DNA from: Rhizophagus irregularis
Taxonomy: Eukaryota
Reading direction: 5' to 3'
DNA length: 64,000 nt
Assembly: GCF_026210795.1 (NCBI RefSeq)
Contig: NC_089429.1
Span: forward strand, 2,790,001 to 2,854,000
Shown here: in pieces, positions 1 through 64,000 of the stretch
How positions within the stretch are numbered: the stretch's first letter is position 1
Layout of the letters: the number at the start of each line of letters is the position of its first letter
The notes under the pieces: model-generated
Seen by the model: only the letters and a program-made list of their open reading frames with translations
Databases searched by the model: none
Told to the model about the DNA's origin: nothing
Made by a program: the position numbers and the translations under genes

Positions 1-170
1 TTTTGTATATATTGTGCCAGCTGGCAACTTAATAAACATCCCATGACTTTAAATTTTAGCTGAAAAGTTAATTGAACGAATAATTTACTTACATTAATTA
101 TTCTACGTAAAAATCATTCATAATTTTTTATTTATTTTTTTTTTACATTTTATAATATAAAATTATAAAT

Positions 171-1150
171 TCAGTCTAATGTGATAAATCGGATACTATT
201 ATTAACCAAATTCATTGCTACACTTTTAACTCCAGTTTTTTTCAATTTGCCCAAAGAATAGAATAATGAATCTATAATAGGATCTCCAATATTACTAATA
301 GCCAATAAACTTTCTTTGTCTAAAGAAAAAAATATATATATATTACTTCAGATTCAAGTTCACAAGTTTTGCTTTCTGTTAATTATACAATACCCGGTTT
401 AGTCACTTTTTTACATATCGAAGTATTGCCTAATATAATTTAAAATACCAAAAAGTAAATATTACTTTTGTTAATCAACAAAGTAGAAAAAAAATACGAA
501 ATTTTACCGATTTTCACTCTTTTTTTATCATTTTTTAGGGTTGAGCCTTATATAGAAACAATAAACATAAATTTAGTATTATTGTTTGTTCTAATTATTA
601 AGATTATAAGACATAATTTGAAACGTACAAAAATCTTCGTTAGTATTATTGGTATCCGATATTTCTAATATTTCTACTTGATCATCTATAAATAAGTAAA
701 GAAGAATTTTACTTTTTGTAAACAACAAAAGAAATGATGAAAAAGAACTACCATCACTTTCCCTAACATGTTTTTTGTTTGAATTTCCTTCGATATCTCG
801 CGATGCTTATAATATAAATATGAAAATTGGATTAATAACTTTATAATAATTATACATAACAAAATCTCAATATTACTGCTATACCGTGTTCGCCTATATA
901 TTAAATATAAAATCATAGTAATTTAAAACTAACCTTCAGAAAGACTTTACCAACCGTGCTATTAAGATTAGAAAGATCGATATTTTTAAAGATAATCCAG
1001 AACCATTTGTCCTAATAATTCCTCCTAGTATTACTGGTGGTGATGGTCCTCCTGGTTCTCCCGGTGGCATTGTTTCTGAAACTTTTAGTAATAATGCACT
1101 AATAAAAAACAAAATAAAAATAATGAAAATAATGAACTCTAACTTGGCAT
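171..1150 (-). pseudogene. Putative multi-exon small secreted protein gene, apparently disrupted
   Basis: Hydrophobic signal-peptide-like stretch KLEFIIFIIFILFFISALLLKVSET, then MPPGEPGGPSPP. Short GT-AG-bounded exons follow (DQVEILEISDTNNTNEDF; CSTLKNDKKRVKI; GNTSICKKVTKP...KTCELESE). The ATG at 1150 is out of frame with the signal peptide and there is one internal stop; the exon model is tentative. Confidence 0.4.
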
Positions 1151-1974
1151 CGAAATCTATAATTATGAAATATTGATTCAAAAAAATTGATATAAAATTC
1201 GATTTATATTGCCACACATTTTATTTTTTGTTTTTTTTTGTTCTCATTTTTTACCTGCACAATTCTTGCATTTGTCTTTAGTTTTTGACATCTTTTTTCA
1301 AAAAATAATTCGTGTCTTTTAAAGAAAGAAAGAAATTTAGTTTATAAAATTAAATAATCTAATTACGTTATTTTATTTAATTTTTTGCCGATCGAAATAT
1401 TCATGTACTCGATCAGAATATTTTAAGGACACATCATCACATACCAGGTCATTTGTGAAACCGATACGAATAGTATATAGTCCTTCCCGGAATATTTTAA
1501 AATATTACAATTCGAAACACTATTTTAAATATCCATTTGTACAATTTCAGTATATTTTAAGAATATTATATTAACATACCTAAATTACTGATAAATTACT
1601 TTTAAGGATATTTTCCATATCTAATCAGAATATTTTAAAATACCAGTCAATATTACATTTAAAAATTAAGTATATTTTTCGTATAATTTAAACTTATTTA
1701 TTATTATAGAACACTATTTTAAATATACTGTTCGTACAAATTTCAGTATATTTTAAGAATATTATTACTATATAAGGATATTTTAACCATAAAACTAGTA
1801 CAGTTTAAGGATGTAGACTTTTTATAGGGCTAATTGATATTTAGAAAAAGAAAAATTAAAGAAAGTATTATAAAATAATAAAATTAGCAACAAACAGATA
1901 TGTTAGTAGAAAATTCAGTATAAATTTGTGGAGCCAAAAACGTTAATTATTGAAATTAATAAAAAATTGGTAGT

Positions 1975-2665
1975 TTGTAAAAGTTAGTATACGAATTTGT
2001 GTTGAAATTAGTAAAAATTAGTAATTGTAAATTTAGTATACGAATTTGCATTAAATTAGTAAAAAATTAGTAATTCGTAAAAGTTAGTATATGAATCGCA
2101 TTAAATTAATAAAAATTTGTAAAAAATTAGTAATTTGTAAAAGTTAGTATATGAATTGCATTAAATTAATAAAAATTTGTAAAAAATTAGTAATTTGTAA
2201 AAGTTAGTATATGAATTGCATTAAATTAATAAAAATTTGTAAAAAATTAGTAATTTGTAAAAGTTAGTATATGAATCATGTCAAATTAATAAAAATTTGT
2301 AAAAAATTAGTAATTCGTAAAAGTTAGTATATGAATCGCGTTAAATTAATAAAAATTTGCAAAAAATTAGTAATTCGTAAAAATTAGTATATGAATCATG
2401 TTAAATTAATAAAAATTTATAAAAAATTAGTAATTCGTAAAAGTTAGTATATGAATCGTGTTAAATTAATAAAAATTTGTAAAAAATTAGTAATTCGTAA
2501 AAGTTAGTATATGAATCGCATTAAATTAATAAAAATTTGTAAAAAATTAGTAATTAGTAAAAGTTAGTATATGAATCGCGTTAAATTAATAAAAATTTGT
2601 AAAAAATTAGTAATTCATAAAAGTTAGTAGTATATGAATTGTGTTAAATTAATAAAAATTTGTAA
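1975..2665. repeat. Tandem repeat, 60-bp unit, about 10 copies
   Basis: Consecutive 60-nt lines from 2101 to 2640 are nearly identical (ttaaattaataaaaatttgtaaaaaattagtaatt...aagttagtatatgaat). Confidence 0.95.
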
Positions 2666-2735
2666 ATTATCGTAAAAGATGAAATTAGTATTGAAATCAG
2701 TTGCAAAAATTAGTATCAAATATGATTGTCAAAAC

Positions 2736-3480
2736 TCAACAAATCCTTGCTTCTCTTTCGTTAGGCTCTTCAGATGATTTTTCAGTTGCATTCGATTTGG
2801 AATCCATCAAGTCGTCATCAACATCTTCGTCTTTATCATCATTGTCACTTATTTGGACTATGCTTCTTTTGCCCTTGGCTTTTTTGAAAAAATGCTTGAA
2901 TTCGATATCATCGATCTCACTTGCTCTGATTTTTTTCATTTTTTGTACTGAATGCATCGTTAATTTCCATAAGCGTACTGAAATCCTCTTTTAAGCTTTT
3001 TAATTCCTTAAAAATATCTACGTTTGTTTTTTCTAACTTCGTGTTTTTATTACACAAATCAGCTATTATCGCACGTAATTTATGATTTTCTAAAATTTAT
3101 TAACCAAATTTGGAAACAAACAAACTTTCAATGTAAAGCAACTAAAACAACCAATTTTAGCAATTTTGTTACAATTATACCAATTTCCAAAGATGGATTA
3201 TCATCATAAAGGTCTAAATTATGGCGAAGATCCTTTTGCTGTTCTAAATAGGAATCTGGAACCTTGAAATTTTTATATTGTTCTTTCATATGCTGAACTT
3301 TTAATTTTGAAGTAACGGTCGATTTGCTAGTGGTAGCAGGCTCGTTGCTAATGGTGGCAGCAGAAGTAATTTCAGAAATTTCAGAAGCTCTTTTGCTAGT
3401 GGTGGCTGCGGTGGCGGCAGGAGTAATTTCAGATAAATATTTATAAACTTTGGTAATTTTTTTTTTTCTTGTTGGGACAT
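2736..3480 (-). pseudogene. Degenerate accessory ORF divergent from the CACTA-type transposase
   Basis: ORF fragments 3128-3541 and 2736-2957 with A/T/S-rich and acidic segments, head-to-head with the transposase at 3972. Confidence 0.4.
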
Positions 3481-3971
3481 GGTGAAAGTAAAAAATTAAG
3501 AGAAAGAGAAAGAAAAGAGAGATGAGAGAGAAAAAATTCAAAATTTAGACTTTATAGCTTAAAATCAGTCGAATTAAGCTTTTTTCTTATAAGCTTAATC
3601 ACAATCAAATTATCATGATATTGTATTTACTGTCGATTTCTTAAAAAATTTTTAACAATTAAATTTATCCCTTAAATAATTAAATGATCTTTTTTATTCT
3701 TTTGATTATACGACGAATTTCTTATATTGTTCTTTAAAAAAGGATCTAATTTAACTCCTATGTATTACTTTGATTATATGGCGAATTTTTTATATTGTTC
3801 TTTAAAAAATAATCTTAATTGAATAATTGAAAACATATTATAGCGATTTATAATGTGAAATTGAATTTGTTCGATTTGTAGCGCAGCAGGAATTTACTTT
3901 TTAAAAAGAATTAAATTGACATTATTTAAAAATATATTGAAATAAATATTGTAAATTTTTTATTTTATAAA

Positions 3972-6900
3972 ATGAGTAGACGAAAGAGATCAGTTTCTGC
4001 TTTACTTAGCAATGATGAAGAATCAATTACAGCTCGCTCTTCTCGTAAAAATAGAGCGATCTCTAGAGTAATTGATGAAGAATCTGAAGAATCAACTTTG
4101 ATTATACATACACATGACAGAAGAATGGTTCCTTGCAATTGTTCTAAATGTAACGAAAAAATAGTAGATGTTTGTACAAAATTGAACCATAAGGCTGATC
4201 GAGATTTGGATGATGATTAAGATTCGGAAGTTGTTCAAGATTATAGTAATCCTTTATCATCATCATTTGAAGATTATAATAATCCTTTACCATCATTATT
4301 TGAAAATTATAGTAATTCTTTACCATTATCATCTAAAGATTATGGTAATCCTTTACCAAAAGATAACCCAGTATTGTCTGACGAAGATTCAGATAATAAT
4401 TAAAACGTAATTTAATGAATGGAAATGGAGAAAATAGACGACTTATCAACTGATTTACTTCATCGACAACGTTTGAGAAGATATGCAAATCAACAAGCAA
4501 CAATTACCGAAGAAGAAATTCCTCCAGAATTATTCATAACTGATAAAGAATCAAGCGAAACTGACGAAGAATCAAATGAAAGTGAAATCAATAATGGCGA
4601 TAATAATGATTATGAGTATACTGAAATTTTTAAGAATTATGCCCCACCTGTTTATGAGCAATTTCAAGATCGAATTAGTCCAGATACAAATGCCAATAGA
4701 CAATTTTTGTGGATTTTGCTGTGGATAATGAGCTTTCGCAAAAGATTTAATATTCCAGAAATAGCAACAGAAGCGCTTATTCAATTCATAAAACTGTTAT
4801 TGATAGAAATCGGCAGTTCTAATTTTGAAGAATTTCCTGACTCTTTATACTTAGCAAGAAATGTTCTTAGGCTAAAAGATCAATATCATAACTTTGTGGC
4901 ATGTCTGAAATGCCACAAATTATATAATAAAAAGGAAGTAGAAGAATTTCAGCAAAATGGAAATCTTACAGTTATGAAGTGTAGTCATGTTGAATTTCCT
5001 AATTCGACATCTAGGAGATTGAAATAATGCCAGAAGCCTTTAGCAGAAAAATCAACGTTATTACATGGCTGTATTAAAATTCGATCTGAGAAGATATTTC
5101 CATTTGCTAGTATCAGAAATCAATTAGCATCAATGTATTGCCGGCCAGAATTCAAAAGAAACTTATGTGAGTTACGTCACTAGTCTGAACGCAAACGATT
5201 TGATGATATTTTAACTGATATTTATGACGGTTAGGTCTGGAAAAATTTTAAAGAAACAAGCGATGAAAATTCGTCAAAATTTTTTTGACCTGAAGTAGCT
5301 GATTCTAATCTTGGTTTAATGTTGAATCTCGACTAATTTCAACCATATGATAGTGCTGTCCATAGTACCGGAGTAATATATGCTGCAATTTGTAATCTAC
5401 TATGGGATATGCAGTTTAAACGTAAAAATATGTTGGTTCTTAGTTTGTTGCCTGGTCTAAACGAAATGAGTCTCCACCAAATTAACCATTATTTGGTGCC
5501 AATTGTCAACAAATTAGTGTTATTTTGGGACGGAGTGACATTTGATAACACTTTTGAATATCAAGAATCAAGAAAAATTTGAGCGGCACTGATACTCATT
5601 TCGTGCGATATTCCCGTGGCAAGAAAAATATGTGGGCATATTTTAGCTCTTTCATCATGTTATAGATGTGAAAAAAAAGCAAATTACAAAAATTATAAAC
5701 ATAATTTCGCTGAAATGGATAATATGAGCGAATGGTTCATCAATCAAGATTTGGCACAATTTCGTGAGAATGCTCTTAGATGGCGTCACTGCAATTCAAA
5801 TGCTGCAAGGAATTACTTTGTAAAAACTACTGGCGTAAGGTGATCTGAATTGCTGAGATTGCCATATTTTGACACAATTCAGTTTTTATCAATTGATCTA
5901 ATGCACTGCCTATTCTTAGGCATTGCAAAGTGGATTGTTAAGTGGATTTGGGTTGATGAAAATATATTAAAACCAGAAACTTTAAAAGAAATTCAAAAGA
6001 AAATGAATCAATTCCAAGTATCAGCTGACATAGGTAAGATCCCAGGTAAAGCTCCAAACGATTTGGGCTAAACCGGAGAACCGGTCCAAAATTGGCTCAA
6101 AATTCGGTTTGGTTCAGTTCGGGTATTAGAACTGAAAAACTGGCGGTTCAGTTCAGTTTAATCCGATTTTTTATAAAAATGCAAAAAATCAAATAGCCGG
6201 CCATCTAGTGATCGTACAAAGTTGAGCCATATATCATTGGATTCCTCTCGACGAGATGACGCGTCAAATGGTGGTAAGATCATATCTCTAGCATCGATAG
6301 AACACACGTTAAACCACGCTAAATGATTTATAAATAATTGGAATTAGCAAGCTATCTATCGGTGCTAGAGACATGATCATCGCCACCTACTTCGACGTGT
6401 CTCAGTGAGACGAATCTAATGAATATAAATTCGTTCGTATACGACCACTGGATGGTGAATAATATCAAGTTTTGCATTTTTTAAAATTTTTGAGCGTTAA
6501 AAATTAAAAATTCTGATACATGAATTTATTTGTCATCCAATGGTCGTACAAATATGAACTAGGACTCATTGGATTCGTCTCAATGAGACATGTCGAATGG
6601 TGGTAAGATCACGTCTCTAGTATCGATAGATAGCTTGCTAATGCCAATTTTTTATAAATTATTTAGCGTGAATAATACTTATGATCTATTAATGCTAGAG
6701 ACATGATCTCACCACCATTCGACTCGTCTCATCGAGACGAATCTAATGAGTCCTAATTCATATTTGTATGACCATTGGACGATGAATAAATTCATGTATC
6801 AGAATTTTTAATTTTTAACGCTCAAAAATTTTAAAAAAATGCGAAACTTGATATTATTCGCCATCCAGTGGTCGTATATGAACGAATTTATATTCATTGG

Positions 6901-8534
6901 ATTCGTCTCACTGAAACGCGTTGAATAGTGCTATGATCATGTCTCTAGTACCAATAGATAGCTTGCTAATTCCAATTATTTATAAATTATTTAGTGTGGG
7001 TTAACGTGTGTTCTATCGATGTTAGAGATATGATCTTACCACCATTCGACGCGTCTCGTCAAGACGAATCCAATGATATATGGCTCGACTTTATACGATT
7101 ACTAGATGGCCGGCTATTCGATTTTCACATTTTTATAAAAATTGGATTAAACTGAACTGAACTGCCAGTTTTTCGGTTTAGTTCTTACAGATTTCAGTTT
7201 AATCCGAACCATCTATAATCTGGACCAAACCGACCTGTTCAGAGCTTTAATCCCAGAAAAGGTGGAATGTGGCGAAGGTTTTGCGAATTTTACGGCCGAT
7301 TAGTGGTGAATATTTTTTAACATTTATGCCACAGTGTCACTTTGGAAACATCTTTCTGGTGTAGATAAGAAGATTCTTACACGCTTTGTAAGAATTTGCT
7401 CGATTTTGGTAGGATGAATTGTTCAATCCAATTTAATGGATGAAGCTCACCAAAAATTGGTTGAAATCGTAAAAATAATTGAGCAAAATTACGGTTGAGA
7501 TATGATAATTCTGAACCTTCACCTTTCGCTCCATTTATACGAATGTGCAAAAGATTTTGGGCCTCTTTACGCCTTTTGGTGTTTTTCGTTTGAGCGCATG
7601 AATGGCGTGCTAGGTAAGATGCTGACTTCTAAAAATATCCTTTTTCTTCTAAAATTAATTTTAAATTCCATTCCTTTATTTATTTTTTAGGTTCTTTGTC
7701 TAATAACCATCAGAAAATTGAACCAGAGCTCATGCGCTGAATTATGAATGATAAACAAATTAATAATATTGTTAGTTCTGAAATAGTTGATACAAAAGGT
7801 CTCGATATACTTGATACCAGACCTTCAGTCGGTTCAATTTCAGAACCCAACGAATTTACTTCAGTTGAAATGGAGCGATATTTGCTATACTTGCAAAATA
7901 TTAAAGAATCTCTGATTGCTGGATGCAAAGCATTTCCAGGAGAAATGCTAGACCCTTCCTCAGAAAAAGTTATAATGTCAAGTGAAATGCTTGACATAAT
8001 GGTAGATTATTATAATGTGACCTACCCAGCAAATAATTTTCAAAAACCATTTGGAGAAGAACCCGAAGATTCAATTATTATTTGCGTCAGAATGAATCAA
8101 TTCTGAAGATGCAGAATTGGTTCTGAAATATTCGGCTCAAAAATGTCATCTCGTTATGTGAAAAGTTTATTTGTTACGGCAAAATTTATAACGATTGATG
8201 ATGATGTTGACGTTTACCCTGGTCAAGTTCAATATTATTTTACTCATACAGTTGACCTTCTGAATGGTCTTGCTGAGCATTTTTTAGCTTATGTCTAATG
8301 GTATAAACATGCAGGCTCTAGAAATATTCAATATTATTTCAGTAGTAATAATGACATTAATACTTGTAATGTTAAGCTATGGTGCGCCGAATTTTATCAA
8401 GAGTCACGTGATTGTATTATTCCGGTTCATCATATTCTCAATTTATTCCAGTAAATTACCAAATTTCAGACCAAAGGAATGCAAGAGAGTATTTAGCCGT
8501 AAATCAAATAAATAGAAAATACCATATTCGCTAA
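3972..8534 (+). pseudogene. CACTA/EnSpm (CMC) transposase pseudogene
   Basis: Motifs ACLKCHKLY, DIYDG-VW, GLMLNLD-FQPY, SCDIPVARKICG, IDLMHCLFLGIAK, FTAD-W and HLYECAKDFGPLYAFWCFSFERMNGVLG. Many in-frame stops; interrupted by the MITE at 6047-7249. Confidence 0.85.
6047..7249. mobile_element. Non-autonomous hAT-type foldback element
   Basis: TIRs TAAAGCTC(C/T); 8-bp TSD atcccagg/atcccaga (6039-6046, 7250-7257). Removing it restores IGKIP-KVECGEGF. The interior (about 6135-7173) is one long imperfect palindrome. Confidence 0.9.
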
Positions 8535-8970
8535 TAGATTCTTATTTGTCAATTTATAGATTAAAACTGGATTTATTATGATTTATCCAGATTTATTGGT
8601 ATTTGATCGAGTTTGGGAGGATAAATTAAATTAAATGTCAAATTTATTATGATTTATTATATTTATTATGATTTATCTGGATTTATTGGGTTTGGGAGGA
8701 TAAGAATTAACTTTAATTAAAGTTCATAATTTATGTTGTTTAATGATTTTATTATATGCTAATTTTAAATTAAATGTCAAATTTTTATTGTCATAAATCG
8801 GAAATGCCGAATTGTGTAAATTGTCTGATTATTTTAAATCAGAAATGCTGAATTTTGTAAATTTTCTGATTGTTTTAAATCGGAAATGCCGAATTGTGTA
8901 AATTTTCTGAATTTTAGCTGAATTTAGTTTGATTTTCAGCTGATTTATCACATGTCTGATTTGCCTTATT

Positions 8971-10391
8971 TTGACTAGTGCATTAGTAGGACGACCACCT
9001 GCTATACGCCAGTCTTCATTCCAAGCATCTTCTACAGCTCTTAACTTGACTATTGTATTTTCTGGTTGGCCAACAGCCTCATTTAATGCATTAGCTCCTA
9101 TCTGTACTGAAGTTCGCCCATTTACTGCAACTAAGTTAGCCTGCCCTGTATTATCGAGTAAATTAGTTAGCTTCCAATTCTGCTTTGTAGTAATCTCATC
9201 ATCGAACCATTCTAAAGTCCTTCCTCTCATACAGGCTCTTAAATGTCCTATTGTATTATCTCTTCCTGTTAGAGAATCTGCTACATTATCATTTATATCT
9301 ATTTCCCGATTCTGCAAGTCTAGTCTAAGTTGTGCAAGAAAGTCTGGGATACTATCATCCCAGTCGAAATATGGATGAGGTATTCCTGCCATGTTTACTT
9401 GATTAGGTGGATTATTCTGAAGCGCCAAAATTTGTCCCTGTAAATTTAAATTATTCTGACGCTCTGCTTGGGTTTTATTTTTCCATTTCTTGTATCATTC
9501 ATAGAACCTGTCTCGATTAAATTCTAACAGACCTATATCTCCTCTACTTCGCTGTAAGTGGTGGGCATTTCGCTGATACAATAATTGTAAGGCAAATTTT
9601 TCTTGTACCAGCACACCTATACGGGCTTGTTTTCTTGCCATATTATTTATCATTCTATTTACCTGGTTTTGAGTATTAATTTGATATTGATGGAGATCAC
9701 CAATAATATTAGTTATCCTACTTTCAGCAAGTTGCCTTCGTATAATTTCATTATCACGCTTAGCTTTTGCATCATAATACCTTCGTTGCTTACAGACTAA
9801 ATCCTGATGCAAATTATTTTCTTTTTAGCGTATCTGCCTTGTAGCTCTTTTTATTTAGTCTATAAGAATATCCCTAGTTGTTGTTCTATTATCTACATAA
9901 CCATCTATAGCATTTGCTAGCTCTGTGATTGTGGCCATATTATCATCAGAATTATACAAGTCTGGAGAATTCCCTCGTTCAAGCGAAGTTTTTCGTGATG
10001 AGATGCTTCTGATCTGGTATCACAATTTTTTAACTTGTTTCTCAAATTCTACTAACTGCTCTTCTAAACTAGAAATATATTTTCCCTTATCTCGCACATC
10101 TTTTCTAGCTTGATATAGCTAACTTTTTAGGGTAGAGATTTCAGATTTTAACTCTACTATCTCTTCTTTTGAAGCATTTTCAAGGCGCTCTATCTCCCTA
10201 TTGAGATCTTGAATTTCTTTCTCACATCAGGCATAATTCTGTTCTAATTGATTAATTCGTCTCTCATTCTGACGATTAGTATCAACTTCTATCTGCAATT
10301 CACTACGAAGATGAAAGTTCTCTTCTTTCAGCTCAGCTTTATGTTCTTCACATATTCTTTTCTGCCTTGAGTGAGATCTGCAAAATGACAT
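8971..10391 (-). pseudogene. Gag-like retroelement ORF with long coiled-coil N-terminus, 3'-truncated
   Basis: One reading frame from MSFCRSHSRQ through a coiled-coil region to PYFDWDDSIPDFLAQL...HLRACMRGRTLEWF, broken only by point-mutation stops. Confidence 0.55.
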
Positions 10392-10769
10392 TCTTTTTTC
10401 GTGATTATAAAAGAGAATGAGAAAACCCCTTGGATCAATTTATATAGATCCTCAGAAAGCATATGATCTTAACTGGGATCTGGGTTAAGAACTAATCTGG
10501 AAAATTTGGCAGAGGTGATACATTTCATGTATAACGCCTTCGACTAATTTTACTAGGCGATCATGTATGCAGATTATTTAGCGTAAAAAATAAAGAATAA
10601 GTTATACATACATTGTACTTTTGGTTAAATAATACTAATTTTCAGTTAAAAGCAATAGTCTATAATGTAGAATATTTCTCAGAATCAGTCAAGTCAGTTA
10701 GACAATTGTGATTAGTGTTTCATTCTTCAATCTCAACACAGTACCTTTTGGCTGTTTTGCATACCGAGA

Positions 10770-11517
10770 CTAGATAAATATTTCGCCTGTATCACTTTTG
10801 CAATTTGATGACTGATAAGAAGTTGGTGGAATCATTTCTTGGTTACCAGCAGAGGTAACAGAAATACAAGCTGGCTCAAATTTTGGAGTACTTGGTATAG
10901 TATTTTCTGCTATAGTTGCTTTGGCTGAAAGGTAAGCTTCATAGCTGATTAAATGAGTATCATAATCATATGATACCAATGCCAACTTATCCTTTTCTGA
11001 GTGTGAGGTAGATTGGGAGTAGACAGAGACGATTAATTTTAGCCTCTTCTTGTAATATGTATTGTTTATATTGCCAGATCTGAAATTCCTTTGTATCAAT
11101 AGATTTGAGAATTTCATTTCTTCTTGCATGTTCATTCGAAATAGTATTTCCAGAAATACATCTCTTCAAGTGGTTATCTCTATAGCGATCCTCAAAAAGA
11201 CTATTTGCAGGTGTGAAAACTAAGGAGTCACATATACTGCAATATATATAATTGGTTGGACGATTATGAATCCTATCATCTATATATAGCTTTCCATACA
11301 TTGTAATCTATCCATTCTTAGAAAGGATTCTTGGGTTCTCTTCTAGTATTTTCCTAAATGGATCACGAATGTGAGAGCATCACATTTCTGGTGTTTCATG
11401 ATCATATTGACTACCTAAAAGCCTTAATGCTTCTAATATTCTTTGATATTTTTCAAAGTTTGTATTATCATGACTAAGTGAACTAAGCTTAGAATAGGCT
11501 CTACTATCTAAATCCAT
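10770..11517 (-). pseudogene. Unknown ORF upstream of the gag-like ORF (CxxC...H motif)
   Basis: MDLDSRAYSKL...YCSICDSLVF...DNHLKRC with stops and one frameshift; intronless and on the same strand as the gag-like ORF. Confidence 0.45.
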
Positions 11518-12149
11518 ATTAGTGTTTTAATAGTTTATAGTAATTATAGCATTTTTAAGCAATTTCGGTATGTTGTATTGATTCTTTATCAACCTATACT
11601 AGACAATAACACCATTCAAATTTACTGGTTAAGATATTTATAGCTATTTCACTGTTTTTTATCGATTTATAGTGATTTATAACAGTTTGTAACAACTATA
11701 TTATAATAAAATATCGGATTCATTTTTATTCGATTACAGGATTTATATAGGGTCATATCTCGGGCTAAGCTAATTTTATATTTACATGCGCCTGGCTAAA
11801 TCGGTTTGTGGCATGACGTATATCATATCACATGTATCACCCTAGATCCCTGTGCGAAGTTCTATAAATCACGAGATGATCGGCCAATCAGATTTCACCT
11901 CCCTTGATCCCATACTGAAATTCGAAAAAAAAGAAACATTTTTCTTGGCAAAGGTTGCTGACCATTGGTCAGGATGTCACATGATTTCTTATTTTTCTTC
12001 TCATTAGCTAGGTTATCATTATTATTCGATTAATCATTACAGTATATTGATCAAATTAATTAATCATGCTATGATCTAACATATCTCTTGATATTTCTGA
12101 AACTGAAAAAACTGGAGGTTCATTTTCTCATTGACGAATGAAAGCATAG

Positions 12150-12827
12150 TATCATGTTACTCCAAATAAAATGAAACGACTTTTTTGGAATGATGAGAAT
12201 ATGTTATTCTGATCAAGAGGAAAAAATCACAAAATCACATGCACTAGGGAGATAACAGGTTAACAAGAATATAATCAAAAGTTAAAAACAATAAAACACA
12301 CCCGTTCTCTTGCCACTTTTTATCGAGATTAATGTTTTCCCAGAATTCCTTTATCCCATGTGTTTCATCCTTACAAAAAAAGAATGGAAAGTTAAAATTT
12401 TGACGAGTATGAATAGAAGATTTACAATTACAATTACAGTCACAATTACGAACTAGGAACGGCACCCATCACCCGGGTAGGAACGGCACCCCCCGAGCTG
12501 TTCGAAACAGGATATTACATTGTAGGAACGGCACCCCATACCTCGGAGTAGGAACGGCACCCCTCCAAGGCTATGCAACTCCTGTTTAAGAAAATGGAGA
12601 TTAAGTACCTTCTGTAATAGTGAAGTCGCAACTTTAACTTGCTCATTATCTCGTTTCTCAGACACAATTCTTTTTAGAACATTACGATATCGCTTTCGCA
12701 AAGCGGAGTTCTCAGAGAGTGACACGTCTTGATCAGTAGACATAAATACCGGTTTTAACGTTTCTAAAAAACTCAGATATGACCAATCTGAAGGAGGAGT
12801 ATCATTGAAATACGAATCGCAGAACAT
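12150..12827 (-). pseudogene. 5' part of a paralog of the 33301-36471 gene, truncated
   Basis: Exon 1 (12827-12609) MFCDSYFNDTPPSDWSYLSFL matches MGDPQTYFEEHATWSLISFL. Intron 1 (12608-12370) is at the equivalent position. Exon 2 DETHGIKEFW matches DEKSSPDVEAFW. The 3' boundary is approximate. Confidence 0.7.
12447..12588 (-). ncRNA. Intronic structured RNA element: 4 x GGGUGCCGUUCCUA in hairpin loops
   Basis: Exact 14-mer at 12454, 12478, 12523 and 12549. Flanking stems CCUUGGAG/CUCCGAGG and GCUCGGG/CCCGGGU; closing stems AAACAGGA/UCCUGUUU and CGAAC/GUUCG. Confidence 0.65.
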
Positions 12828-13181
12828 ATCTGAAAATTACAATCAATTAATACTGCTAGAAAAAAGTGTAAATGTGATCTACTTATTTACCTAAATGTGA
12901 TTTCATTGACACCGACATAACGAAAGAGTCTTTGTAAATCGTGAAAGAGAAGTAGTAACACGAACGCGAATTTTTTTACGATATACTGCGCCAGATTTCG
13001 TGACATGTGATTGATTAGTCAGATGTGGGGGCTGATCGCCGCCGGCGATAAATGGCAAACTCCTATTTATTATATTAATTATATTTAATATAATCGATAT
13101 AATTATTTTATTTATGTATTATATTTAATTTATTTATTATATTTATTATATTAGATATATTTATTAGAATTTTTATAACTA

Positions 13182-13325
13182 CAGTCAAACCTAAATATCG
13201 TTATATCAAAGTTATACCGATATTTATATATCCTCACATATAGTGGGAAAATAAAATTTTATCGGTATATCAAGTTTTTAATAGTATATCGGTATATCGA
13301 ATATCGGTATATCGAGGTTAGACTG
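13182..13325. mobile_element. Tc1/mariner-type MITE
   Basis: TA|cagtcaaacct ... aggttagactg|TA. Confidence 0.85.
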
Positions 13326-13330
13326 TATAA

Positions 13331-16300
13331 CCGGTGGTTAACATCACCGGTATCACATGACATTATAAAAATCATGTGACTTCAACATTTTTTACGATCA
13401 AAAAAATTTTATTTTTTTTTAATAAAAGACAAAGTACAAAAATCAATATTATAACTAAATTTAATTGGCTATATATCATTGATTTTGTTTATTACATGTC
13501 CTAGCATTGTGACCTGGTTCCCCACAAACTTTACATATATAGGTTTTCCAATTTGATGTATTTTCGCTCCTTTCTTGTCTTTGTGTATTAAAATCACTAC
13601 TAGTATTGGTATCAAGTACATTAAAAGGTGTTCTTGATGAAGACGCTTGTCTGAGGATGTTGTTGCACTTCACATACATACAAGTTAGGATCAGATGGAT
13701 TTATTGCACTATTTTTTGTACTAACATGACGTGAATTTGTACGAGCTGCTTAATCCGTTTATTTGGTGGATGTCCAAGTCATTTCTGAACTATAGGATCT
13801 AAAATCTGTAGATTTTCTTCATTGTTTTTATCGTTCGTTTGATCTTTAATAATATTTTTCTTGCAATTAATAAACTTATTAATCATATCAATAATTTCAT
13901 TTTCACATCCCAAATCAAGAGCTAAATTAAGAGCTTTCTTCATCTTTCCAAACCCATATGCATACTTAACTTTCCTTTGTAAACATTGTTTAATATTATT
14001 TGTAAATACGTCTGGTATTCTAAGTTGCTTAAATATATGCAAATCAGTTACTAAAGCAGTATTGTTATCATCTTGTTGAAACTGTGTTACTATTCCAACA
14101 GTTTCATCTTGTAAATTTGCTTGAATGTATTGATCTTGAATATCCTCTATATACCATCGTCTGGCAATAAGACCAATGTTAAATTTCGCCACCTTTGAAT
14201 TTATCATAACTTGAAAATAATGTAAACATACAAGTCCACGATTAATTATAGCCAAACAAGTACATAAATGACCACCATCTATTAATAATATAATATAATG
14301 CTTGTAGGTTTTTTTGGTAAGGCTATAAAGTTCCCAAATTTCTATAATGTCAGACAGTTCTATTTCTTCCAATAAAGAAAATAGAGAAGTTTGCGGTCTA
14401 TTCAAATGATCTTCAAGAAATCCTTCATTATAGTTACATTGATCATCATCCTAATTAAGAAATGTAACATTTCGCATATAGTTATATGACATCAGTGGCT
14501 TTTTTTTCACTTCGTTACAAATCTCAAAACACTAAATTTTTAAAGTTTCATACCTTTATTGTATTAATTGACTCTTTAGAAATAATCTTAGTACAATATA
14601 ACAAAGAACCAAGAATTTGTTGTTGTTGAACTGACAAAATATGAGGAGTTAAATATTTCTTCATTAATTCAACAACCTTAGGAAATATGGGTTCAATAAT
14701 TGAAGGTACCTGGTTAGTTGGAAGACTTTGAAGATATGCATTATGTCGAGCCCATTGTGCTTTATTGTTTAATAATTTTTGAATTTGAATATGTAAATTA
14801 CACAGTGAAGTAGTACTACTGGTGCTTTCTTTAATTAAATGGTTCATAACTTCAACCCTTTGTGTACTTTAAATACCCGCTGTAAAACACTTAGTTTGAT
14901 AGCATCTTGCCCATGTTTGATAACAATTATTCAAAGTTCGATTAAGATACTCTTGGGTTTGTGAATATTTTTCAAGTAATCGTGTCCAACGCCGGTGAAA
15001 ATCATTCACAAATAGACTATTTCGGGTATGTAGAAATTCCTTATAAAATGATTGGTATTCTTTGCCTAATTTACCTGCTAAATTTTTTCGTAGGTTTTCT
15101 TGAATGTGAAAAATGCAAAGAAAATGATGTGATTCAGGGAATTTTGATGTCACTGCATTTATTAAAGCAGGATCTGCATCAGAAAATAAGCAAGTAGGCG
15201 GATTATTATTAGTTGTTTGAAGAAGACAATCAAGAAACCATTCATAACTTTCAATTGTCCCATCTTCTGATAAACATTGAGCAACAAGACGGCTTTTAGT
15301 ATTATTATCAACTATGACTAAAAGAGTTAAATACATATCAAACCAATTGGTTTGGCATGTATTATCAATTTGTACAATATCATTATATCGCAAAAGACAT
15401 TGATGCTGATTAGGAGACATCTAGAATAAGCCCACAAGACGATTATCAAAAGGATCAAGTCTTGTGTAAATAATCCACCCAGGCTTCGATCTTAGCTCAA
15501 ATAATTTGTTAATCATATTCGAAAGATCTCCACGTCGATTTGTAGCCGCGATTTAAACTTTTGAATTGCATTGTAAAGATCTCTTTTATAAATATACTGA
15601 TCTGGAAAACTTGCAACCAATAATGGATATATTTGTTTAGATTCCATATTTCCTTTATTAACATAGAATTCGATCTTTTCAAGTATTTCATTTGATAATT
15701 TGCGATAAGGTGCGTATAAATGTATATCAGTGATCATACTATAATTATGTTCACCAGTAATGCTCGTGATGCTTACTTCTGTTGATGATTTAGGCATTGT
15801 AAGATTTATATGCCATGGACATATAATTTTTTGAGATGAACGTTGTCGTTGATGAGTTATATCAATTATTTGATTAGAAATAGATTTACCTGAAAAAGAA
15901 CATTCAAATGTTCGACATCGCACAATTCTATTATTATCAGATTCAACGCGTTTTCTTCTCAAGGAAAATCCAGCAAATTTAGCATATTGATTAAGCTTTA
16001 TTTCTGCATCCTCCCATGTAGAAAATGAAGTACCAACTTTAATGTCAATATTAGATTCATCTGACATTATACCTTCTAGTTGATCATTTAGGATATTAGA
16101 TACATATGTTTCGTTATGTTTATCTTTATCCATACTTGTATATAATAGCAAAATCAAATGAAAGAATAAAACAGTTGAAGTGTAAAGGATAAAGATTATA
16201 GAGAAAAGTAATGTGTTCAGCAAAATAATAATTTAAACGTGTTTAATGGGGAAGAGTAATGGGAGTAGAGTTCCAATCTGCCATCTGACGGATAATCACA

Positions 16301-16872
16301 TTTTGACAGTTGTACGCTCATTTAATTAATATAAAAGAGCATTTTTTTTTAAGGATATCCTAAGAGCATAATACAGTATATAATTTAATAAATAAACTTT
16401 TATTTCAAAAATGAAAGTGAGGAGAAATTAGGAACGGATTAAAATATCATCCGACAGATGAAAATTTCAATCTGACTAAGATTTCACCCCATTTATTTTA
16501 TGTTCAATTAATTAAATAATGCATAGTCTGATCACCTTACATCGAATGCAGTTCCTAAATTATAAATTATGAAACATAAATGTCTCTTTCCAAAAATAAA
16601 TGAGAAGAGATTGATCATCTGTCGGATGACGGATTGAAACTCTAAATGGGAGAGTAACGAAGAGTAAGAAAAGACATAAGCCACAATTAGCCAATTAAAC
16701 AATAAACAATAAATAAACTGAAACAATAGATAGTGTGTATCATTATTAAATTTAGATAATGCACTAAGCATCTTTAAATTAATTTTACTATTTTTAAACA
16801 ATAAACACGAAATTTAATAATAATAAACATATAATGATAATATCACGTGACTGCAGTGATTTTAACCACCCG
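13331..16872 (-). mobile_element. MULE/Mutator DNA transposon
   Basis: Imperfect TIRs c(c/g)ggtggttaa.atcac at 13331 and 16872 enclose a FAR1-like transposase; no TSD is recognisable. Confidence 0.8.
13476..16133 (-). pseudogene. MULE (FAR1-like) transposase pseudogene
   Basis: FAR1 domain (YAKFAGFSLR...CPWHIN), MULE core (QIDNTCQTN, FSDADPAL, HFLCIFHI), SWIM finger (CTCLAIINRGLVCLH) and C-terminal knuckle CKVCGEPGHNARTC; frameshifted. Confidence 0.9.
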
Positions 16873-17369
16873 TTATTTAAAGTAATATTATATTAGTTAT
16901 ATTTCTTATATTTATTATAACTATTATATTTATTATATCTTTATATGTAGTAACTTTTATATAAATAACGTTGGTATTTTCCTTTGTTATAAGTTAAGTT
17001 CCTTCAGTTCACTTTAGTTCCTATAAGTTATTATTCTTGTAATTATAAAGTTCTATAATAAAGTATAACCTTTTACACTATAAACGAACTCCCTATTTTA
17101 AGCGTGTCTTGTTTGATTGGATTTCAGTCATAGTTAAACATACTTAATCTTTCTGACTGCAAATCATAGTTAATCTATTCAACGTACCGAATTGGTTAAT
17201 ATCGCACTAAATGGACCTATCCTTTATTAACTAAACGTGATTCTGCTAGTGTGGCTAAAGGATTTGTGAAACTTTTTAATTCCCGAATATGCCCAATTAT
17301 CTGGTCTAAAGTTAAAATTTTAATGGTAGATAGGGGCGTAGAATTCCAAGGTAATGTTATCATACTAAT

Positions 17370-17669
17370 TATACATGCTGCCCAAATTATTTAGGGATGT
17401 CATAATTATAATTTGGGATGCCATAATTCATTTAATTTACATATAATTTACTATGTAAAGTGCCAAAATAATTTGGGATGCTATAATTGAATTTGGGATT
17501 TTACACAGGTCGAAAAGTTAAAAATCAGGCACCAATCGGTCACCAATCAGGTAGCTGATTGGTGACTGATTGGTGACTGATTGGTGACTGATTGATGCCT
17601 GATTTTTCACTTTTTGACCTGTGTTACTTATAATTATGGCAGCCCAAAATAATTTAAGTGGCATGTATA
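17370..17669. mobile_element. hAT-type MITE inserted in the integrase
   Basis: TIR tatacatgc; perfect 8-bp TSD atactaat (17362-17369, 17670-17677). Removal restores VIILMNEH. Confidence 0.9.
17504..17623. mobile_element. 120-bp MITE with CACAGGTC termini nested in the hAT MITE
   Basis: TTA|cacaggtcgaaa ... ttgacctgtg|TTA, with internal tgattggtgac repeats. Confidence 0.85.
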
Positions 17670-18675
17670 ATACTAATGAACGAACATGGTATCCAAATTC
17701 AACTAGCTAATTCTAAAGAATCTATGGGTATTGTTGAGAGATTTAATTGTACACTTCAAGAATGGGTATTCTTTATTCAAGATAGTGTTGAAATGAGATT
17801 ACCTTCTACTAAGCACTGTCGAGCTTGGGTAAAAAACCTTCCAATTTTTCTTGTAGAGCTTGACAATTCTGTAACTCGACTTCTGGGTATTTCTCCTGCT
17901 AAAGCTCGAAAAAAAGAACATGTCTTTGCTAAAACTTCCAAGCCACAAGAAAGACCTATTGGGTTTGATAAACCTAGATTATCCCATGATGTCTTAATAA
18001 GATATTTGCTTAATCCTGGTGAATTAGAAAGTGGAAGACGATGTGCAACTAATTGTAATTGATCTCCCCAAATTTATCATATTCATGAATCTCTAGTGCA
18101 AAAAAATCAGCCGGTCTTGTACTGGCTAATAGCTAGATGATGAGGGCAATAGCCCAAAAAGATCTTTTGTAAGAAAAAAGCTTTAAATCGAAAGGCCATC
18201 CAGATGGGTGCTTACGAATTAGATTTCTAATTCATGAAGTTTAAGCATTTCGTTTACTTCTTCTATAGATCTTTTTGTATAACCTCTTCTTGGCTCGCAA
18301 ATAAAAGATATAATTTGTATAACTTTTCGATACTCTGATACACTTCTTCATTATACCAGTCTTTGTAATCTGCCATTCTTTCATTATAGGCTTTCTCATT
18401 TGGAGCTTGTTGCTTTGCTACATATCTGCAATGATCATCTGGGTCCCTTTTACGTCACATTGTTTTCAAATAACCTACATATGTCAATCCCATTTTATCA
18501 TATTTTTTTGTACCTTGGCTATATGCTATTTTGATTATCTCAACTAATGCCAATTCGATATCTTTATAGTTAACAATTTTGAATGTTTGTATTAATATAG
18601 CAAAAACTTTTGTTTAAAATAAAATATTTATTTCTTATTACCATGATAGGTGAATATTATTGCAATTATTTACTC

Positions 18676-18864
18676 ATGACTGAATACGTCTGTAGACAGA
18701 CTTGTCGTCAGCCTAAAGGATGTTTTGAGCATTGGCCCCGCATCCCCTGTAAGGTTTGTAAGAAGCCGACTAGCTCGAATCTGGCCTTTGTGAAAGCACT
18801 GGTACTTGGTACTTATTATGTAACCCATATTTTAATAGGTTTCGGGATAAAGCTAATGCGATGA
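18676..18864 (+). pseudogene. Small Cys-rich (zinc-binding) ORF next to the integrase
   Basis: MTEYVCRQTCRQPKGCFEHWPRIPCKVCKKPTSS. Confidence 0.4.
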
Positions 18865-19608
18865 TTTAATTTAGATGTAAATTGATGAATTGCTTCTAGA
18901 GCTGTCAGCAAATAAAACTGAAGAAGCAGGAGAGCAGGGTTAGTGACGGGTTAGTGTCAGGCTAGTAATGGGATAGTAACAGACTAGTAATGAGCTAGTG
19001 ACGAGCTAGTGTTAAGAATCCTAGAAGTTAATATATACATGTATATGCATTTATATCATATTATTTTGTCTAGAGGTAATCCTATTTGCCTCATATAATA
19101 GCATACATTAAATAAGGTAGCATACTTATTCTTCTATATCAAACGCACATTTATATCTGACTTTTTTACACCTATAGTAATACTTCCTATTCATACCCAT
19201 TTTTTTTTACATTCATAGTAATACTCTCTATCTATATCTGATTTTTTTTTCATACCATAGGTGTAAATTTTTATTATGTCAGAATTATAATCAGGAAGGC
19301 GCGCAAAGGTAAGAAAACAAATTTATGATTTAAATAAGTAAGAAGGACTAGAGTACATTATTTGTCAAACTATCATTCTTGAAGTTTTCAGGCGAAAATA
19401 ACTTGGTCTATACATACTTACTACTAGATATACATTTTTATTATATCAAGATTATAATCAGGAAGGCGCGCAAAGGCAAGAAAATAAATTAGTAATTTTA
19501 TTAAGAAAGAGGGGACTAGAAAACATTCTAAGAATACGAATTTTATTGATATACTAGAACTATATTTTGAGAGCCCTAGAATGGTGAAATTAATAGGTAT
19601 TCATTTTA

Positions 19609-21768
19609 CACAGGTAAAACGCTGACCAATCGGGTACCTACCCGATTGGTAACTTTTTTTTTGATCAGTCACCTGATTTATTCAATAAGTTAGAAATTGG
19701 TGTACACTTCAATCGGGTATCAATCAGGTTCATACCCGATTGATAACTATCGTTCAGTTTAAATTTACCGATTGATTTCTATTGTTTCAATTAGATTATT
19801 GATAAACTATTTTTCTTTAACTAAAATTAAACTATTTTATACTATTGAAATTTACACTAACATTTTTTTCGAACATTTACTTTTGAAACTTAAAAAAAAG
19901 TTTAAACTATTTCATACTATCTTTAACATTTTTTTTCAAACATTTACTTTTGAAACTTTTAAAAAAATTTTTTTTTTAGGAAATTAGTTCTGATTTGGAT
20001 ACCGGAATCCCACAAAAGTTTCAAACATTTTACTTTCGAAACTTTATTAAACTGAAAAAACCATTTATTTGAAGATATTAATAAACGATTTTTAACATTT
20101 TTTTTTAACATTTTATTGTAGGAAATCGATTATAACGAATCCCATAGGTGAGTTTCGAAAAATAATTTTTCAAAACTCACTTTTTTTTAATATTCAATTA
20201 TAGGGAATCAGCTATAATGAATCCCATAGGTGAGTTTTAAAAAATAATTTTTCAAAACTCATTTTTTTTTATTATTCAATTGTAGGGAATCGGTTATAAC
20301 GAATCCCATAGGTTAATTTTGAAAAATAATTTTTCGAAACTATTAAAAAACGTTTTTAACATTTTTTTTCTAATATACTATTATAGGGAATCGGTTACAA
20401 CGAATCCCATAGGTGAGTTTTGAAAAATAATTTTTCAAAACTCATTTTTTTTTATTATTCAATTATAGGGAATCGGTTATAACAAATCCCATAGGTGAGT
20501 TTTGAAAAATTCTTTTTCAAAACTATTAAAAAACGGTTTTAACATTTTTTTTCTAATACACTATTATAGGGAATCGGTTACAACGAATCCCATAGGTGAG
20601 TTTTGAAAAAATTTTTTGAAACTCTTTTTTTTTAATATACAATTATAGGGAATCGGTTATAACGAATCTCATAGATTAGTTTCGAAAAATAATTTTTCAA
20701 AACTATTAAAAAATGTTTTTAACGTTTTTTTTATTATTCAAATATAGGGAATCGGTTACAACGAATCCCATAGGTTAGTTTCGAAAAATAATTTTTCAAA
20801 ACTATTAAAAACCGTTTTAACATTTTTTTAAAACGTTTTTTTTTAATATTCAATTATAGGGAATCTGTTATAACGAATCCCATAGGTAAGTTTTAAAAAT
20901 TATTTTTCGAAACTATTAAAAAAATGTTAACTAACGTTTTTTTATTATTCTATTATAGGAAATCGGTTATAACGAATCCCATAGGTAAGTTTCAAAAAAT
21001 ATTTTTTCGAAACTATTAAAAAAACGTTAACGTTTTTTTTTTAATTCTTTTATAGAGAATCGGTATAACGAATCCCATAGGTAAGTTTTGAAAAATATTT
21101 TTTTGAAACTATTAAAAAAACGTTTTTAACGTTGTTTTTTAAATGTTCTATTATAGGGAATCGGTATAACGAATCCCATAGAATCCCATAAGTAAAAAAA
21201 CGGTAATAAACGTTTTTTTATTATTCTATTATAGGGAATCAGCTCTGATAGATGTATATACCAGAATCCTATAAGTAAGTTTTAACTTTTGAAACTTTTT
21301 TTAAAAAACTTTCTTTAATGTTTTTTTATTTCTTTTGTAGGGAATTTGCTCCAACCTGGATACCGGATTCCAGATAAAATTTCAGTATTAGTAGTATTTC
21401 TGATTTTGTATTTTTAATAATTAATAAATTTAAATTATTAAATGTAATTATTGTAAAATATCAAATAAATTTAAATAAAAATATATGCAATCGGCAGATT
21501 TCTTATTGTTATAAATTTATCAAAAAGTTATCAATCAGTATACTGATATGTTAAATAGTAAATATCCAGTAAATATCCTATTGGTAACTATTAATACCCG
21601 ATTATACTCTATTGAATATCCCGATTGGTACCTGAGTATCCTTCTTTTGCGACATCTTTTGGCAACAATCAGGTTTACCGATTGATGAAAAATTTTAAAA
21701 AAATAGGGACCAATCGGGTGGAATTCAGTCACCTGATTGGTTCCCAATTTGATATCGTTCGACTAGTG
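19609..21768. mobile_element. Non-autonomous CACTA-like element
   Basis: Termini CACAGGT (19609) and CACTAGT (reverse complement ending 21768), shared ccaatc(g/a)ggt subterminal motifs, internal tandem array; no clean TSD. Confidence 0.55.
20115..21240. repeat. Tandem array of roughly 80-110-bp units
   Basis: About a dozen copies of the core tatagggaatcggttataacgaatcccataggt, separated by variable A/T tracts. Confidence 0.9.
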
Positions 21769-22411
21769 ATTCATAAAATATTTGTGATTATTATGTAATC
21801 CAAATATATTCTAATAAAATAGCAAGATAATTGCATTATAATAATAGTTATTATAATATAAATATAATTATTTTGACTTCTAGTAATTCAATTTGAACAA
21901 ACTTTTTTTTTATTTTGTAAAGCTATATTTGTAGAGCTAAATGAAAACTATAAATTAAAAAAAAAGTTTATTAAAAATTGGATCACTAGAAGTCAAGATA
22001 ATTGTATTATAGTAATTATATATAAAAATAATTAAATTACTTATATTTATATTTAGATATATAATTTTGATGATTGCATCCTTCTGGGTGAATATAGTTC
22101 ATGGTAATTTGTTTGTATGATATATAAACTTAATATCAATAAAGCATATATAAATCATTTAAAAAATATATATATATATATATATTTAAATATACAGTTA
22201 ACTCTTGTTATAACAAATTCTAGGGTCCAGACAGGACCTCAAACAATATATATATAGGTCAGATAAAAAATTCAAAATTTACTAAGGTCAATAAGCAAAT
22301 ATTTTTCATGTCTGCTAAGCAAACTTTTATCTAACCCATAAATTTTTTACACTGCTAAGCAATTTATTTTATGACATATATATATTTATATATAATTTTT
22401 TTTATAAAATA

Positions 22412-22769
22412 CTAGTGTTCACCTGTTGTCTACGACAACAGTTAATATGTAATTCCGGCCAGAATTAAAAGATCTGCAAAGAATTTCCTTTTTTGGAAAT
22501 TTGAGCAACACAATTTTTTTAATTTCTCTGAAAAGTAACAGAAGACAAATTTCCTTTTTTGGAAATTTGAGTAACTGACAATTTCCTTTTATGGAATCCT
22601 GTATAACCCAAAATTTCAGTTTTTCGCCAGAAATAAAATTTCCTTTTTTGGTCTTGTGTAATATTTGCGACGAATAGGAGTAGGGTTACACAATTCAAAT
22701 GACTTATTTATATGATTAATCTAAACATAACGCCCACATGATTGCAGTGTTTTTTAATATATAGATAGA
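22412..22769 (-). mobile_element. Non-autonomous Helitron
   Basis: On the minus strand: 5' A|TCTATCTATATATTAAAAAAC, 3' hairpin CTGTTGTC-GTA-GACAACAG then GTGAACACTAG|T; inserted at AT with no TSD. Confidence 0.85.
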
Positions 22770-23639
22770 TGTATATAAAAAAAACTAAAAAAACAAAAAT
22801 TTTTGAAATAATGTATGGATAAAGCTATTATTATTTTTTTGTAATATTACAACTTATAAATGTTTCTTATTAATATTTCGTATATCTGTTCTGTGACTTT
22901 AGAGCGTAATTTAGGCACATTAGTCAAAGGAAACATTTAAATCCTTCTTAAGTAAAGTTGTTCAGCAGGTTCGAATCTACTTATATATAAATTTTTATCA
23001 TGATTGAATATATATTTATGGATTTATTCATGTTTTTTGTAACACTACCTAGTGTTCTGAACGGATCGGATCAGACCGGATTTTAGTCAAATCTGATCTG
23101 ATCCGAATTCGAATCAAATAAAATCAGATTCGATTCGATCCGATTCGGATCTGAATTAGATTCGATCTGATCCGATTCGAATCCGAATTAGATTCGATCC
23201 GATCTGATCCGAATCCCAACTGATTTGATCTGATCCGATCCGGATCCGATCCAGATCCGAATCAGTTTTCATAATTAAATCAAATAAAAAAGTCTTTCAC
23301 AACATTTTTTTTTAATATAGTTATAAGACGTTGCGAAATGACTTTTTATTGACAAATTATCAAATAAAAAATATTTTTCGCAACGTTTTTATTAATACAG
23401 TTAAAAACTATTGCGAAAACGATTTTTATCGGTAAATTATCAAATAAAAACGTTTCGCAACATTTTTCATTAATACAGTTAAAAAACGTTGCGAAAGACG
23501 TTTTTTTATTAAATAAATATCTTTTCGCTACTTTTTTTACTAACACGGTTAAAAACTGTTGGGAAAAGCATTTTTTTTGTTAATGTATAAATAAAAACGT
23601 TAAAAAAACGGTGTTATATTATGAAAAAAATGACATTTC

Positions 23640-25230
23640 AGCATCTTTTCATATTATTTTATGAAAAAAGATGCTGAAAAGGCATCTTTTTCATTTTTTT
23701 TACAAAAAAGATGCTGAAACGGCATCTTTTCGTATTGTTTCATAAAAAGAGATGCCATTCGGCATCTTTTCGTATTATTTTATGAAAAAGATGCTGAAAC
23801 AGCATTTTTTCATTTTTTTTTATCAAAAAAGATGTCGAAACAGCATCTTTTCGTATTATTTCATGAAAAAGATGTTGAAACGCATCTTTTCGTATTATTT
23901 TATGAAAAAGATGCCAAACAGCATTTTTTTGTTTTTTTTATCGAAAAAGATAAAACTTTGCAGCATCTTTTCATATTAATTCATTAAAAGAGATGCCGAA
24001 ACGGCATCTTTTCGTATTATTTTATGAAAAAGATGCCGAAACGGCATTTTTTTTTATTTTTTTATCAAAAAAGATGCCATTTCAGCGTCTTTTCGTATTA
24101 TTTTATGAAAAAAGATGCCGAAACAGCATCTCTTTCATTTTTTTTATCAAAAAAGATGCCATTTTGCATCTTTTTCATTTTTTTATCAAAAAAGATGACG
24201 TTTCAGCATCTTTTCATATTATTTCATGAAAAGAGATGCCGAAACGGCATTTTTTTCATTTTTATCGAAAAAGATGCCGCTTTCAAGATCTTTTCATATT
24301 ATTTCATTTGAAAAGAGATCTTAAACGCATCTTTTCGTATTATTCATGAGAGATGCGAAACGGCATCTTTTCGTATTATTTCATTTGAAAAAGAGCATGC
24401 CAAACGGCATCTTTTCGTATTATTTCATTTGAAAAGAGATGCCAAATGGCATCTTTTCGATTATTATTTTATGAAGAGATCGAAAGCGCACTATTTTCGT
24501 ATTATTTAGAAAAGATGCTTTGAAACGGCATTTTTTTCATTTTTTTATCAAAAAAGATGCTGTTTCAAGGCTTTTCGTATTATTTTATGAAAAAAGATGC
24601 TGAAACGGCATCTCTTTCATTTTTTTTTATCAAAAAAGATGCTGTTTCGCATCTTTTTCATTTTTTTATCAAAAAAGATGCCGAAACGACATCTTTTTGT
24701 ATTATTTCATGAAAAGAGATGCCGAAATGGCATTTTTTTCATTTTTTATCAAAAAAGATGCCGAAATGGCATCTTTTCGTATTATTTCATGAAAAGAGAT
24801 GCTGAAACGCATCTTTTCGTATTATTTCAGCGAAAAGAGATGCTGAAATGGCATCTTTTCGTATTATTTTATGAAAAAGATCTTTGAAACGGCATTTTTT
24901 TCATTTTTTTATCAAAAAAAGATGCCGAAACAGCATCTTTTCGTATTATTTCATGAAAAGTGATGCCATTTCAGCATCTTTTCGTATTATTTTATGAAAA
25001 AAGATACCGAAACGGCATTTTTTCATTTTTTTTTATCAAAAGTATGTTTGCTGCATTTTTTTCATTTTTTTTTATCAAAAAAAGATGCTGTTTCGGCATT
25101 TTTTTCATTTTTTTTATCAAAAAAGATGCTGTTTCGGCATCTTTTCATATCATTTTATGAAAAAAAATGCCGTTTTTCAGCGTCTTTTTCATTTTTTTTA
25201 TCAAAAAAGCACCGAATTAGCGTTTTTTCA
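23640..25230. repeat. Tandem array, about 39-bp palindromic unit
   Basis: Repeats of aaaagatgccgaaacggcatctttt followed by cgtattattt or catttttttatc. Confidence 0.95.
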
Positions 25231-25409
25231 TAAAATTCTGATTTAATCTTTTAATTTATTGATGGTCAATTAACAAGTCTGCTTGACTTTACACATTATG
25301 TTTCATTTAAACTTTATTTATAATTAAATCTATTTACAAATGAATTAAACCTATTTATAATAATAGAGATATTATCAAAGATAAAATAAGAAATATTAAA
25401 ATTATTAAA

Positions 25410-27579
25410 CTAACTACTGTTAAACAATGATAACGACCACCACGACCTTAAACATAAACACATTCTTATAGTTTTCCCAACCAACCGGTTTCTTTTATCA
25501 GTAATCAAATTTTTTCCCCATGAAAAAACTTGCTAACGTAGTACTTTACTGGCTGATTAATAAAAAATCACGTGCCATTTTAGCAAGCTTGGAAATTGTT
25601 GCTCATTATTCTTCCACCATTCAAGTGGATCTTCATTTCCATCAAGCTGGGGTAAAGAAAGATATATTTGGTATTCATCAGCAGAACTTTCCACACGATG
25701 ACGTTTGAATACACGGGACATTACTGACTTTTTTTTATTAGGAGTTTCAGTTTGATCAGATTGAATAGAAACAGCATATGATTTATTATACATACTTAAA
25801 AACCTAAAAATTTAATAAAATTATAAAATTAGTATATATAATTGTAAATAATATAAATAATTAGTAAAATACTAACTTTTGTTGAATATCATTTATTAAT
25901 TCATCTCCCCATTCATTATCCTTGTAATATTGTAATTTCAATCTTGGATCCAAAATAGTAGAAATTAAATATGAATAATTTGTCTTGTTGTAATACTCCA
26001 GCAATTTTAATCTGCATATTTTCGCAGCATTTTTTATAATTTGACTCCATTCATTCTCATTGTTGTTGCCACTATTAGCTTCAGATTCATCATCTACATC
26101 TTCAATAACTTCCTCATTTTCATCTCCAATAACATTTACATCTCCAATAACATTTTCAACATGATCAATAAGAATATTATATAAAGGAATAGTAGTAGAA
26201 AGTGTTGGATAAGTAAATCCAAACATTATAGTTGTTACTTCTTTAAATAGAAATAAAAAATCCTTAATTTTTTCAAGTTCAGCCCATTGATTCTCTGTAA
26301 GTAAATATTTTTTAAGATCACGATCATTAAGTGTATGATAACAGAATCAATGGCCTAATTATATAATTAAAATTAATAAATAATTGAAATTATTAAAAAC
26401 TTAATATTTACAAAAATCAACTTACAATTTTTAATTGTAATGATCTTGAAATCATTTCGTAAGTGGAATTCCACCTTGTGGGTACGTCAGGTATAAGTGT
26501 TAAATCCTTTAATTGATTATTTTTACATGCCATTTTTAATTTTTCACGACGTAAAGAAGATGCACAAATTCTATTAACAAGATCTCTAAGCTGTAAGATA
26601 TAATAATTTTATTAGTATTAAAAAAAGAATTTATAAAATAATAAATAAGTTAAATAATAATTTTACCTTAGAAATTTCACTTTCCAATTGGGTCAATGCT
26701 ACTTGAACACTTAAATTAATGACATGGGCAAAACACCTAAAATGATTATCATTTTTATCAAAAAAAATTCTTTTTTCTATTGCCCAATTAGTTAATAAAC
26801 GAATGAATACTGCATTATTTGACGCATTATCTAATGTAATGTCCAACAGTATATGTTGTAATTTCCAGTCCTTATTAATAAAATGTGCAGTTATTGATAA
26901 AAATGATTTGACTGAAGAACTGGTCCAGCAGTCAATTGTAAATGAAATTTTTCCTGGAATATTTAACAAAATATTTTGAACTTTTTCTCTGTCAGTTCTA
27001 TAAAAATTCGAAATATGAGATTTAATTGTGTCAGCACTGGGAATTTTCGCAGTGGGGTGTAATGAATGTATAAAATTGATAAATTCTGGCTCCTCAGCAA
27101 TTGTAAATGCATGTTGTTTAATAACAATCCATTTTACCAGATTATTTATCATTTCATTATGATCATATCGACCACTAAATAATAATACAATTATCTATTA
27201 ATAAATAAAATTTATGAAATAAAAATAAAATAAGAAGTTATTTTTACCTTTGGTGCTTTTAACATTTCTAAAACATTTACTCCAGTTGACTGAGTTTCTT
27301 GCTGTATAGAATGAACATTTTTTAAATGTTTTGTTATATTCGTAGTACTACCCCAGAACATATATAAGTTTTGCTGCAATAAGTACAGGTAGCTCTTTTA
27401 TTATATTTAAAATTTTCATCTTTTTCGAAATGGCTCCATACAAAACTGCCTTGATTATTTTGAGCATTTTCTAACGATTCTAAATTACTTAATCTTCTTG
27501 CTGGTGTTGCCGGTAGGGACGCATCAATTTCATCCTCAGAATTATGACAACTTCCTTCATGTGTTGTTTCTCGGTCCAT
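25410..27579 (-). pseudogene. hAT transposase with BED finger and hATC dimerisation domain, multi-exon, disrupted
   Basis: VWSHF...ATCTYC, ISFTIDCWTS, ITLDNASNN, RCFAHVINL, DVPTRWNSTYEMI, ILDPRLK, DPLEWWK, CLRSW. Confidence 0.92.
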
Positions 27580-27724
27580 AGTTAGCTTTACAAAAAAATA
27601 AACCGAAAATCTTTAAAAAAATTTTTTGGTGCTACATATGTTGGTTGATAAACATCATGATTATCAACTTAGTGTTCCAAACGGATCAAATCGGATGAAT
27701 CTGATTTTGACTCGAATCCATTAT

Positions 27725-30700
27725 TTAAAAAACGTTACGTAACGTTTTTGATTTCAATTTAACGAATAAAAAACCGTTTCGCAACAGTTTTTTAATCATT
27801 TAATAAAAAACGTTGCGAAACGTTTTTTATTCCAATTTAATGAAAAAAACCGTTTCGCAACGTTTTTTAATCATTTTAATAAAAACGTTGTGAAACGTTT
27901 TTTATTTCAATTTAATGAAAAAAACCGTTGCTAAACAGTTTTTTAATCATTTTAATAAAAACGTTCGCGAAACGCTTTTATTCCAATTTAACGAATAAAA
28001 AAACCATTTCACAACAGTTTTTAATATTTTAATAAAAAACGTTTGCAAAACATTTTTTTATTCAATTTAATGAAAAAACCGCTCTAACGGTTTTTTAATC
28101 GATTTTAATAAAAAACTGCGAACGCTTTTTATTCCAATTTAACGAATAAAAAAACCGCTTCGCAAAAGTTTTTAATTATTTTAATAAAAAAAATGTTGCG
28201 AAACGCCATTTCAATTTAATTTGAAAAAAACTGTTTCTAACGGGTTTTCAATTATTTTAATAAAAAACGCTTGCGAAATGTTTTTTATTTCAATTTTTAA
28301 TCGAAAAAAAAACCGTTTCGCAACAGTTTTTTAATATTTTAATAAAAACGCTTTACGAAACGCTTTTTTATTGCATTTAATAAAAAAACCAGTTCGCAAC
28401 GGTTTTTTAATATTTTGATAAAAACGTTGTGAAACGTTTTTTTATTTCAATTTAATGAAAAAAACCGGTTCGCAACGGTTTTTTGGAATATTTTGATAAA
28501 AAACGTTGAGAAACATTTTTTATTTCAATTTAATGAAAAAAACCGTTTCGCAACGGTTTTTTAATATTTGATAAAAAAACGTTACAAACGTTTTTTTGTT
28601 TCAATTTAATGAAAAAAAAACCGTTTCGCACCGGTTTTTTAATATTTTAATAAAAAAACGTTGCGAAACGTTTTTTTATTTCAATTTAATGAAAAAAACC
28701 GGTTCGCAATGGTTTTTTAATATTTTAATAAAAAAAATGTTGCGAAACGTTTTTTTATTTCAATTTAATGAAAAAAAAAACCGTTTCGCAACGGTTTTTT
28801 AATATTTTAATAAAAAAACGTTGAGAAACGTTTTTTATTTCAATTTAATGAAAAAAAAACCGTTGCGAAACAGTTTTTTAATCATTTTAATAAAAAACGT
28901 TGCGAAACGTTTTTATTCCAATTTAACGAATAAAAAACCGTTTCACAAGCGGTTTTTAATATTTTAATAAAAAACGTTTGCAAAACATTTTTTTATTCAA
29001 TTTAATGAAAAAACCGTTCCGTAACGGTTTTTTAATCATTTTAATAAAAAACTGCGAAACGTTTTTATTCCAATTTAATCAATAAAAAAAACCGTTTCGC
29101 AACAGTTTTTAATTATTTTAATAAAAACGCTATTAAACGAAACGTTTTTTTATTTCAATTTAATGAAAAAAACTGTTTCGCAACGGGTTTTCAATTATTT
29201 TAATAAAAAATGTTGCGAAATGTTTTTTATTTCAATTTTTAACAAAAAAACCGTTTCGCAACGGTTTTTTAATATTTTAATAAAAAACGTTTGCGAAACG
29301 TTTTTTATTGCAATTTAATGAAAAAAAACCAGTTCGCAACGGTTTTTTAATATTTTGATAAAAACGCTTGCGAAACGTTTTATTTCAATTTAATGAAAAA
29401 AACCGTTTCGCACCAGTTTTTTAATATTTTGATAAAAAACGTTGCGAAACGTTTTATTTCAATTTAATGAAAAAACCGTTTCACAACGTTTTAATATTTG
29501 ATAAAAACGTTGAAGAAACGTTTTTTTGTTTCAATTTAACGAAAAAAACCGTTTCGCACCGGTTTTTTAATATTTTAATAAAAAAACGTTGAGAAACGTT
29601 TTATTTCAATTTAATGAAAAAAAACCGGTTCGCAATGGTTTTTTAATATTTTAATAAAAAAAATGTTGCGAAAGCGTTTTTTATTTTCATTTAATGAAAA
29701 AAAGCGGTTTCGCAGCGGTTTTTTAATATTTTAATAAAAAGCGTTGAAAGCGTTTTTTATTTCAATTTAATGAAAAAAAACCGTTCGAAACAGTTTTTTA
29801 ATCATTTTAATAAAAAGCGTTGCAAAGCGTTTTTATTCCAATTTAATTTAATAAAAAAAACCGTTTCATCAGCGGTTTTTAATATTTTAATAAAAAAAGC
29901 GTTTGCAAAACATTTTTTTATTCAATTTAATGAAAAAAACCGTTCCGTAACGGTTTTTAATCATTTTAATAAAAACTGCGAAACGTTTTTATTCCAATTT
30001 AACGAATAAAAAAAACCGTTTCGCAACAGTTTTTAATTATTTTAATAAAAAAACGTTGCGAAACGTTTTTTTATTTCAATTTAATGAAAAAAAACTGTTT
30101 CGCAACGGGTTTTCAATTATTTTAATAAAAAATGTTGCGAAATGTTTTTTATTTCAATTTTAAACGAAAAAAACCGTTTACGCGGTTTTTTAATATTTTA
30201 ATAAAAACGTTTGCGAAACGTTTTTTATTGCAATTTAATGAAAAAAAACCAGTTACGGCAGTTTTTTAATATTTTGATAAAAAAATGTTGCGAAACGTTT
30301 TTTATTTCAATTTAATGAAAAAAAAACCGTTTCGCACCGGTTTTTTAATATTTTGATAAAAAAGCGTTGCAAAACGTTTTTTTTATAATTTAATGAAAAA
30401 AAACCGTTTTCACAACGGTTTTTTAATATTTTGATAAAAAACGTTGCGAAACGCTTTTTTATTTCAATTTAATGAAAAAAACCGTTTCGCAACGGTTTTT
30501 TAATATTTTAATAAAAAACGCTGAGAAACGTTTTTATTTCAATTTAATGAAAAAAAGCCGTTTCGCACTTGGTTTTTTAATATTTTAATAAAAAGCGTTG
30601 CGAAACGTTTTTTATTTCAACTTTAAGAAAAAAACCGTTTCATGAATGCGGTTTTTAATCATTTTAATAAAAAATGTTGTGAAACGTTTTTTATTTCAAT

Positions 30701-31080
30701 TTAATGAAAAAAACCGCTTTTGCAACGGTTTTTTAATATTTTAATAAAAAAACGTTGCGAAACGTTTTTTTATTTCAATTTAATGAAAAAAAACCATTTC
30801 GCAACAGTTTTTAATCATTTTAATAAAAAAACGTTGCAAAACGTTTTTTTATTTCAATTTAATGAAAAAAACCGTTTCGCAACAGTTTTTTAATATTTTA
30901 ATAAAAAAACATTGCGAAACGTTTTTATTTCAATTTAATGAAAAAAAACCGTTTCGCAACGGTTTTTTAATATTTTAATAAAAAACGTTGCGAAACGTTT
31001 TTTTATTTCAATTTAATGAAAAAAAACCATTTCGCAACGGTTTTTTAATATTTTAATAAAAATGTTGCGAAAGCGTTTTT
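27725..31080. repeat. Tandem array, about 80-bp dimeric palindromic unit, about 3.3 kb
   Basis: Alternating aaaaccgtttcgcaacggtttt and aaaacgttgcgaaacgtttt subunits. Confidence 0.95.
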
Positions 31081-31374
31081 AACAATTAACTTAACAATTG
31101 CAACGTTTTCAATTTAATAACAGGGCATTTTTTCATCTTATTTTTATGAAAAAAGGCTTTTTGATCTGATCCGTCAGGATCGATCGGATCGTCAAATCTG
31201 AATCTGATCTGATCTGATTTGTATGAATTGTTGATCCGATTTGATTCGATCCGAATCGGATCAAATTTTTTTGATTCGGATCGGATCACGGATCATAAAA
31301 TCTATGATTCGATCTGATCTGTCTCGGATCAGATCCGCGGATACGGATCAGATCGGATTTTTTTTGGAACATTA

Positions 31375-32040
31375 GTTATGGGATTTAGCAATTCAAGAAC
31401 TTAAAATGAAAAATCAATTTAATGAATTAACAAGAACAAAAATAATTGCAGAAATGAATAGAATTAAAATCTCATTTGGTTTCTGGCAGGAACAGGGAAC
31501 ACAAAACCAGTCCTATACTTCGCTAATGGAAGGTGACAAAGAAATTGTATTAAAAAATTTCAATTTTGGAGTTGTTTTTAATGAGGAGCATGCATTTTTG
31601 ATTAATCGTTTATGGCGAGATTTTTATCAACTCTATATTAATATGAAATCTAATAAGACCAATCCGTCTCAATTTGCAAATCAAACAAAAGAATGGTTGG
31701 ATTTATTTCTTACTCCTTCCCAAGGAGAGCCTAATACTATTAACTTTAAGATGGGTTATATCGTCCAAAAGATGTAATGCCGTATATGCACGTTTTAGTC
31801 AATCATTTACCTGAATTTGTGGAATGGCATCAGAAATTTGGATTAGGTGCTTTTTCTTGTAGTCCAGTGGAGAAGAAAAATCATGATCAAGTTTCTGCAT
31901 TTTTTCGAAAAACAATGAAAGATGGTGGAAAAGGCATGGAGCCATTTTCAAAATTTTACATTATGAAAATAGATCATTGTATTTTGCTTAAAAGTGTACC
32001 ATAGATAAATACCCCAAACCACAACATATTCACGTTAAAA
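31375..32040 (+). pseudogene. C-terminal fragment of a Transib/RAG1-like DDE transposase
   Basis: PYMHVLVNHLPEF...GLGAFSCSPVEKKNH resembles the RAG1/Transib Y-x-H-x4-H-x-PE...E region; the 5' part is lost at the hAT end. Confidence 0.55.
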
Positions 32041-32158
32041 AAAAATTAAAAAATTAAAAATCCGTGTATATACAAACTGTTTTATTTATGTAAATTGTAA
32101 ATATGATACATAATAAATTCTACAAATTTTTGTTAATATTTTCTATAAGTATATATAT

Positions 32159-32854
32159 TTATATTTGTTGTGCACAAAATCTTAAACTAATATATCCTGC
32201 TGATGTTCTATTTTTTTTTGCATCTTCCCTACTTTTCTTATATTTCCACTCAACTGTTAATTTAGGTAAATTAAATCTTTTTAACCTATTTTTTGGAATC
32301 CAATTACCAACTTGATTAAAGAGACTTTCTTGATTAGCGTCTGATTCAGCTAGTGCATCAAATAATACAACAAAAGTTTGTTGATTATTATCAAAAAATT
32401 TACGCCCCCAATTTGGATTATCAAATAAATTAGCTATTTGTGTATATGCGTCTGGACCTTGGAAATAACACTTATAACTACCAGTCCGAACGCTATAATA
32501 ATGAATATAACCTTCAAATACTCCAAAAAATAAGCTTTCCAGACAAGGTAAATAAATAGTTTGTTTACCCGACTGAGAAAAATGTCCTTTTAGTTTACCT
32601 TGAATAATATGAACAAGCTGTGCCTTGAACTCTTTTATTGCCTCCAGAGGTAATTCGTACAATCCTTCGCGCCTTGTATTGTATTTTTGTACAATAGTGT
32701 TATGACGCGTTAATCCAGACTGACTTTTGAATGAAGTCTTACAAATATTACATTCGTGTTGTAAAGTGGAAGCAGTGGTTGGTGAAGGAGGTGGAGTGAG
32801 AGTAGAATTTGTTTGGTAAAAACTTTGAGAAAAGAAATTAACAAACGTGTACAT
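32159..32854 (-). CDS. C2H2-like zinc-finger protein, about 231 aa
   Basis: Open frame from MYTFVNFF with HECNICKTSFKSQSGLTRH; convergent with the transposase fragment. Confidence 0.7.
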   Translation of the reverse strand: MYTFVNFFSQSFYQTNSTLTPPPSPTTASTLQHECNICKTSFKSQSGLTRHNTIVQKYNTRREGLYELPLEAIKEFKAQLVHIIQGKLKGHFSQSGKQTIYLPCLESLFFGVFEGYIHYYSVRTGSYKCYFQGPDAYTQIANLFDNPNWGRKFFDNNQQTFVVLFDALAESDANQESLFNQVGNWIPKNRLKRFNLPKLTVEWKYKKSREDAKKNRTSAGYISLRFCAQQI

Positions 32855-33552
32855 GTTTTTGCGAAAATAATAAAAATTTATATAAAAAAAACAGTAATAA
32901 AACTTAACAATTTCAATATTCTTACTTGTCAAAAACACTTAGCCAAAGGTTTGAACGATTGGTTTGACGTTGGAACGATTGGTTAGACGTTAGAACACGT
33001 TAGAACGATTGGTTAAATCAAAAAAAAAAAAAAAAAATTTTTTTCTTGTGTGTTCGCATCAGCTGCGCAAATCACGGGTGCAGAAATCATCTGATCAGTG
33101 ACCTTAAAAGGCCCAATTATTACAATACGCTCATATGGCCCGAAATGTGTTATCCGGTTTCCTAAATCATTGAATCATTGGATGATGCGCAATCTCGTGA
33201 AACGTACAACTATAAAATCAGGAGCATGCGCTGATCGCTGTCACGCTTTAGTGAAGTAAAAATTATAACGCGTAACCCGTCGCAAATACCACCACTTAAA
33301 ATGGGTGACCCACAAACATACTTTGAAGAACACGCAACCTGGTCGTTGATTTCTTTCTTGCAATACAGACGACAGTATGCAAAAGATTTCACAAGAGATA
33401 AACTTAAAGAGCATAGGAAATATACGAAAGAACTTGATAAAATTATTTCAAATAATGAATCAAAGGAGAAATGTGATCAAGCTCAAAAATGTCTTAACGA
33501 CTTTGATGTACGTGTTTTTATATAAATATTTATCAATTAACTAAGATAGAAG

Positions 33553-33693
33553 CCCTGAGTAGCTGGCTGACTGCGTCTCGGCCAGTGATAGTGAACCGCG
33601 CCTTCCCTCGGGGAATAGACTGCGCCTCTATTTCCATGTTGCAACTAGGAACTGCGTCTTTCTGGTTGTTAGACTGCGTCTCGTTTCATGGAA
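33553..33693 (+). ncRNA. Intronic structured RNA element: 5 x ACYGCGYCU in hairpin loops
   Basis: Motif at 33570, 33595, 33619, 33651 and 33673. Stems GCUGGCUG/CGGCCAGU, AAUAG/CUAUU and CAACUAGGA/UUCUGGUUG; closing stems CCCUGAG/CUCGGGG and UUCCAUG/CAUGGAA. Confidence 0.65.
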
Positions 33694-34115
33694 TATATCT
33701 CCTATTCCTTTGATTATAATGATAAGTTTTGGTTATTTGATTAGACTCATATATTCTCTGTTTTATAAGGACGAGAAATCATCTCCAGACGTAGAAGCTT
33801 TTTGGATATCGGACACGATATATCTTACCAAGGTGAACAGATTACTATCTATAGATTCTTATTTTAACGAGAAATTGACTTAACCATACTTAATAGTTAA
33901 ACTATGCAAAATCTGCGTTGGATAAAACCGTCGAAGAAGCAAAGGAAATACGAACAATTGTGTCTGATGAAACGATATCCATACTAAGAGACGGTGTAAG
34001 TTATTCTGTGAGAGTATATGTGCATTTTTTTTTAACCTTGTTGTTTATCCATAATGAATTACTGTGCAATTTTGGTACTAGAACACTGTTCCGCATGTTA
34101 AGACTCCTGAATCGA

Positions 34116-34782
34116 AGCGAGCGCCAGATAGTGATAGTGAAAGCAACGAAAAGGTTAGTATAAATGTAACACAGATAATGTATTATACAAAGGTTTATGT
34201 GTATATTAATTTTATATATTTCACAAGCCAGGAAAGCGCACAAAGACCGAAGATGATGAGTATCATGATGATGATGAATCAGAGCGAGCGCCAGATAGTG
34301 ATAGTGAAAGCAACGAAAAGGTTAGTATAAATGTAACATAGATAATGTATTATACAAAGGTTTATGTGTATATTAATTTTATATATTTCACAAGCCAGGA
34401 AAGCGCACAAAGACCGAAGATGATGAGTATCATGATGATGATGAATCAGAGCGAGCGCCAGATAGTGATAGTGAAAGCAACGAAAAGGTTAGTATAAATG
34501 TAACACAGATAATGTATTATACAAAGGTTTATGTGTATATTAATTTTATATATTTCACAAGCCAGGAAAGCGCACAAAGACCGAAGATGATGAGTATCAT
34601 GATGATGATGAATCAGAGCGAGCGCCAGATAGTGATAGTGAAAGCAACGAAAAGGTTAGTATAAATGTAACATAGATAATGTATTATACAAAGGTTTATG
34701 TGTATATTAATTTTATATATTTCACAAGCCAAGAAAGCGCACAGAGACCGAAGATGATGAGTATCATGATGACGAATCAGAA
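34116..34782 (+). repeat. Tandem exon+intron duplication, 167-bp unit x4
   Basis: Unit starts at 34116, 34283, 34450 and 34617; each is a 74-nt intron plus a 93-nt exon (PGKRTKTEDDEYHDDDESERAPDSDSESNEK). Confidence 0.95.
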
Positions 34783-36687
34783 AGTGATGAAAGTGACGAT
34801 GAATGTGAGTTAAGCTAAGCGTGGAAGAAATGGGATTTGACGAGTACGTTGATCGAAATGATCAACCTGTAAGTATATTTTTTTCTTAAGGTTGATTGTA
34901 AGTACGATTTTTTTAAAACAATAATCGTTTTATAGTTCATTTTCAAAACAAAAAACATACCGTCACTATTTGAGTCATATCGATCCAAAGCGTTAGCTCA
35001 TGCGCAAAATTCTGGTCTGATAATGACGAAAAATTATCACGAAATATTGTAGGTAGAACTTTTAAATGTAATGTCTTTTTAATGATTAACTTTGCTGATG
35101 GAGGTTGATTATTATTTTTTTTTTGAAAATTCAGGAGTCTATCCCATATTCTTTTATTACAAATGGATAATTATTCGGAAACGCAAGTAAAAACGTTCTC
35201 TAGGGAAACGCTCGAAGATCTTAGAAAGGATATTAAATCAAAGTTAATCGGAAAAGAAAAAGTAACAAGGGACGTAAAATCAATCCTACAAGAGTGCATT
35301 GAGGTTCGTATTTTTTTATTATCATCATTCTTTTGCAATGTTCCCTTTACTGACTATCTTGCTTAGATTGCTCTTGACGATAATGATGGTGGATTACACG
35401 AACTTCGCGAAACCATCACTGAATCTTTTTCGAAAAAATTTAATTCAACAGCAGAGAAAGAATTTCTTCGACGAATGAAGTTTCTCTTTGAACATCTGTA
35501 AGTTTTGATATCTCTTAGTTAAGCAACTTTTTGAAATGGCTGTTAACAAGATTTTTTCTTGCTACTTTGCAGGTCTTATACTATCCCATTACATCCATTG
35601 AAAGAAATTATAAGCGAAGGGACACTTGTGGCGAATATAATAAGTCCGGTGTTACGAATTTTTTTTCATGACTCATACATATATCCCACGATATGGCCGA
35701 ACACATCCAGCACCAGCGCAAAGGTCCGAAAACTTGCCATCGGTGATCCTTCCCGGGCTAAACAACCCGATATGATCGGGAAAATTGTCAATAATGGTAC
35801 TTATATAAAAAACAGTTAATCATAAAAAATACAAATAAATCTGTTCTAATTATTTCTTTAACATAAACAGGAAAATTTGTTTATGAATCGATGTTCGGTG
35901 AGGTGACGGGAGAAGGAAAAAATAACACGGAAAAAAAGAATCTAATCGACCTGGTTAGATTGGGGATATTTATGAAAGATTCCCTTGATAATATTTCGCG
36001 TAAGACCGGTGTCAATCGGATTTTCGGTTGGCAAGTTATTGGTAAGCTGGTCTTCCAGGAACGCTTGTTTTAACTAACTTATCCTACCTAATTAATGATT
36101 CTTCATGTAATAAATAGTGACAAAGTGGACCGGTTATATGATGACATTAATTAGTCCAGGGATTTACGTTATGGTTGACACTGGTAGTGTAGATCTTCCA
36201 AGATCTTTCGAAGTATGCAATACGTTTCTATCTGGTCTGGATACGCTGTTTGCATTTCAGGTATAACTTAGGAATATCAATATTACTTGTTAATTCTGTA
36301 TAAATGACTAATTCAAAACTGTTCCTCTAGATAGCATATGAAAAAACAATAATGGATATCCTCTCAATTATGAATAAAAGTGAAGAAGTTGAGAGTAATG
36401 ATAATTTTAAAGGATGGCGTCGATCAACACTTGGAACACCATCGTTCAAAAAAATTGTGAAGTTCAAATAACTATCAAATAAGATATTACTTGTTAATAG
36501 AACATATATTTACGTAATATTAATCAACTAATTATATTCTATATCAGCTGTTTCTTTCTTTTTCAATATTAATAAAGTTGTTTGCTCGCAATCCGGTTTT
36601 AATTTTCATGAATTGACCTTACTATATATATATAATACGCACATTATATTTATAAAATGCATATATACAAAAAGACAGAATCAAACC

Positions 36688-37374
36688 TTATTTGTCCAAT
36701 TTCAGGGGTATATCCCAACCTAATCTAGTTGTGAGAGGATCATCAGTTGCTTTAGTAAAATCGAAGACCACAAAATTCCGATCTCGCAAATGTTTGTCAA
36801 TAATCTTGGAAGCTTTTTTAGAGTTATCCGTATACTGACGTACGATTCTGGCTATATCATCCCGACTTCCCGCCCCTCGAAAAAGGGCTAAATGCGTGAT
36901 ATTCTCACGAATAATTTTAGGAGTTTGTGTATACTTCTGGCTCACGTATATACTTGATACACCTTGATGTCGGCCACTGATAAAATATGGAACAATCCGG
37001 TCCTGAATTTTCTTTGATTCAGCGCAAAGGTCCTCAAAGACTACAACAGTGTTTCTATCTGGTGAGAACTTAGTTATATCTGGAATTGCACCTGCTTTTA
37101 ATGCACGAAATGTCACGTTCTCCCGATATGTTTTTGGGCCCTTCGAAAAAATTTCGTAACAGTTTTTCACTAATACCCATTTGGGCTCATGGATATGCTT
37201 TCCGATTAAGACTAGATCATCATTTTTGACATACCGCTCCCCTTTCTTTTCCTTGAACAAACGTTGAATTTTATTTCCAAGAAGAAGATTAAGAATCATA
37301 TTGGTTTTTCCACTGTCTGATCCACCGCAAATTAACAAACGAAAGGGAAACGCAGGACTGGCAGGGTGATTCAT
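36688..37374 (-). CDS. A32-like (FtsK/HerA superfamily) DNA-packaging ATPase, Maverick/Polinton type
   Basis: Intronless 228-aa [18 protein letters not shown] (Walker A), VVVFEDL (Walker B), ISGRH (Arg finger), YVSQKY...PKIIREN. Confidence 0.85.
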
Positions 37375-38109
37375 ATTCTTTGAATTTTTGGTCTCGTTAA
37401 GATGGTATATATGTTGTGCGTCAAGTGTCGATTTGCGTCAGATGCAGCTGACGTGCGTCAGATGTAAATTGATACTTGACAATAAAGTTTTCCTATAGTA
37501 AAAAATTTTTTTTACTAATAAAATTATTTTTTTATTCCGTAAGTAAATTTGTTTGTTACAATAAATTACACATATTGTGAAAATTTTATGGCTATTTAAC
37601 CTATGTTTAATTAAATATTGTAAATTTACTTGAAAAAACTTGTAATTTATTAATATTTTGAATGAAGTGTTTTCCATGAAACTGAGTCTAATCAATTTAA
37701 TATTACAGGTTTACATATTTTTTAACAAGATTAATAAACTTATTTAATAAAGAAATTTAGTTTAAGTTTGAAAATTTTAATTTAATTATAACTTAATTTT
37801 GCATATTTTATATCACAAGTGACGCGCGTCAGGTATCAATCTACGTTTGACAGCATAAGTAAAAATCGGTGTTATTGGCTAATTTATTTGTCACGTGATT
37901 CAATTTACGTGATCAGCAAATATATGTAACGCGTTATTTTAAAAAAAGGAAAAAAGGCTTAGATATATATCACATAATAACACATATTCAAATTTTTTAT
38001 GGAAGTTCAGCAGTCTTTTCTCAACCAAGATCCGGTTTCAGTTTGAATAGATCTGACTTTAGGTTAGATTTCTCTTAATAGTGATGACAAGAGGTTTTTA
38101 TAAGTGAAA

Positions 38110-38916
38110 TAATGGACCTTGTGCCGTTTGTGGACTGCAAAATGCAAATGAAAAGTTCCAAAAATTAACCTCAGAGGCACTTACAAAAGTGCAAAACAGT
38201 ACTGCAGTTCCTTCGTTAACAGTTCAATTGCAAGTGAATGATCAACTTTGTATAAAACATTATAATGAACTTGTTTCTTATAAGCGTAACATATCAAAAT
38301 CCAAGAGAAAATGTGCTGATAAAGATTTATCTTACAAAGGAGTAAAAAACGTTTGCTTAAGAGAAGATGTGTATTATGATTTATTGAATAATACAAGCAG
38401 TCTAGAAGTATTACATCAACGTGTTAAAGACTTAGAATTGGAATTGAAAGAATATGTAATTAAGGCACAAGAAACTTTTAGTAATGGTAATGTTAAAATG
38501 CATTAGTGTATTAGCATTATTATTAATTAAATTAAATACGAATAGAAACTACAAGATTTTCACAATTCTTTGGTGATCAAGTGGCTCGTATGACAAGTAT
38601 ACTATACCAATATCAAAAAGAAGGGAATTTACCTATTTTTGATCCAATAAAATTTGTGGAATTAATCGAAAGTTGTGATATCAAGATGCGGGAGTTTTTT
38701 GATATTTTATTTCAATCCATGAATCCTACACAGAAAAATCAGGCAACACAACGGATGCTTAAGCAAAAAGTAATGATGTTATACTATCAAATGGCAGCAT
38801 TGCGTAATAAGCAAGTTAGTGGAACAAAAACAGCTGTAGGACTTCTTATGGTGGGATCAAGAACTTCAAAAAATGGCATTAACACTTTAGCCAATATGGG
38901 GATGAGTTCAACATAT
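38110..38916 (+). pseudogene. 5' fragment of a probable transposase-like gene, cut by an LTR
   Basis: GPCAVCG...QLCIKHYN, coiled-coil, an intron, then MAALRNKQV...GINTLANMGMSSTY, ending at the LTR start. Family uncertain. Confidence 0.4.
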
Positions 38917-39671
38917 TGTCATGGGATATTTTTTTTTTCTATTTTTTTTTATTTTTATTGTTTTTATTTTTATTTATTTCTATTTTTATTTTTTTTGTTA
39001 TTTTTAGTTATTTTTAGATAAATTACTTGTAGTTGTTTTTGGTTGTTCATAGATTAGATAAAAAGCGGAAGCTTAGCGATATAAAGTAGCTGAATACAAG
39101 TGGCTGTATAGACAAATGTGCCCAGATCACCACAATTGGCTGGGAAACGATATTGGTCAGGAGATGATTATGTCCGAAGGACAGAATCATCCTAAAAATT
39201 TAATGTTATATAAAGGACCAGTGTTGATAGATAGTATAGTTCAGTTTAGATTCGTCTAGTTTTATTGTTATATATAAGATAGATATTGGGATATTACAGA
39301 GCGCCAGTTGAGGGAGTAATATCATATTCTTTTTATTAATGAATAAACTTGTCGATTTGCTTCTGAATTATTGATACATGTTTTATCACATTTTATCACA
39401 TTATTTATTATTGATTATTATTGACTTATTATCATTTATTAACACTTGTTAACTACATCACTAATTTACTACATATATTTACGATTAGTTATTATTGTAA
39501 ACATACTATCCGATTTACCCCTAATCCATTATATCATTCATTATCGACTATTCATATATACACTTTTACCTTATCGATTAATATACATCGTTATATTACC
39601 TTACCACTAATAAACTGATTCTTTTTTTCTATCTGTTACTACCTACCAAACGTCATAAATTGGTGGTAACA
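38917..39671 (+). mobile_element. 5' LTR of a Ty3/Gypsy-like element
   Basis: Starts TGTCA where the upstream ORF breaks, ends TAACA, followed by a PBS-like TGGTGCTCC at 39675 and then gag. No second LTR in the window. Confidence 0.7.
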
Positions 39672-40405
39672 ATTTGGTGCTCCTTATAAGGATCAGCCCT
39701 TACTACTTTGTATAATCGATTACAAATTATTATTTGCACAAATTCAGATATATACCTGGTGGCATCGCACCTTTGACCATGTTGAACAAGTCACTTTTTA
39801 TCACCATGATCCTATCTGTGCCCATTGTAATCCGCTTAATCAAAACACGATACAGTTTAACCATTTTTGGAACTGATATTCTATCGAGAATCTGGCACTT
39901 GGATATACTAGCTGTACACAACAAGTGTTAATAAACCTCAATAATTCCATAACAGTTGCTGAAACTTGGGAAGCTATCTATTCAATAGTTTTCAGTATCC
40001 AATATTCTATCAAGCCCTCAACCTTACACCTAGCTTCGACAAAGAGTTATATAACACCATATTCTTACCGTTCATTTAATTAGATGACTCTTGAGCTATA
40101 GTATTAGTGAAACAGCGCTTAACAACTGATACTGACGAGTCCACCAATAGTTTTGATACGCTAAACGATTTTAGGCCGCTGTTTAACGGTGGTATAGTAT
40201 TGGGACTGATGACTCCAGGACTATTATTTACCGACGAATATCTACATATTGAAAATCTTTTTAAAGAAAGACCAGTAAAATTATATTTAACGACGAAGAT
40301 TTAAATCTTAATCAACTATTTTCCAAACCAGAACCTGTTGAACTATTATTTGCCGACGAAGATTTACATCTCAATCAATTATTTGAAAAACCAGAAGTAC
40401 CCAGA

Positions 40406-40960
40406 ATGGCAGCTCTTGGCGGAAGATTTAATCCTAATATTTTGTTGAACGCCCTAAATAACTTAACGAATGCCCTGGGAGTTGGAAAGAATAATTGGGT
40501 GAATGTTAACAACGCCGTAAATACGCTAAACGCTATCCTAGTGGCTAATAATAATGCGTTGCAAACCTGTGAAACTCAGGCAGCACAAATACTGAGTGAC
40601 CTTTTATGGAGAAAATCAAGATCCAATCGCCTGGTTAAACGAGTTTAACTTATCCTGTGCGACTAATGGATGGAATAACGCTCAAAACTTCAAATAGTCC
40701 CGGTTAAAAGGAGTGGCTGTTGTGTGGTATCAAATGGTAGCCAGAAACCCCATTAATGTCTGGGATGGTGCTGCTAATAATAACACATTCGAATATGTCT
40801 TTAAACAATGTTTTAGAACGCTTGCTTTAGTTGAATTATGGTCGCCACCAGGATTAGGCAATAATGTAACGAACGATGAATCGGTTGATCAGTACACGTC
40901 ATCAATCCAGGAGTTATATCAATGAATTAATGACAGAGCATTTACTTACCCTAACATGTC
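40406..40960 (+). pseudogene. Ty3/Gypsy gag fragment
   Basis: TFYGENQDPIAWLNEFNLSCATNGW...KGVAVVWYQ...ESVDQYTSSIQEL; frameshifted and truncated. Confidence 0.75.
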
Positions 40961-40991
40961 GCTGTTAAACCTTTTGGTGATCAAACCTTAC

Positions 40992-41667
40992 CATCGGAAA
41001 ATTTTTTAAGATGCAGAACTGCAGAGATCTGTAAAATTAGCAGATCTCTGCATTTTTTTTGTGAATTTATGCAGAAGTCTGCGATTTTGCATATTTCTAC
41101 TTTTTATTTTTTACAAAATTATGCAATAATCTGCAATTTTGCAAGTTTCCAATTTTTTATGTATCATTTTTACGGTAATCTGCGATTTTGCAGATTTCCG
41201 CTTTTATTTTTTACAAAATTATGCAATAATCTGCAATTTTGCAAGTTTCCAATTTTTTATGTATCATTTCTGCGGTAATCTGCGATTTTGCAGATTTCTG
41301 CTTTTATTTTTTACAAAATTATGCAATAATCTGCAATTTTGCAAGTTTCCAATTTTTTATGTATGAATTTCTGCGGTAATCGCAATTTTGCAGATTTCTG
41401 CTTTATGTGAAATTTATGTGGAAGTCTGCAATTTTGCAGATTTTTGCTTTTTTTTCATTAAAATATCAGTTCGATCTGCAATTTCATCATTGATTTAATA
41501 TTTAAACTTTAATTAACTCTAACTTGATTTAATACTTAAATGATTTTTTCTACAATACTCTTAAAAAAAAAAACTTTACAAGACTTTAAAAAAATAATTT
41601 TTTCTACAACACTTAGTTATTACTAAAGAAAAAAACTTTGTGAAATAATTTTTCTACAACACCTTTT
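40992..41667 (-). mobile_element. 3' terminal segment of an older Plavaka-type element
   Basis: catcggaaaatttt...gcagaactgcagagatctgtaaaattagcagatct matches the reverse complement of about 49400-49462; internal tandem of about 100 bp. Confidence 0.75.
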
Positions 41668-42079
41668 CATCGGAAAATTTTTTGGGGTGCAGATCTGCAC
41701 AGATCTGCAGGTGACATTTTTGCACAGATCTGCAACCCTGTTGGCAGTCTTTGGAAAAAAAAATTCATCAAAAACTGCGCAGAATTTCAAGAAACAAAAT
41801 TCTGCGAAAATTTTTAAAAAATAAATAATGAAATTCTGCGAAGATTATAAAAAAACAAATAACGAAATTCTGCGAAGATTTTTAAAAAATAAATATTCGA
41901 AATAATTCAAATATATTTAATTTCACTGATCATCACAATTATTACAAACAATTTTATATATAGTAATTTATTTAATATGTAATTTATTTAATAAAATATA
42001 TTCAAAAAAAATTGAAGAATTTCAAATACAAATTTCCGAATTCTGAAAATTAATGTAATACGAAGAAATTTGACAAATG

Positions 42080-45000
42080 TTAAGAGAATTTCGAATCTAA
42101 ACTCTTGAGCTGTAAATTTTTTTGATTTAGATTAGTAAAATAAATTAACGCGGTGTAAAAATCATTATATACCAGATAATAACTTTGACTTACTAATTCT
42201 TCGTAACTACTACTATTACCATCATCAGCATCGCTCGATTCTTCAATTATAGACGAAATTTCTGGACTTTGTTCTGAATCTTCTTTCGCCGCTAACTCCT
42301 GCAACAAATGCGGAGTTACAGTAACTTTATTTTTGATCGATTGCTGATAATTGATTATACATTAATATTTGCGAAATATTTTAAAATTTTTAACTTCAAA
42401 ATACTGATGAACGTTATTATTACCATAAAAAAATCAACTCTCTTTAAAACTAACTTGTCGTTGCATTTAATCCCAGGGCTACTGGGATTTAAGACAATAT
42501 CGCAGATAGGCGAAATACATCCCAGGTGTTAGGAGCATGCCTTCGTATGATTTGATAATAGAAGAGGTTATTTTCGTGAGAATACCTTGATTTTCAAAAA
42601 GTTCTCGATATGCTTCTCGCGTTTTTGCATTTTTTTTCCATTCAGCAATCTTTTTAGAGGACGCACTGCTATCCACACGTTTTAACTTCTGCTCACCGAA
42701 GTTAGAAAACATAGTATTTCAAATATTTGCCGCTAAATCATTTCGCTTACTTCGGCATTTGTTTTTTATCTTAATAATCAAATAATTTCGGATTATTATT
42801 ATTATTATTATTATTGATTATTATTAATGATTTCACGTACTTCTGGTAATAACTTTGATTCGAATAGGGAAACCCACGTATTTCTTCCAAGATTTTCAAT
42901 ATAATGACTGGCATGTTCAGCGAGGTATTTCTCTAAAGCTTCACGGTACTCTGTATCTGAAGGAAATAGGATCTTTAGAATAAGTTCTTTGGACACCTTT
43001 TTATATGCGCGCTGTAAAGATAATCAGTTATTTTTAAATATCTTGAGATCAAATAAAGTTGCTAAATCTATTAAAGTAACTTACATTCCAAAATTCATCC
43101 GAAAGCTCGTTGACCACCACAAGTCTCTGTATCGTTTGAGAATCTAATCGTTGTTGCTCACTAATACGTCGGCACAATCGATATATTGAAGTGATTTTTT
43201 CGTCTAATAATTTCATAGTATAGTTGAATTTCTCGATTGTAAGGTAACGTTCGTCACGTTCTTCGAAGTTACAATTAAGGTTGCTTGTCTAAACCTCTTC
43301 AAAATCCTACGATTAGTTTCATCAAAATTTTACTATAGATTTATTATAGTTTCGGCAGAGTTTCGGCAGTTTCGGCATTTATAATAAGTTTCGGCAGTTT
43401 CGCCTTTCTCCAAAGTTTTGCCAGTTTTTTAATATAACTTTAATATAGTTTCGGCAGAATTTCGCTTTTCGGCGAAACGCCATCTTGCCTAAACCCCTAG
43501 GTTTTGGCAAGCAACCTTAGTTACAATATTCGTCATCAATTTGCATAGGTGTGATAGGTGTAGAAGCTCTGATAGGTGTGGGTGCTCTGATAGGTGTGGA
43601 AGTTCTTCGGTTTGAATCATCATCGGGTTTAGTTGGAGAATTTTCAAGATTTCTTGTTGAATTATTACCAACAATAATGGGCGTTAATGATCTACCCCGA
43701 TTTTTTTTTGGCTTGCCACTTTTGATACTTTTTGTAGGATTATTGGATGTTGAAGACTTGAGAATTTCATCTGGAACAACCAACACGAACAGGACCCCGA
43801 AGAATACATATAATACTGGGATCCAATTTTGTATAAACTTACTATGTAATTTCTTAATAAGTCATATGTTTGAAATTGTATAACCAAATAGCAGTTATGC
43901 AAAAAGTCAGATTTTTATTTGTATAACAATAATGATTTTTACAATAAGTAAGATTTTCATTTTGTATAACGGATATTAGAATTTTTTTTATATACATTTA
44001 AAATTTTTTAGTTTTTTTTTATTTTTTGTTTAAGAAATTTTTAAGATATTTTTTAAAAAAGAGTTTTTTTATTTGTTTTAAAAAACACTTGAAATATTTT
44101 TTAATAGAAATTGTTTTTTGTTTAAGAAGTTTTTAAAGGTTCGTTTTAAGACATTTTTTTAATAAAAATAAAGAAATTTTTTTACAAAATTAAAAAAAAA
44201 TACATTTTATTACATATCTCGGCATCTAGTGATCATAGAGAAATGAAACACAGCTTATTAGATTCGCCTCAATACAACGAGTCGAATGGTGGTAGTTTTA
44301 TATTTCTAGGCGCGATAGATGCAGAGTTATGTGATAAAATGTAAAAATGCACAGTAGACGAAAATACAAAGTGCCGATGTGTGGTATAGCTCAACATCTA
44401 TCACACCTAGAAACACGAAACTACTACCATTCGATTCGTCTTGTCAAGACGAATCCAACGAGCTGTGTTTCATCTTTTTACGATCACTGGGTGGTGAGAT
44501 ATATAACAAAATGTATTTTCTTTTATTTTGTAATATACATCCAAATTTTTGCATAAAACTTACTATATTATACATATTGGGCATCAATATCTATAAGGTA
44601 TTTAAAATTTTAACATGCAATTTTGTTTAAAAATTTTATTTAAGTTATTTTTTAATAATTTTTTTTAAAAAAAATTTTTAAGTATTTGTTAGAATTTTTA
44701 ATAATATTTATTAAAATTTTCAATAAAATTTATTTGAAATTTTTCTTTAAAAATTTTTTTTTTATATAAACTCAGATTTATAATTGTATAATTTATAATA
44801 AAATTTGAACTTATGTGATGATTTTGTATAAAGCTTCTAATAAAATTAGGTGTATAAAGTTATATTAAAATTTTGGATCTGGATCTGAGTTGTATATGTA
44901 TTCTTCGGGGTCCTACACGAACGGTCCTTCGGTATGGGGTGTTGAAGTTAAAATATTATCGTAATCAGGGCCAGTACGAGTTTCAGTATAAGATGTTGAA

Positions 45001-45266
45001 GCTGAAGCATTATCATCAACATTTCCTGTATCTTGTGATGATACATCATCAGCTGTTGGTGTCGATTGAACAAGCGAAGATTAATTATAATATTAAATTA
45101 ATGTAAGAAATGCAATTCCTTGACGGACTGTACCTGACAAAATTTGAGATAATATATTTCCAGTTTTTTGAGAAGCTTCATCTTTTTTTTCCGGACTATT
45201 ATGGGAAACTTTCATTTTTTTCTTTGCATTTTTTCCAGTTTTTTTCTTAGTATTTTTCGTTGACAT
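42080..45266 (-). pseudogene. Accessory multi-exon gene of the Plavaka element
   Basis: Fragments from MSTKNTKKK through the TPIRA repeats, SKELILKILFP, IAEWKKNAKT and an acidic tail, all on the minus strand; contains insertions. Confidence 0.55.
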
Positions 45267-45823
45267 TATTAACAACTAATTTATAGGAAAAAATATACTT
45301 GAAATTTACGAAACAATTTAAATAAAAAATTGATTACCGAAATCGATAAAAAAATCCAAAATCTATAAATTAAATAATTTAATTATCAGTAAAAATATTA
45401 ATTAAAATGATTAAAATCTGTAAATTAAAATGATTAAAATTTAAAAATAGAAATAGTTAAAAATCTGTAAATTAAAATGATTAAAATTAAATAAAATAAT
45501 TAAGAAATCTGCAAATTAAAATGATTAAAATTTAAAAATAGAATGATTAAAAATCTGTAAATTAAAATGATTGAACCCCTGCGCCAAAAATGTAAAAAAA
45601 TCAAAAAAAAAAAAAAAAAAAAAAAAATTGAGAATTCACACAAACGAAAGAAATATCAAATTCTTCATTAAAATTCGCAAATTCACAAAATTCATAATTT
45701 CGCATTAATTAAAATAATCATTAATAAAATCACTAAAATTCGCTTAAAATTAGCAAAGAACAAATAAAAACAAATATTTACTATACCGCAAATAAATCCT
45801 CATAAATTGTTCTTCAAATAAAA

Positions 45824-48800
45824 ATGGTTAGATATCAATGCCAAATTTGTAAAAGAGAATTTTCAACTTACAGCGGTTTAAAACAATATGCCAATGTTAA
45901 ACATCATGGGAAAATGAGATCCTCCCAACTAAATGAGTCACCAGTACAGCAAAGATCTTTGTTGCAGCCATTAAGAGAAATGATAAGATCAGAACATGAT
46001 GCAAAACTTTGTAGCACGTCAATTATTATGCCAAATCCAACTACTTCGCAAGAAAAGCTTACATCACAGGATGATGATGATGAGATGAAGCAATTTGAAC
46101 CTTCATCTCAAGATGAAGACTTAGTAAATATTGCAAATGAGTTAGAAGATGAACCACGTTATCATTTGCAAAAAAGGTTACGGTCGAAGAGAGGGTCGAA
46201 GCAAATTTTGAAGAATCGGAAGCCAGAATCAGAATTAGTAAACTTTGAAGATACTGAATTCATTGATCCTGAAGACCTTCAGGGTGCGTCATTAGATGAT
46301 GCCATAGATGTAGTTGATGGAAAACCCACACCAGAGCGCATAGTAAAATGGCCGAATGATGCATATCGCGACTTTTTGGAGTTGATAGTAGAGGGTAATA
46401 TCTCTAATAAGATAGGTGATAAAATAATAAAGTTTTTCAACAAACATAATAATTTAGACAAATCACCATTGCCAAGTTCAACGAAAAATGGCAAGGATTA
46501 TCTTAATCAAATAAATTCACCTTTGATAGACTTTAAAGAAAAGGTTGTTGCGACCTATAATGAAATTAATTTTACCTTCTACTATCGCCCACTTTTTCAT
46601 GCTATTCAAGCTCTTCTGCAATGACCGGAAGTAGCCAATAACTTCGTCCATAAAGGAATCCAAAATAAAATGAAGGTCTGTATAATAATTTGATTTCCAT
46701 CTGCAATGATAAATTACATTATTTATGCTTATTTAGTTATTTATATTTTCAGGATGATAGAGCTGAAACAAGAATATTTGGCGAACCTTTCGAAGGTAAC
46801 TGGTGGTTAGAAACCGAAAAGAACCTTCCATCATTAAATCGACTATTATCCATCATCTTATACTCAGACACAACAACTTTCGATGGACTTGGGAAATCAT
46901 CAGGCTATCCAGTTTTTTTAACTCTTGGTAACATTCCAAATCATGTTCGAAATTTGCTGGAGGCTAAAATTCTTTTAGGATTTCTCCCTAAAGTCCAAGA
47001 TACAGGAATCAAAACAACAGAAAGTTTTTGAAGTTTACAGCGCGATGTATATCATAAATGCTTCAAAATTATGCTCCAACCTTTATTAGAAAAATCTGAA
47101 GCGCTATATTTTGGAATTAATGGACAAGTGATTACTTTCACTGCACGGATATCATTTTTTCTCGCAGATATGCTTGAAGTTGATGATATAACTGCGACAT
47201 ATAAAGGAGCGCAGTGCAAAATGCCATGCCATACTTGCATGGTTTTGCAAAGTAATTTGAACAATATGAGTCTTAAACTAGAGAACGTACCTCATAGAAC
47301 TCATGAAAATATGAAGCAAGTAATCAACGATGGCTAAGGAAAGGAGTATTCTGTGCATTCTGTTGAAAATTCCTTCTGGAAATTTCCGTAAATATCTTTA
47401 TATTTCTGTAATGAATTTCAAAGATGTAAATTTTTACACACGTATAATTTGTTTCAGAAATTTGAATATATACGAAGCCTGCGTTCCTGACCGTATGCAC
47501 CATATCGATCTTGAACTCTTCAAATACCAATTGGAATTTACACAAGATATTTTGAAGGCAGTCAGAGGAACAGAACTACAAAAAAAATTTGATGATCGAC
47601 TTCGTCAGATTCCTCGCTTCCCGGGTCTTAAACTCTTACATAAATTACGACATTTAAACGTACTTACTGCATCAGACTATCGTAACATAATGAAAATTGC
47701 CCTTTTTGCCTTAGATGAAATTTTTGAAGGAAACGAAATAACCTGTAAAGAACTTTGCGAACTTTACGCAAAGTTTAGTAAGATGTACATAATAAGCAGG
47801 AAAGAAATATATACTGAAGAAGATCTGAAAATTTTTGAAGTAAGTCAAAGTTCATAAAGTCACATTGGAAATCATCAACACACTAAAGATTATCAATTAT
47901 AGTCAGCAATTATTGATTGGTGCATTGATTTCAAAAAGATCTTCTCTCCATTGTCCACTACTGACTGCAATTTTCTGAAGTTACACAGTTGGCGGTATCA
48001 CGCAGGTAGGACGCTAGTAAACATACAGTATATGATTTTATCCTAATTTATTATGATTGTTTTCAGTGCCTGCTATTAGAAAATATGGTGCATTGAATGG
48101 GTTGTCAACGGAAACGTATGAAACCCTCCACAAATCATATGTCAAAACCCCATATCGGTTATCAAACAGAAAAGACGTAATGAGACAATTGGTGAACGCT
48201 GTTAGTTGAATCCGACATGACTAAAATCAATTTCTTTGAAATATACATACATTTAATAATATTTTTTATAGGTAAAACACAAAGAATTGACATCTTCTGC
48301 TAAAAAAGTTATTCATCATAAAGCCAAAGGATTTGGAAAAGTACTTTGGGAACTAACATTAGATAATATCGACCAAAAAATAAAATCGTTGAAAAAATCT
48401 GAAAATCTACCACATTTAAACTTCATTGAAGGGTTATCGCAATTAATTTCAACTTTAAATACCTTTCTGGACACATCTTCGCAGGAGTCCAAAAGTGACG
48501 AATTTTACATTAAAATTTATGATTCAGTACACCTGGAAGATAGACATATTTTAAGAATGACAGGAGAATTCCAAGATAAAGAATGGTTCAGTAATATTGC
48601 GGTAACTCCTGCAGAAGATCAAGAGCAATACAATTCGGATGAGGGAACTTGGTATGGAAAAGTAAATGAATGATTAAGATTGATAAAGTGTTGTATGTCA
48701 TTAATCAATTTTCTTTATAAGGTGTTGTTATTATTTAAATTCTTCCGAGGTTCTTTCAAAGAGCCATATGAACTTGCTCTGGTTCATTGGTTTGATATTA

Positions 48801-48952
48801 TTACGGAGGAACCCGAACTGTATGGGTGTCCGCAGTTGTATTACACCAAAGAATACAACACAATACCAATCGGTTCAATTAACCAAGAAGTTCATATAGT
48901 TCCAAGGTTTGGCAAAGTAAATCGTTATTTGTTAAATAAATACATGTTTTAA
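45824..48952 (+). pseudogene. Plavaka-type transposase, multi-exon, several stops
   Basis: N-terminal C2H2 (YQCQICKREF), LSIILYSDTTTFDGLGKSSGYPVFLTLGNIP, FFLADMLE, PCHTC, PDRMHHIDL, RQIPRFPGL, LSTETYETLH, VHIVPRF...YLLNKYMF. Confidence 0.85.
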
Positions 48953-49462
48953 AAATTACTGGAAAACTTTAACGAAAGTAAAGTCAGAAAGTTTAAAAAA
49001 TAAAATTTGTAAATTTGTTGACGAAAGTATTAAAAAAAAACTATTAAAAAACTTTAGCGAAAATAAATTGTCAACAGAAATGATCGAAAAGCTTAATTAA
49101 GCTTAATTACTAATTGAAATCGAAAAGTTTAATTAGTTAGTTACTCAAAGTTTAAACGCAATTATAAACCTGCAATTTTGAGTTAAAGAATTTCGTAGAG
49201 TTTCGCAAAAAAAAAAGACAAAAAGCGAATATCTGCTATTTCGCAGAACTTCGCAAAACTGGCATGTTTTAAATTTTCTGTTAAATGAAATTCTGCAAAA
49301 TTGCAGAATTTTGCTGATTTTATAGATAAAAATATTCAATTATCTGTGAAGTTGCAAAGTTTGCAGAACTTCGCAGAAATACACAAAAAATGACAAAAAA
49401 AAGCGGAGATCTGCTAATTTTACAGATCTCCGCAGTTCTGCACCCCAAAAAATTTCCCGATG

Positions 49463-51224
49463 TTAGAATTCACCCACTAATCTTAGAATTTCTCTACTTT
49501 CTAGATGAACTGAATCATAAATTTTGATAAAAAAATCATTTTCTGAATCTTGCGAGGATATGTCTAAAAAAGTATCTAACGCTGTAATTATTTGTGCTAA
49601 TCCTTCAATATAATTTGGATGTGATGGATTTTCAGATTTTTTTAAAGATTTTATTTTTTCATCAATAGAGTCTAGATTTAATTCCCAAAGAATTTTTCCA
49701 AACCTTTTAGTTTTACGATAAATGACTTTCATACCGCTGGTAGTTGGAGTTAATTCTTTATGCTTTACCTGCAAAAATATTAATAGTTTAGTATTTATGG
49801 TTGGAGAAAAGTTAAAAAAATCTTATAAAACTTTTACTAACAGCGTTCACCAGTTATTGCATCACGTGTTTTTTATTTGTTGCTTGATATTGAATTTTAA
49901 TATATAATTTATGGAGCGTTTCGTAAGTCTCCATTGATAGGCCATTCAGTGCACTATATTTGACAATGGCAGGTACTGAAATAATTAAATTAAATTAAAA
50001 TTTGTATAAATTAATAGCCATCTTCAAATTATATTACCTGCATGATAACGCCAACTATGCAGCTTTAGAAAACTGCAATCTGTAGTAGATAATGGGAAGA
50101 ATATTCTTTTAAACTCGATGCACCAATCAATAATTGCTTCCTATTTTAGTTAGTAGTTAGATCATCTATTAACTTTTAAAAAAAGTTAATTTTTTTAATT
50201 TTTTCTTCTTACTTCAAAGATATTCAGTTCATTTTCGGTATATGATTCTTGTCTACTCATAGTATACATTTTATTAAACTTCGTGTAAAGTTCACAAAGT
50301 TCTTTACAAGTTATTTCATTTTCTTCACTGAAAATTTCATCCAAAGCAAAAATCGCTATCTTTATAATATGACTATAGTCTGATGATGCTGTCATTACTT
50401 TTAGTTGACCTACTTTACTTAACAATTTAAGGCCTGGAAAATGTGGAATTTGTCAAAGACATTCATTGAAAATCTTCTGTAATTCTAACTCTCCAACCTT
50501 TTTTAAGATTTCCTGCATAAACTCCAGTTGATATTTAAAAAGTCCAAGATCAATATGATGCATACGGTCAGGAATGCACGCTTCATAAATATTCAGATTT
50601 CTGTAAAAAATTTTATATATGTAAAAAAATTTTTACAACGTCGTCATTACTTATAAAATTTAGTGATATTTACAGAAATTCCCAGAAGGCATTTTTGACG
50701 TAATGTACAGAATACTCCTTTCCTTGTCCAGCGCTAACTATTTCCTTCATATTTTCATGAGTTCTGGAAAGTATATCTTCTCGTATAAGTTTCATATCGT
50801 TTAAGTTATTTTGCAGAACCATATAAGTATGGCATGCATCATGGCATTTTACATCACGCTACTTTATATGTAGCGGTCACATCATCTACTTCAAGCATAT
50901 CCATGAGAAAAAAAGAAATTTGTGCAGCAAATATTTTCGCTTGTTCATTAATCCCAAAACATAACGTATCAGGTTTCTCCAGTAAAGGCCAAAACATGAT
51001 ATTAAAGCATTTGTGAAATATTTCACGCTGCAAACTTCAAAAGACTTCAGTAGTTTTAATGCCTGAATCTTGAACTTTAGGCAAAAAACCTAAAAGTATT
51101 TTAGATTCTGGTAGATTTCAAATCCAATTTGGAACATTTCTAAGCGTTAAAAATACTGGATGGCCTGATGTCTTGCCCAGTCCATCGAAAGTAGTCCCAT
51201 CTGAATATAAGATGATAGACAATC
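49463..51224 (-). pseudogene. Second Plavaka-type transposase, truncated at both ends
   Basis: Collinear homolog of about 46850-48570 (LSIILYSDGTTFDGLGKTSGHPVF ... FGKILWEL ... LVGEF) with similarly placed introns. Confidence 0.85.
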
Positions 51225-51803
51225 TTTGCTGAAATCTCTGATTTTTTAAAATATTTTTACAATATTTTTATAATATTATAATTATATATATTTAATAAAT
51301 AAATAATATGAAATTGAGACTCATAAGAATATATTTTAAATATATAAATATATATTAACAATATTAATACAATATATTTGTTATATTTGAAATAATATAT
51401 TTAATATATAAATACTTAATATTAAATATATAAATACTATATAATTAATATATTATATATATATATTTAGGATATAGTATTTGTATATTCAATATATATA
51501 TATATAATATATTTAACATATATTAAATATATAGTATATATATATTTAATGTTTAGTATATATATGTTTAAAATATATTTATTAATATATTATATATATA
51601 TTTGTTATATAATAATTATATATGAATAATAAATAAATAATATAAAATTGAGACTCTTAAGAATATATTTTAAATATTATAAATATATATTAACAATATT
51701 GATACAATATATTTGTTATATTTAAAATAATATAATATATATATAATTAATACATAATTAATATATATTTTTAATGTGATATATAATATAGTAATTATAT
51801 ATA

Positions 51804-51975
51804 CAGTCAAACCTTGATATAGCGAACCCTTGATATAGTGAATTTTTCAGACAACTATAATAAATTTCCTCTTGCTATAACGAATTAACCAATCAAATCT
51901 CTTAAAATCTTCACTATAGCCCTATAGCGAAGTTGAGGTCTGGAACCTAGGGTTCGTTATAACAAGGGTTGACTG
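51804..51975. mobile_element. Tc1/mariner-type MITE
   Basis: TA|cagtcaaacctt ... aagggttgactg|TA; same TIR family as 13182-13325. Confidence 0.85.
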
Positions 51976-53035
51976 TAAACAATATATATATCATATAAAT
52001 TGAAACTCGTATGAATATATTTTAAATATTATAAATGTATTTAAATAATATACTAATTATATTATAATTTTATATTTACTTATATGTATACAATACTATA
52101 TACTATATATATGATATAAAAATCAACTAATTTATTGAAATAATGTACTTGTTATTTTTATTTGTTCATAATTATATTATTATACATAATTAAAATAATT
52201 AAACAAAATCCCATTTTATCTAAAAAAAACTAAGAAGTAAAAAATATCAATTCTATCAACAATAACATTATTGCACCTAAGAATGAAACCCAAAGAAAAT
52301 TGCTCTTCATAAAAAAAGCCCAAATATATAAATAAAATTTACCATTATTACAGATTCTTCGTTTGAAAGGAATCTTATGATATCGCCTAAAAGAACTTGC
52401 TTAAAGAAATTGGAAAGTCCCCTAAGAAAGCAAAGAAAGAATGGAAAGTTAGAAAGCGCAAAATTGAATGTGGTTTAGTGAAATAAGAGTAACAAAATTC
52501 ATGTTAAAAAAATAATAAAACACGTTAATTGACTTACAAAGAGGAAATGTAAAGTTAGGACCTGTCTACAAGAAAGTGAAAAATAACAACAATAACGTTA
52601 TTACACCTAAGAATGAAATAAGAAAGCAAAGAAAGGGAGGAGAAAATGGGAAGTTAGAACCCGCCTGCAATAAATCAACGTGGTTTAGTTAGGAAATAAG
52701 AGTAATAAAACATGTTTAAAAAATAAAAAAATAAGAATAATAAACGCGTTAATTGACTTACAAGAAAGTGATAAACTATCTAAGAAAGAGAAAAAATTAA
52801 ACTCGATCTAAACTTTGTAGAATTAAGAAACGAGATAAGTTTTAAACTTACAAGTTTTCGCCTAAAAGTTCTTAATAAAGAGAGAACACGCCTATAAAGA
52901 ATGTGAGGAAAAAAACAAACTAAAAAGATCTTATGGGTTACATGCTGGTTACACAGATTACACAATCATGGATCAACCAATGATAATTGTATATCATTTT
53001 GATATATCACATATTTCTTACATATCGTTCATCTA

Positions 53036-56000
53036 TCAAATGCACAAGTTGACCAGCTGATAGCTAAACCTGTTGTTAAAGTAGCAGCTGTTGTTACTTG
53101 TATTTTTAGCTAATTCATCTACCATTTCATTCATAACATCTCCACTATGTCCCTTAACTTTCACTAATTCTAGATCCATCTTTTTTTCTTGTAAAAGAAT
53201 ATCTATCTTGAGTAAGATTAAAGAATTAGTCTGTTTTAGTAGTTTCCTGCCTGATTTATTATGTTGATTATTGATCATGTAGATGGCGCTTTGACTGTCT
53301 GTATAGATCCTGATTTTTGCATTCATAGGACCTGTAAGTAATGCCAGGAAAATGGCCACTAATTCTGCACGTGTAGATGAGGGCCATAATGATAAATTTG
53401 TTTGGGCTGACAAAGCAGGTTCATTATTAACACAAAACGCTGCACCCATATTTGTGTACACTAGATTAGGGTTTTGTTTGCCCACTGATGTAGGGATGCT
53501 TGGCATGAGCGAACCATCTGTGTAATATTCTACCTCTGTTCTCTCTGCTAGTATATTTCTAATATCTATTAGTTGAGCTTTCAAGTTATCATCATCTATC
53601 CATCTGTGAATCCATATGTCTTGAACCAATGGTAAACTAATTATAGGATTTAGGGCCGCTGTTGGTACCATATCATCAGGTATCGTAGTGTTAGATCGAT
53701 GAGTTGATGACAACCATTCGCTAGGGAAATTCCAACCGCGCATATTAGAACTTTTTCTAATATTACCACCTTGCAATAGTAAGCCGGTATGGATCGTCAG
53801 TGTCCTGCCATCCTATGATTCCGTTATTATTGTATCCCAGTCGATAATTCACTAAAATCCCCTGTTCGTGTCAGAGTATTTTGTTAACTTTGCCTATTGA
53901 CCATGCGTCTGAATTAGCCAAAGGTTCCCGAACATAGACAACTTGTTTACGGCGTGCGTCTGGTGTGATATCCATTAAAAAGGCCCAATGGTTAACTTTA
54001 GCAAGCTTCAGATCATCATTTACCGTTAAATTATCTATTCTGGATGTGCACAAATAGGTCACATCACAATACCATCTGGCTACCCTTCCTTGTACCGGGA
54101 GTAATGCTAATTTACGATATTGTTTCCATGTCATAAGATGTGTACCCCTGATAAATAATTGATCAATATAGAATATTGGGTAATGTGGGCTTTGGTTTAT
54201 CCGATTGTGAGTTGATATTGTTTAAAGAACTTTAATATCAGCTCTTTCCCCCCTAATACACTCCAGATTGATCTATCAATCGGGTCTATCGCCATTGTCA
54301 TGTCGAGGGTTTTAGCTATTACCAATGCATTAAATGAGACGTTTTTCCGGGCTTAGGCTTTATCCAAGGCATTACTTGAAGATCGTAGTCAAAAATTGGA
54401 TCCGTAATGAGTGATTTAAGCTGCGCGTCTCTGAGTCTAATCTGTGTTAATGTCGCTGCGTATGAATCACTATTCAACCTAATCGTTAAGTCTGTTATGG
54501 TATTGATGCAGTGGAGTTTCCATGGATGATCCATACCGAGACATCCCTCATGAAATAATAATGACGAAGGTGTGTTCTTAGGTAATTTCAACCAATTTTT
54601 TACCACCTTCATTACCGGAGCAAATATGTGATTCCAATCATGCTCTGATAATGTCATAATTTGAGCTGTATATATTAGTCTAGGTATTAATACTTTATTG
54701 ATTAGGTAAATGCATTGACCAGCTGAAACGAATTTCCTACGGACTATAGTACAAAAATCGTTGACTATCATAGATATTGGCGTTGCATCCATCATCGTCT
54801 GCTCAGTTTATTGGAGAACCAGACTCTGAGATACCTTATTTCCTCATTTGTGGCTTGAATTATAGAACGATCACGACCTAGTTCAATATTTTGTTCGTGC
54901 CATTCCACAGTTGGGTTGATGATTATCAATTCTGACTTCTTAGCGTTGATATCAATATCATTAATTATATAGAATTCATTTGCTATATCTACTATATTTT
55001 GCATCCTAAATCTTGATGATTCTAAGAATATCGTATCATCCATATATGCACATACGGGAACCTGAAGCCTGTATTGCGTCCATGTGATAGGGTCATTAAT
55101 ATCATTCGGCCAGGTAACCTTCATTTCATATCTGCTGTCTTTGATTTGCTGTATTCTTATCAACAGCGGATCATAAAAAATTCGCCACAATAGCGGGGAA
55201 AGTGCGTCGCCCCTGATCAATTCTGTCATTTCCGGTGAACCCATCACTTAGTCCATACGCTGTGGCTACTTTAAGGTGTCTGTGTTTGAAGAGGGCTATA
55301 ATCCATTCAACCAATGATGCTGGGATGTCAATACGAAGCATGGCTCGTTTTAAAACCTCTAATCCCACTGAGTCAAACGCCTTTTTCATATCCTGTGTGA
55401 GGACCCATAGTTCCTTACTATTTTCCCTGGCATCTTCTATAAAATTGTTAACTAGGTGTATTGGTTCGCTTGTGCATTCTCCAGATAAACCGCAACAATT
55501 GTATCCCTGTAGTACGTTACATTGTTTCAAAACTGAACTCAACCTATTCGTGATCATCTTTGTAAAGGTTTTCCGAAAACAATCCAACAATGCAATAGGT
55601 CGAGTATTCAAAATGTTGTATTCAAAGTTGATGGGCTTAGGTATGGGAAGAATGACCGATGTTTTCCATGCCATAGGCACAAGTCCAGTTTGTAATGTCA
55701 AGTTTCCGAACTTGACCATGAAGAGGATTAATTCCTCAGGCAATCACAGGTCGAAATTAGTTAAATAGGGTATTAATAGGTTATCAATAGGTTATCAATC
55801 GGCTATCAATAGGCTACCCTATTGGTAGCCTATTGAACTTGCGCCATAATCCGTCACCAATCGGGCAGGCTGATTGTTAGCCAATTAATAACTTATTGAT
55901 AACCTATTAGTATCCTATTGGTATTTTTATCAAATTGGTTATCAATAAGATCAATAAGGTATTAATAGGTTATCAATAGGTTATCAATCAGCCTGCCCGA

Positions 56001-56650
56001 TTGGTGATGGATTATGGCGCAAGTTCAATAGGCTACCAATAGGGTAGCCTATTGATAGCCGATTGATAACCTATTGATAACCTATTGATACCCTATTTAA
56101 CTAATTTCGACCTGTGTTAATTGTAAGATGATTCTGTAATTTATACCAGACAACCCCGCAGCCGACTCTTTATTTAATTCTTTAACGGTATTATTCCATT
56201 CTGCCATAGTGATCTTTTCTATTGTAGATTCCATCACTTCTTTGAATTTACCTACGGGTTCATAAATTTGTCACCAAATTGGTGTCATTGTATCCAGCAG
56301 TGTGTTTCTTTTCCTAAACATGTTCGCGAAATCATTGTCCACTGCTTTTTTAACTTCTCTCGGTTCTGTAGCTAGTCTTTTAGTCGAAATTCCTGTTTCC
56401 TCATTTACTAACACTTTATCTATAACTATATTAGTGAGAGTGTTTCTATCTAATATGCTGGATAGCCATTTTGTTTGATAATCTCGTGTAATTTCTACTC
56501 TCTTGTCTATTCTATCTTTAATAGACTTCGTTTCTGCTGATTTGTATTTTTTGTAATCCGCTCTCAGGCGGTAATTCACTTTTGTTTTAAGAGTATCAAA
56601 CCACTCTTCCGAAAATATGCCATGCGTGGTTATGTTACACTTGTAATTGT
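53036..56650 (-). mobile_element. Non-LTR retrotransposon (LINE) RT-RNase H remnant, 5'-truncated
   Basis: RT motifs ILPIPKP, RPIALL, QDMKKAFDSV, QGD-LSPLLW, AYMDD; RNase H motifs YTDGS, RAELVAI, TDSQ, KVKGHSG...NEMVDELAK. Frameshifted. Confidence 0.92.
55745..56116. mobile_element. Palindromic MITE with CACAGGTCGAAA termini inside the LINE RT
   Basis: Near-perfect inverted arms of about 150 bp; same terminus as 17504; interrupts IILQLPEE. TSD ambiguous. Confidence 0.9.
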
Positions 56651-56742
56651 CCTCAGTTGATGTAACATAGTCTTGATTATCATAATAAATATTTTCAAAC
56701 AATAAAAATAATTATTTTATATCAGAGTTTGTATTACCATCT

Positions 56743-57068
56743 TTAAACGCAAATATATCAAGATTCACTGATCCGTTTTCTATAAGTTTAGGCTCGTTGG
56801 AAAGCCCTTGTTCTGGACTTTATAGGCGAAAAAAGAGCTCACCGATTGAATCATTAAATCCGGAGATATTTACGTTTAAAGTTGAGGTATAAACTTTTTA
56901 ACATGCTTAAATGCAAATATCTTGGGATCCACTGATCCATTTTTTATAAATTTAGGCTCTTTGGAAAGCCTTTGATCTGGTCTATATGAACGAAAAAAGA
57001 GCTTGCCAATTGGATTACTGGATCTGGAGATATTTACGTTTTAAGTTGAGATACAAATTTTTAACATA
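56743..57068. repeat. Two diverged tandem copies of a unit of about 164 bp
   Basis: tttaggctc.ttggaaagcc.ttg.tctgg...gaaaaaagagct...ggagatatttacgttt occurs twice. Confidence 0.8.
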
Positions 57069-58234
57069 TATAGTAAGTGTTAAGAATTATATTAATTTAA
57101 AAGAAATATTTACCAAATTATAGTATAATAACATTAAATAAAAATTTTTTAATACTTATTTCCAATTTACTGTATATTATATAGTATTTTGTATAATAAA
57201 AATGTAATAAAATTAATATTTTAATTAAAGGTAGACAAATCAGCCCATATGTCCAGTACCTTTAATAAGTGTAGTATTATCAATTTTGCCTTAATTATAT
57301 GTAGTAAAAAATTAGTTATTCTACTTACCCTTCACATTATAAATACTATTTACGTTAAGAGTACCATTCACGTTTGCACTGTGAAAATCTATTCTAATAA
57401 TAGGCGAGATTCTCATCTTACCTAATTAACATTGCATAAATTATCACATACTACTGATTCCTTACTATAAAATATTTATTTATATATATTATGTAAAGGG
57501 ATAATGATATAATTACATGTGTCAAATACTTTTTATACTTTTTTAATTTTAGTATAAAAAATTAATCAAATTATATCAATATAATTATATAAGTAATTCA
57601 ATGTATAGACTTAACTAATTATACTATTATTATATTTAATAAGTTAATAAATTTGCATTTTTTTAATTGTTTATATAATATTATATAAAATTTTTATATA
57701 CTATAAATACTTTACTAAAAATATACATTTTTCTGAATTGATTTTATAATTATTTTGAAATACTTCTGTTATATTGAAATTATTTTGTAATATTTGATTT
57801 TATTTTGTAATAAATTTGAAAAATTTTACAGATATTATTCAATAAAATAACTGAAATGTAATGATACGAAATAATTCTGTAATATATTTTATATACTGAT
57901 TTTATTTTAATATTATTTTGAAAAATTTTACAGATATTATTCAATAAAATAACTGAAATATAATGATATGAAATAATTCTGTAATATATTTTATATACTG
58001 ATTTTATTTTAATATTATTTTGAAATATTATTCAATAAAATAACTGAAACATAAATAATATGAAATTATTCTGTAATATATTTTTCATATTGATTTTATT
58101 TTATAATAAATTTAATATTACTTTGAAAAATATTACAAATATTATTTAAAAAACTAATTGAAATATTTTGTAATTGTAATATTATACTTAATTTGAAATA
58201 ATACTAGTTTTATGATTTTACCTAGTAGTAATTA

Positions 58235-58784
58235 CAGTAGGCGATCAAAAGTATACGGACACCTTGTTTTACAAAATTATGTAGATTACCATATGGGTAT
58301 ATGATATGAATAACACATGATTTTGAATTTAGGATCATGATAAACAAATGCACTTAATTTTTCAGACTTTCCTTTTTTAGTTAATTTTTTATCAAACATG
58401 GAATCATTTGCACTAAAATTGTCAAAAACATAAGATTAGGAATCTTGATTTTAAACTTACTGAAAATCTCTGGGCAGATATAAAAACAATTATTTACCCA
58501 CTTTCTGACATACTTCACTATCATTTTAACTTGAAAAAAATAATAAAGAATGCACAAAAAAAAATATTTCTCAAGAATATATAAGAAAATTAATCAATAT
58601 GATGCATGGAAAATTGAAGTAATTACTGCCATAAATTAAATTATTAGCGCCTATATTTTTATGTAATTCAATAAATGAAGATAAAATAAATATGTTTACT
58701 TTATATTTTTAGTTTTATTTTATATTATATGTATGAGAATTTTTTTAATTTGAGAGATGTCCGTATACTTTTGATCGCCTACTG
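58235..58784 (+). mobile_element. Internally deleted Tc1-like element
   Basis: Perfect 27-bp TIR cagtaggcgatcaaaagtatacggaca, TA TSD, and internal remnant ENLWADIK resembling Tc1 (SPDLNPI)ENLW. Confidence 0.9.
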
Positions 58785-58852
58785 TACATTTATTATTACA
58801 TTTATAACTAGTACTCTAGCAACATTAAACTACATTCATTATATTATTATTT

Positions 58853-60430
58853 TTACCAATTCATAAAGGTTCTAATATCTATTTCTTTTGCAAATGTTGT
58901 TCCACCCTCGCATGTAACATTTACATCAACTGTTTGCCGATCCAATTCGTGCAAATCTGCAAGAATAGTATGTCGCCAATCAGTTCGTTTATTACTAGTA
59001 ATTTCATCATCATAGTACTCTGTACGATTAACATTAAGTTTGACATAGTGTCTAACCATTATAAAAAGAACATTTGAAATGAAATTTTTAAGTAATGACC
59101 ATGATGTATGATCATTTACAAGTTCAACTTTTTTGACCTTTTTTATTTGAGATTGAAATACATTAATTACATCATCACTTGAAATAAAGTTCTTTATTAT
59201 GTGTGTTTCACTAGGTAGTTTATCCAAAGTACAACTAAAATATGCATGACAAATAAAAATTAAATAATAATCAATAATGTGTAGTATAACTAATACATAC
59301 TTATAACGATCCATAAAATCAAATGCAATCATTAAACAATCATCATAAAGACGTGTTTTCCAAGTTGCAAACCAACTTCGACCTTTACTTTTTGCATCTG
59401 AGGCATTCAAAGTTACACTGAGATGATTGGCACAATTTCGGGCTAATGCAAGAATTAATTGTGGTGTTGGTTTCTGAATTCGTATAAAAAGTATTTTACA
59501 TTCGTCAATAAAAAGATTAACTAGAAGATTCTTTAAACAATAAAAAATATATTAGTAAAAATAATCATTTTATGTATATACTGTATATAAAAGGAACTAT
59601 AATAAAATGTAAAGTGAACTTACATCATTTACTTGAGAAGATGGTTTAGTAATTATCGTAGTATCTTGATTTATTATTTGATTATTAGATGGATTTACAC
59701 TAGGAGTTGTAAAAGCTGCTAAATTGTTTGATGAAGATACAGCAGTTATCATTTGCATAAAAGCAGAAACCAATGTAGTTATATTATTAGGTTGTTGAGT
59801 TATTGTTGCAGTTAATGAATCAGTTGTAACAGATGGTGTATTGACTGATGATGAAGTTTGGTTATTAACTGGTGGTTGTAAATCAGATATTTGAGTCGTA
59901 TCTGTAGATATATTAGCTGATTGTTGTAAATCAGATGCTTGAACCATATTTGCAGATATATTATCCGATAAAGAAGTCTTTTGTTGATCATTAACGGAAA
60001 TTTCTTGTAATATATCATCAGGAATAGATAAAACGAATTTATTTCTGCTATCACTTTCATTATCAGAATCAAATTCTTCTATATTAATAACATCTTTATT
60101 TTCATCCAAAATTTATCATAATAATTAATATAGTTAATTCAAATCGTAACTAAATATAAAACTTAAACTGTTAATATCATATACTATACCTTCATGATCA
60201 ACTTTAGTTCGCTTATTATGATGTTTTTGAATATTATCATTATCTTTTATTATTTAACAATAGTAATTAGTATATAGTCAATTTTTTCATAGTGTAAATT
60301 TTTAATTAAATAAGTATTATCTTACTTGAATCAGATTCTACATCTTTATCGAAATTAATTTGTCTAGTTTTAATTTTATTTTTTGCACTAATATTGCGTC
60401 GTGTATTAGTTTTCCCTTTGGTCTACCTCT
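58853..60430 (-). pseudogene. Multi-exon accessory gene divergent from the 61.3-64 kb transposase
   Basis: Exon fragments RGRGRPKGKTN, a Q/S/T-rich region (59597-60109) and 58853-59410; the start is approximate. Confidence 0.5.
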
Positions 60431-60573
60431 ACCTCTACCCCTACCCATATTTAAATATTAAAAGAAAATTTTATTTAATTTTTTTTTTCAAAATGGATTT
60501 TATATCCTTTTATCCAATTTTAAGACTTAATTGGTTTAGTATAGCTGATAAATTAAACTTTTTTATTGAAAAG

Positions 60574-60940
60574 TACTTTACTAAAAATGGCCAATTTTTT
60601 GAAATATTTTTATAGACCTAGATACAATGGCTTTCAAAACAATTGTGCAATTATTTTGTAAAATTTTTAAAATATATCAAGATATATTTGAGGTATTTTT
60701 GAGATTAAAATATTAAAATAATATCAAAGTTAATTATATTATAATAATAAAATAATAACAAAAACATTAAAAAATTATTGTGATATTATTATGAGTTATT
60801 TTTATAGACCTAGATACAATATAATTACAAAATAATAACAAAAATACAATAAAACCATTTTGATGTATTAAATGTATTTTTGTAGTATTTCAAAATTATT
60901 ACAAAATCATGTCAAAAAATTGGCCATTTTTAGTAAAGTA
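60574..60940. mobile_element. MITE
   Basis: Inverted repeat tactttactaaaaatggccaattttttga at both ends; the outer TA may be the TSD. Confidence 0.75.
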
Positions 60941-61044
60941 TAAAAAGTATGTAATAATTAGGTAATTTTGAATTGACTATAATTATTATAGTATAGTCTC
61001 AAATTGATTATTAATAATTATAATCAATTAATAAAATAAACTTG

Positions 61045-61265
61045 GAAATAGATTTTATATAAACTTTTTTTTTTAAAAAAAAATTTTGTGTGAATAGATT
61101 TTATATAAGCTTTTTTTAAAAAAAAAAATTTTGTGTGAATAGATTTTATATAAGCTTTTTTTTAAAAAAAAAAAATTTCGTGTGAATAGATTTTATATAA
61201 GCTTTTTTTTTAAAAAAAAAAATCATGAAAATAGATTTTATATAAACTTTTTTTTTAAAAAAAAG
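61045..61265. repeat. Tandem repeat of about 47 bp, 4-5 copies
   Basis: atagattttatataagc(t)n(a)nttttgtgtga. Confidence 0.85.
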
Positions 61266-61395
61266 AAACTTTTAAAAAATATAAAAAAAAATTTACATCA
61301 AAAAATAATAATTATCCATTTTTAAAATCTAAAGTTATCAAATGTTTCTTAGAAAACGCAAAGCAGGCTTAAGTCAGCGATAACAGAATCAGAAT

Positions 61396-62184
61396 TAGTG
61401 CTCCTAACAGATCAGATCAGACCAGATTTTACTTAGATTCAATCTGATCTGAAATTAATTAAATCTGATCTGATCTGATCTGATCTGAATCAGATCGGTT
61501 TAAATTTAATCTGAATCAGATCAGATTTAATCAGATTCGAATCTGATCTGATCTGATTCGAATCTGATTAAATCTGATCTGATCTGAATCTGATCTGAAT
61601 CTGATCTGAATCTGGTCTGAATCTAAATAAATATGTTATAAATTCTAAAGTTATAATTTGTAATTCCAGTCAAATTCAAAATTCTGAAATTTCAGCCAAA
61701 ATGCCAAAATTAAATATGTAATTCGGCCAGAATTATGCACTTAACTCTGGCAGGAATTATTTAATTTCCAAAAAAGGAAATTTAGGTTACACAAAATGCC
61801 AAATTTGTTCCTATAAAAATCGATTTTTGTGGAACGGCTATCGCCAAAAAAGGAAATGATCGACATATCAGTTTTGGCTGGAGTTTAAAATTATGAATTA
61901 ATTCCAGCCGGCATTATGAATTCGGCTGAAATTATTAGTAAAATCAAATCTGAGATCTGAATCAAATCTGTCAAATCCAATCTGATCAGATTCAGATTTT
62001 AAATAAGCCTAATCTGAATCTGATCTGATCTGATCTGATCTGATCTGAAATTAATCTGATTTATTCAGATCAAATTTTTTTGATCTGAATCTGAACTGCA
62101 GATTAAATTTATCTAATCTGATCTGAATCTGACAGATCGGATTCAGATCAAATCTGATCAAATCAGATTTTTTTCGGAGCACTA
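61396..62184. mobile_element. hAT-type MITE
   Basis: TIR tagtgctcc/ggagcacta; perfect 8-bp TSD atcagaat; GATCT subterminal repeats like the 23050 element. Confidence 0.92.
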
Positions 62185-63477
62185 ATCAGAATATTTCATT
62201 TTGTCTACGTAAACAAAACAAAAACATGTTGAACAAGTAAAAGAAAACAATAACATAAATAAAAGTGAGAGTGAAAATGAGAAGGAAATTTCTGCTAATG
62301 AAGAGGAACAAATTGTTAATAGTGATACACTATCAATTTTATCAACAGAAAATTTAAATAGTAATAGTAATTTAGATTCTTTAATGCAAAATTTGATACC
62401 AAATGATAACTGGCAAATTGATATTTCAAATTTGTTATCTGACGATGAAATGGAATATAATGATAGTAATTTTGTGAATAAAGAAAATGAATATGAAGAT
62501 CAAACAGTAGATAGTAAAACTAAACAATATGACAATAGTAATAAAATACACAATTTTTCTGGAAAGGCAGGACCTTATTTTTCTAATTTTACACATTTTT
62601 TATTATTTATGTGGATTACAAAACACCAAATAGGTATAGTATATTTGTATATTTAAAACAAATTTAGATAAGATTTACAATAATATAACTTTATTTTAAT
62701 AAATACTAGGTTGCGAGGCATATCGGGATTTTTCAAATATTATCAAACATCCAGATTTTAATATCAGTGATGTTCCATACTCTATTATTACAATTAAAAA
62801 ATACCGGGATAGTTTACCATTAATTTCATTTAATGGTTATGATATTGAACTTAATGATCGTGATACTCCTTCAACATCAAAACCAACTCGTCAAGCATTT
62901 GTATTTCAATTAAAAAGAATTTTACAACGTATAATGCTAAATCCATCATTACGTGATCAAATGTATTTTGGTTCAGGTATTTATTCCAAAATTAGACAAG
63001 AACTATGGCATGGTGATATTTGGCATAAATCACCATTATTTGGCACTACATACATCTATATAAATAATGGTAAATATACTTTGATTATTACAACATTATA
63101 ATTGTCTAAAACTTATTTTATTTATTTATAAATCTATTTTATAGTTATGTATAACCTTGGAGACTTTATTACATATTATGATAGAAACTCCAATACTTCT
63201 ATTAACTATGAATGAATTATTGGTTTTGTTATTTATGACAAAACTAAATGTTTTTTAATAAAAGCAGAAAGAATACTTGATTTTAATTCATTACCAAATC
63301 TTCTGAAATCTCGTCAAAGAAAAAATCAAATTAATAATACACAAAAACTTTGGATGACTAATGAGAATGAAATGATTGAACTCAATTGGATTGAATCTAA
63401 AATCAATGTATGGCTTATGGATACGAAAAAACCTGACAATTATGATTATTGTATTAATGAAATTGTCATATGAGGGT

Positions 63478-63769
63478 TAGGGTTGTACTAGTACAGTACT
63501 AGTACAGTATAGTACAATACTTAAGTACTGTACTTTGTACTTGAAAATTTAGTACAAATACAATTTTAGTACATACTATTAATAAATTTTATTGGTTAAT
63601 TTTATAAATATAAACAATATTGATCACATGATATCTACCTAAAATGGTTAAATTATATCCTAAAAAGTAATAATTGTATTAGTACAGTGTACTTAGTACT
63701 TGTACGAAATTTTTGCTAGTACAGTACGTACTAGAATTTTGCTAGTACAGTTGTACTACCACAACCCTG
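63478..63769. mobile_element. hAT-like MITE
   Basis: (t/c)agggttgt TIRs with agtac subterminal repeats; interrupts NEIV|YKSNNKW. TSD degenerate. Confidence 0.75.
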
Positions 63770-64000
63770 TCTATAAGAGTAATAATAAATGGAATACACG
63801 ATCAGTTGATCTTCATCACAAACATTCAATTGAATATACTCCAATACGAAAAATTTCAGATGAGTTACCTGTTTTTAAATTTTTTCTTGATATTTATATT
63901 GATAAATTTGGACCATTTTGTAATGCATATCATGCAATAGGAGGAATCTATTTACAAATTGGAAATATGACACAAGTTATACGTCAGAAACTTAAAAATC

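What the first reader, a model, noticed from the sequence alone, without database searches (positions are those of the whole stretch)
12370..12608. Paralog carries the same intronic architecture with a completely different loop motif
Seen: the equivalent first intron (239 nt, same phase, AAG acceptor before an Asp codon) holds four exact copies of GGGUGCCGUUCCUA. They are arranged as two domains, each a closing stem around one strong and one weak motif hairpin, as at 33553-33693. There is no obvious primary-sequence similarity to that intron, and G-U pairs again favour the sense strand. Inference: a conserved topology with a paralog-specific motif suggests co-evolving protein-RNA specificity pairs (a lock-and-key family). 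I do not know of a description of this in fungi.
Basis: partly seen in the sequence, partly recalled or inferred. Interest (0 to 1): 0.88.

Follow-up and report, generated by a model that had tools for sequence, protein, structure and literature searches.

The report
Paralog-coded intron hairpins in fungal nucleases
In soil fungi that live with plant roots, a family of predicted nuclease genes carries a repeated hairpin structure at one fixed intron position, with a loop sequence typical of each gene version, which each gene's own protein likely reads to limit its own production, a possible new set of matched protein-RNA pairs.

Summary
Real. Four exact copies of a 14-mer lie in a 239-nt phase-0 intron of a Rhizophagus irregularis gene (A; broken in this assembly). 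A is a distant homolog of gene B at 33.3 kb; both have an unnamed four-helix N-domain and, in intact copies, a PD-(D/E)xK-like C-terminus. All 5 homologous metagenome loci (4 independent) carry repeated closing-stem/strong-hairpin/weak-hairpin domains in the same intron, with compensatory and G-U changes on the sense strand. Between B and its Ambispora ortholog 4 of 4 loops changed G to A at loop position 3, 0 of 20 other readable G's did. That points to a loop-reading factor, most likely the gene's own N-domain (inferred; binding untested). Corrections: it is A's second intron; A's loop is not wholly different (all types share a CG core); A's own fold competes with motif-motif pairing; a Funneliformis ortholog has mixed loops; no A-type ortholog intron or RNA-seq was obtained. 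B and L001/L002 sit next to the same A32-type packaging ATPase, suggesting mobile-element cargo. No Rfam, Pfam or fold match; no description found in 10 literature searches.

The parts
12891..12918 (-). Gene A small first exon (9 codons plus 1 nt), followed by a 61-nt AT-rich intron 12890-12830
   Evidence: P0001/P0060 N-terminus maps here; splice sites read
12609..12829 (-). Gene A exon encoding the four-helix N-domain (YF..WS..FL type)
   Evidence: 100% to R. irregularis P0001/P0002; profile match to B family
12370..12608 (-). Hairpin-array intron, 239 nt, phase 0, GC 44%
   Evidence: spliced out in models P0001, P0055, P0060
12505..12587 (-). RNA domain 1: long closing stem, strong hairpin (motif 12562-12549), weak hairpin (motif 12536-12523)
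   Evidence: z -3.43 sense; competing fold
12449..12504 (-). RNA domain 2: closing stem, strong hairpin (motif 12491-12478), weak hairpin (motif 12467-12454)
   Evidence: MFE but z +0.44
12302..12369 (-). Gene A next exon (..IKEFW..); frameshifted relative to intact orthologs, and the rest of the gene is absent from the window
   Evidence: P0055 has the same frame; no hit to P0060 C-terminal part
33301..33507 (+). Gene B exon encoding the N-domain (paralog)
   Evidence: AlphaFold model 4 helices, pLDDT 87
33508..33769 (+). Gene B hairpin-array intron with five CYGCGYC loops (33571, 33596, 33620, 33652, 33674)
   Evidence: covariation with L001/L002 units
33770..36471 (+). Rest of gene B, multi-exon, with PD..E nuclease-like motif near 35.76-35.92 kb
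   Evidence: tblastn to P0034/P0043; motif
36688..37437 (-). A32-type packaging ATPase ORF convergent with gene B; same neighbour in L001 and L002
   Evidence: Pfam Pox_A32 E 3.3e-10; 85-89% nt identity to L001/L002

Best explanation
The intron holds a repeated, sense-strand hairpin domain whose loops likely serve as binding sites for the small helical domain encoded by the exon just upstream, so that the protein would damp splicing or stability of its own pre-mRNA and keep a predicted nuclease at a low level. Shown: the repeats, their fixed intron position across the family, stem covariation in the B/L001 and C types, locus-typical loops, and exchange of C-terminal domains behind the same N-domain-plus-intron module. 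Paralog-specific loops would insulate the feedback of each paralog from the others in a shared multinucleate cytoplasm; intron retention would give a stop after 4-18 codons in 6 of 7 introns (51 in A), leaving the N-domain alone.
For: 5 of 5 confirmed metagenome loci carry the units in the same phase-0 intron. C-type units: 97.3% of 222 cells paired, 7 of 37 pairs compensatory, 0 of 500 shuffles; B/L001 units 95.8%, 2 of 19, 6 of 500. By my count, 41 G-U cells against 4 C-A cells, favouring the transcribed strand; sense folds better in 6 of 6 C units and in A and B. Concerted loop change: 4 of 4 loop-position-3 G to A vs 0 of 20 other readable G's in the intron, 7 of 93 in exons, 1 of 7 in the same trinucleotide context; position 3 is U in 4 of 4 L001 loops. 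Five of the Ambispora ortholog's 8 N-domain differences fall in helix 3. Shared stretch per loop (7-14 nt) is short for gene conversion (own knowledge). RNA type stays with the N-domain while C-termini differ: L001's long C-terminal exon has no blastp hit to any fetched protein although its RNA unit is 89% identical to B's. Other introns of B are about 60-90 nt, GC 19-33%. Precedent for intronic stem-loop autoregulation in a fungus: RPL22B (PMC4838235, abstract).
Against: No binding, splicing or expression data. N-domain has no fold or family match to an RNA-binding domain and is near neutral in charge. The concerted change is one comparison, read from a mis-predicted protein, not DNA; F. mosseae is mixed. 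C-type loops vary within loci and lose the CG in several copies. L001 units fold equally well or better antisense. For A itself there is no ortholog intron, and its fold is not dominant. Few, related sequences: shuffle counts are not probabilities. Hairpins do not cover the splice signals. Tree congruence is expected from linkage.
Confidence: 0.45

Rival explanations
1. The structure works without the family's protein: loops form tertiary contacts (CG-CG kissing, a conformational switch or an unknown ribozyme), or are read by a host RNA-binding protein for localisation or stability.
For: CG core is self-complementary and shared by all types; A's motif pairs with itself near-isoenergetically; junction sequences are conserved in C units.
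Against: G-to-A at position 3 is not compensated at position 6, so kissing does not explain it; a shared host reader would not favour paralog-specific loops; no CUGANGA or box C in 7 of 7 introns; no Rfam hit at gathering score.
Confidence: 0.2
2. The excised intron is an RNA antitoxin that binds and silences the cognate nuclease, as in bacterial type III toxin-antitoxin pairs, making the gene an addiction module of a mobile element.
For: Repeated structured RNA in the same transcript as a nuclease-like domain; neighbour A32 ATPase shared by B, L001, L002; 88-96% N-domain identity across Rhizophagus, Funneliformis and Ambispora.
Against: Near-identical RNA units go with unrelated C-termini; no evidence the intron persists; no pseudoknot found.
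Confidence: 0.17
3. The hairpins are single-stranded DNA signals (replication, packaging or excision) of a Polinton-like element that carries the gene.
For: A32 ATPase linkage; Polintons are known in R. irregularis (PMC7805220, passage).
Against: Always on the sense strand inside the same intron in 7 of 7 loci; A has MULE and retroelement neighbours, no ATPase; DNA folding of A's core is weak, z -1.0; no polymerase, capsid or terminal repeat found near B.
Confidence: 0.1
4. Neutral relic: an old inserted repeat homogenised by local duplication, with no function.
For: Units within a locus are often duplicates; A and L005 are broken genes; CG decay in some copies.
Against: Compensatory changes; exact 14-mers among 33%-identical flanks; loop-only concerted change; presence from Glomeromycota to a Jimgerdemannia model (peptide echo only).
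Confidence: 0.05

Closest known systems
Splicing autoregulation through an intronic stem-loop, yeast RPL22B/Rpl22p (PMC4838235, abstract seen)
   Same: Intronic stem-loop as proposed binding site of the gene's own product; negative feedback at the pre-mRNA.
   Different: Here an array of 4-6 or more loops in repeated three-way domains, loop sequence differs by paralog, host gene is a lineage-specific nuclease-like family; binding untested.
Crinkler/CR proteins with helical header plus REase domain (Zhang et al. 2016, seen only through passages of review PMC5289972)
   Same: Conserved N-terminal module recombined with variable C-terminal REase-like domains; link to mobile DNA; Atlas structure leads to HSDR_N and a Crinkler-containing cluster (under the naming bar).
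   Different: No Pfam Crinkler/ubiquitin-like header or LFLAK; no intronic RNA mentioned in the passages read; I could not check whether this header is one of their helical headers.
Type III toxin-antitoxin systems (ToxIN and kin; recalled)
   Same: Repeated structured RNA encoded with a nuclease; cognate specificity.
   Different: Eukaryotic, intronic, hairpins in three-way junctions rather than pseudoknots; PD-(D/E)xK-like not ToxN fold; RNA type does not track the nuclease domain.
Orthogonal hairpin-protein pairs of phages (MS2/PP7 coat-operator, lambdoid N-boxB; recalled)
   Same: Small protein reading a short hairpin loop, diverged into non-cross-reacting pairs.
   Different: No sequence or fold relation found; cellular eukaryotic gene family with arrays in an intron.

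Membership tests
Known Rfam RNA family (ribozymes, snoRNAs, cis-elements) | Match at gathering score | tested here: not met
   0 hits in window; only E 0.2-5.3 chance hits, none on the hairpin domains
Hammerhead ribozyme / box C/D | CUGANGA core or RUGAUGA box C | tested here: not met
   0 of 7 introns, both strands; consensus recalled
Crinkler (CR) protein | Ubiquitin-like LFLAK header (Pfam Crinkler) | tested here: not met
   No hit; domain is all-helical
Crinkler (CR) protein | One of the helical CR headers of Zhang 2016 | not testable with these tools
   Paper and supplements not held
Crinkler (CR) protein | C-terminal REase-fold domain | tested here: inconclusive
   (P/A)D...E-x-(K/S/T)-like motif in 7 of 8 long proteins (my regex); Atlas TM 0.33 to HSDR_N over residues 403-582; no Pfam, PDB-sequence or PADLOC nuclease hit; own model too poor, pLDDT 40
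Intronic autoregulatory element (RPL22B type) | Conserved intronic stem-loop on the sense strand | tested here: met
   Covariation in B/L001 and C types; for A itself by analogy only
Intronic autoregulatory element (RPL22B type) | Bound by the gene's own product with effect on splicing or mRNA level | not testable with these tools
   Needs binding and reporter assays
Type III toxin-antitoxin | RNA repeats bind and inhibit the cognate nuclease | not testable with these tools
   Indirect sign against: same RNA with unrelated C-termini
Polinton/PLV cargo | Linked A32 ATPase | tested here: met
   B, L001, L002; not A
Polinton/PLV cargo | pPolB, integrase, capsid, terminal inverted repeats around the gene | tested here: inconclusive
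   None found by Pfam in 67 ORF fragments scanned; fragments may be too decayed

The most novel reading that the evidence does not exclude
A eukaryotic family of portable 'header' cassettes, each a new small RNA-reading domain plus an intronic array of its own operator hairpins, has diversified into mutually insulated protein-RNA specificity pairs that keep swappable nucleases in check and travel on virus-like elements among the nuclei and species of arbuscular mycorrhizal fungi; a natural library of orthogonal RNA tags and possibly an RNA-based addiction system.
Probability: 0.3. Interest if true: 0.92.

Novelty: new variant of a known kind. Interest (0 to 1): 0.74.

Why it matters
Neither the RNA nor the protein domain is in the libraries searched, yet the element is conserved by covariation across a large uncharacterised Mucoromycota family. 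It gives a direct test of how new protein-RNA specificities arise (a G/A intermediate exists in nature), a handle on how AM fungi hold many nuclease-like genes in a shared cytoplasm, and possibly new orthogonal RNA-tag pairs. It also explains a recurrent annotation error: several public gene models read these GC-rich introns as exons.

Tried and rejected
No whole genome was available, so targets elsewhere in the genome and the paralog count are untested; within the window no other copy or complement of A's motif and no 6-7-nt loop complement in either pre-mRNA region. No RNA-seq evidence was obtained. Viral-contig scans for A, the A motif pair, the family pattern and the ATPase gave nothing usable; L006, L007, L008 are 12-22-residue matches and were dropped unexamined. 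Fold searches of the N-domain: best Z 5.2, no Foldseek hit at E 0.001: inconclusive. Full-length model unusable. The complex predictor was not available, so a dimer of the N-domain is untested. First tree dropped A; the second places it on a very long branch. Gene models using cryptic sites inside A's intron (P0053, P0057, P0058, P0059) disagree with each other and were not taken as evidence of alternative splicing. Mutation bias as cause of the loop change: not supported, small control. tdk drivers and AACRNL papers: passages show no link. Three look-ups of earlier scan findings were empty.

Full report
Organism and genes. The exon upstream of the finding is 100% identical to Rhizophagus irregularis proteins, and P0055 (DAOM 197198) has the window's reading of the next exon. 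Gene A (- strand) has a small first exon, the N-domain exon 12829-12609, the 239-nt intron, and one more exon; after that the gene is frameshifted and its remainder is not in the window. Intact versions exist in other strains and in Glomus cerebriforme (P0060, 628 aa). Gene B (+, 33301-36471) is apparently complete, with an internal 167-nt unit repeated four times.

Observation. Four exact 14-mers, nothing similar elsewhere in 64 kb, 0 of 100 shuffles. Flanks are 33% identical in register. But thermodynamic support is uneven: z -3.43 for domain 1, +0.44 for domain 2, -0.46 for the whole intron, and the motif's self-complementary part lets the two copies of a domain pair with each other with P about 0.3. 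The fold of A is therefore supported mainly by analogy.

Homology. A against a profile of 51 non-A family N-domains: 13.5 bits, best of 2000 shuffles 9.7, second-best of 1327 window fragments after B; hhalign 63.6%; the alignment extends into the next exon's FW motif (21.7%). The Atlas model of P0060 aligns over residues 124-614 with a 558-aa, 121-member Mucoromycota cluster, evidently the one that is the top feature hit of the B ortholog. A sits on a very long branch and lacks the family's YR, DF and EH residues. So: homologous, but far.

The family. Searches returned N-domain relatives from Rhizophagus, Funneliformis, Ambispora, Dentiscutata, Gigaspora, Racocetra, Diversispora, Entrophospora, Paraglomus and Jimgerdemannia. 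The domain is four helices, pLDDT 87, with no Pfam or fold match. C-terminal halves differ strongly between members but 7 of 8 long proteins have a (P/A)D...E-x-(K/S/T)-like motif; Atlas structure leads include HSDR_N and a cluster with 17% Crinkler, all under the naming bar. A restriction-endonuclease-like nuclease is likely, not shown.

The RNA is family-wide. The one metagenome scan gave 155 pattern matches, 5 confirmed loci (L001 and L002 are near copies). All 5 have a long (366-571 nt), GC-richer phase-0 intron at the same place with two or three repeated units. L001/L002 units align with B's domain 1 without gaps: 95.8% of cells paired, 2 of 19 pairs compensatory, 6 of 500 shuffles. L003-L005 carry a different, larger unit that contains the same closing-stem/strong-hairpin/3-4-bp-hairpin domain: 97.3% paired, 7 of 37 pairs compensatory, 0 of 500 shuffles, slid controls 36-58% (structure came from these sequences, so controls lean in its favour). 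One-sided changes are mostly to G-U, which works only on the transcribed strand. Mis-predicted public proteins that read through the intron echo these units in further species and suggest a fifth type with a repeated GA-UACG-UC word (inferred from two reading frames in two species).

Loops. A UGCCGUU (4 of 4), B CYGCGYC (5 of 5), L001 YYUCGYC (4 of 4), C UYUYGY, with a CG core in all types, lost in some C and L002 copies. C units also have a GGG-N6-CCU hairpin resembling A's GGG-N7-CCU. So A's motif is a variant on a theme, though covariance models of B and C types do not detect it. The strongest result: the Ambispora ortholog's read-through differs from B's intron at 8 of 51 codons; four are G to A at position 3 of loops 1-4, and none of 20 other G's where the change would show has changed (1 in 10,626 if placed at random). 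Exonic controls: 7 of 93, and 1 of 7 in the same context. One of the other four changes turns a U-G stem pair into C-G. F. mosseae is mixed (A in loop 3, G in loops 2 and 4) with an N-domain almost identical to B's, while Ambispora has five extra changes in helix 3. This fits stepwise drift of a purine-tolerant reader, and equally warns that specificity is not absolute.

Context. B is convergent with an A32-type packaging ATPase; L001 and L002 have the same neighbour at 85-89% identity although their gene bodies differ from B's. Polintons lacking a detected capsid are reported for this fungus (PMC7805220, one passage). A lies between MULE and retroelement remnants (and my reading of ORFs), L005 beside hAT-like sequence. 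The genes look like mobile-element cargo; element limits were not found.

Mechanism. Loops under locus-specific selection, displayed several times, next to the one exon that all members share, while the C-terminus is exchanged: the simplest reader is the N-domain, and the simplest purpose is negative feedback on a potentially harmful nuclease (0.45). Protein-free or host-read structure (0.2), RNA antitoxin (0.17), ssDNA signal (0.1) and neutral relic (0.05) remain. Tree congruence is expected from linkage and is not counted as proof.

Literature. Ten searches listed no paper describing these introns; I saw listings only, except passages of PMC5289972, PMC5294986, PMC7805220, PMC12930445, PMC12957317 and the abstract of PMC4838235. 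Zhang et al. 2016 and its supplements, which may list this N-domain as a CR header, were not available. The library lacks most subscription journals. Type III TA, phage operator pairs and ribozyme consensus motifs are recalled.

Verdict. Real, family-wide, apparently undescribed structured intron element with good evidence for selection on locus-typical loops; the lock-and-key reading is plausible and cheaply testable but unproven, and least tested for locus A itself.

Noticed in passing
window 36688-37437 (-); L001 2777-3540; L002 3032-3550: A32-type packaging ATPase conserved next to different members of the family, hinting at a Polinton-like element with exchangeable nuclease cargo.
   Followed up: partly
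window 34108-34781: A 167-nt exon-plus-intron unit of gene B repeated four times (97-99% identical), absent as a repeat in ortholog models; L001 has a 39-nt in-frame triplication in its acidic linker (886-1003).
   Followed up: no
window 17658-18062 (+): ORF resembling a Maverick-type integrase C-terminus by eye (recalled motif); no Pfam hit.
   Followed up: partly
L001 288-330 and 412-455: A second, different structured domain precedes each B-like unit; its peptide echo appears in Ambispora gerdemannii and Jimgerdemannia models (P0018, P0023).
   Followed up: partly
window 23600-25240 and 27690-31110: Long tandem arrays of about 41-nt and 78-nt palindromic AT-rich units flanking hAT transposase fragments (25.5-27.6 kb); the 41-nt unit contains ATGCCGTTT, close to A's loop, probably chance.
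   Followed up: no
window 46845-48500 vs 49536-51223: Kilobase-scale inverted duplication at about 76% identity.
   Followed up: no
P0053, P0057, P0058, P0059, P0033, P0036, P0038, P0041, P0043: Public gene models place cryptic exons in these GC-rich introns; could be annotation error or real unproductive splicing.
   Followed up: partly

What the first reader, a model, noticed from the sequence alone, without database searches (positions are those of the whole stretch)
12150..18864. Both hairpin-intron genes sit beside Maverick/Polinton core genes
Seen: removing the MITE and MULE insertions (13182-16872) brings the 12827 gene within about 0.7 kb of the rve integrase fragment. The 33301 paralog ends about 220 bp from the A32-like ATPase, tail to tail. 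Known: integrase plus packaging ATPase are Maverick/Polinton hallmarks. Inference: the nuclease-plus-intronic-RNA module may be cargo of a virus-like element, possibly an addiction or defence cassette.
Basis: inference. Interest (0 to 1): 0.75.

Follow-up and report, generated by a model that had tools for sequence, protein, structure and literature searches.

The report
Nuclease gene welded to Maverick remnant
In a mycorrhizal fungus, one intact gene for a predicted nuclease lies tail to tail with the DNA-packaging gene of a broken virus-like transposon, in a block that recurs elsewhere in the genome, while the second gene is only a stub beside another remnant; this is likely a one-off capture in transposon-rich DNA rather than an addiction cassette, although near-identical relatives in distant fungal orders leave virus-borne transfer open.

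Summary
The coordinates hold. Removing a MITE and a MULE leaves 682 bp between the 12827 codon and an integrase fragment, and the 33301 gene stops 216 bp from a Pox_A32 ATPase. Both remnants are of the Glomeromycota Maverick type. But the two genes are not equivalent. The 12827 gene is a 5' stub with no nuclease domain, beside a decayed, 5'-truncated integrase. The 33301 gene is intact (631 aa, predicted restriction-endonuclease-like fold), and its junction with the ATPase recurs at a second, dispersed locus in annotated Rhizophagus irregularis assemblies, so that block was copied as a unit. Most copies of this ATPase lack the gene, no element ends were found, the two remnants point in opposite directions, and the closest cross-order relatives come from genera with no ATPase hit. 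No genome was held, so the enrichment test could not be run. The family shows 89-93% identity across fungal orders and header swapping, as nematode Maverick cargo does. Verdict: local capture most likely (0.5); true Maverick-borne cargo open (0.27); addiction or defence unsupported.

The parts
8832..10439 (-). Broken coiled-coil plus gag-like frames of a probable retrotransposon, downstream of the stub
   Evidence: frames; gag families appear only as weak Atlas leads, 0.81-0.83; no Pfam hit
12302..12918 (-). 5' stub of a family gene: short first exon from 12918, exon 12829-12609, repeat intron, about 23 codons of the next exon, then an abrupt break; no nuclease domain
   Evidence: annotated model P0035 shows the same break
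12370..12608 (-). GT-AG intron with four copies of a ~13-nt GC-rich motif
   Evidence: 0 of 100 shuffles; fold z -0.58
13182..13325 (.). MITE with TA target duplication
13328..16875 (-). Decayed MULE (FAR1, MULE, zinc knuckle frames) with terminal inverted repeats
17200..18195 (+). 5'-truncated, decayed Maverick-type integrase fragment
17370..17669 (.). MITE with 8-bp target duplication inside the integrase
18198..18880 (.). Two small, tightly packed, broken frames right after the integrase (one on each strand; the + one is cysteine-rich); probably Maverick accessory genes
   Evidence: translations; no Pfam or PHROG hit of note; assignment is inference
33301..36471 (+). Intact multi-exon family gene, 631 aa in annotated records; helical header, acidic linker with 167-bp tandem repeat, predicted restriction-endonuclease-like C-terminal domain
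33508..33769 (+). First intron with four copies of a ~11-nt motif, different from the stub's motif
   Evidence: 0 of 100 shuffles; fold z -1.27
36472..36687 (.). 216-bp junction; homology to a relative's 3' flank ends near 36579, and other ATPase copies leave the window's sequence at 36695-36753
36688..37412 (-). Maverick A32-like packaging ATPase, open frame, cut at its 5' end by a high-copy repeat that starts at about 37406

Best explanation
The intact 33301 gene, a predicted nuclease, lies tail to tail with a Maverick packaging-ATPase remnant in a block that recurs at a second locus, and this likely stems from one old joining event followed by duplication, while the 12827 stub is likely a chance neighbour of a separate, decayed Maverick copy. 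Shown: the junction, its presence at two loci, the stub, the decay. Inferred mechanism: members of this large, fast-moving gene family and Maverick copies both pile up in transposon-dense chromatin. One family member landed just behind the ATPase stop of one Maverick (or a Maverick piece landed behind it) in an ancestor of today's R. irregularis strains. The block gene + ATPase + upstream zinc-finger nuclease was then copied to another chromosome-scale contig, and perhaps in tandem in one strain, as a passenger or by ectopic duplication, and each copy was later clipped by other insertions. The repeat intron likely limits production of the protein by being retained, rather than acting as an antidote RNA.
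For: Adjacent accessions for a 33301-type gene and the ATPase in four named assemblies: PKK66693/66694, EXX65771/65772, POG71736/71735 (the latter the zinc-finger nuclease that precedes the ATPase), GBC14620/14618. Two copies in one assembly on different contigs: OCT59_000572-3 (7,995,222 bp) and OCT59_016998 (3,600,274 bp). Contigs of 3 of 4 runs bridge gene end and ATPase end (34986-36809). Other ATPase contigs go loose at 36695-36753 in 4 of 4 runs and summed depth over the ATPase is about 4 to 29 times that over the gene (the tool warns this is no copy number). ATPase records of the GBC/GET series lie on at least 15 contigs, 33301-type records on 2 (only 10 of 120 listed clusters were opened). 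Fusion models from Gigaspora rosea and Cetraspora pellucida put integrase end and ATPase on one strand, whereas here they are opposite and 18.5 kb apart, so the two genes fill different slots of two copies. The integrase cluster at 90% has 5 members, none on a second-locus contig. The left neighbour of the 33301 gene has no Maverick hit. A gag-like frame also lies within 4 kb of each gene (the second judged by eye).
Against: Two separate Maverick copies each touch a family member within one 64-kb window; 4.3% and 7.1% of the window lie that close. Both known 33301-type loci in R. irregularis carry the ATPase, and no loose end at the gene's 3' end appears among the 24 rows shown (178 not shown). 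The stub sits upstream of the integrase, which is the cargo slot in nematode Mavericks, where only 47 of 235 cargo genes had a core gene within 6 kb (10.1101/2022.07.12.499685, section 11), so my negative counts have little power. The family's cross-order near-identity needs a vehicle that this explanation does not supply.
Confidence: 0.5

Rival explanations
1. [quoted passage not shown]
For: Identity to the 33301 protein of 93% over 225 aa (Ambispora leptoticha, Archaeosporales), 93% over 376 aa (Acaulospora morrowiae, Diversisporales) and 90% over 92 aa (Paraglomus brasilianum, Paraglomerales), whose model runs into intron 2 with 11 of 12 residues alike. A shallow clade (100/97) of 7 rows mixes three orders (28 named rows, last 300 aa). 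Headers are swapped on a 93% identical C-terminal part. The ATPase is itself 90% identical to a Dentiscutata protein. The block is duplicated and dispersed. Precedent read in sections 9 and 11 of 10.1101/2022.07.12.499685.
Against: None of the named ATPase hits among 120 listed of 129 comes from Funneliformis, Ambispora, Acaulospora or Paraglomus, the genera with the closest gene relatives. 0 of 12 metagenome loci hold ATPase, integrase or zinc-finger nuclease, but only L019 has more than 1 kb of 3' flank. Different slots for the two genes. No TIR in the flank comparisons made. No GC contrast between gene and ATPase (0.33-0.37 against 0.33). Cross-contamination between assemblies was not excluded.
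Confidence: 0.27
2. The genes move by themselves or by another vehicle (for example Helitron-type capture, proposed for Crinkler genes, or the predicted nuclease acting in its own spread), and Mavericks are only bystanders that inserted nearby.
For: 675 clusters at 50% identity; repeated cross-order pairs in several clades; the gene's taxon spread does not match the ATPase's. Transposon origin of CR-type nucleases and Helitron association are described in passages of PMC5289972.
Against: No terminal repeat or target duplication around the 33301 gene: best flank matches are 8-9 bases. No Helitron gene among the 84 frames scanned. It does not explain why both 33301-type loci keep the ATPase.
Confidence: 0.15
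3. The nuclease and its intron RNA form an addiction or defence cassette, like type III toxin-antitoxin pairs or Spok genes on Starships, that keeps the virus-like element in the genome.
For: Predicted restriction-endonuclease-like fold; a four-fold intron motif that differs between paralogs in 3 of 4 complete first introns tested; Spok nuclease toxins ride on giant transposons (PMC12693581, abstract and passages).
Against: The stub has no nuclease; second-locus copies are annotated as frameshifted or 5'-clipped; most ATPase copies persist without the gene; no Rfam match. Two otherwise intron-free contigs, L009 and L010, keep intron 1, which fits retention control better than a released antidote RNA. 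No toxicity data.
Confidence: 0.08

Closest known systems
Mavericks/Polintons of Glomerales (the Glomus intraradices = Rhizophagus irregularis Polinton)
   Same: A32-like ATPase and an integrase of the type fused to it in other Glomeromycota gene models; many recent copies. Expansion in Glomerales and R. irregularis is reported (passages of PMC11952901 and PMC8647823).
   Different: Only two remnants here, in opposite orientation; no polymerase, protease, capsid or ends found. No capsid gene had been found for this fungal Polinton (passage of PMC7805220).
Nematode Maverick cargo: WASP proteases and KRMA kinases (10.1101/2022.07.12.499685; abstract, passages, sections 9 and 11 read)
   Same: Intron-containing genes beside Maverick core genes, near-identity across distant taxa, modular N-terminal headers; both window genes meet that paper's 6-kb criterion.
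   Different: There the cargo lies in one slot between left TIR and integrase of complete elements; here there are two slots, no complete element, a nuclease-like fold and helical headers instead of ubiquitin-like ones.
CR/Crinkler-type header plus restriction-endonuclease-fold proteins (Zhang et al. 2016, not held; seen only through passages of PMC5289972 and PMC12693581)
   Same: Variable helical header joined to a predicted restriction-endonuclease-like domain; large expansion in transposon-rich DNA.
   Different: No Crinkler, kinase or NTPase Pfam hit in 85 aligned members; a repeat-bearing first intron; no named CR-REase subfamily could be assigned.
Spok genes on Enterprise/Starship elements (PMC12693581; abstract and passages)
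   Same: Nuclease-domain gene as passenger of a large fungal mobile element.
   Different: Spok has a kinase resistance domain and shown toxin-antidote activity; neither is shown here, and the neighbour is a Maverick, not a Starship.

Membership tests
Maverick/Polinton | A32-like packaging ATPase | tested here: met
   PF04665 E 3.3e-10; 129 relatives
Maverick/Polinton | Retroviral-like integrase of the type linked to that ATPase | tested here: met
   Fragment only. UniRef names; weak region-limited matches to integrase-ATPase fusion models P0162 (E 2.9e-4) and P0100 (E 0.002); no Pfam hit
Maverick/Polinton | Protein-primed DNA polymerase B and protease in the same element | tested here: not met
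   No such Pfam hit in 84 frames chosen across the window; short decayed pieces could be missed
Maverick/Polinton | Capsid genes | tested here: inconclusive
   None, but no capsid was known for this fungal Polinton (PMC7805220 passage)
Maverick/Polinton | Terminal inverted repeats and target duplication enclosing core genes and cargo | tested here: inconclusive
   Flank comparisons gave only short AT-rich matches; none among the 25 longest inverted repeats shown of 606; ends may have decayed or lie outside the window
Maverick cargo (nematode type) | Intron-containing gene within 6 kb of a core gene | tested here: met
   Both window genes; 40% of the window meets this distance
Maverick cargo (nematode type) | Position between left TIR and integrase | tested here: inconclusive
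   The stub is upstream of the integrase but no TIR was found; the intact gene is behind the ATPase instead
Maverick cargo (nematode type) | Family-wide enrichment near Maverick genes | not testable with these tools
   No genome held; metagenome loci too short
Maverick cargo (nematode type) | Near-identity across distant taxa and modular N-termini | tested here: met
   contamination between assemblies not excluded; no housekeeping-gene control
CR-type restriction-endonuclease-fold protein | PD-(D/E)XK-like fold with conserved acidic residues | tested here: met
   Model pLDDT 90.8; VIA-align HsdR N-terminal part Z 7.5, rmsd 3.8, 135 aligned, BpuSI Z 7.3, rmsd 3.9, 142 aligned, further nuclease folds Z 6.0-6.5; best rows are mitoribosomal chains, Z 9.9 and 9.3; E166, P216, D217, E236, D252 nearly invariant in 85 rows. 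Z under 8 is modest; activity untested
CR-type restriction-endonuclease-fold protein | Ubiquitin-like Crinkler header | tested here: not met
   No Crinkler Pfam hit for full-length members; helical headers also occur in CR proteins (PMC5289972 passage)
Toxin-antidote (addiction) cassette | Intact toxin at each locus | tested here: not met
   Stub lacks the domain; second-locus models are clipped or frameshifted
Toxin-antidote (addiction) cassette | Toxicity relieved by a linked antidote | not testable with these tools
   Needs bench work

The most novel reading that the evidence does not exclude
Mavericks of mycorrhizal fungi are gene ferries: they carry an undescribed family of header-swapping, nuclease-fold genes, each with its own four-repeat intron, between fungal orders that split very long ago, a fungal counterpart of nematode WASP/KRMA cargo, and the duplicated gene-ATPase block here is a loaded element caught in decay.
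Probability: 0.27. Interest if true: 0.8.

Novelty: new member of a known kind. Interest (0 to 1): 0.45.

Why it matters
If the best reading holds, this is a modest case of a Maverick remnant and a host-type gene copied together, and a warning that neighbourhood in transposon-dense fungal DNA is weak evidence. The by-product matters more: a family with 675 clusters at 50% identity and no Pfam name has near-identical members in four Glomeromycota orders, which points to gene exchange among fungi long treated as clonal. If Mavericks are the vehicle, it would give these plant symbionts a concrete route of horizontal transfer that can be tested in existing chromosome-level assemblies. My searches found no paper on Maverick cargo in Glomeromycota (0 papers with all four terms; listings seen, none on this by title or abstract start), but curated transposon libraries in supplements that I did not open (PMC11075540, PMC11952901) may already hold such a composite.

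Tried and rejected
No whole genome was held, so no enrichment test. Viral contigs: single ATPase query nothing; ATPase alignment 8 loci at 23-31% identity, none with a family hit; family alignment nothing; the one integrase hit L021 is a phage tail region and was dropped. Prokaryote genomes: nothing for family or ATPase, so no sign of an endobacterial vector. No gene model fuses family and Maverick sequence (208 family and 189 ATPase-cluster proteins). First fold with 20 rows failed (pLDDT 41.6); viral fold library gave nothing at E 0.001; PDB sequence search nothing; Foldseek on PDB only weak (9y1l, E 0.031). Rfam nothing. 'One old Maverick spanning 17.2-37.4 kb' was considered and set aside: orientation is opposite to the co-directional order in fusion models and the integrase has no copy at the second locus; an internal inversion is not excluded. 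Intron folding energy is not beyond shuffles; L016 (63 of 100 shuffles) and the partial L010 intron (12 of 100) did not pass the repeat test. Earlier-finding look-ups returned nothing; one search returned one unrelated note. Zhang et al. 2016 is not held. No supplements were opened; those of the bioRxiv preprints are closed and hold the nematode cargo tables.
Full report
Setting. The window is AT-rich DNA dense in transposon wrecks: CACTA-like, MULE, hAT, Plavaka and LINE frames among 84 scanned. Exons of both genes in question match proteins annotated in Rhizophagus irregularis at 100%. No genome was held, so I tested co-location indirectly, through accession order of annotated relatives, contigs of public runs and a metagenome scan.

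The observation. A MITE (13182-13325, TA duplication) and a MULE (ends near 13330 and 16873, 17 of 20 bases matching) separate the 12827 gene from an integrase-like frame; without them the gap is 682 bp. The 33301 gene stops at 36471, 216 bp from the stop of a Pox_A32 ATPase on the other strand.

The 12827 gene is a stub. It starts at 12918, has its repeat intron at 12608-12370 and breaks at about 12302. A full-length relative of 628 aa from Glomus cerebriforme (P0036) matches only its first hundred residues, and the family profile finds 7 frames in the window, all in the other gene. An annotated model from another strain (P0035) shows the same break. Beyond the break lie broken coiled-coil and gag-like frames (weak leads only), so a retrotransposon insertion is the likely cause. 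A longer copy exists in named records on another contig (CAB5359927-8, 2,277,595 bp) than the integrase member with neighbouring accession numbers (CAB5358834, longest contig 2,619,892 bp). Its flanks could not be read.

The Maverick remnants. The integrase has no Pfam hit, appears to begin abruptly at about 17200, carries stops and holds a further MITE. UniRef of its 5 cluster members integrase catalytic domains. Two gene models, from Gigaspora rosea (P0100) and Cetraspora pellucida (P0162), fuse an integrase end of this type to an ATPase of the window's type, one with a zinc-finger nuclease between (weak scores, search limited to the integrase region). So both remnants belong to one kind of element, with integrase and ATPase on one strand. 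In the window they are on opposite strands and 18.5 kb apart, so they likely come from two copies, and the two genes fill different positions: one before an integrase, one behind an ATPase. No polymerase, protease or capsid was found and no element ends. Mavericks are known to be expanded in Glomerales and recently active in this species (passages of PMC11952901 and PMC8647823).

The 33301 gene. It is intact, 631 aa in annotated records. Its C-terminal 376 residues fold with confidence (pLDDT 90.8) and resemble restriction-endonuclease folds at modest Z (HsdR N-terminal part 7.5, BpuSI 7.3, others 6.0-6.5; mitoribosomal chains rank first at 9.9 and 9.3). Five residues including a PD pair and three more acidic positions are nearly invariant in 85 rows. 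Nuclease activity is predicted, not shown. The family is large: 675 clusters at 50% identity.

The junction recurs. A 33301-type gene lies within two accession numbers of the ATPase, or of the zinc-finger nuclease that precedes it, in four named assemblies: PKK66693/4, EXX65771/2, POG71736/5 and GBC14620/18. One assembly has two copies of the gene on different large contigs (OCT59_000572-3 and OCT59_016998). Second-locus models keep the zinc-finger nuclease, which the window lacks, and several lack most of the first exon, which the window keeps. In one strain a gene start (PKC54447, partial) and a nuclease-ATPase model (PKC54449) share a 7,885-bp contig, which would fit a tandem copy; another has two nuclease-ATPase pairs (PKY33852/3, PKY33857/8). 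Contigs of 3 of 4 runs bridge gene end and ATPase end.

But the link is local. In the same runs other ATPase contigs leave the window's sequence at 36695-36753 in 4 of 4 runs, and summed depth over the ATPase is about 4 to 29 times that over the gene (not a copy number; 178 loose-end rows not shown). ATPase records of one accession series lie on at least 15 contigs against 2 for the gene (10 of 120 listed clusters opened). Among the 120 ATPase hits listed of 129, named ones come from Rhizophagus, Diversispora, Dentiscutata, Gigaspora and Cetraspora, none from Funneliformis, Ambispora, Acaulospora or Paraglomus, which hold the gene's closest relatives. None of 12 metagenome loci holds a Maverick gene, but only one has more than 1 kb behind the gene, so this test is nearly empty. 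Within the window 4.3%, 7.1% and 40% of positions lie within 250 bp, 700 bp and 6 kb of a remnant, and 91% within 4.4 kb of some transposon frame.

What keeps the cargo reading alive. The gene has relatives at 93% identity in Ambispora leptoticha and Acaulospora morrowiae and 90% in Paraglomus brasilianum, three other orders; the Paraglomus model even runs into intron 2 with 11 of 12 residues alike. A shallow clade of 7 rows (100/97) mixes three orders, and other cross-order pairs occur elsewhere in the tree (28 named rows, last 300 residues; unnamed rows left out). Unrelated headers sit on 93% identical C-terminal parts. These are the traits of nematode Maverick cargo, where intron-containing genes lie between TIR and integrase and only 47 of 235 had a core gene within 6 kb (10.1101/2022.07.12.499685, sections 9 and 11). 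Contamination between assemblies was not excluded and I had no housekeeping control.

The intron. Both first introns hold four copies of a short motif, different in each gene, as does L009 (0 of 100 shuffles each); L016 and the partial L010 did not pass. Folding energy is not unusual, though the motifs mostly fall in hairpin loops of the predicted structures. Retention as a brake on expression is the simpler reading; nothing here shows an antidote RNA, and Rfam has no match.

Verdict. Observation largely right, with the correction that one gene is a stub. Most likely a single joining of a mobile nuclease-like gene to a Maverick ATPase, copied as a block, plus a second neighbourhood in a transposon graveyard (0.5). 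True Maverick cargo 0.27; another vehicle 0.15; addiction or defence 0.08. Papers seen: passages of PMC11952901, PMC8647823, PMC11075540, PMC5289972, PMC7805220, PMC8502044 and 10.1101/2025.06.16.659975; abstract of PMC12957317; abstract and passages of PMC12693581; abstract, passages and two sections of 10.1101/2022.07.12.499685. The labels gag-like, Transib-like and type III toxin-antitoxin are partly recalled. No supplements were opened.

Noticed in passing
window 33301-36471; P0003, P0005, P0007, P0010, P0016, P0047; also P0272/P0400 and P0020/P0025: Family members are 89-94% identical across Glomeromycota orders, even into an ordinary intron, with swapped N-terminal headers: likely repeated horizontal transfer among mycorrhizal fungi, vehicle unknown, contamination not excluded.
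   Followed up: partly
window 12370-12608 and 33508-33769; L009 259-508; L010 1-156; L016 449-790: First introns carry a paralog-specific motif four times, often in predicted hairpin loops; two otherwise spliced contigs retain just this intron. L010 shares the 33301 intron's scaffold with a changed motif. L016 has two long direct repeats instead, seen by eye.
   Followed up: partly
P0100, P0162, P0114, P0124, P0183, P0246, P0247: Fused gene models give the order integrase, zinc-finger nuclease (PHROG endonuclease hits), ATPase for Glomeromycota Mavericks, and show these elements in Diversispora, Gigaspora, Dentiscutata and Cetraspora, outside the Glomerales where the expansion was reported.
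   Followed up: partly
window 31376-32938: End of a transposase-like frame (+; Transib/RAG1-like by recall, no Pfam hit) faces a C2H2 zinc-finger gene (-) tail to tail, directly upstream of the 33301 gene.
   Followed up: no
window 34108-34781: 167-bp exon-plus-intron unit repeated about four times inside the 33301 gene, expanding its acidic linker; second-locus models have fewer units.
   Followed up: partly
window 37406-37900: A high-copy, palindrome-rich repeat begins at about 37406 and clips the ATPase's 5' end (13-16 contigs per run start there).
   Followed up: partly
window 45800-50900 and 50840-51223: Two Plavaka-type elements in inverted orientation, about 75% alike, form a long imperfect inverted repeat.
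   Followed up: no
window 20000-31100: Long AT-rich tandem arrays (units of about 40, 78 and 80-100 bp) around a decayed hAT transposase.
   Followed up: no
window 40400-40930: Broken gag-like frames, judged by eye, about 4 kb from the 33301 gene; used as an informal control for neighbourhood.
   Followed up: partly

Follow-up and report, generated by a model that had tools for sequence, protein, structure and literature searches.

A Conserved Intronic RNA Array with a Gene-Specific Loop Motif in a Gene Family of Arbuscular Mycorrhizal Fungi

The first intron of a putative nuclease gene in the window, as the whole 64-kb stretch of DNA analyzed here is called, belongs to a real and conserved family of intronic RNAs, apparently undescribed to date, whose loop code is specific to each gene. 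Its hallmark is a short motif repeated in predicted hairpin loops, one base of which is switched in concert between paralogues. The sections below lay out the intron and its predicted fold, the base switch, the distant relatives, and the domain that may read the loops.

The gene and its first intron

Exon 1 (33301–33507, + strand) encodes a 69-residue domain of four helices, the "header", with the pattern YF-x5-WSL-x3-L-xYR...EH-xx-Y-xxx-L; it is the candidate RNA reader. Intron 1 follows at 33508–33769 (+), opening with GTACGT and ending in TATAAG. The original prediction of a 262-nt intron was borne out by RNA contigs, which show its exact removal in run X17 (joint 33507>33770) and its removal at a shifted placement in X16; on these joints, 33508–33769 is a spliceosomal GT-AG intron. 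The gene's other introns are indeed smaller, mostly ~63–86 nt by RNA joints, and the GC-rich core is equally evident, intron 1 having a GC content of 0.39 and 10 CpG compared to 0.19–0.32 and 0–2 in the other introns, for some of which the boundaries used in this count were one or two nucleotides off.

Contigs from RNA also cover the intron itself in three of the four RNA runs, two of them reaching across the donor site (depth 2–3, among the pieces listed), and in run X18 the listed RNA piece of the region is entirely intronic (33519–33669). These contigs are a weak hint of retention. By translation, a retained intron 1 would stop the frame at 33523–33525 and yield a 74-aa header-only peptide; in the distant paralogue L002, a retained intron would likewise lead to a stop at 76 aa. 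An open frame at 33563–33880, running into exon 2, was rejected as coding, as it is not conserved in L002.

Exons 2 onward (33770–36471, +), delineated by translation, tblastn and RNA joints, encode a helical/acidic linker and then a C-terminal domain. The linker region at 34082–34800 consists of a 167-nt exon–intron unit in four tandem copies. Right after these repeats, and before the C-terminal domain, the window allele suffers frame shifts and stops at 34816–34818; in the models P0004 and P0007, from other assemblies, the frame continues through the stop region. Compared by eye, the downstream exons of the window resemble those of R. irregularis P0005, which makes this species the most likely source of the window.

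The motif array and its predicted fold

The motif ACYGCGYCT occurs five times, always on the + strand and always within intron 1, against an expectation of 0.14 in 64 kb, and no copy lies elsewhere in the 64-kb window. The five copies originally reported are thus all present, starting at 33570, 33595, 33619, 33651 and 33673. Copies 1 (33570–33578), 4 (33651–33659) and 5 (33673–33681) read ACTGCGTCT, copy 2 (33595–33603) reads ACCGCGCCT, and copy 3 (33619–33627) reads ACTGCGCCT. Their flanks had been said to differ but to base-pair. With the motifs held fixed and the remainder shuffled, 21 of 25 flank positions pair against a null of 10.5 ± 2.4, a value attained in 3 of 200,000 shuffles, and the statement stands.

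The further proposal that pairing places every motif in a loop holds for part of the array. Copies 1 (closing A-U pair P 0.88) and 4 (11-bp stem, P 0.78) are predicted to occupy firm 7-nt loops, and copy 3 becomes a third in the core fold, as the loop of a 6-bp hairpin, with a closing-pair P of 0.35 in the whole-intron ensemble. Copies 2 and 5, however, have short stems of only 2–3 bp and are not predicted as loops in the whole-intron ensemble (P 0.00 for each); the 3-bp helix of copy 2 is invariant in five of five aligned rows. The repetition of the motif in hairpin loops is therefore firm for two to three of the five copies. The two closing stems proposed to enclose pairs of hairpins likewise fared unequally: CCCUGAG/CUCGGGG forms with P of at least 0.74, whereas UUCCAUG/CAUGGAA appears in the minimum-free-energy fold of the core only and does not exceed a P of 0.5 in the whole intron. 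The predicted architecture comprises two modules on the + strand. Module 1 (33553–33613) is a three-way junction of an outer stem, a long hairpin bearing copy 1 and a short hairpin bearing copy 2. In module 2 (33632–33693), as seen in the core minimum-free-energy fold, UUCCAUG/CAUGGAA surrounds a long hairpin with copy 4 and a short hairpin with copy 5.

A predicted basal stalk, pairing 33533–33547 with 33726–33740 (+; 14 pairs, P at least 0.58), closes the whole RNA domain; outside it remain 25 nt next to the donor and 29 nt next to the acceptor. Four nucleotides behind the stalk, a pattern scan picks out the branch-site-like ACTCAT (33745–33750, +); the basal stalk of a more distant locus, L004, also adjoins a branch-like site. 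In the close paralogue discussed below, A>G at both 33540 and 33735 would turn stalk pairs into G·U, and 33739 G>C would break the end pair.

Global folding energy, expected from the original prediction to surpass that of shuffled controls, is no better than theirs, the whole intron having a z of −1.27 and its core one of −0.62. The z scores of sense versus antisense strands are also weak, the sense values running from 0.37 to −2.13, and on this account energy alone was set aside as evidence. An Rfam search of the intron returned a best E of 1.3, far below gathering scores; among snoRNA boxes, neither RTGATGA nor, in the GC core, ANANNA was found. The ends of the insert have no exact arms of the kind that MITE-type terminal inverted repeats would provide, the basal stalk depending on G·U pairs, and a check for dispersed MITE-like copies found none elsewhere in the 64-kb window. 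Contigs from four DNA runs reach into exon 1 or the intron flanks.

A concerted switch at the fourth motif base

In the window, base 4 of the motif is G in five of five copies. A close paralogue, read from four DNA runs aligned to 33280–33900, carries G>A at 33573, 33598, 33622, 33654 and 33676, which is base 4 of all five motifs; this A form is seen in three of the four runs. Elsewhere in the core of X4/X7 there are only 4 other listed changes over 148 nt, compared to 19 over 186 nt in exon 1, and of 40 core Gs six changed to A, five of these being base 4 of a motif (post hoc p ~9e-6). X13 has extra single-copy changes at 33600 and 33677. A mutation bias at TpG or CpG was rejected as the source of the G>A changes; 0 of 10 other TpG sites changed. 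The A form is independently confirmed in all five copies of P0060 and in all four copies of P0002 from Ambispora leptoticha, both gene models that wrongly translate the intron, while L002 has U at base 4 in four of four copies. Motif positions 3 and 7 are mixed among copies, whereas position 4 is uniform. A counter-example is Funneliformis mosseae P0003, in which a G-type header precedes a mixed array: base 4 reads G, A and G in turn, and the final copy is irregular.

That one base changes in concert in five separate loops is in itself an uncommon and clear-cut mark of switched specificity. Because all five loops switch together, we infer a binder with a paralogue-specific readout, for which the simplest candidate would be the adjacent exon-1 domain. 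The exon comparison must be read with care: exon 1 of the A-type paralogue bears frameshifting deletions and may have diverged in part neutrally, and both this paralogue and the window allele are broken genes and thus say nothing on present selection.

Header residues 36, 40 and 44 vary along with the base: K/K/E in G-type genes, N/T/G or Q/N/A in A-type genes, and R/L/S in the U type. Spaced as i, i+4 and i+8, they lie on one face of helix 34–51 in the AlphaFold model. This apparent co-variation of header residues with base 4 is a lead only, because the four pairs are related by descent and exon and intron are physically linked.

Distant relatives share the modules

Arrays in the introns of paralogues were among the things that the original prediction called for. 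A metagenome scan matched 30 stretches, of which seven passed tblastn and four proved to be genuine header genes (L002–L005), L006–L008 being dropped as false matches after inspection. Loop-motif arrays are present in four of the four genuine loci, in each case in the intron that immediately follows the header exon. Two of the loci, L002 and L003, are near-identical; their exon 1 is 44% identical to that of the window, and module 1 is present twice, L002 matching the window module at 87% over 62 nt. When the five copies of module 1 are aligned, few and related as these rows are, 95.8% of cells are paired; two pairs show a change in both partners and six in a single partner. L004 and L005 display instead a 6-nt loop, UYUCGY, in six and four copies, respectively, and their modules are 91.7% paired with no double change. 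Against shuffles, flank pairing reaches 18/20 positions in L002, 25/30 in L004 and 16/20 in L005. All three subfamilies are built from one unit, in which a short linker joins a long hairpin to a short one, and L002 and L004 have their modules in tandem duplicate. Flank pairing and the module alignment together identify a conserved stem-loop within the gene's own intron.

Stem mismatches had been described as biased toward G-U on the sense strand. Counted over flank positions 1–5, there are 19 G·U against 4 A·C, a tally in which duplicated modules are not independent. The excess agrees with selection acting on the single sense strand and would exclude double-stranded cruciforms. The broader claim of an RNA element under selection draws on the paralogue stems, the base switch and the G·U excess, but receives no help from folding energy.

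The module repertoire is larger than the CYNCGYC type. L002 interleaves CYNCGYC modules with a second type at ~285–330 and 412–455, a GAGTACGTTCC hairpin interrupted by internal loops. The translated sequence of this second type is found again in the models P0045 (Ambispora) and P0050 (Jimgerdemannia), and additional module types occur in P0041 and P0017. Intron modules thus seem to be mixed and matched.

The window itself holds a second header-like exon at 12609–12827 on the − strand, whose hhalign match to the profile of the header is weak (E 6.6e-4, probability 27%). Its following intron (12370–12608, −; 239 nt) contains GGTGCCGTTCCTA four times, in two long-plus-short hairpin pairs, and this motif is absent from the rest of the 64-kb window. 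Its fold z is −0.46 and the rigid flank test is weak, at 12/20 (p ~0.05). Past its next exon, this gene apparently decays.

The header domain

The AlphaFold model of the header has a pLDDT of 87 and helices at residues 4–10, 16–26, 34–51 and 55–67. With 13 K+R and 13 D+E, the domain is not net basic, and fold searches peaked at a Z of 5.3 with no known RNA-binding fold matched. A search with the whole-protein model retrieved generic helix bundles only, and an Atlas match to DUF4932 at 0.90 was treated as chance-level. Searches of Pfam, NCBIfam, PHROGs, PADLOC and PDB sequences assigned neither the header nor the C-terminal domain to a family. Viral and prokaryote collections yielded no relative by protein or by module pattern, the matches L001, L009 and L010 extending over merely 12–20 residues.

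Thirty homologues of the header were found at E<=0.001, one of them from Jimgerdemannia, and many end a few residues past the domain, at the position of the window's intron. Whole-protein homologues comprise 29 Glomeromycota gene models. Copies from Rhizophagus, Funneliformis and Ambispora (P0001, P0002, P0005, P0008) are 88% identical in exon 1 and 84% in the best local alignment; such high identity across distant mycorrhizal fungi points to either horizontal spread or assembly contamination.

A proposed mechanism

The reading that we favor, with confidence evenly divided for and against, is that the header would bind the loops of its own intron 1 and damp its splicing. It starts from an intron that is spliced in some transcripts, as RNA contigs show, and that carries an array and stems conserved on the sense strand by sequence comparison, with a loop base uniform within each intron and G, A or U between paralogues. 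The basal stalk is predicted to fold the 200-nt insert away, leaving a donor–acceptor spacing similar to that of the 63–86-nt introns, and to display on its top pairs of long and short hairpins that would suit a dimeric or cooperative binder. The binder would be the exon-1 domain, whose helix-3 residues 36, 40 and 44 differ by G, A or U type. Binding would then favor retention, and with it the 74-aa header-only peptide devoid of the putative nuclease. The result would be a private negative feedback for each paralogue on a potentially harmful cassette enzyme, possibly with a self-holding off state, as the header-only peptide could itself be the repressor.

Alternatively, splicing efficiency or transcript stability may be set by the stalk and hairpins, acting in cis or via an RNA-binding protein of the host, and the header may not be a reader at all. 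The basal stalk beside a branch-like site in both the window and L004 would suit such a role, as would the intron-covering contigs in three of four RNA runs, and the match of the header to no known RNA-binding fold speaks in the same direction. We nevertheless think this unlikely, as it leaves unexplained both the three intron-uniform states of a single unpaired base and the different motifs of the subfamilies. That exon and intron are neighbors counts against the favored binding of the loops by the header, since linkage alone makes them travel together.

Which domain the RNA follows

The original prediction offered, as a second branch, an antitoxin-like RNA for the encoded nuclease. The C-terminal domain is putatively a nuclease, which is itself a lead: the motifs SEGTL, QPDMIG and FGEVT, picked by eye in an alignment, are ones that we take to be PD-(D/E)xK-like, the domain has a pLDDT < 50 in its predicted model, and in the Atlas it occurs only in Mucoromycota clusters. 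Gene comparisons weaken this branch from both sides. L002 keeps the module despite a diverged C-terminus, its C-terminal coding region sharing with the window a single 31-residue stretch at ~29% identity. Conversely, the translated gene models P0006 and P0008 have a C-terminal domain almost identical to that of the window, joined to another header and to unrelated intron repeats. Judged from these genes, the RNA array goes with the header instead of the C-terminal domain, and this speaks against an antitoxin; the RNA is not inherited with the nuclease domain, as that of a type III system would be.

A trans-acting role for the excised or retained intron, as decoy or antitoxin of the full-length protein through its header or its nuclease domain, is accordingly rated as quite improbable. 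The multivalent display of loops and the fully intronic X18 piece at 33519–33669 would agree with it; the occurrence of the RNA, however, is tied to the header and not to the C-terminal domain, and its repeats are hairpins, not tandem pseudoknot units. Type III toxin–antitoxin RNAs are made of pseudoknot repeats processed by the toxin. The likeness to them, in the part of the account available, is one of repeated RNA units beside a putative nuclease (PMC8383071), whereas the present RNA co-segregates with the header and shows neither tandem units nor pseudoknots.

The neighborhood of the gene

Convergent to the header gene lies a gene for a Pox_A32-type packaging ATPase (36688–37437, −; PF04665, E 3.3e-10, above the cut-off). 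The ATPase gene is likewise a convergent neighbor in L002 (89% nucleotide identity over 764 nt, at 2777–3540) and L003 (85% over 519 nt, at 3032–3550), and at 85–89% it is far better conserved than the cargo gene. An ATPase-like remnant is also seen upstream in L003, at about 1–190. In the DNA examined, L004, L005 and the second window gene have no ATPase neighbor. No terminal repeats were found around header gene and ATPase, and no capsid or polymerase gene was seen in the window. The pairing suggests that header gene and ATPase may constitute a mobile cassette of viral origin, as yet undescribed in mycorrhizal fungi.

GC-rich stretches at 33050–33100 and 37415–37470, upstream of the header gene and the ATPase, are inverted look-alikes by eye with CAGCTG and GCAAATC cores, on which blastn is silent; they are possibly shared promoter elements. 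Farther upstream, 27000–31100 is an AT-rich tandem array of ~78-nt, imperfectly palindromic units. Fragments of MULE/FAR1, hAT, Plavaka and RT/RNase H are scattered at 13782–16232, 25864–27194, 46669–47028 and 53039–55743, and to judge from them the region is a transposon graveyard.

A virus-like cassette invites the thought that the array serves as binding, nicking or packaging sites in DNA or its single-stranded form, and is intronic by chance. The conserved convergent ATPase and the CpG-rich core inside a CpG-poor gene would accord with this, and single-stranded DNA tolerates G·T as well. Yet the array invariably has the sense orientation and lies in the intron next to the header exon, the 19 G·U against 4 A·C exclude double-stranded cruciforms, no terminal repeats were found around the cassette, and L004, L005 and the second window gene lack the ATPase in the DNA examined; we therefore hold a DNA role to be very unlikely. 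A neutral relic, such as a small repeat or MITE with copies homogenized by mutation bias or conversion, is largely refuted and the least credible of all: the graveyard surroundings, the weak folding z, the tandem duplication of modules in L002 and L004 and the broken allele are in its favor, but it has no second copy in the 64-kb window and no terminal inverted repeat, its core differs at 4 of 148 other sites compared to 19 of 186 in exon 1, the base takes three states, one by transversion, and conversion would not leave position 4 uniform with positions 3 and 7 mixed.

Relation to known systems

The systems compared here are characterized from the available portions of the sources cited. The favored binding of the intron loops by the header has its closest likeness in Saccharomyces cerevisiae, where Rpl22p binds a stem-loop in the RPL22B intron and inhibits its splicing (PMC4838235); an own-intron stem-loop bound by the gene product is, by analogy, the working model here. 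Rpl22p, with shown binding, has one rRNA-mimicking site in a housekeeping gene (PMC4838235), whereas the present system would have four to six repeated loops, a domain of no known fold, a concerted base switch and binding that we infer. CsrB and RsmZ also repeat a short motif in hairpin loops on unrelated stems, which suits multivalent binding (PMC8383071). They are free bacterial decoys with a fixed GGA motif for the global regulator CsrA (PMC8383071); the array, in contrast, is intronic, eukaryotic and in cis, with the gene-specific motif CYGCGYC, and does not qualify as a free RNA with GGA loops. The Drosophila P element offers a mobile-element gene whose retained intron, IVS3, gives a truncated N-terminal, non-catalytic protein (PMC7776569). 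It differs in having an exonic silencer to which host proteins bind and a truncated product that is itself DNA-binding, and the portion available describes no intronic loop array (PMC7776569).

Crinkler-related (CR) REase proteins have alpha-helical headers, proposed to direct translocation (PMC5289972, PMC6131194). They share with the present family a swappable helical N-terminus, C-terminal motifs that are PD-(D/E)xK-like by eye and a TE-rich fungal setting; compared with canonical CRNs, the header is all-helical and not a ubiquitin-like LFLAK header. Intron RNA is not mentioned in the available portions of the CR-REase accounts (PMC5289972, PMC6131194), and the main text of PMC5640933, as far as it is available, contains no Rhizophagus, Mucor or Glomer- terms. 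No description of the intron family was found in the literature covered, mostly non-subscription; the supplements of Zhang et al. 2016 may cover the protein family.

Significance

The array points to a candidate new RNA-binding domain in an expanded, unannotated gene family of arbuscular mycorrhizal fungi. A bolder generalization, which we consider doubtful, is that a large family of selfish Mucoromycota cassettes, in the present case with an A32 ATPase alongside, uses a rapidly evolving, orthogonal code, in which a four-helix header reads a loop base repeated four to six times in its intron 1, every paralogue adjusts all copies in step with three helix residues, and a retained-intron peptide locks the nuclease off. 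If true, this would be a eukaryotic, splicing-based counterpart of plasmid and phage incompatibility groups, in a fungus whose nuclei share a cytoplasm. If the header does read the loops, "header" domains would acquire a function other than secretion, and the G, A and U types would represent natural orthogonal protein–hairpin pairs. It would also account for the tolerance of numerous related, putative nucleases within one common cytoplasm.
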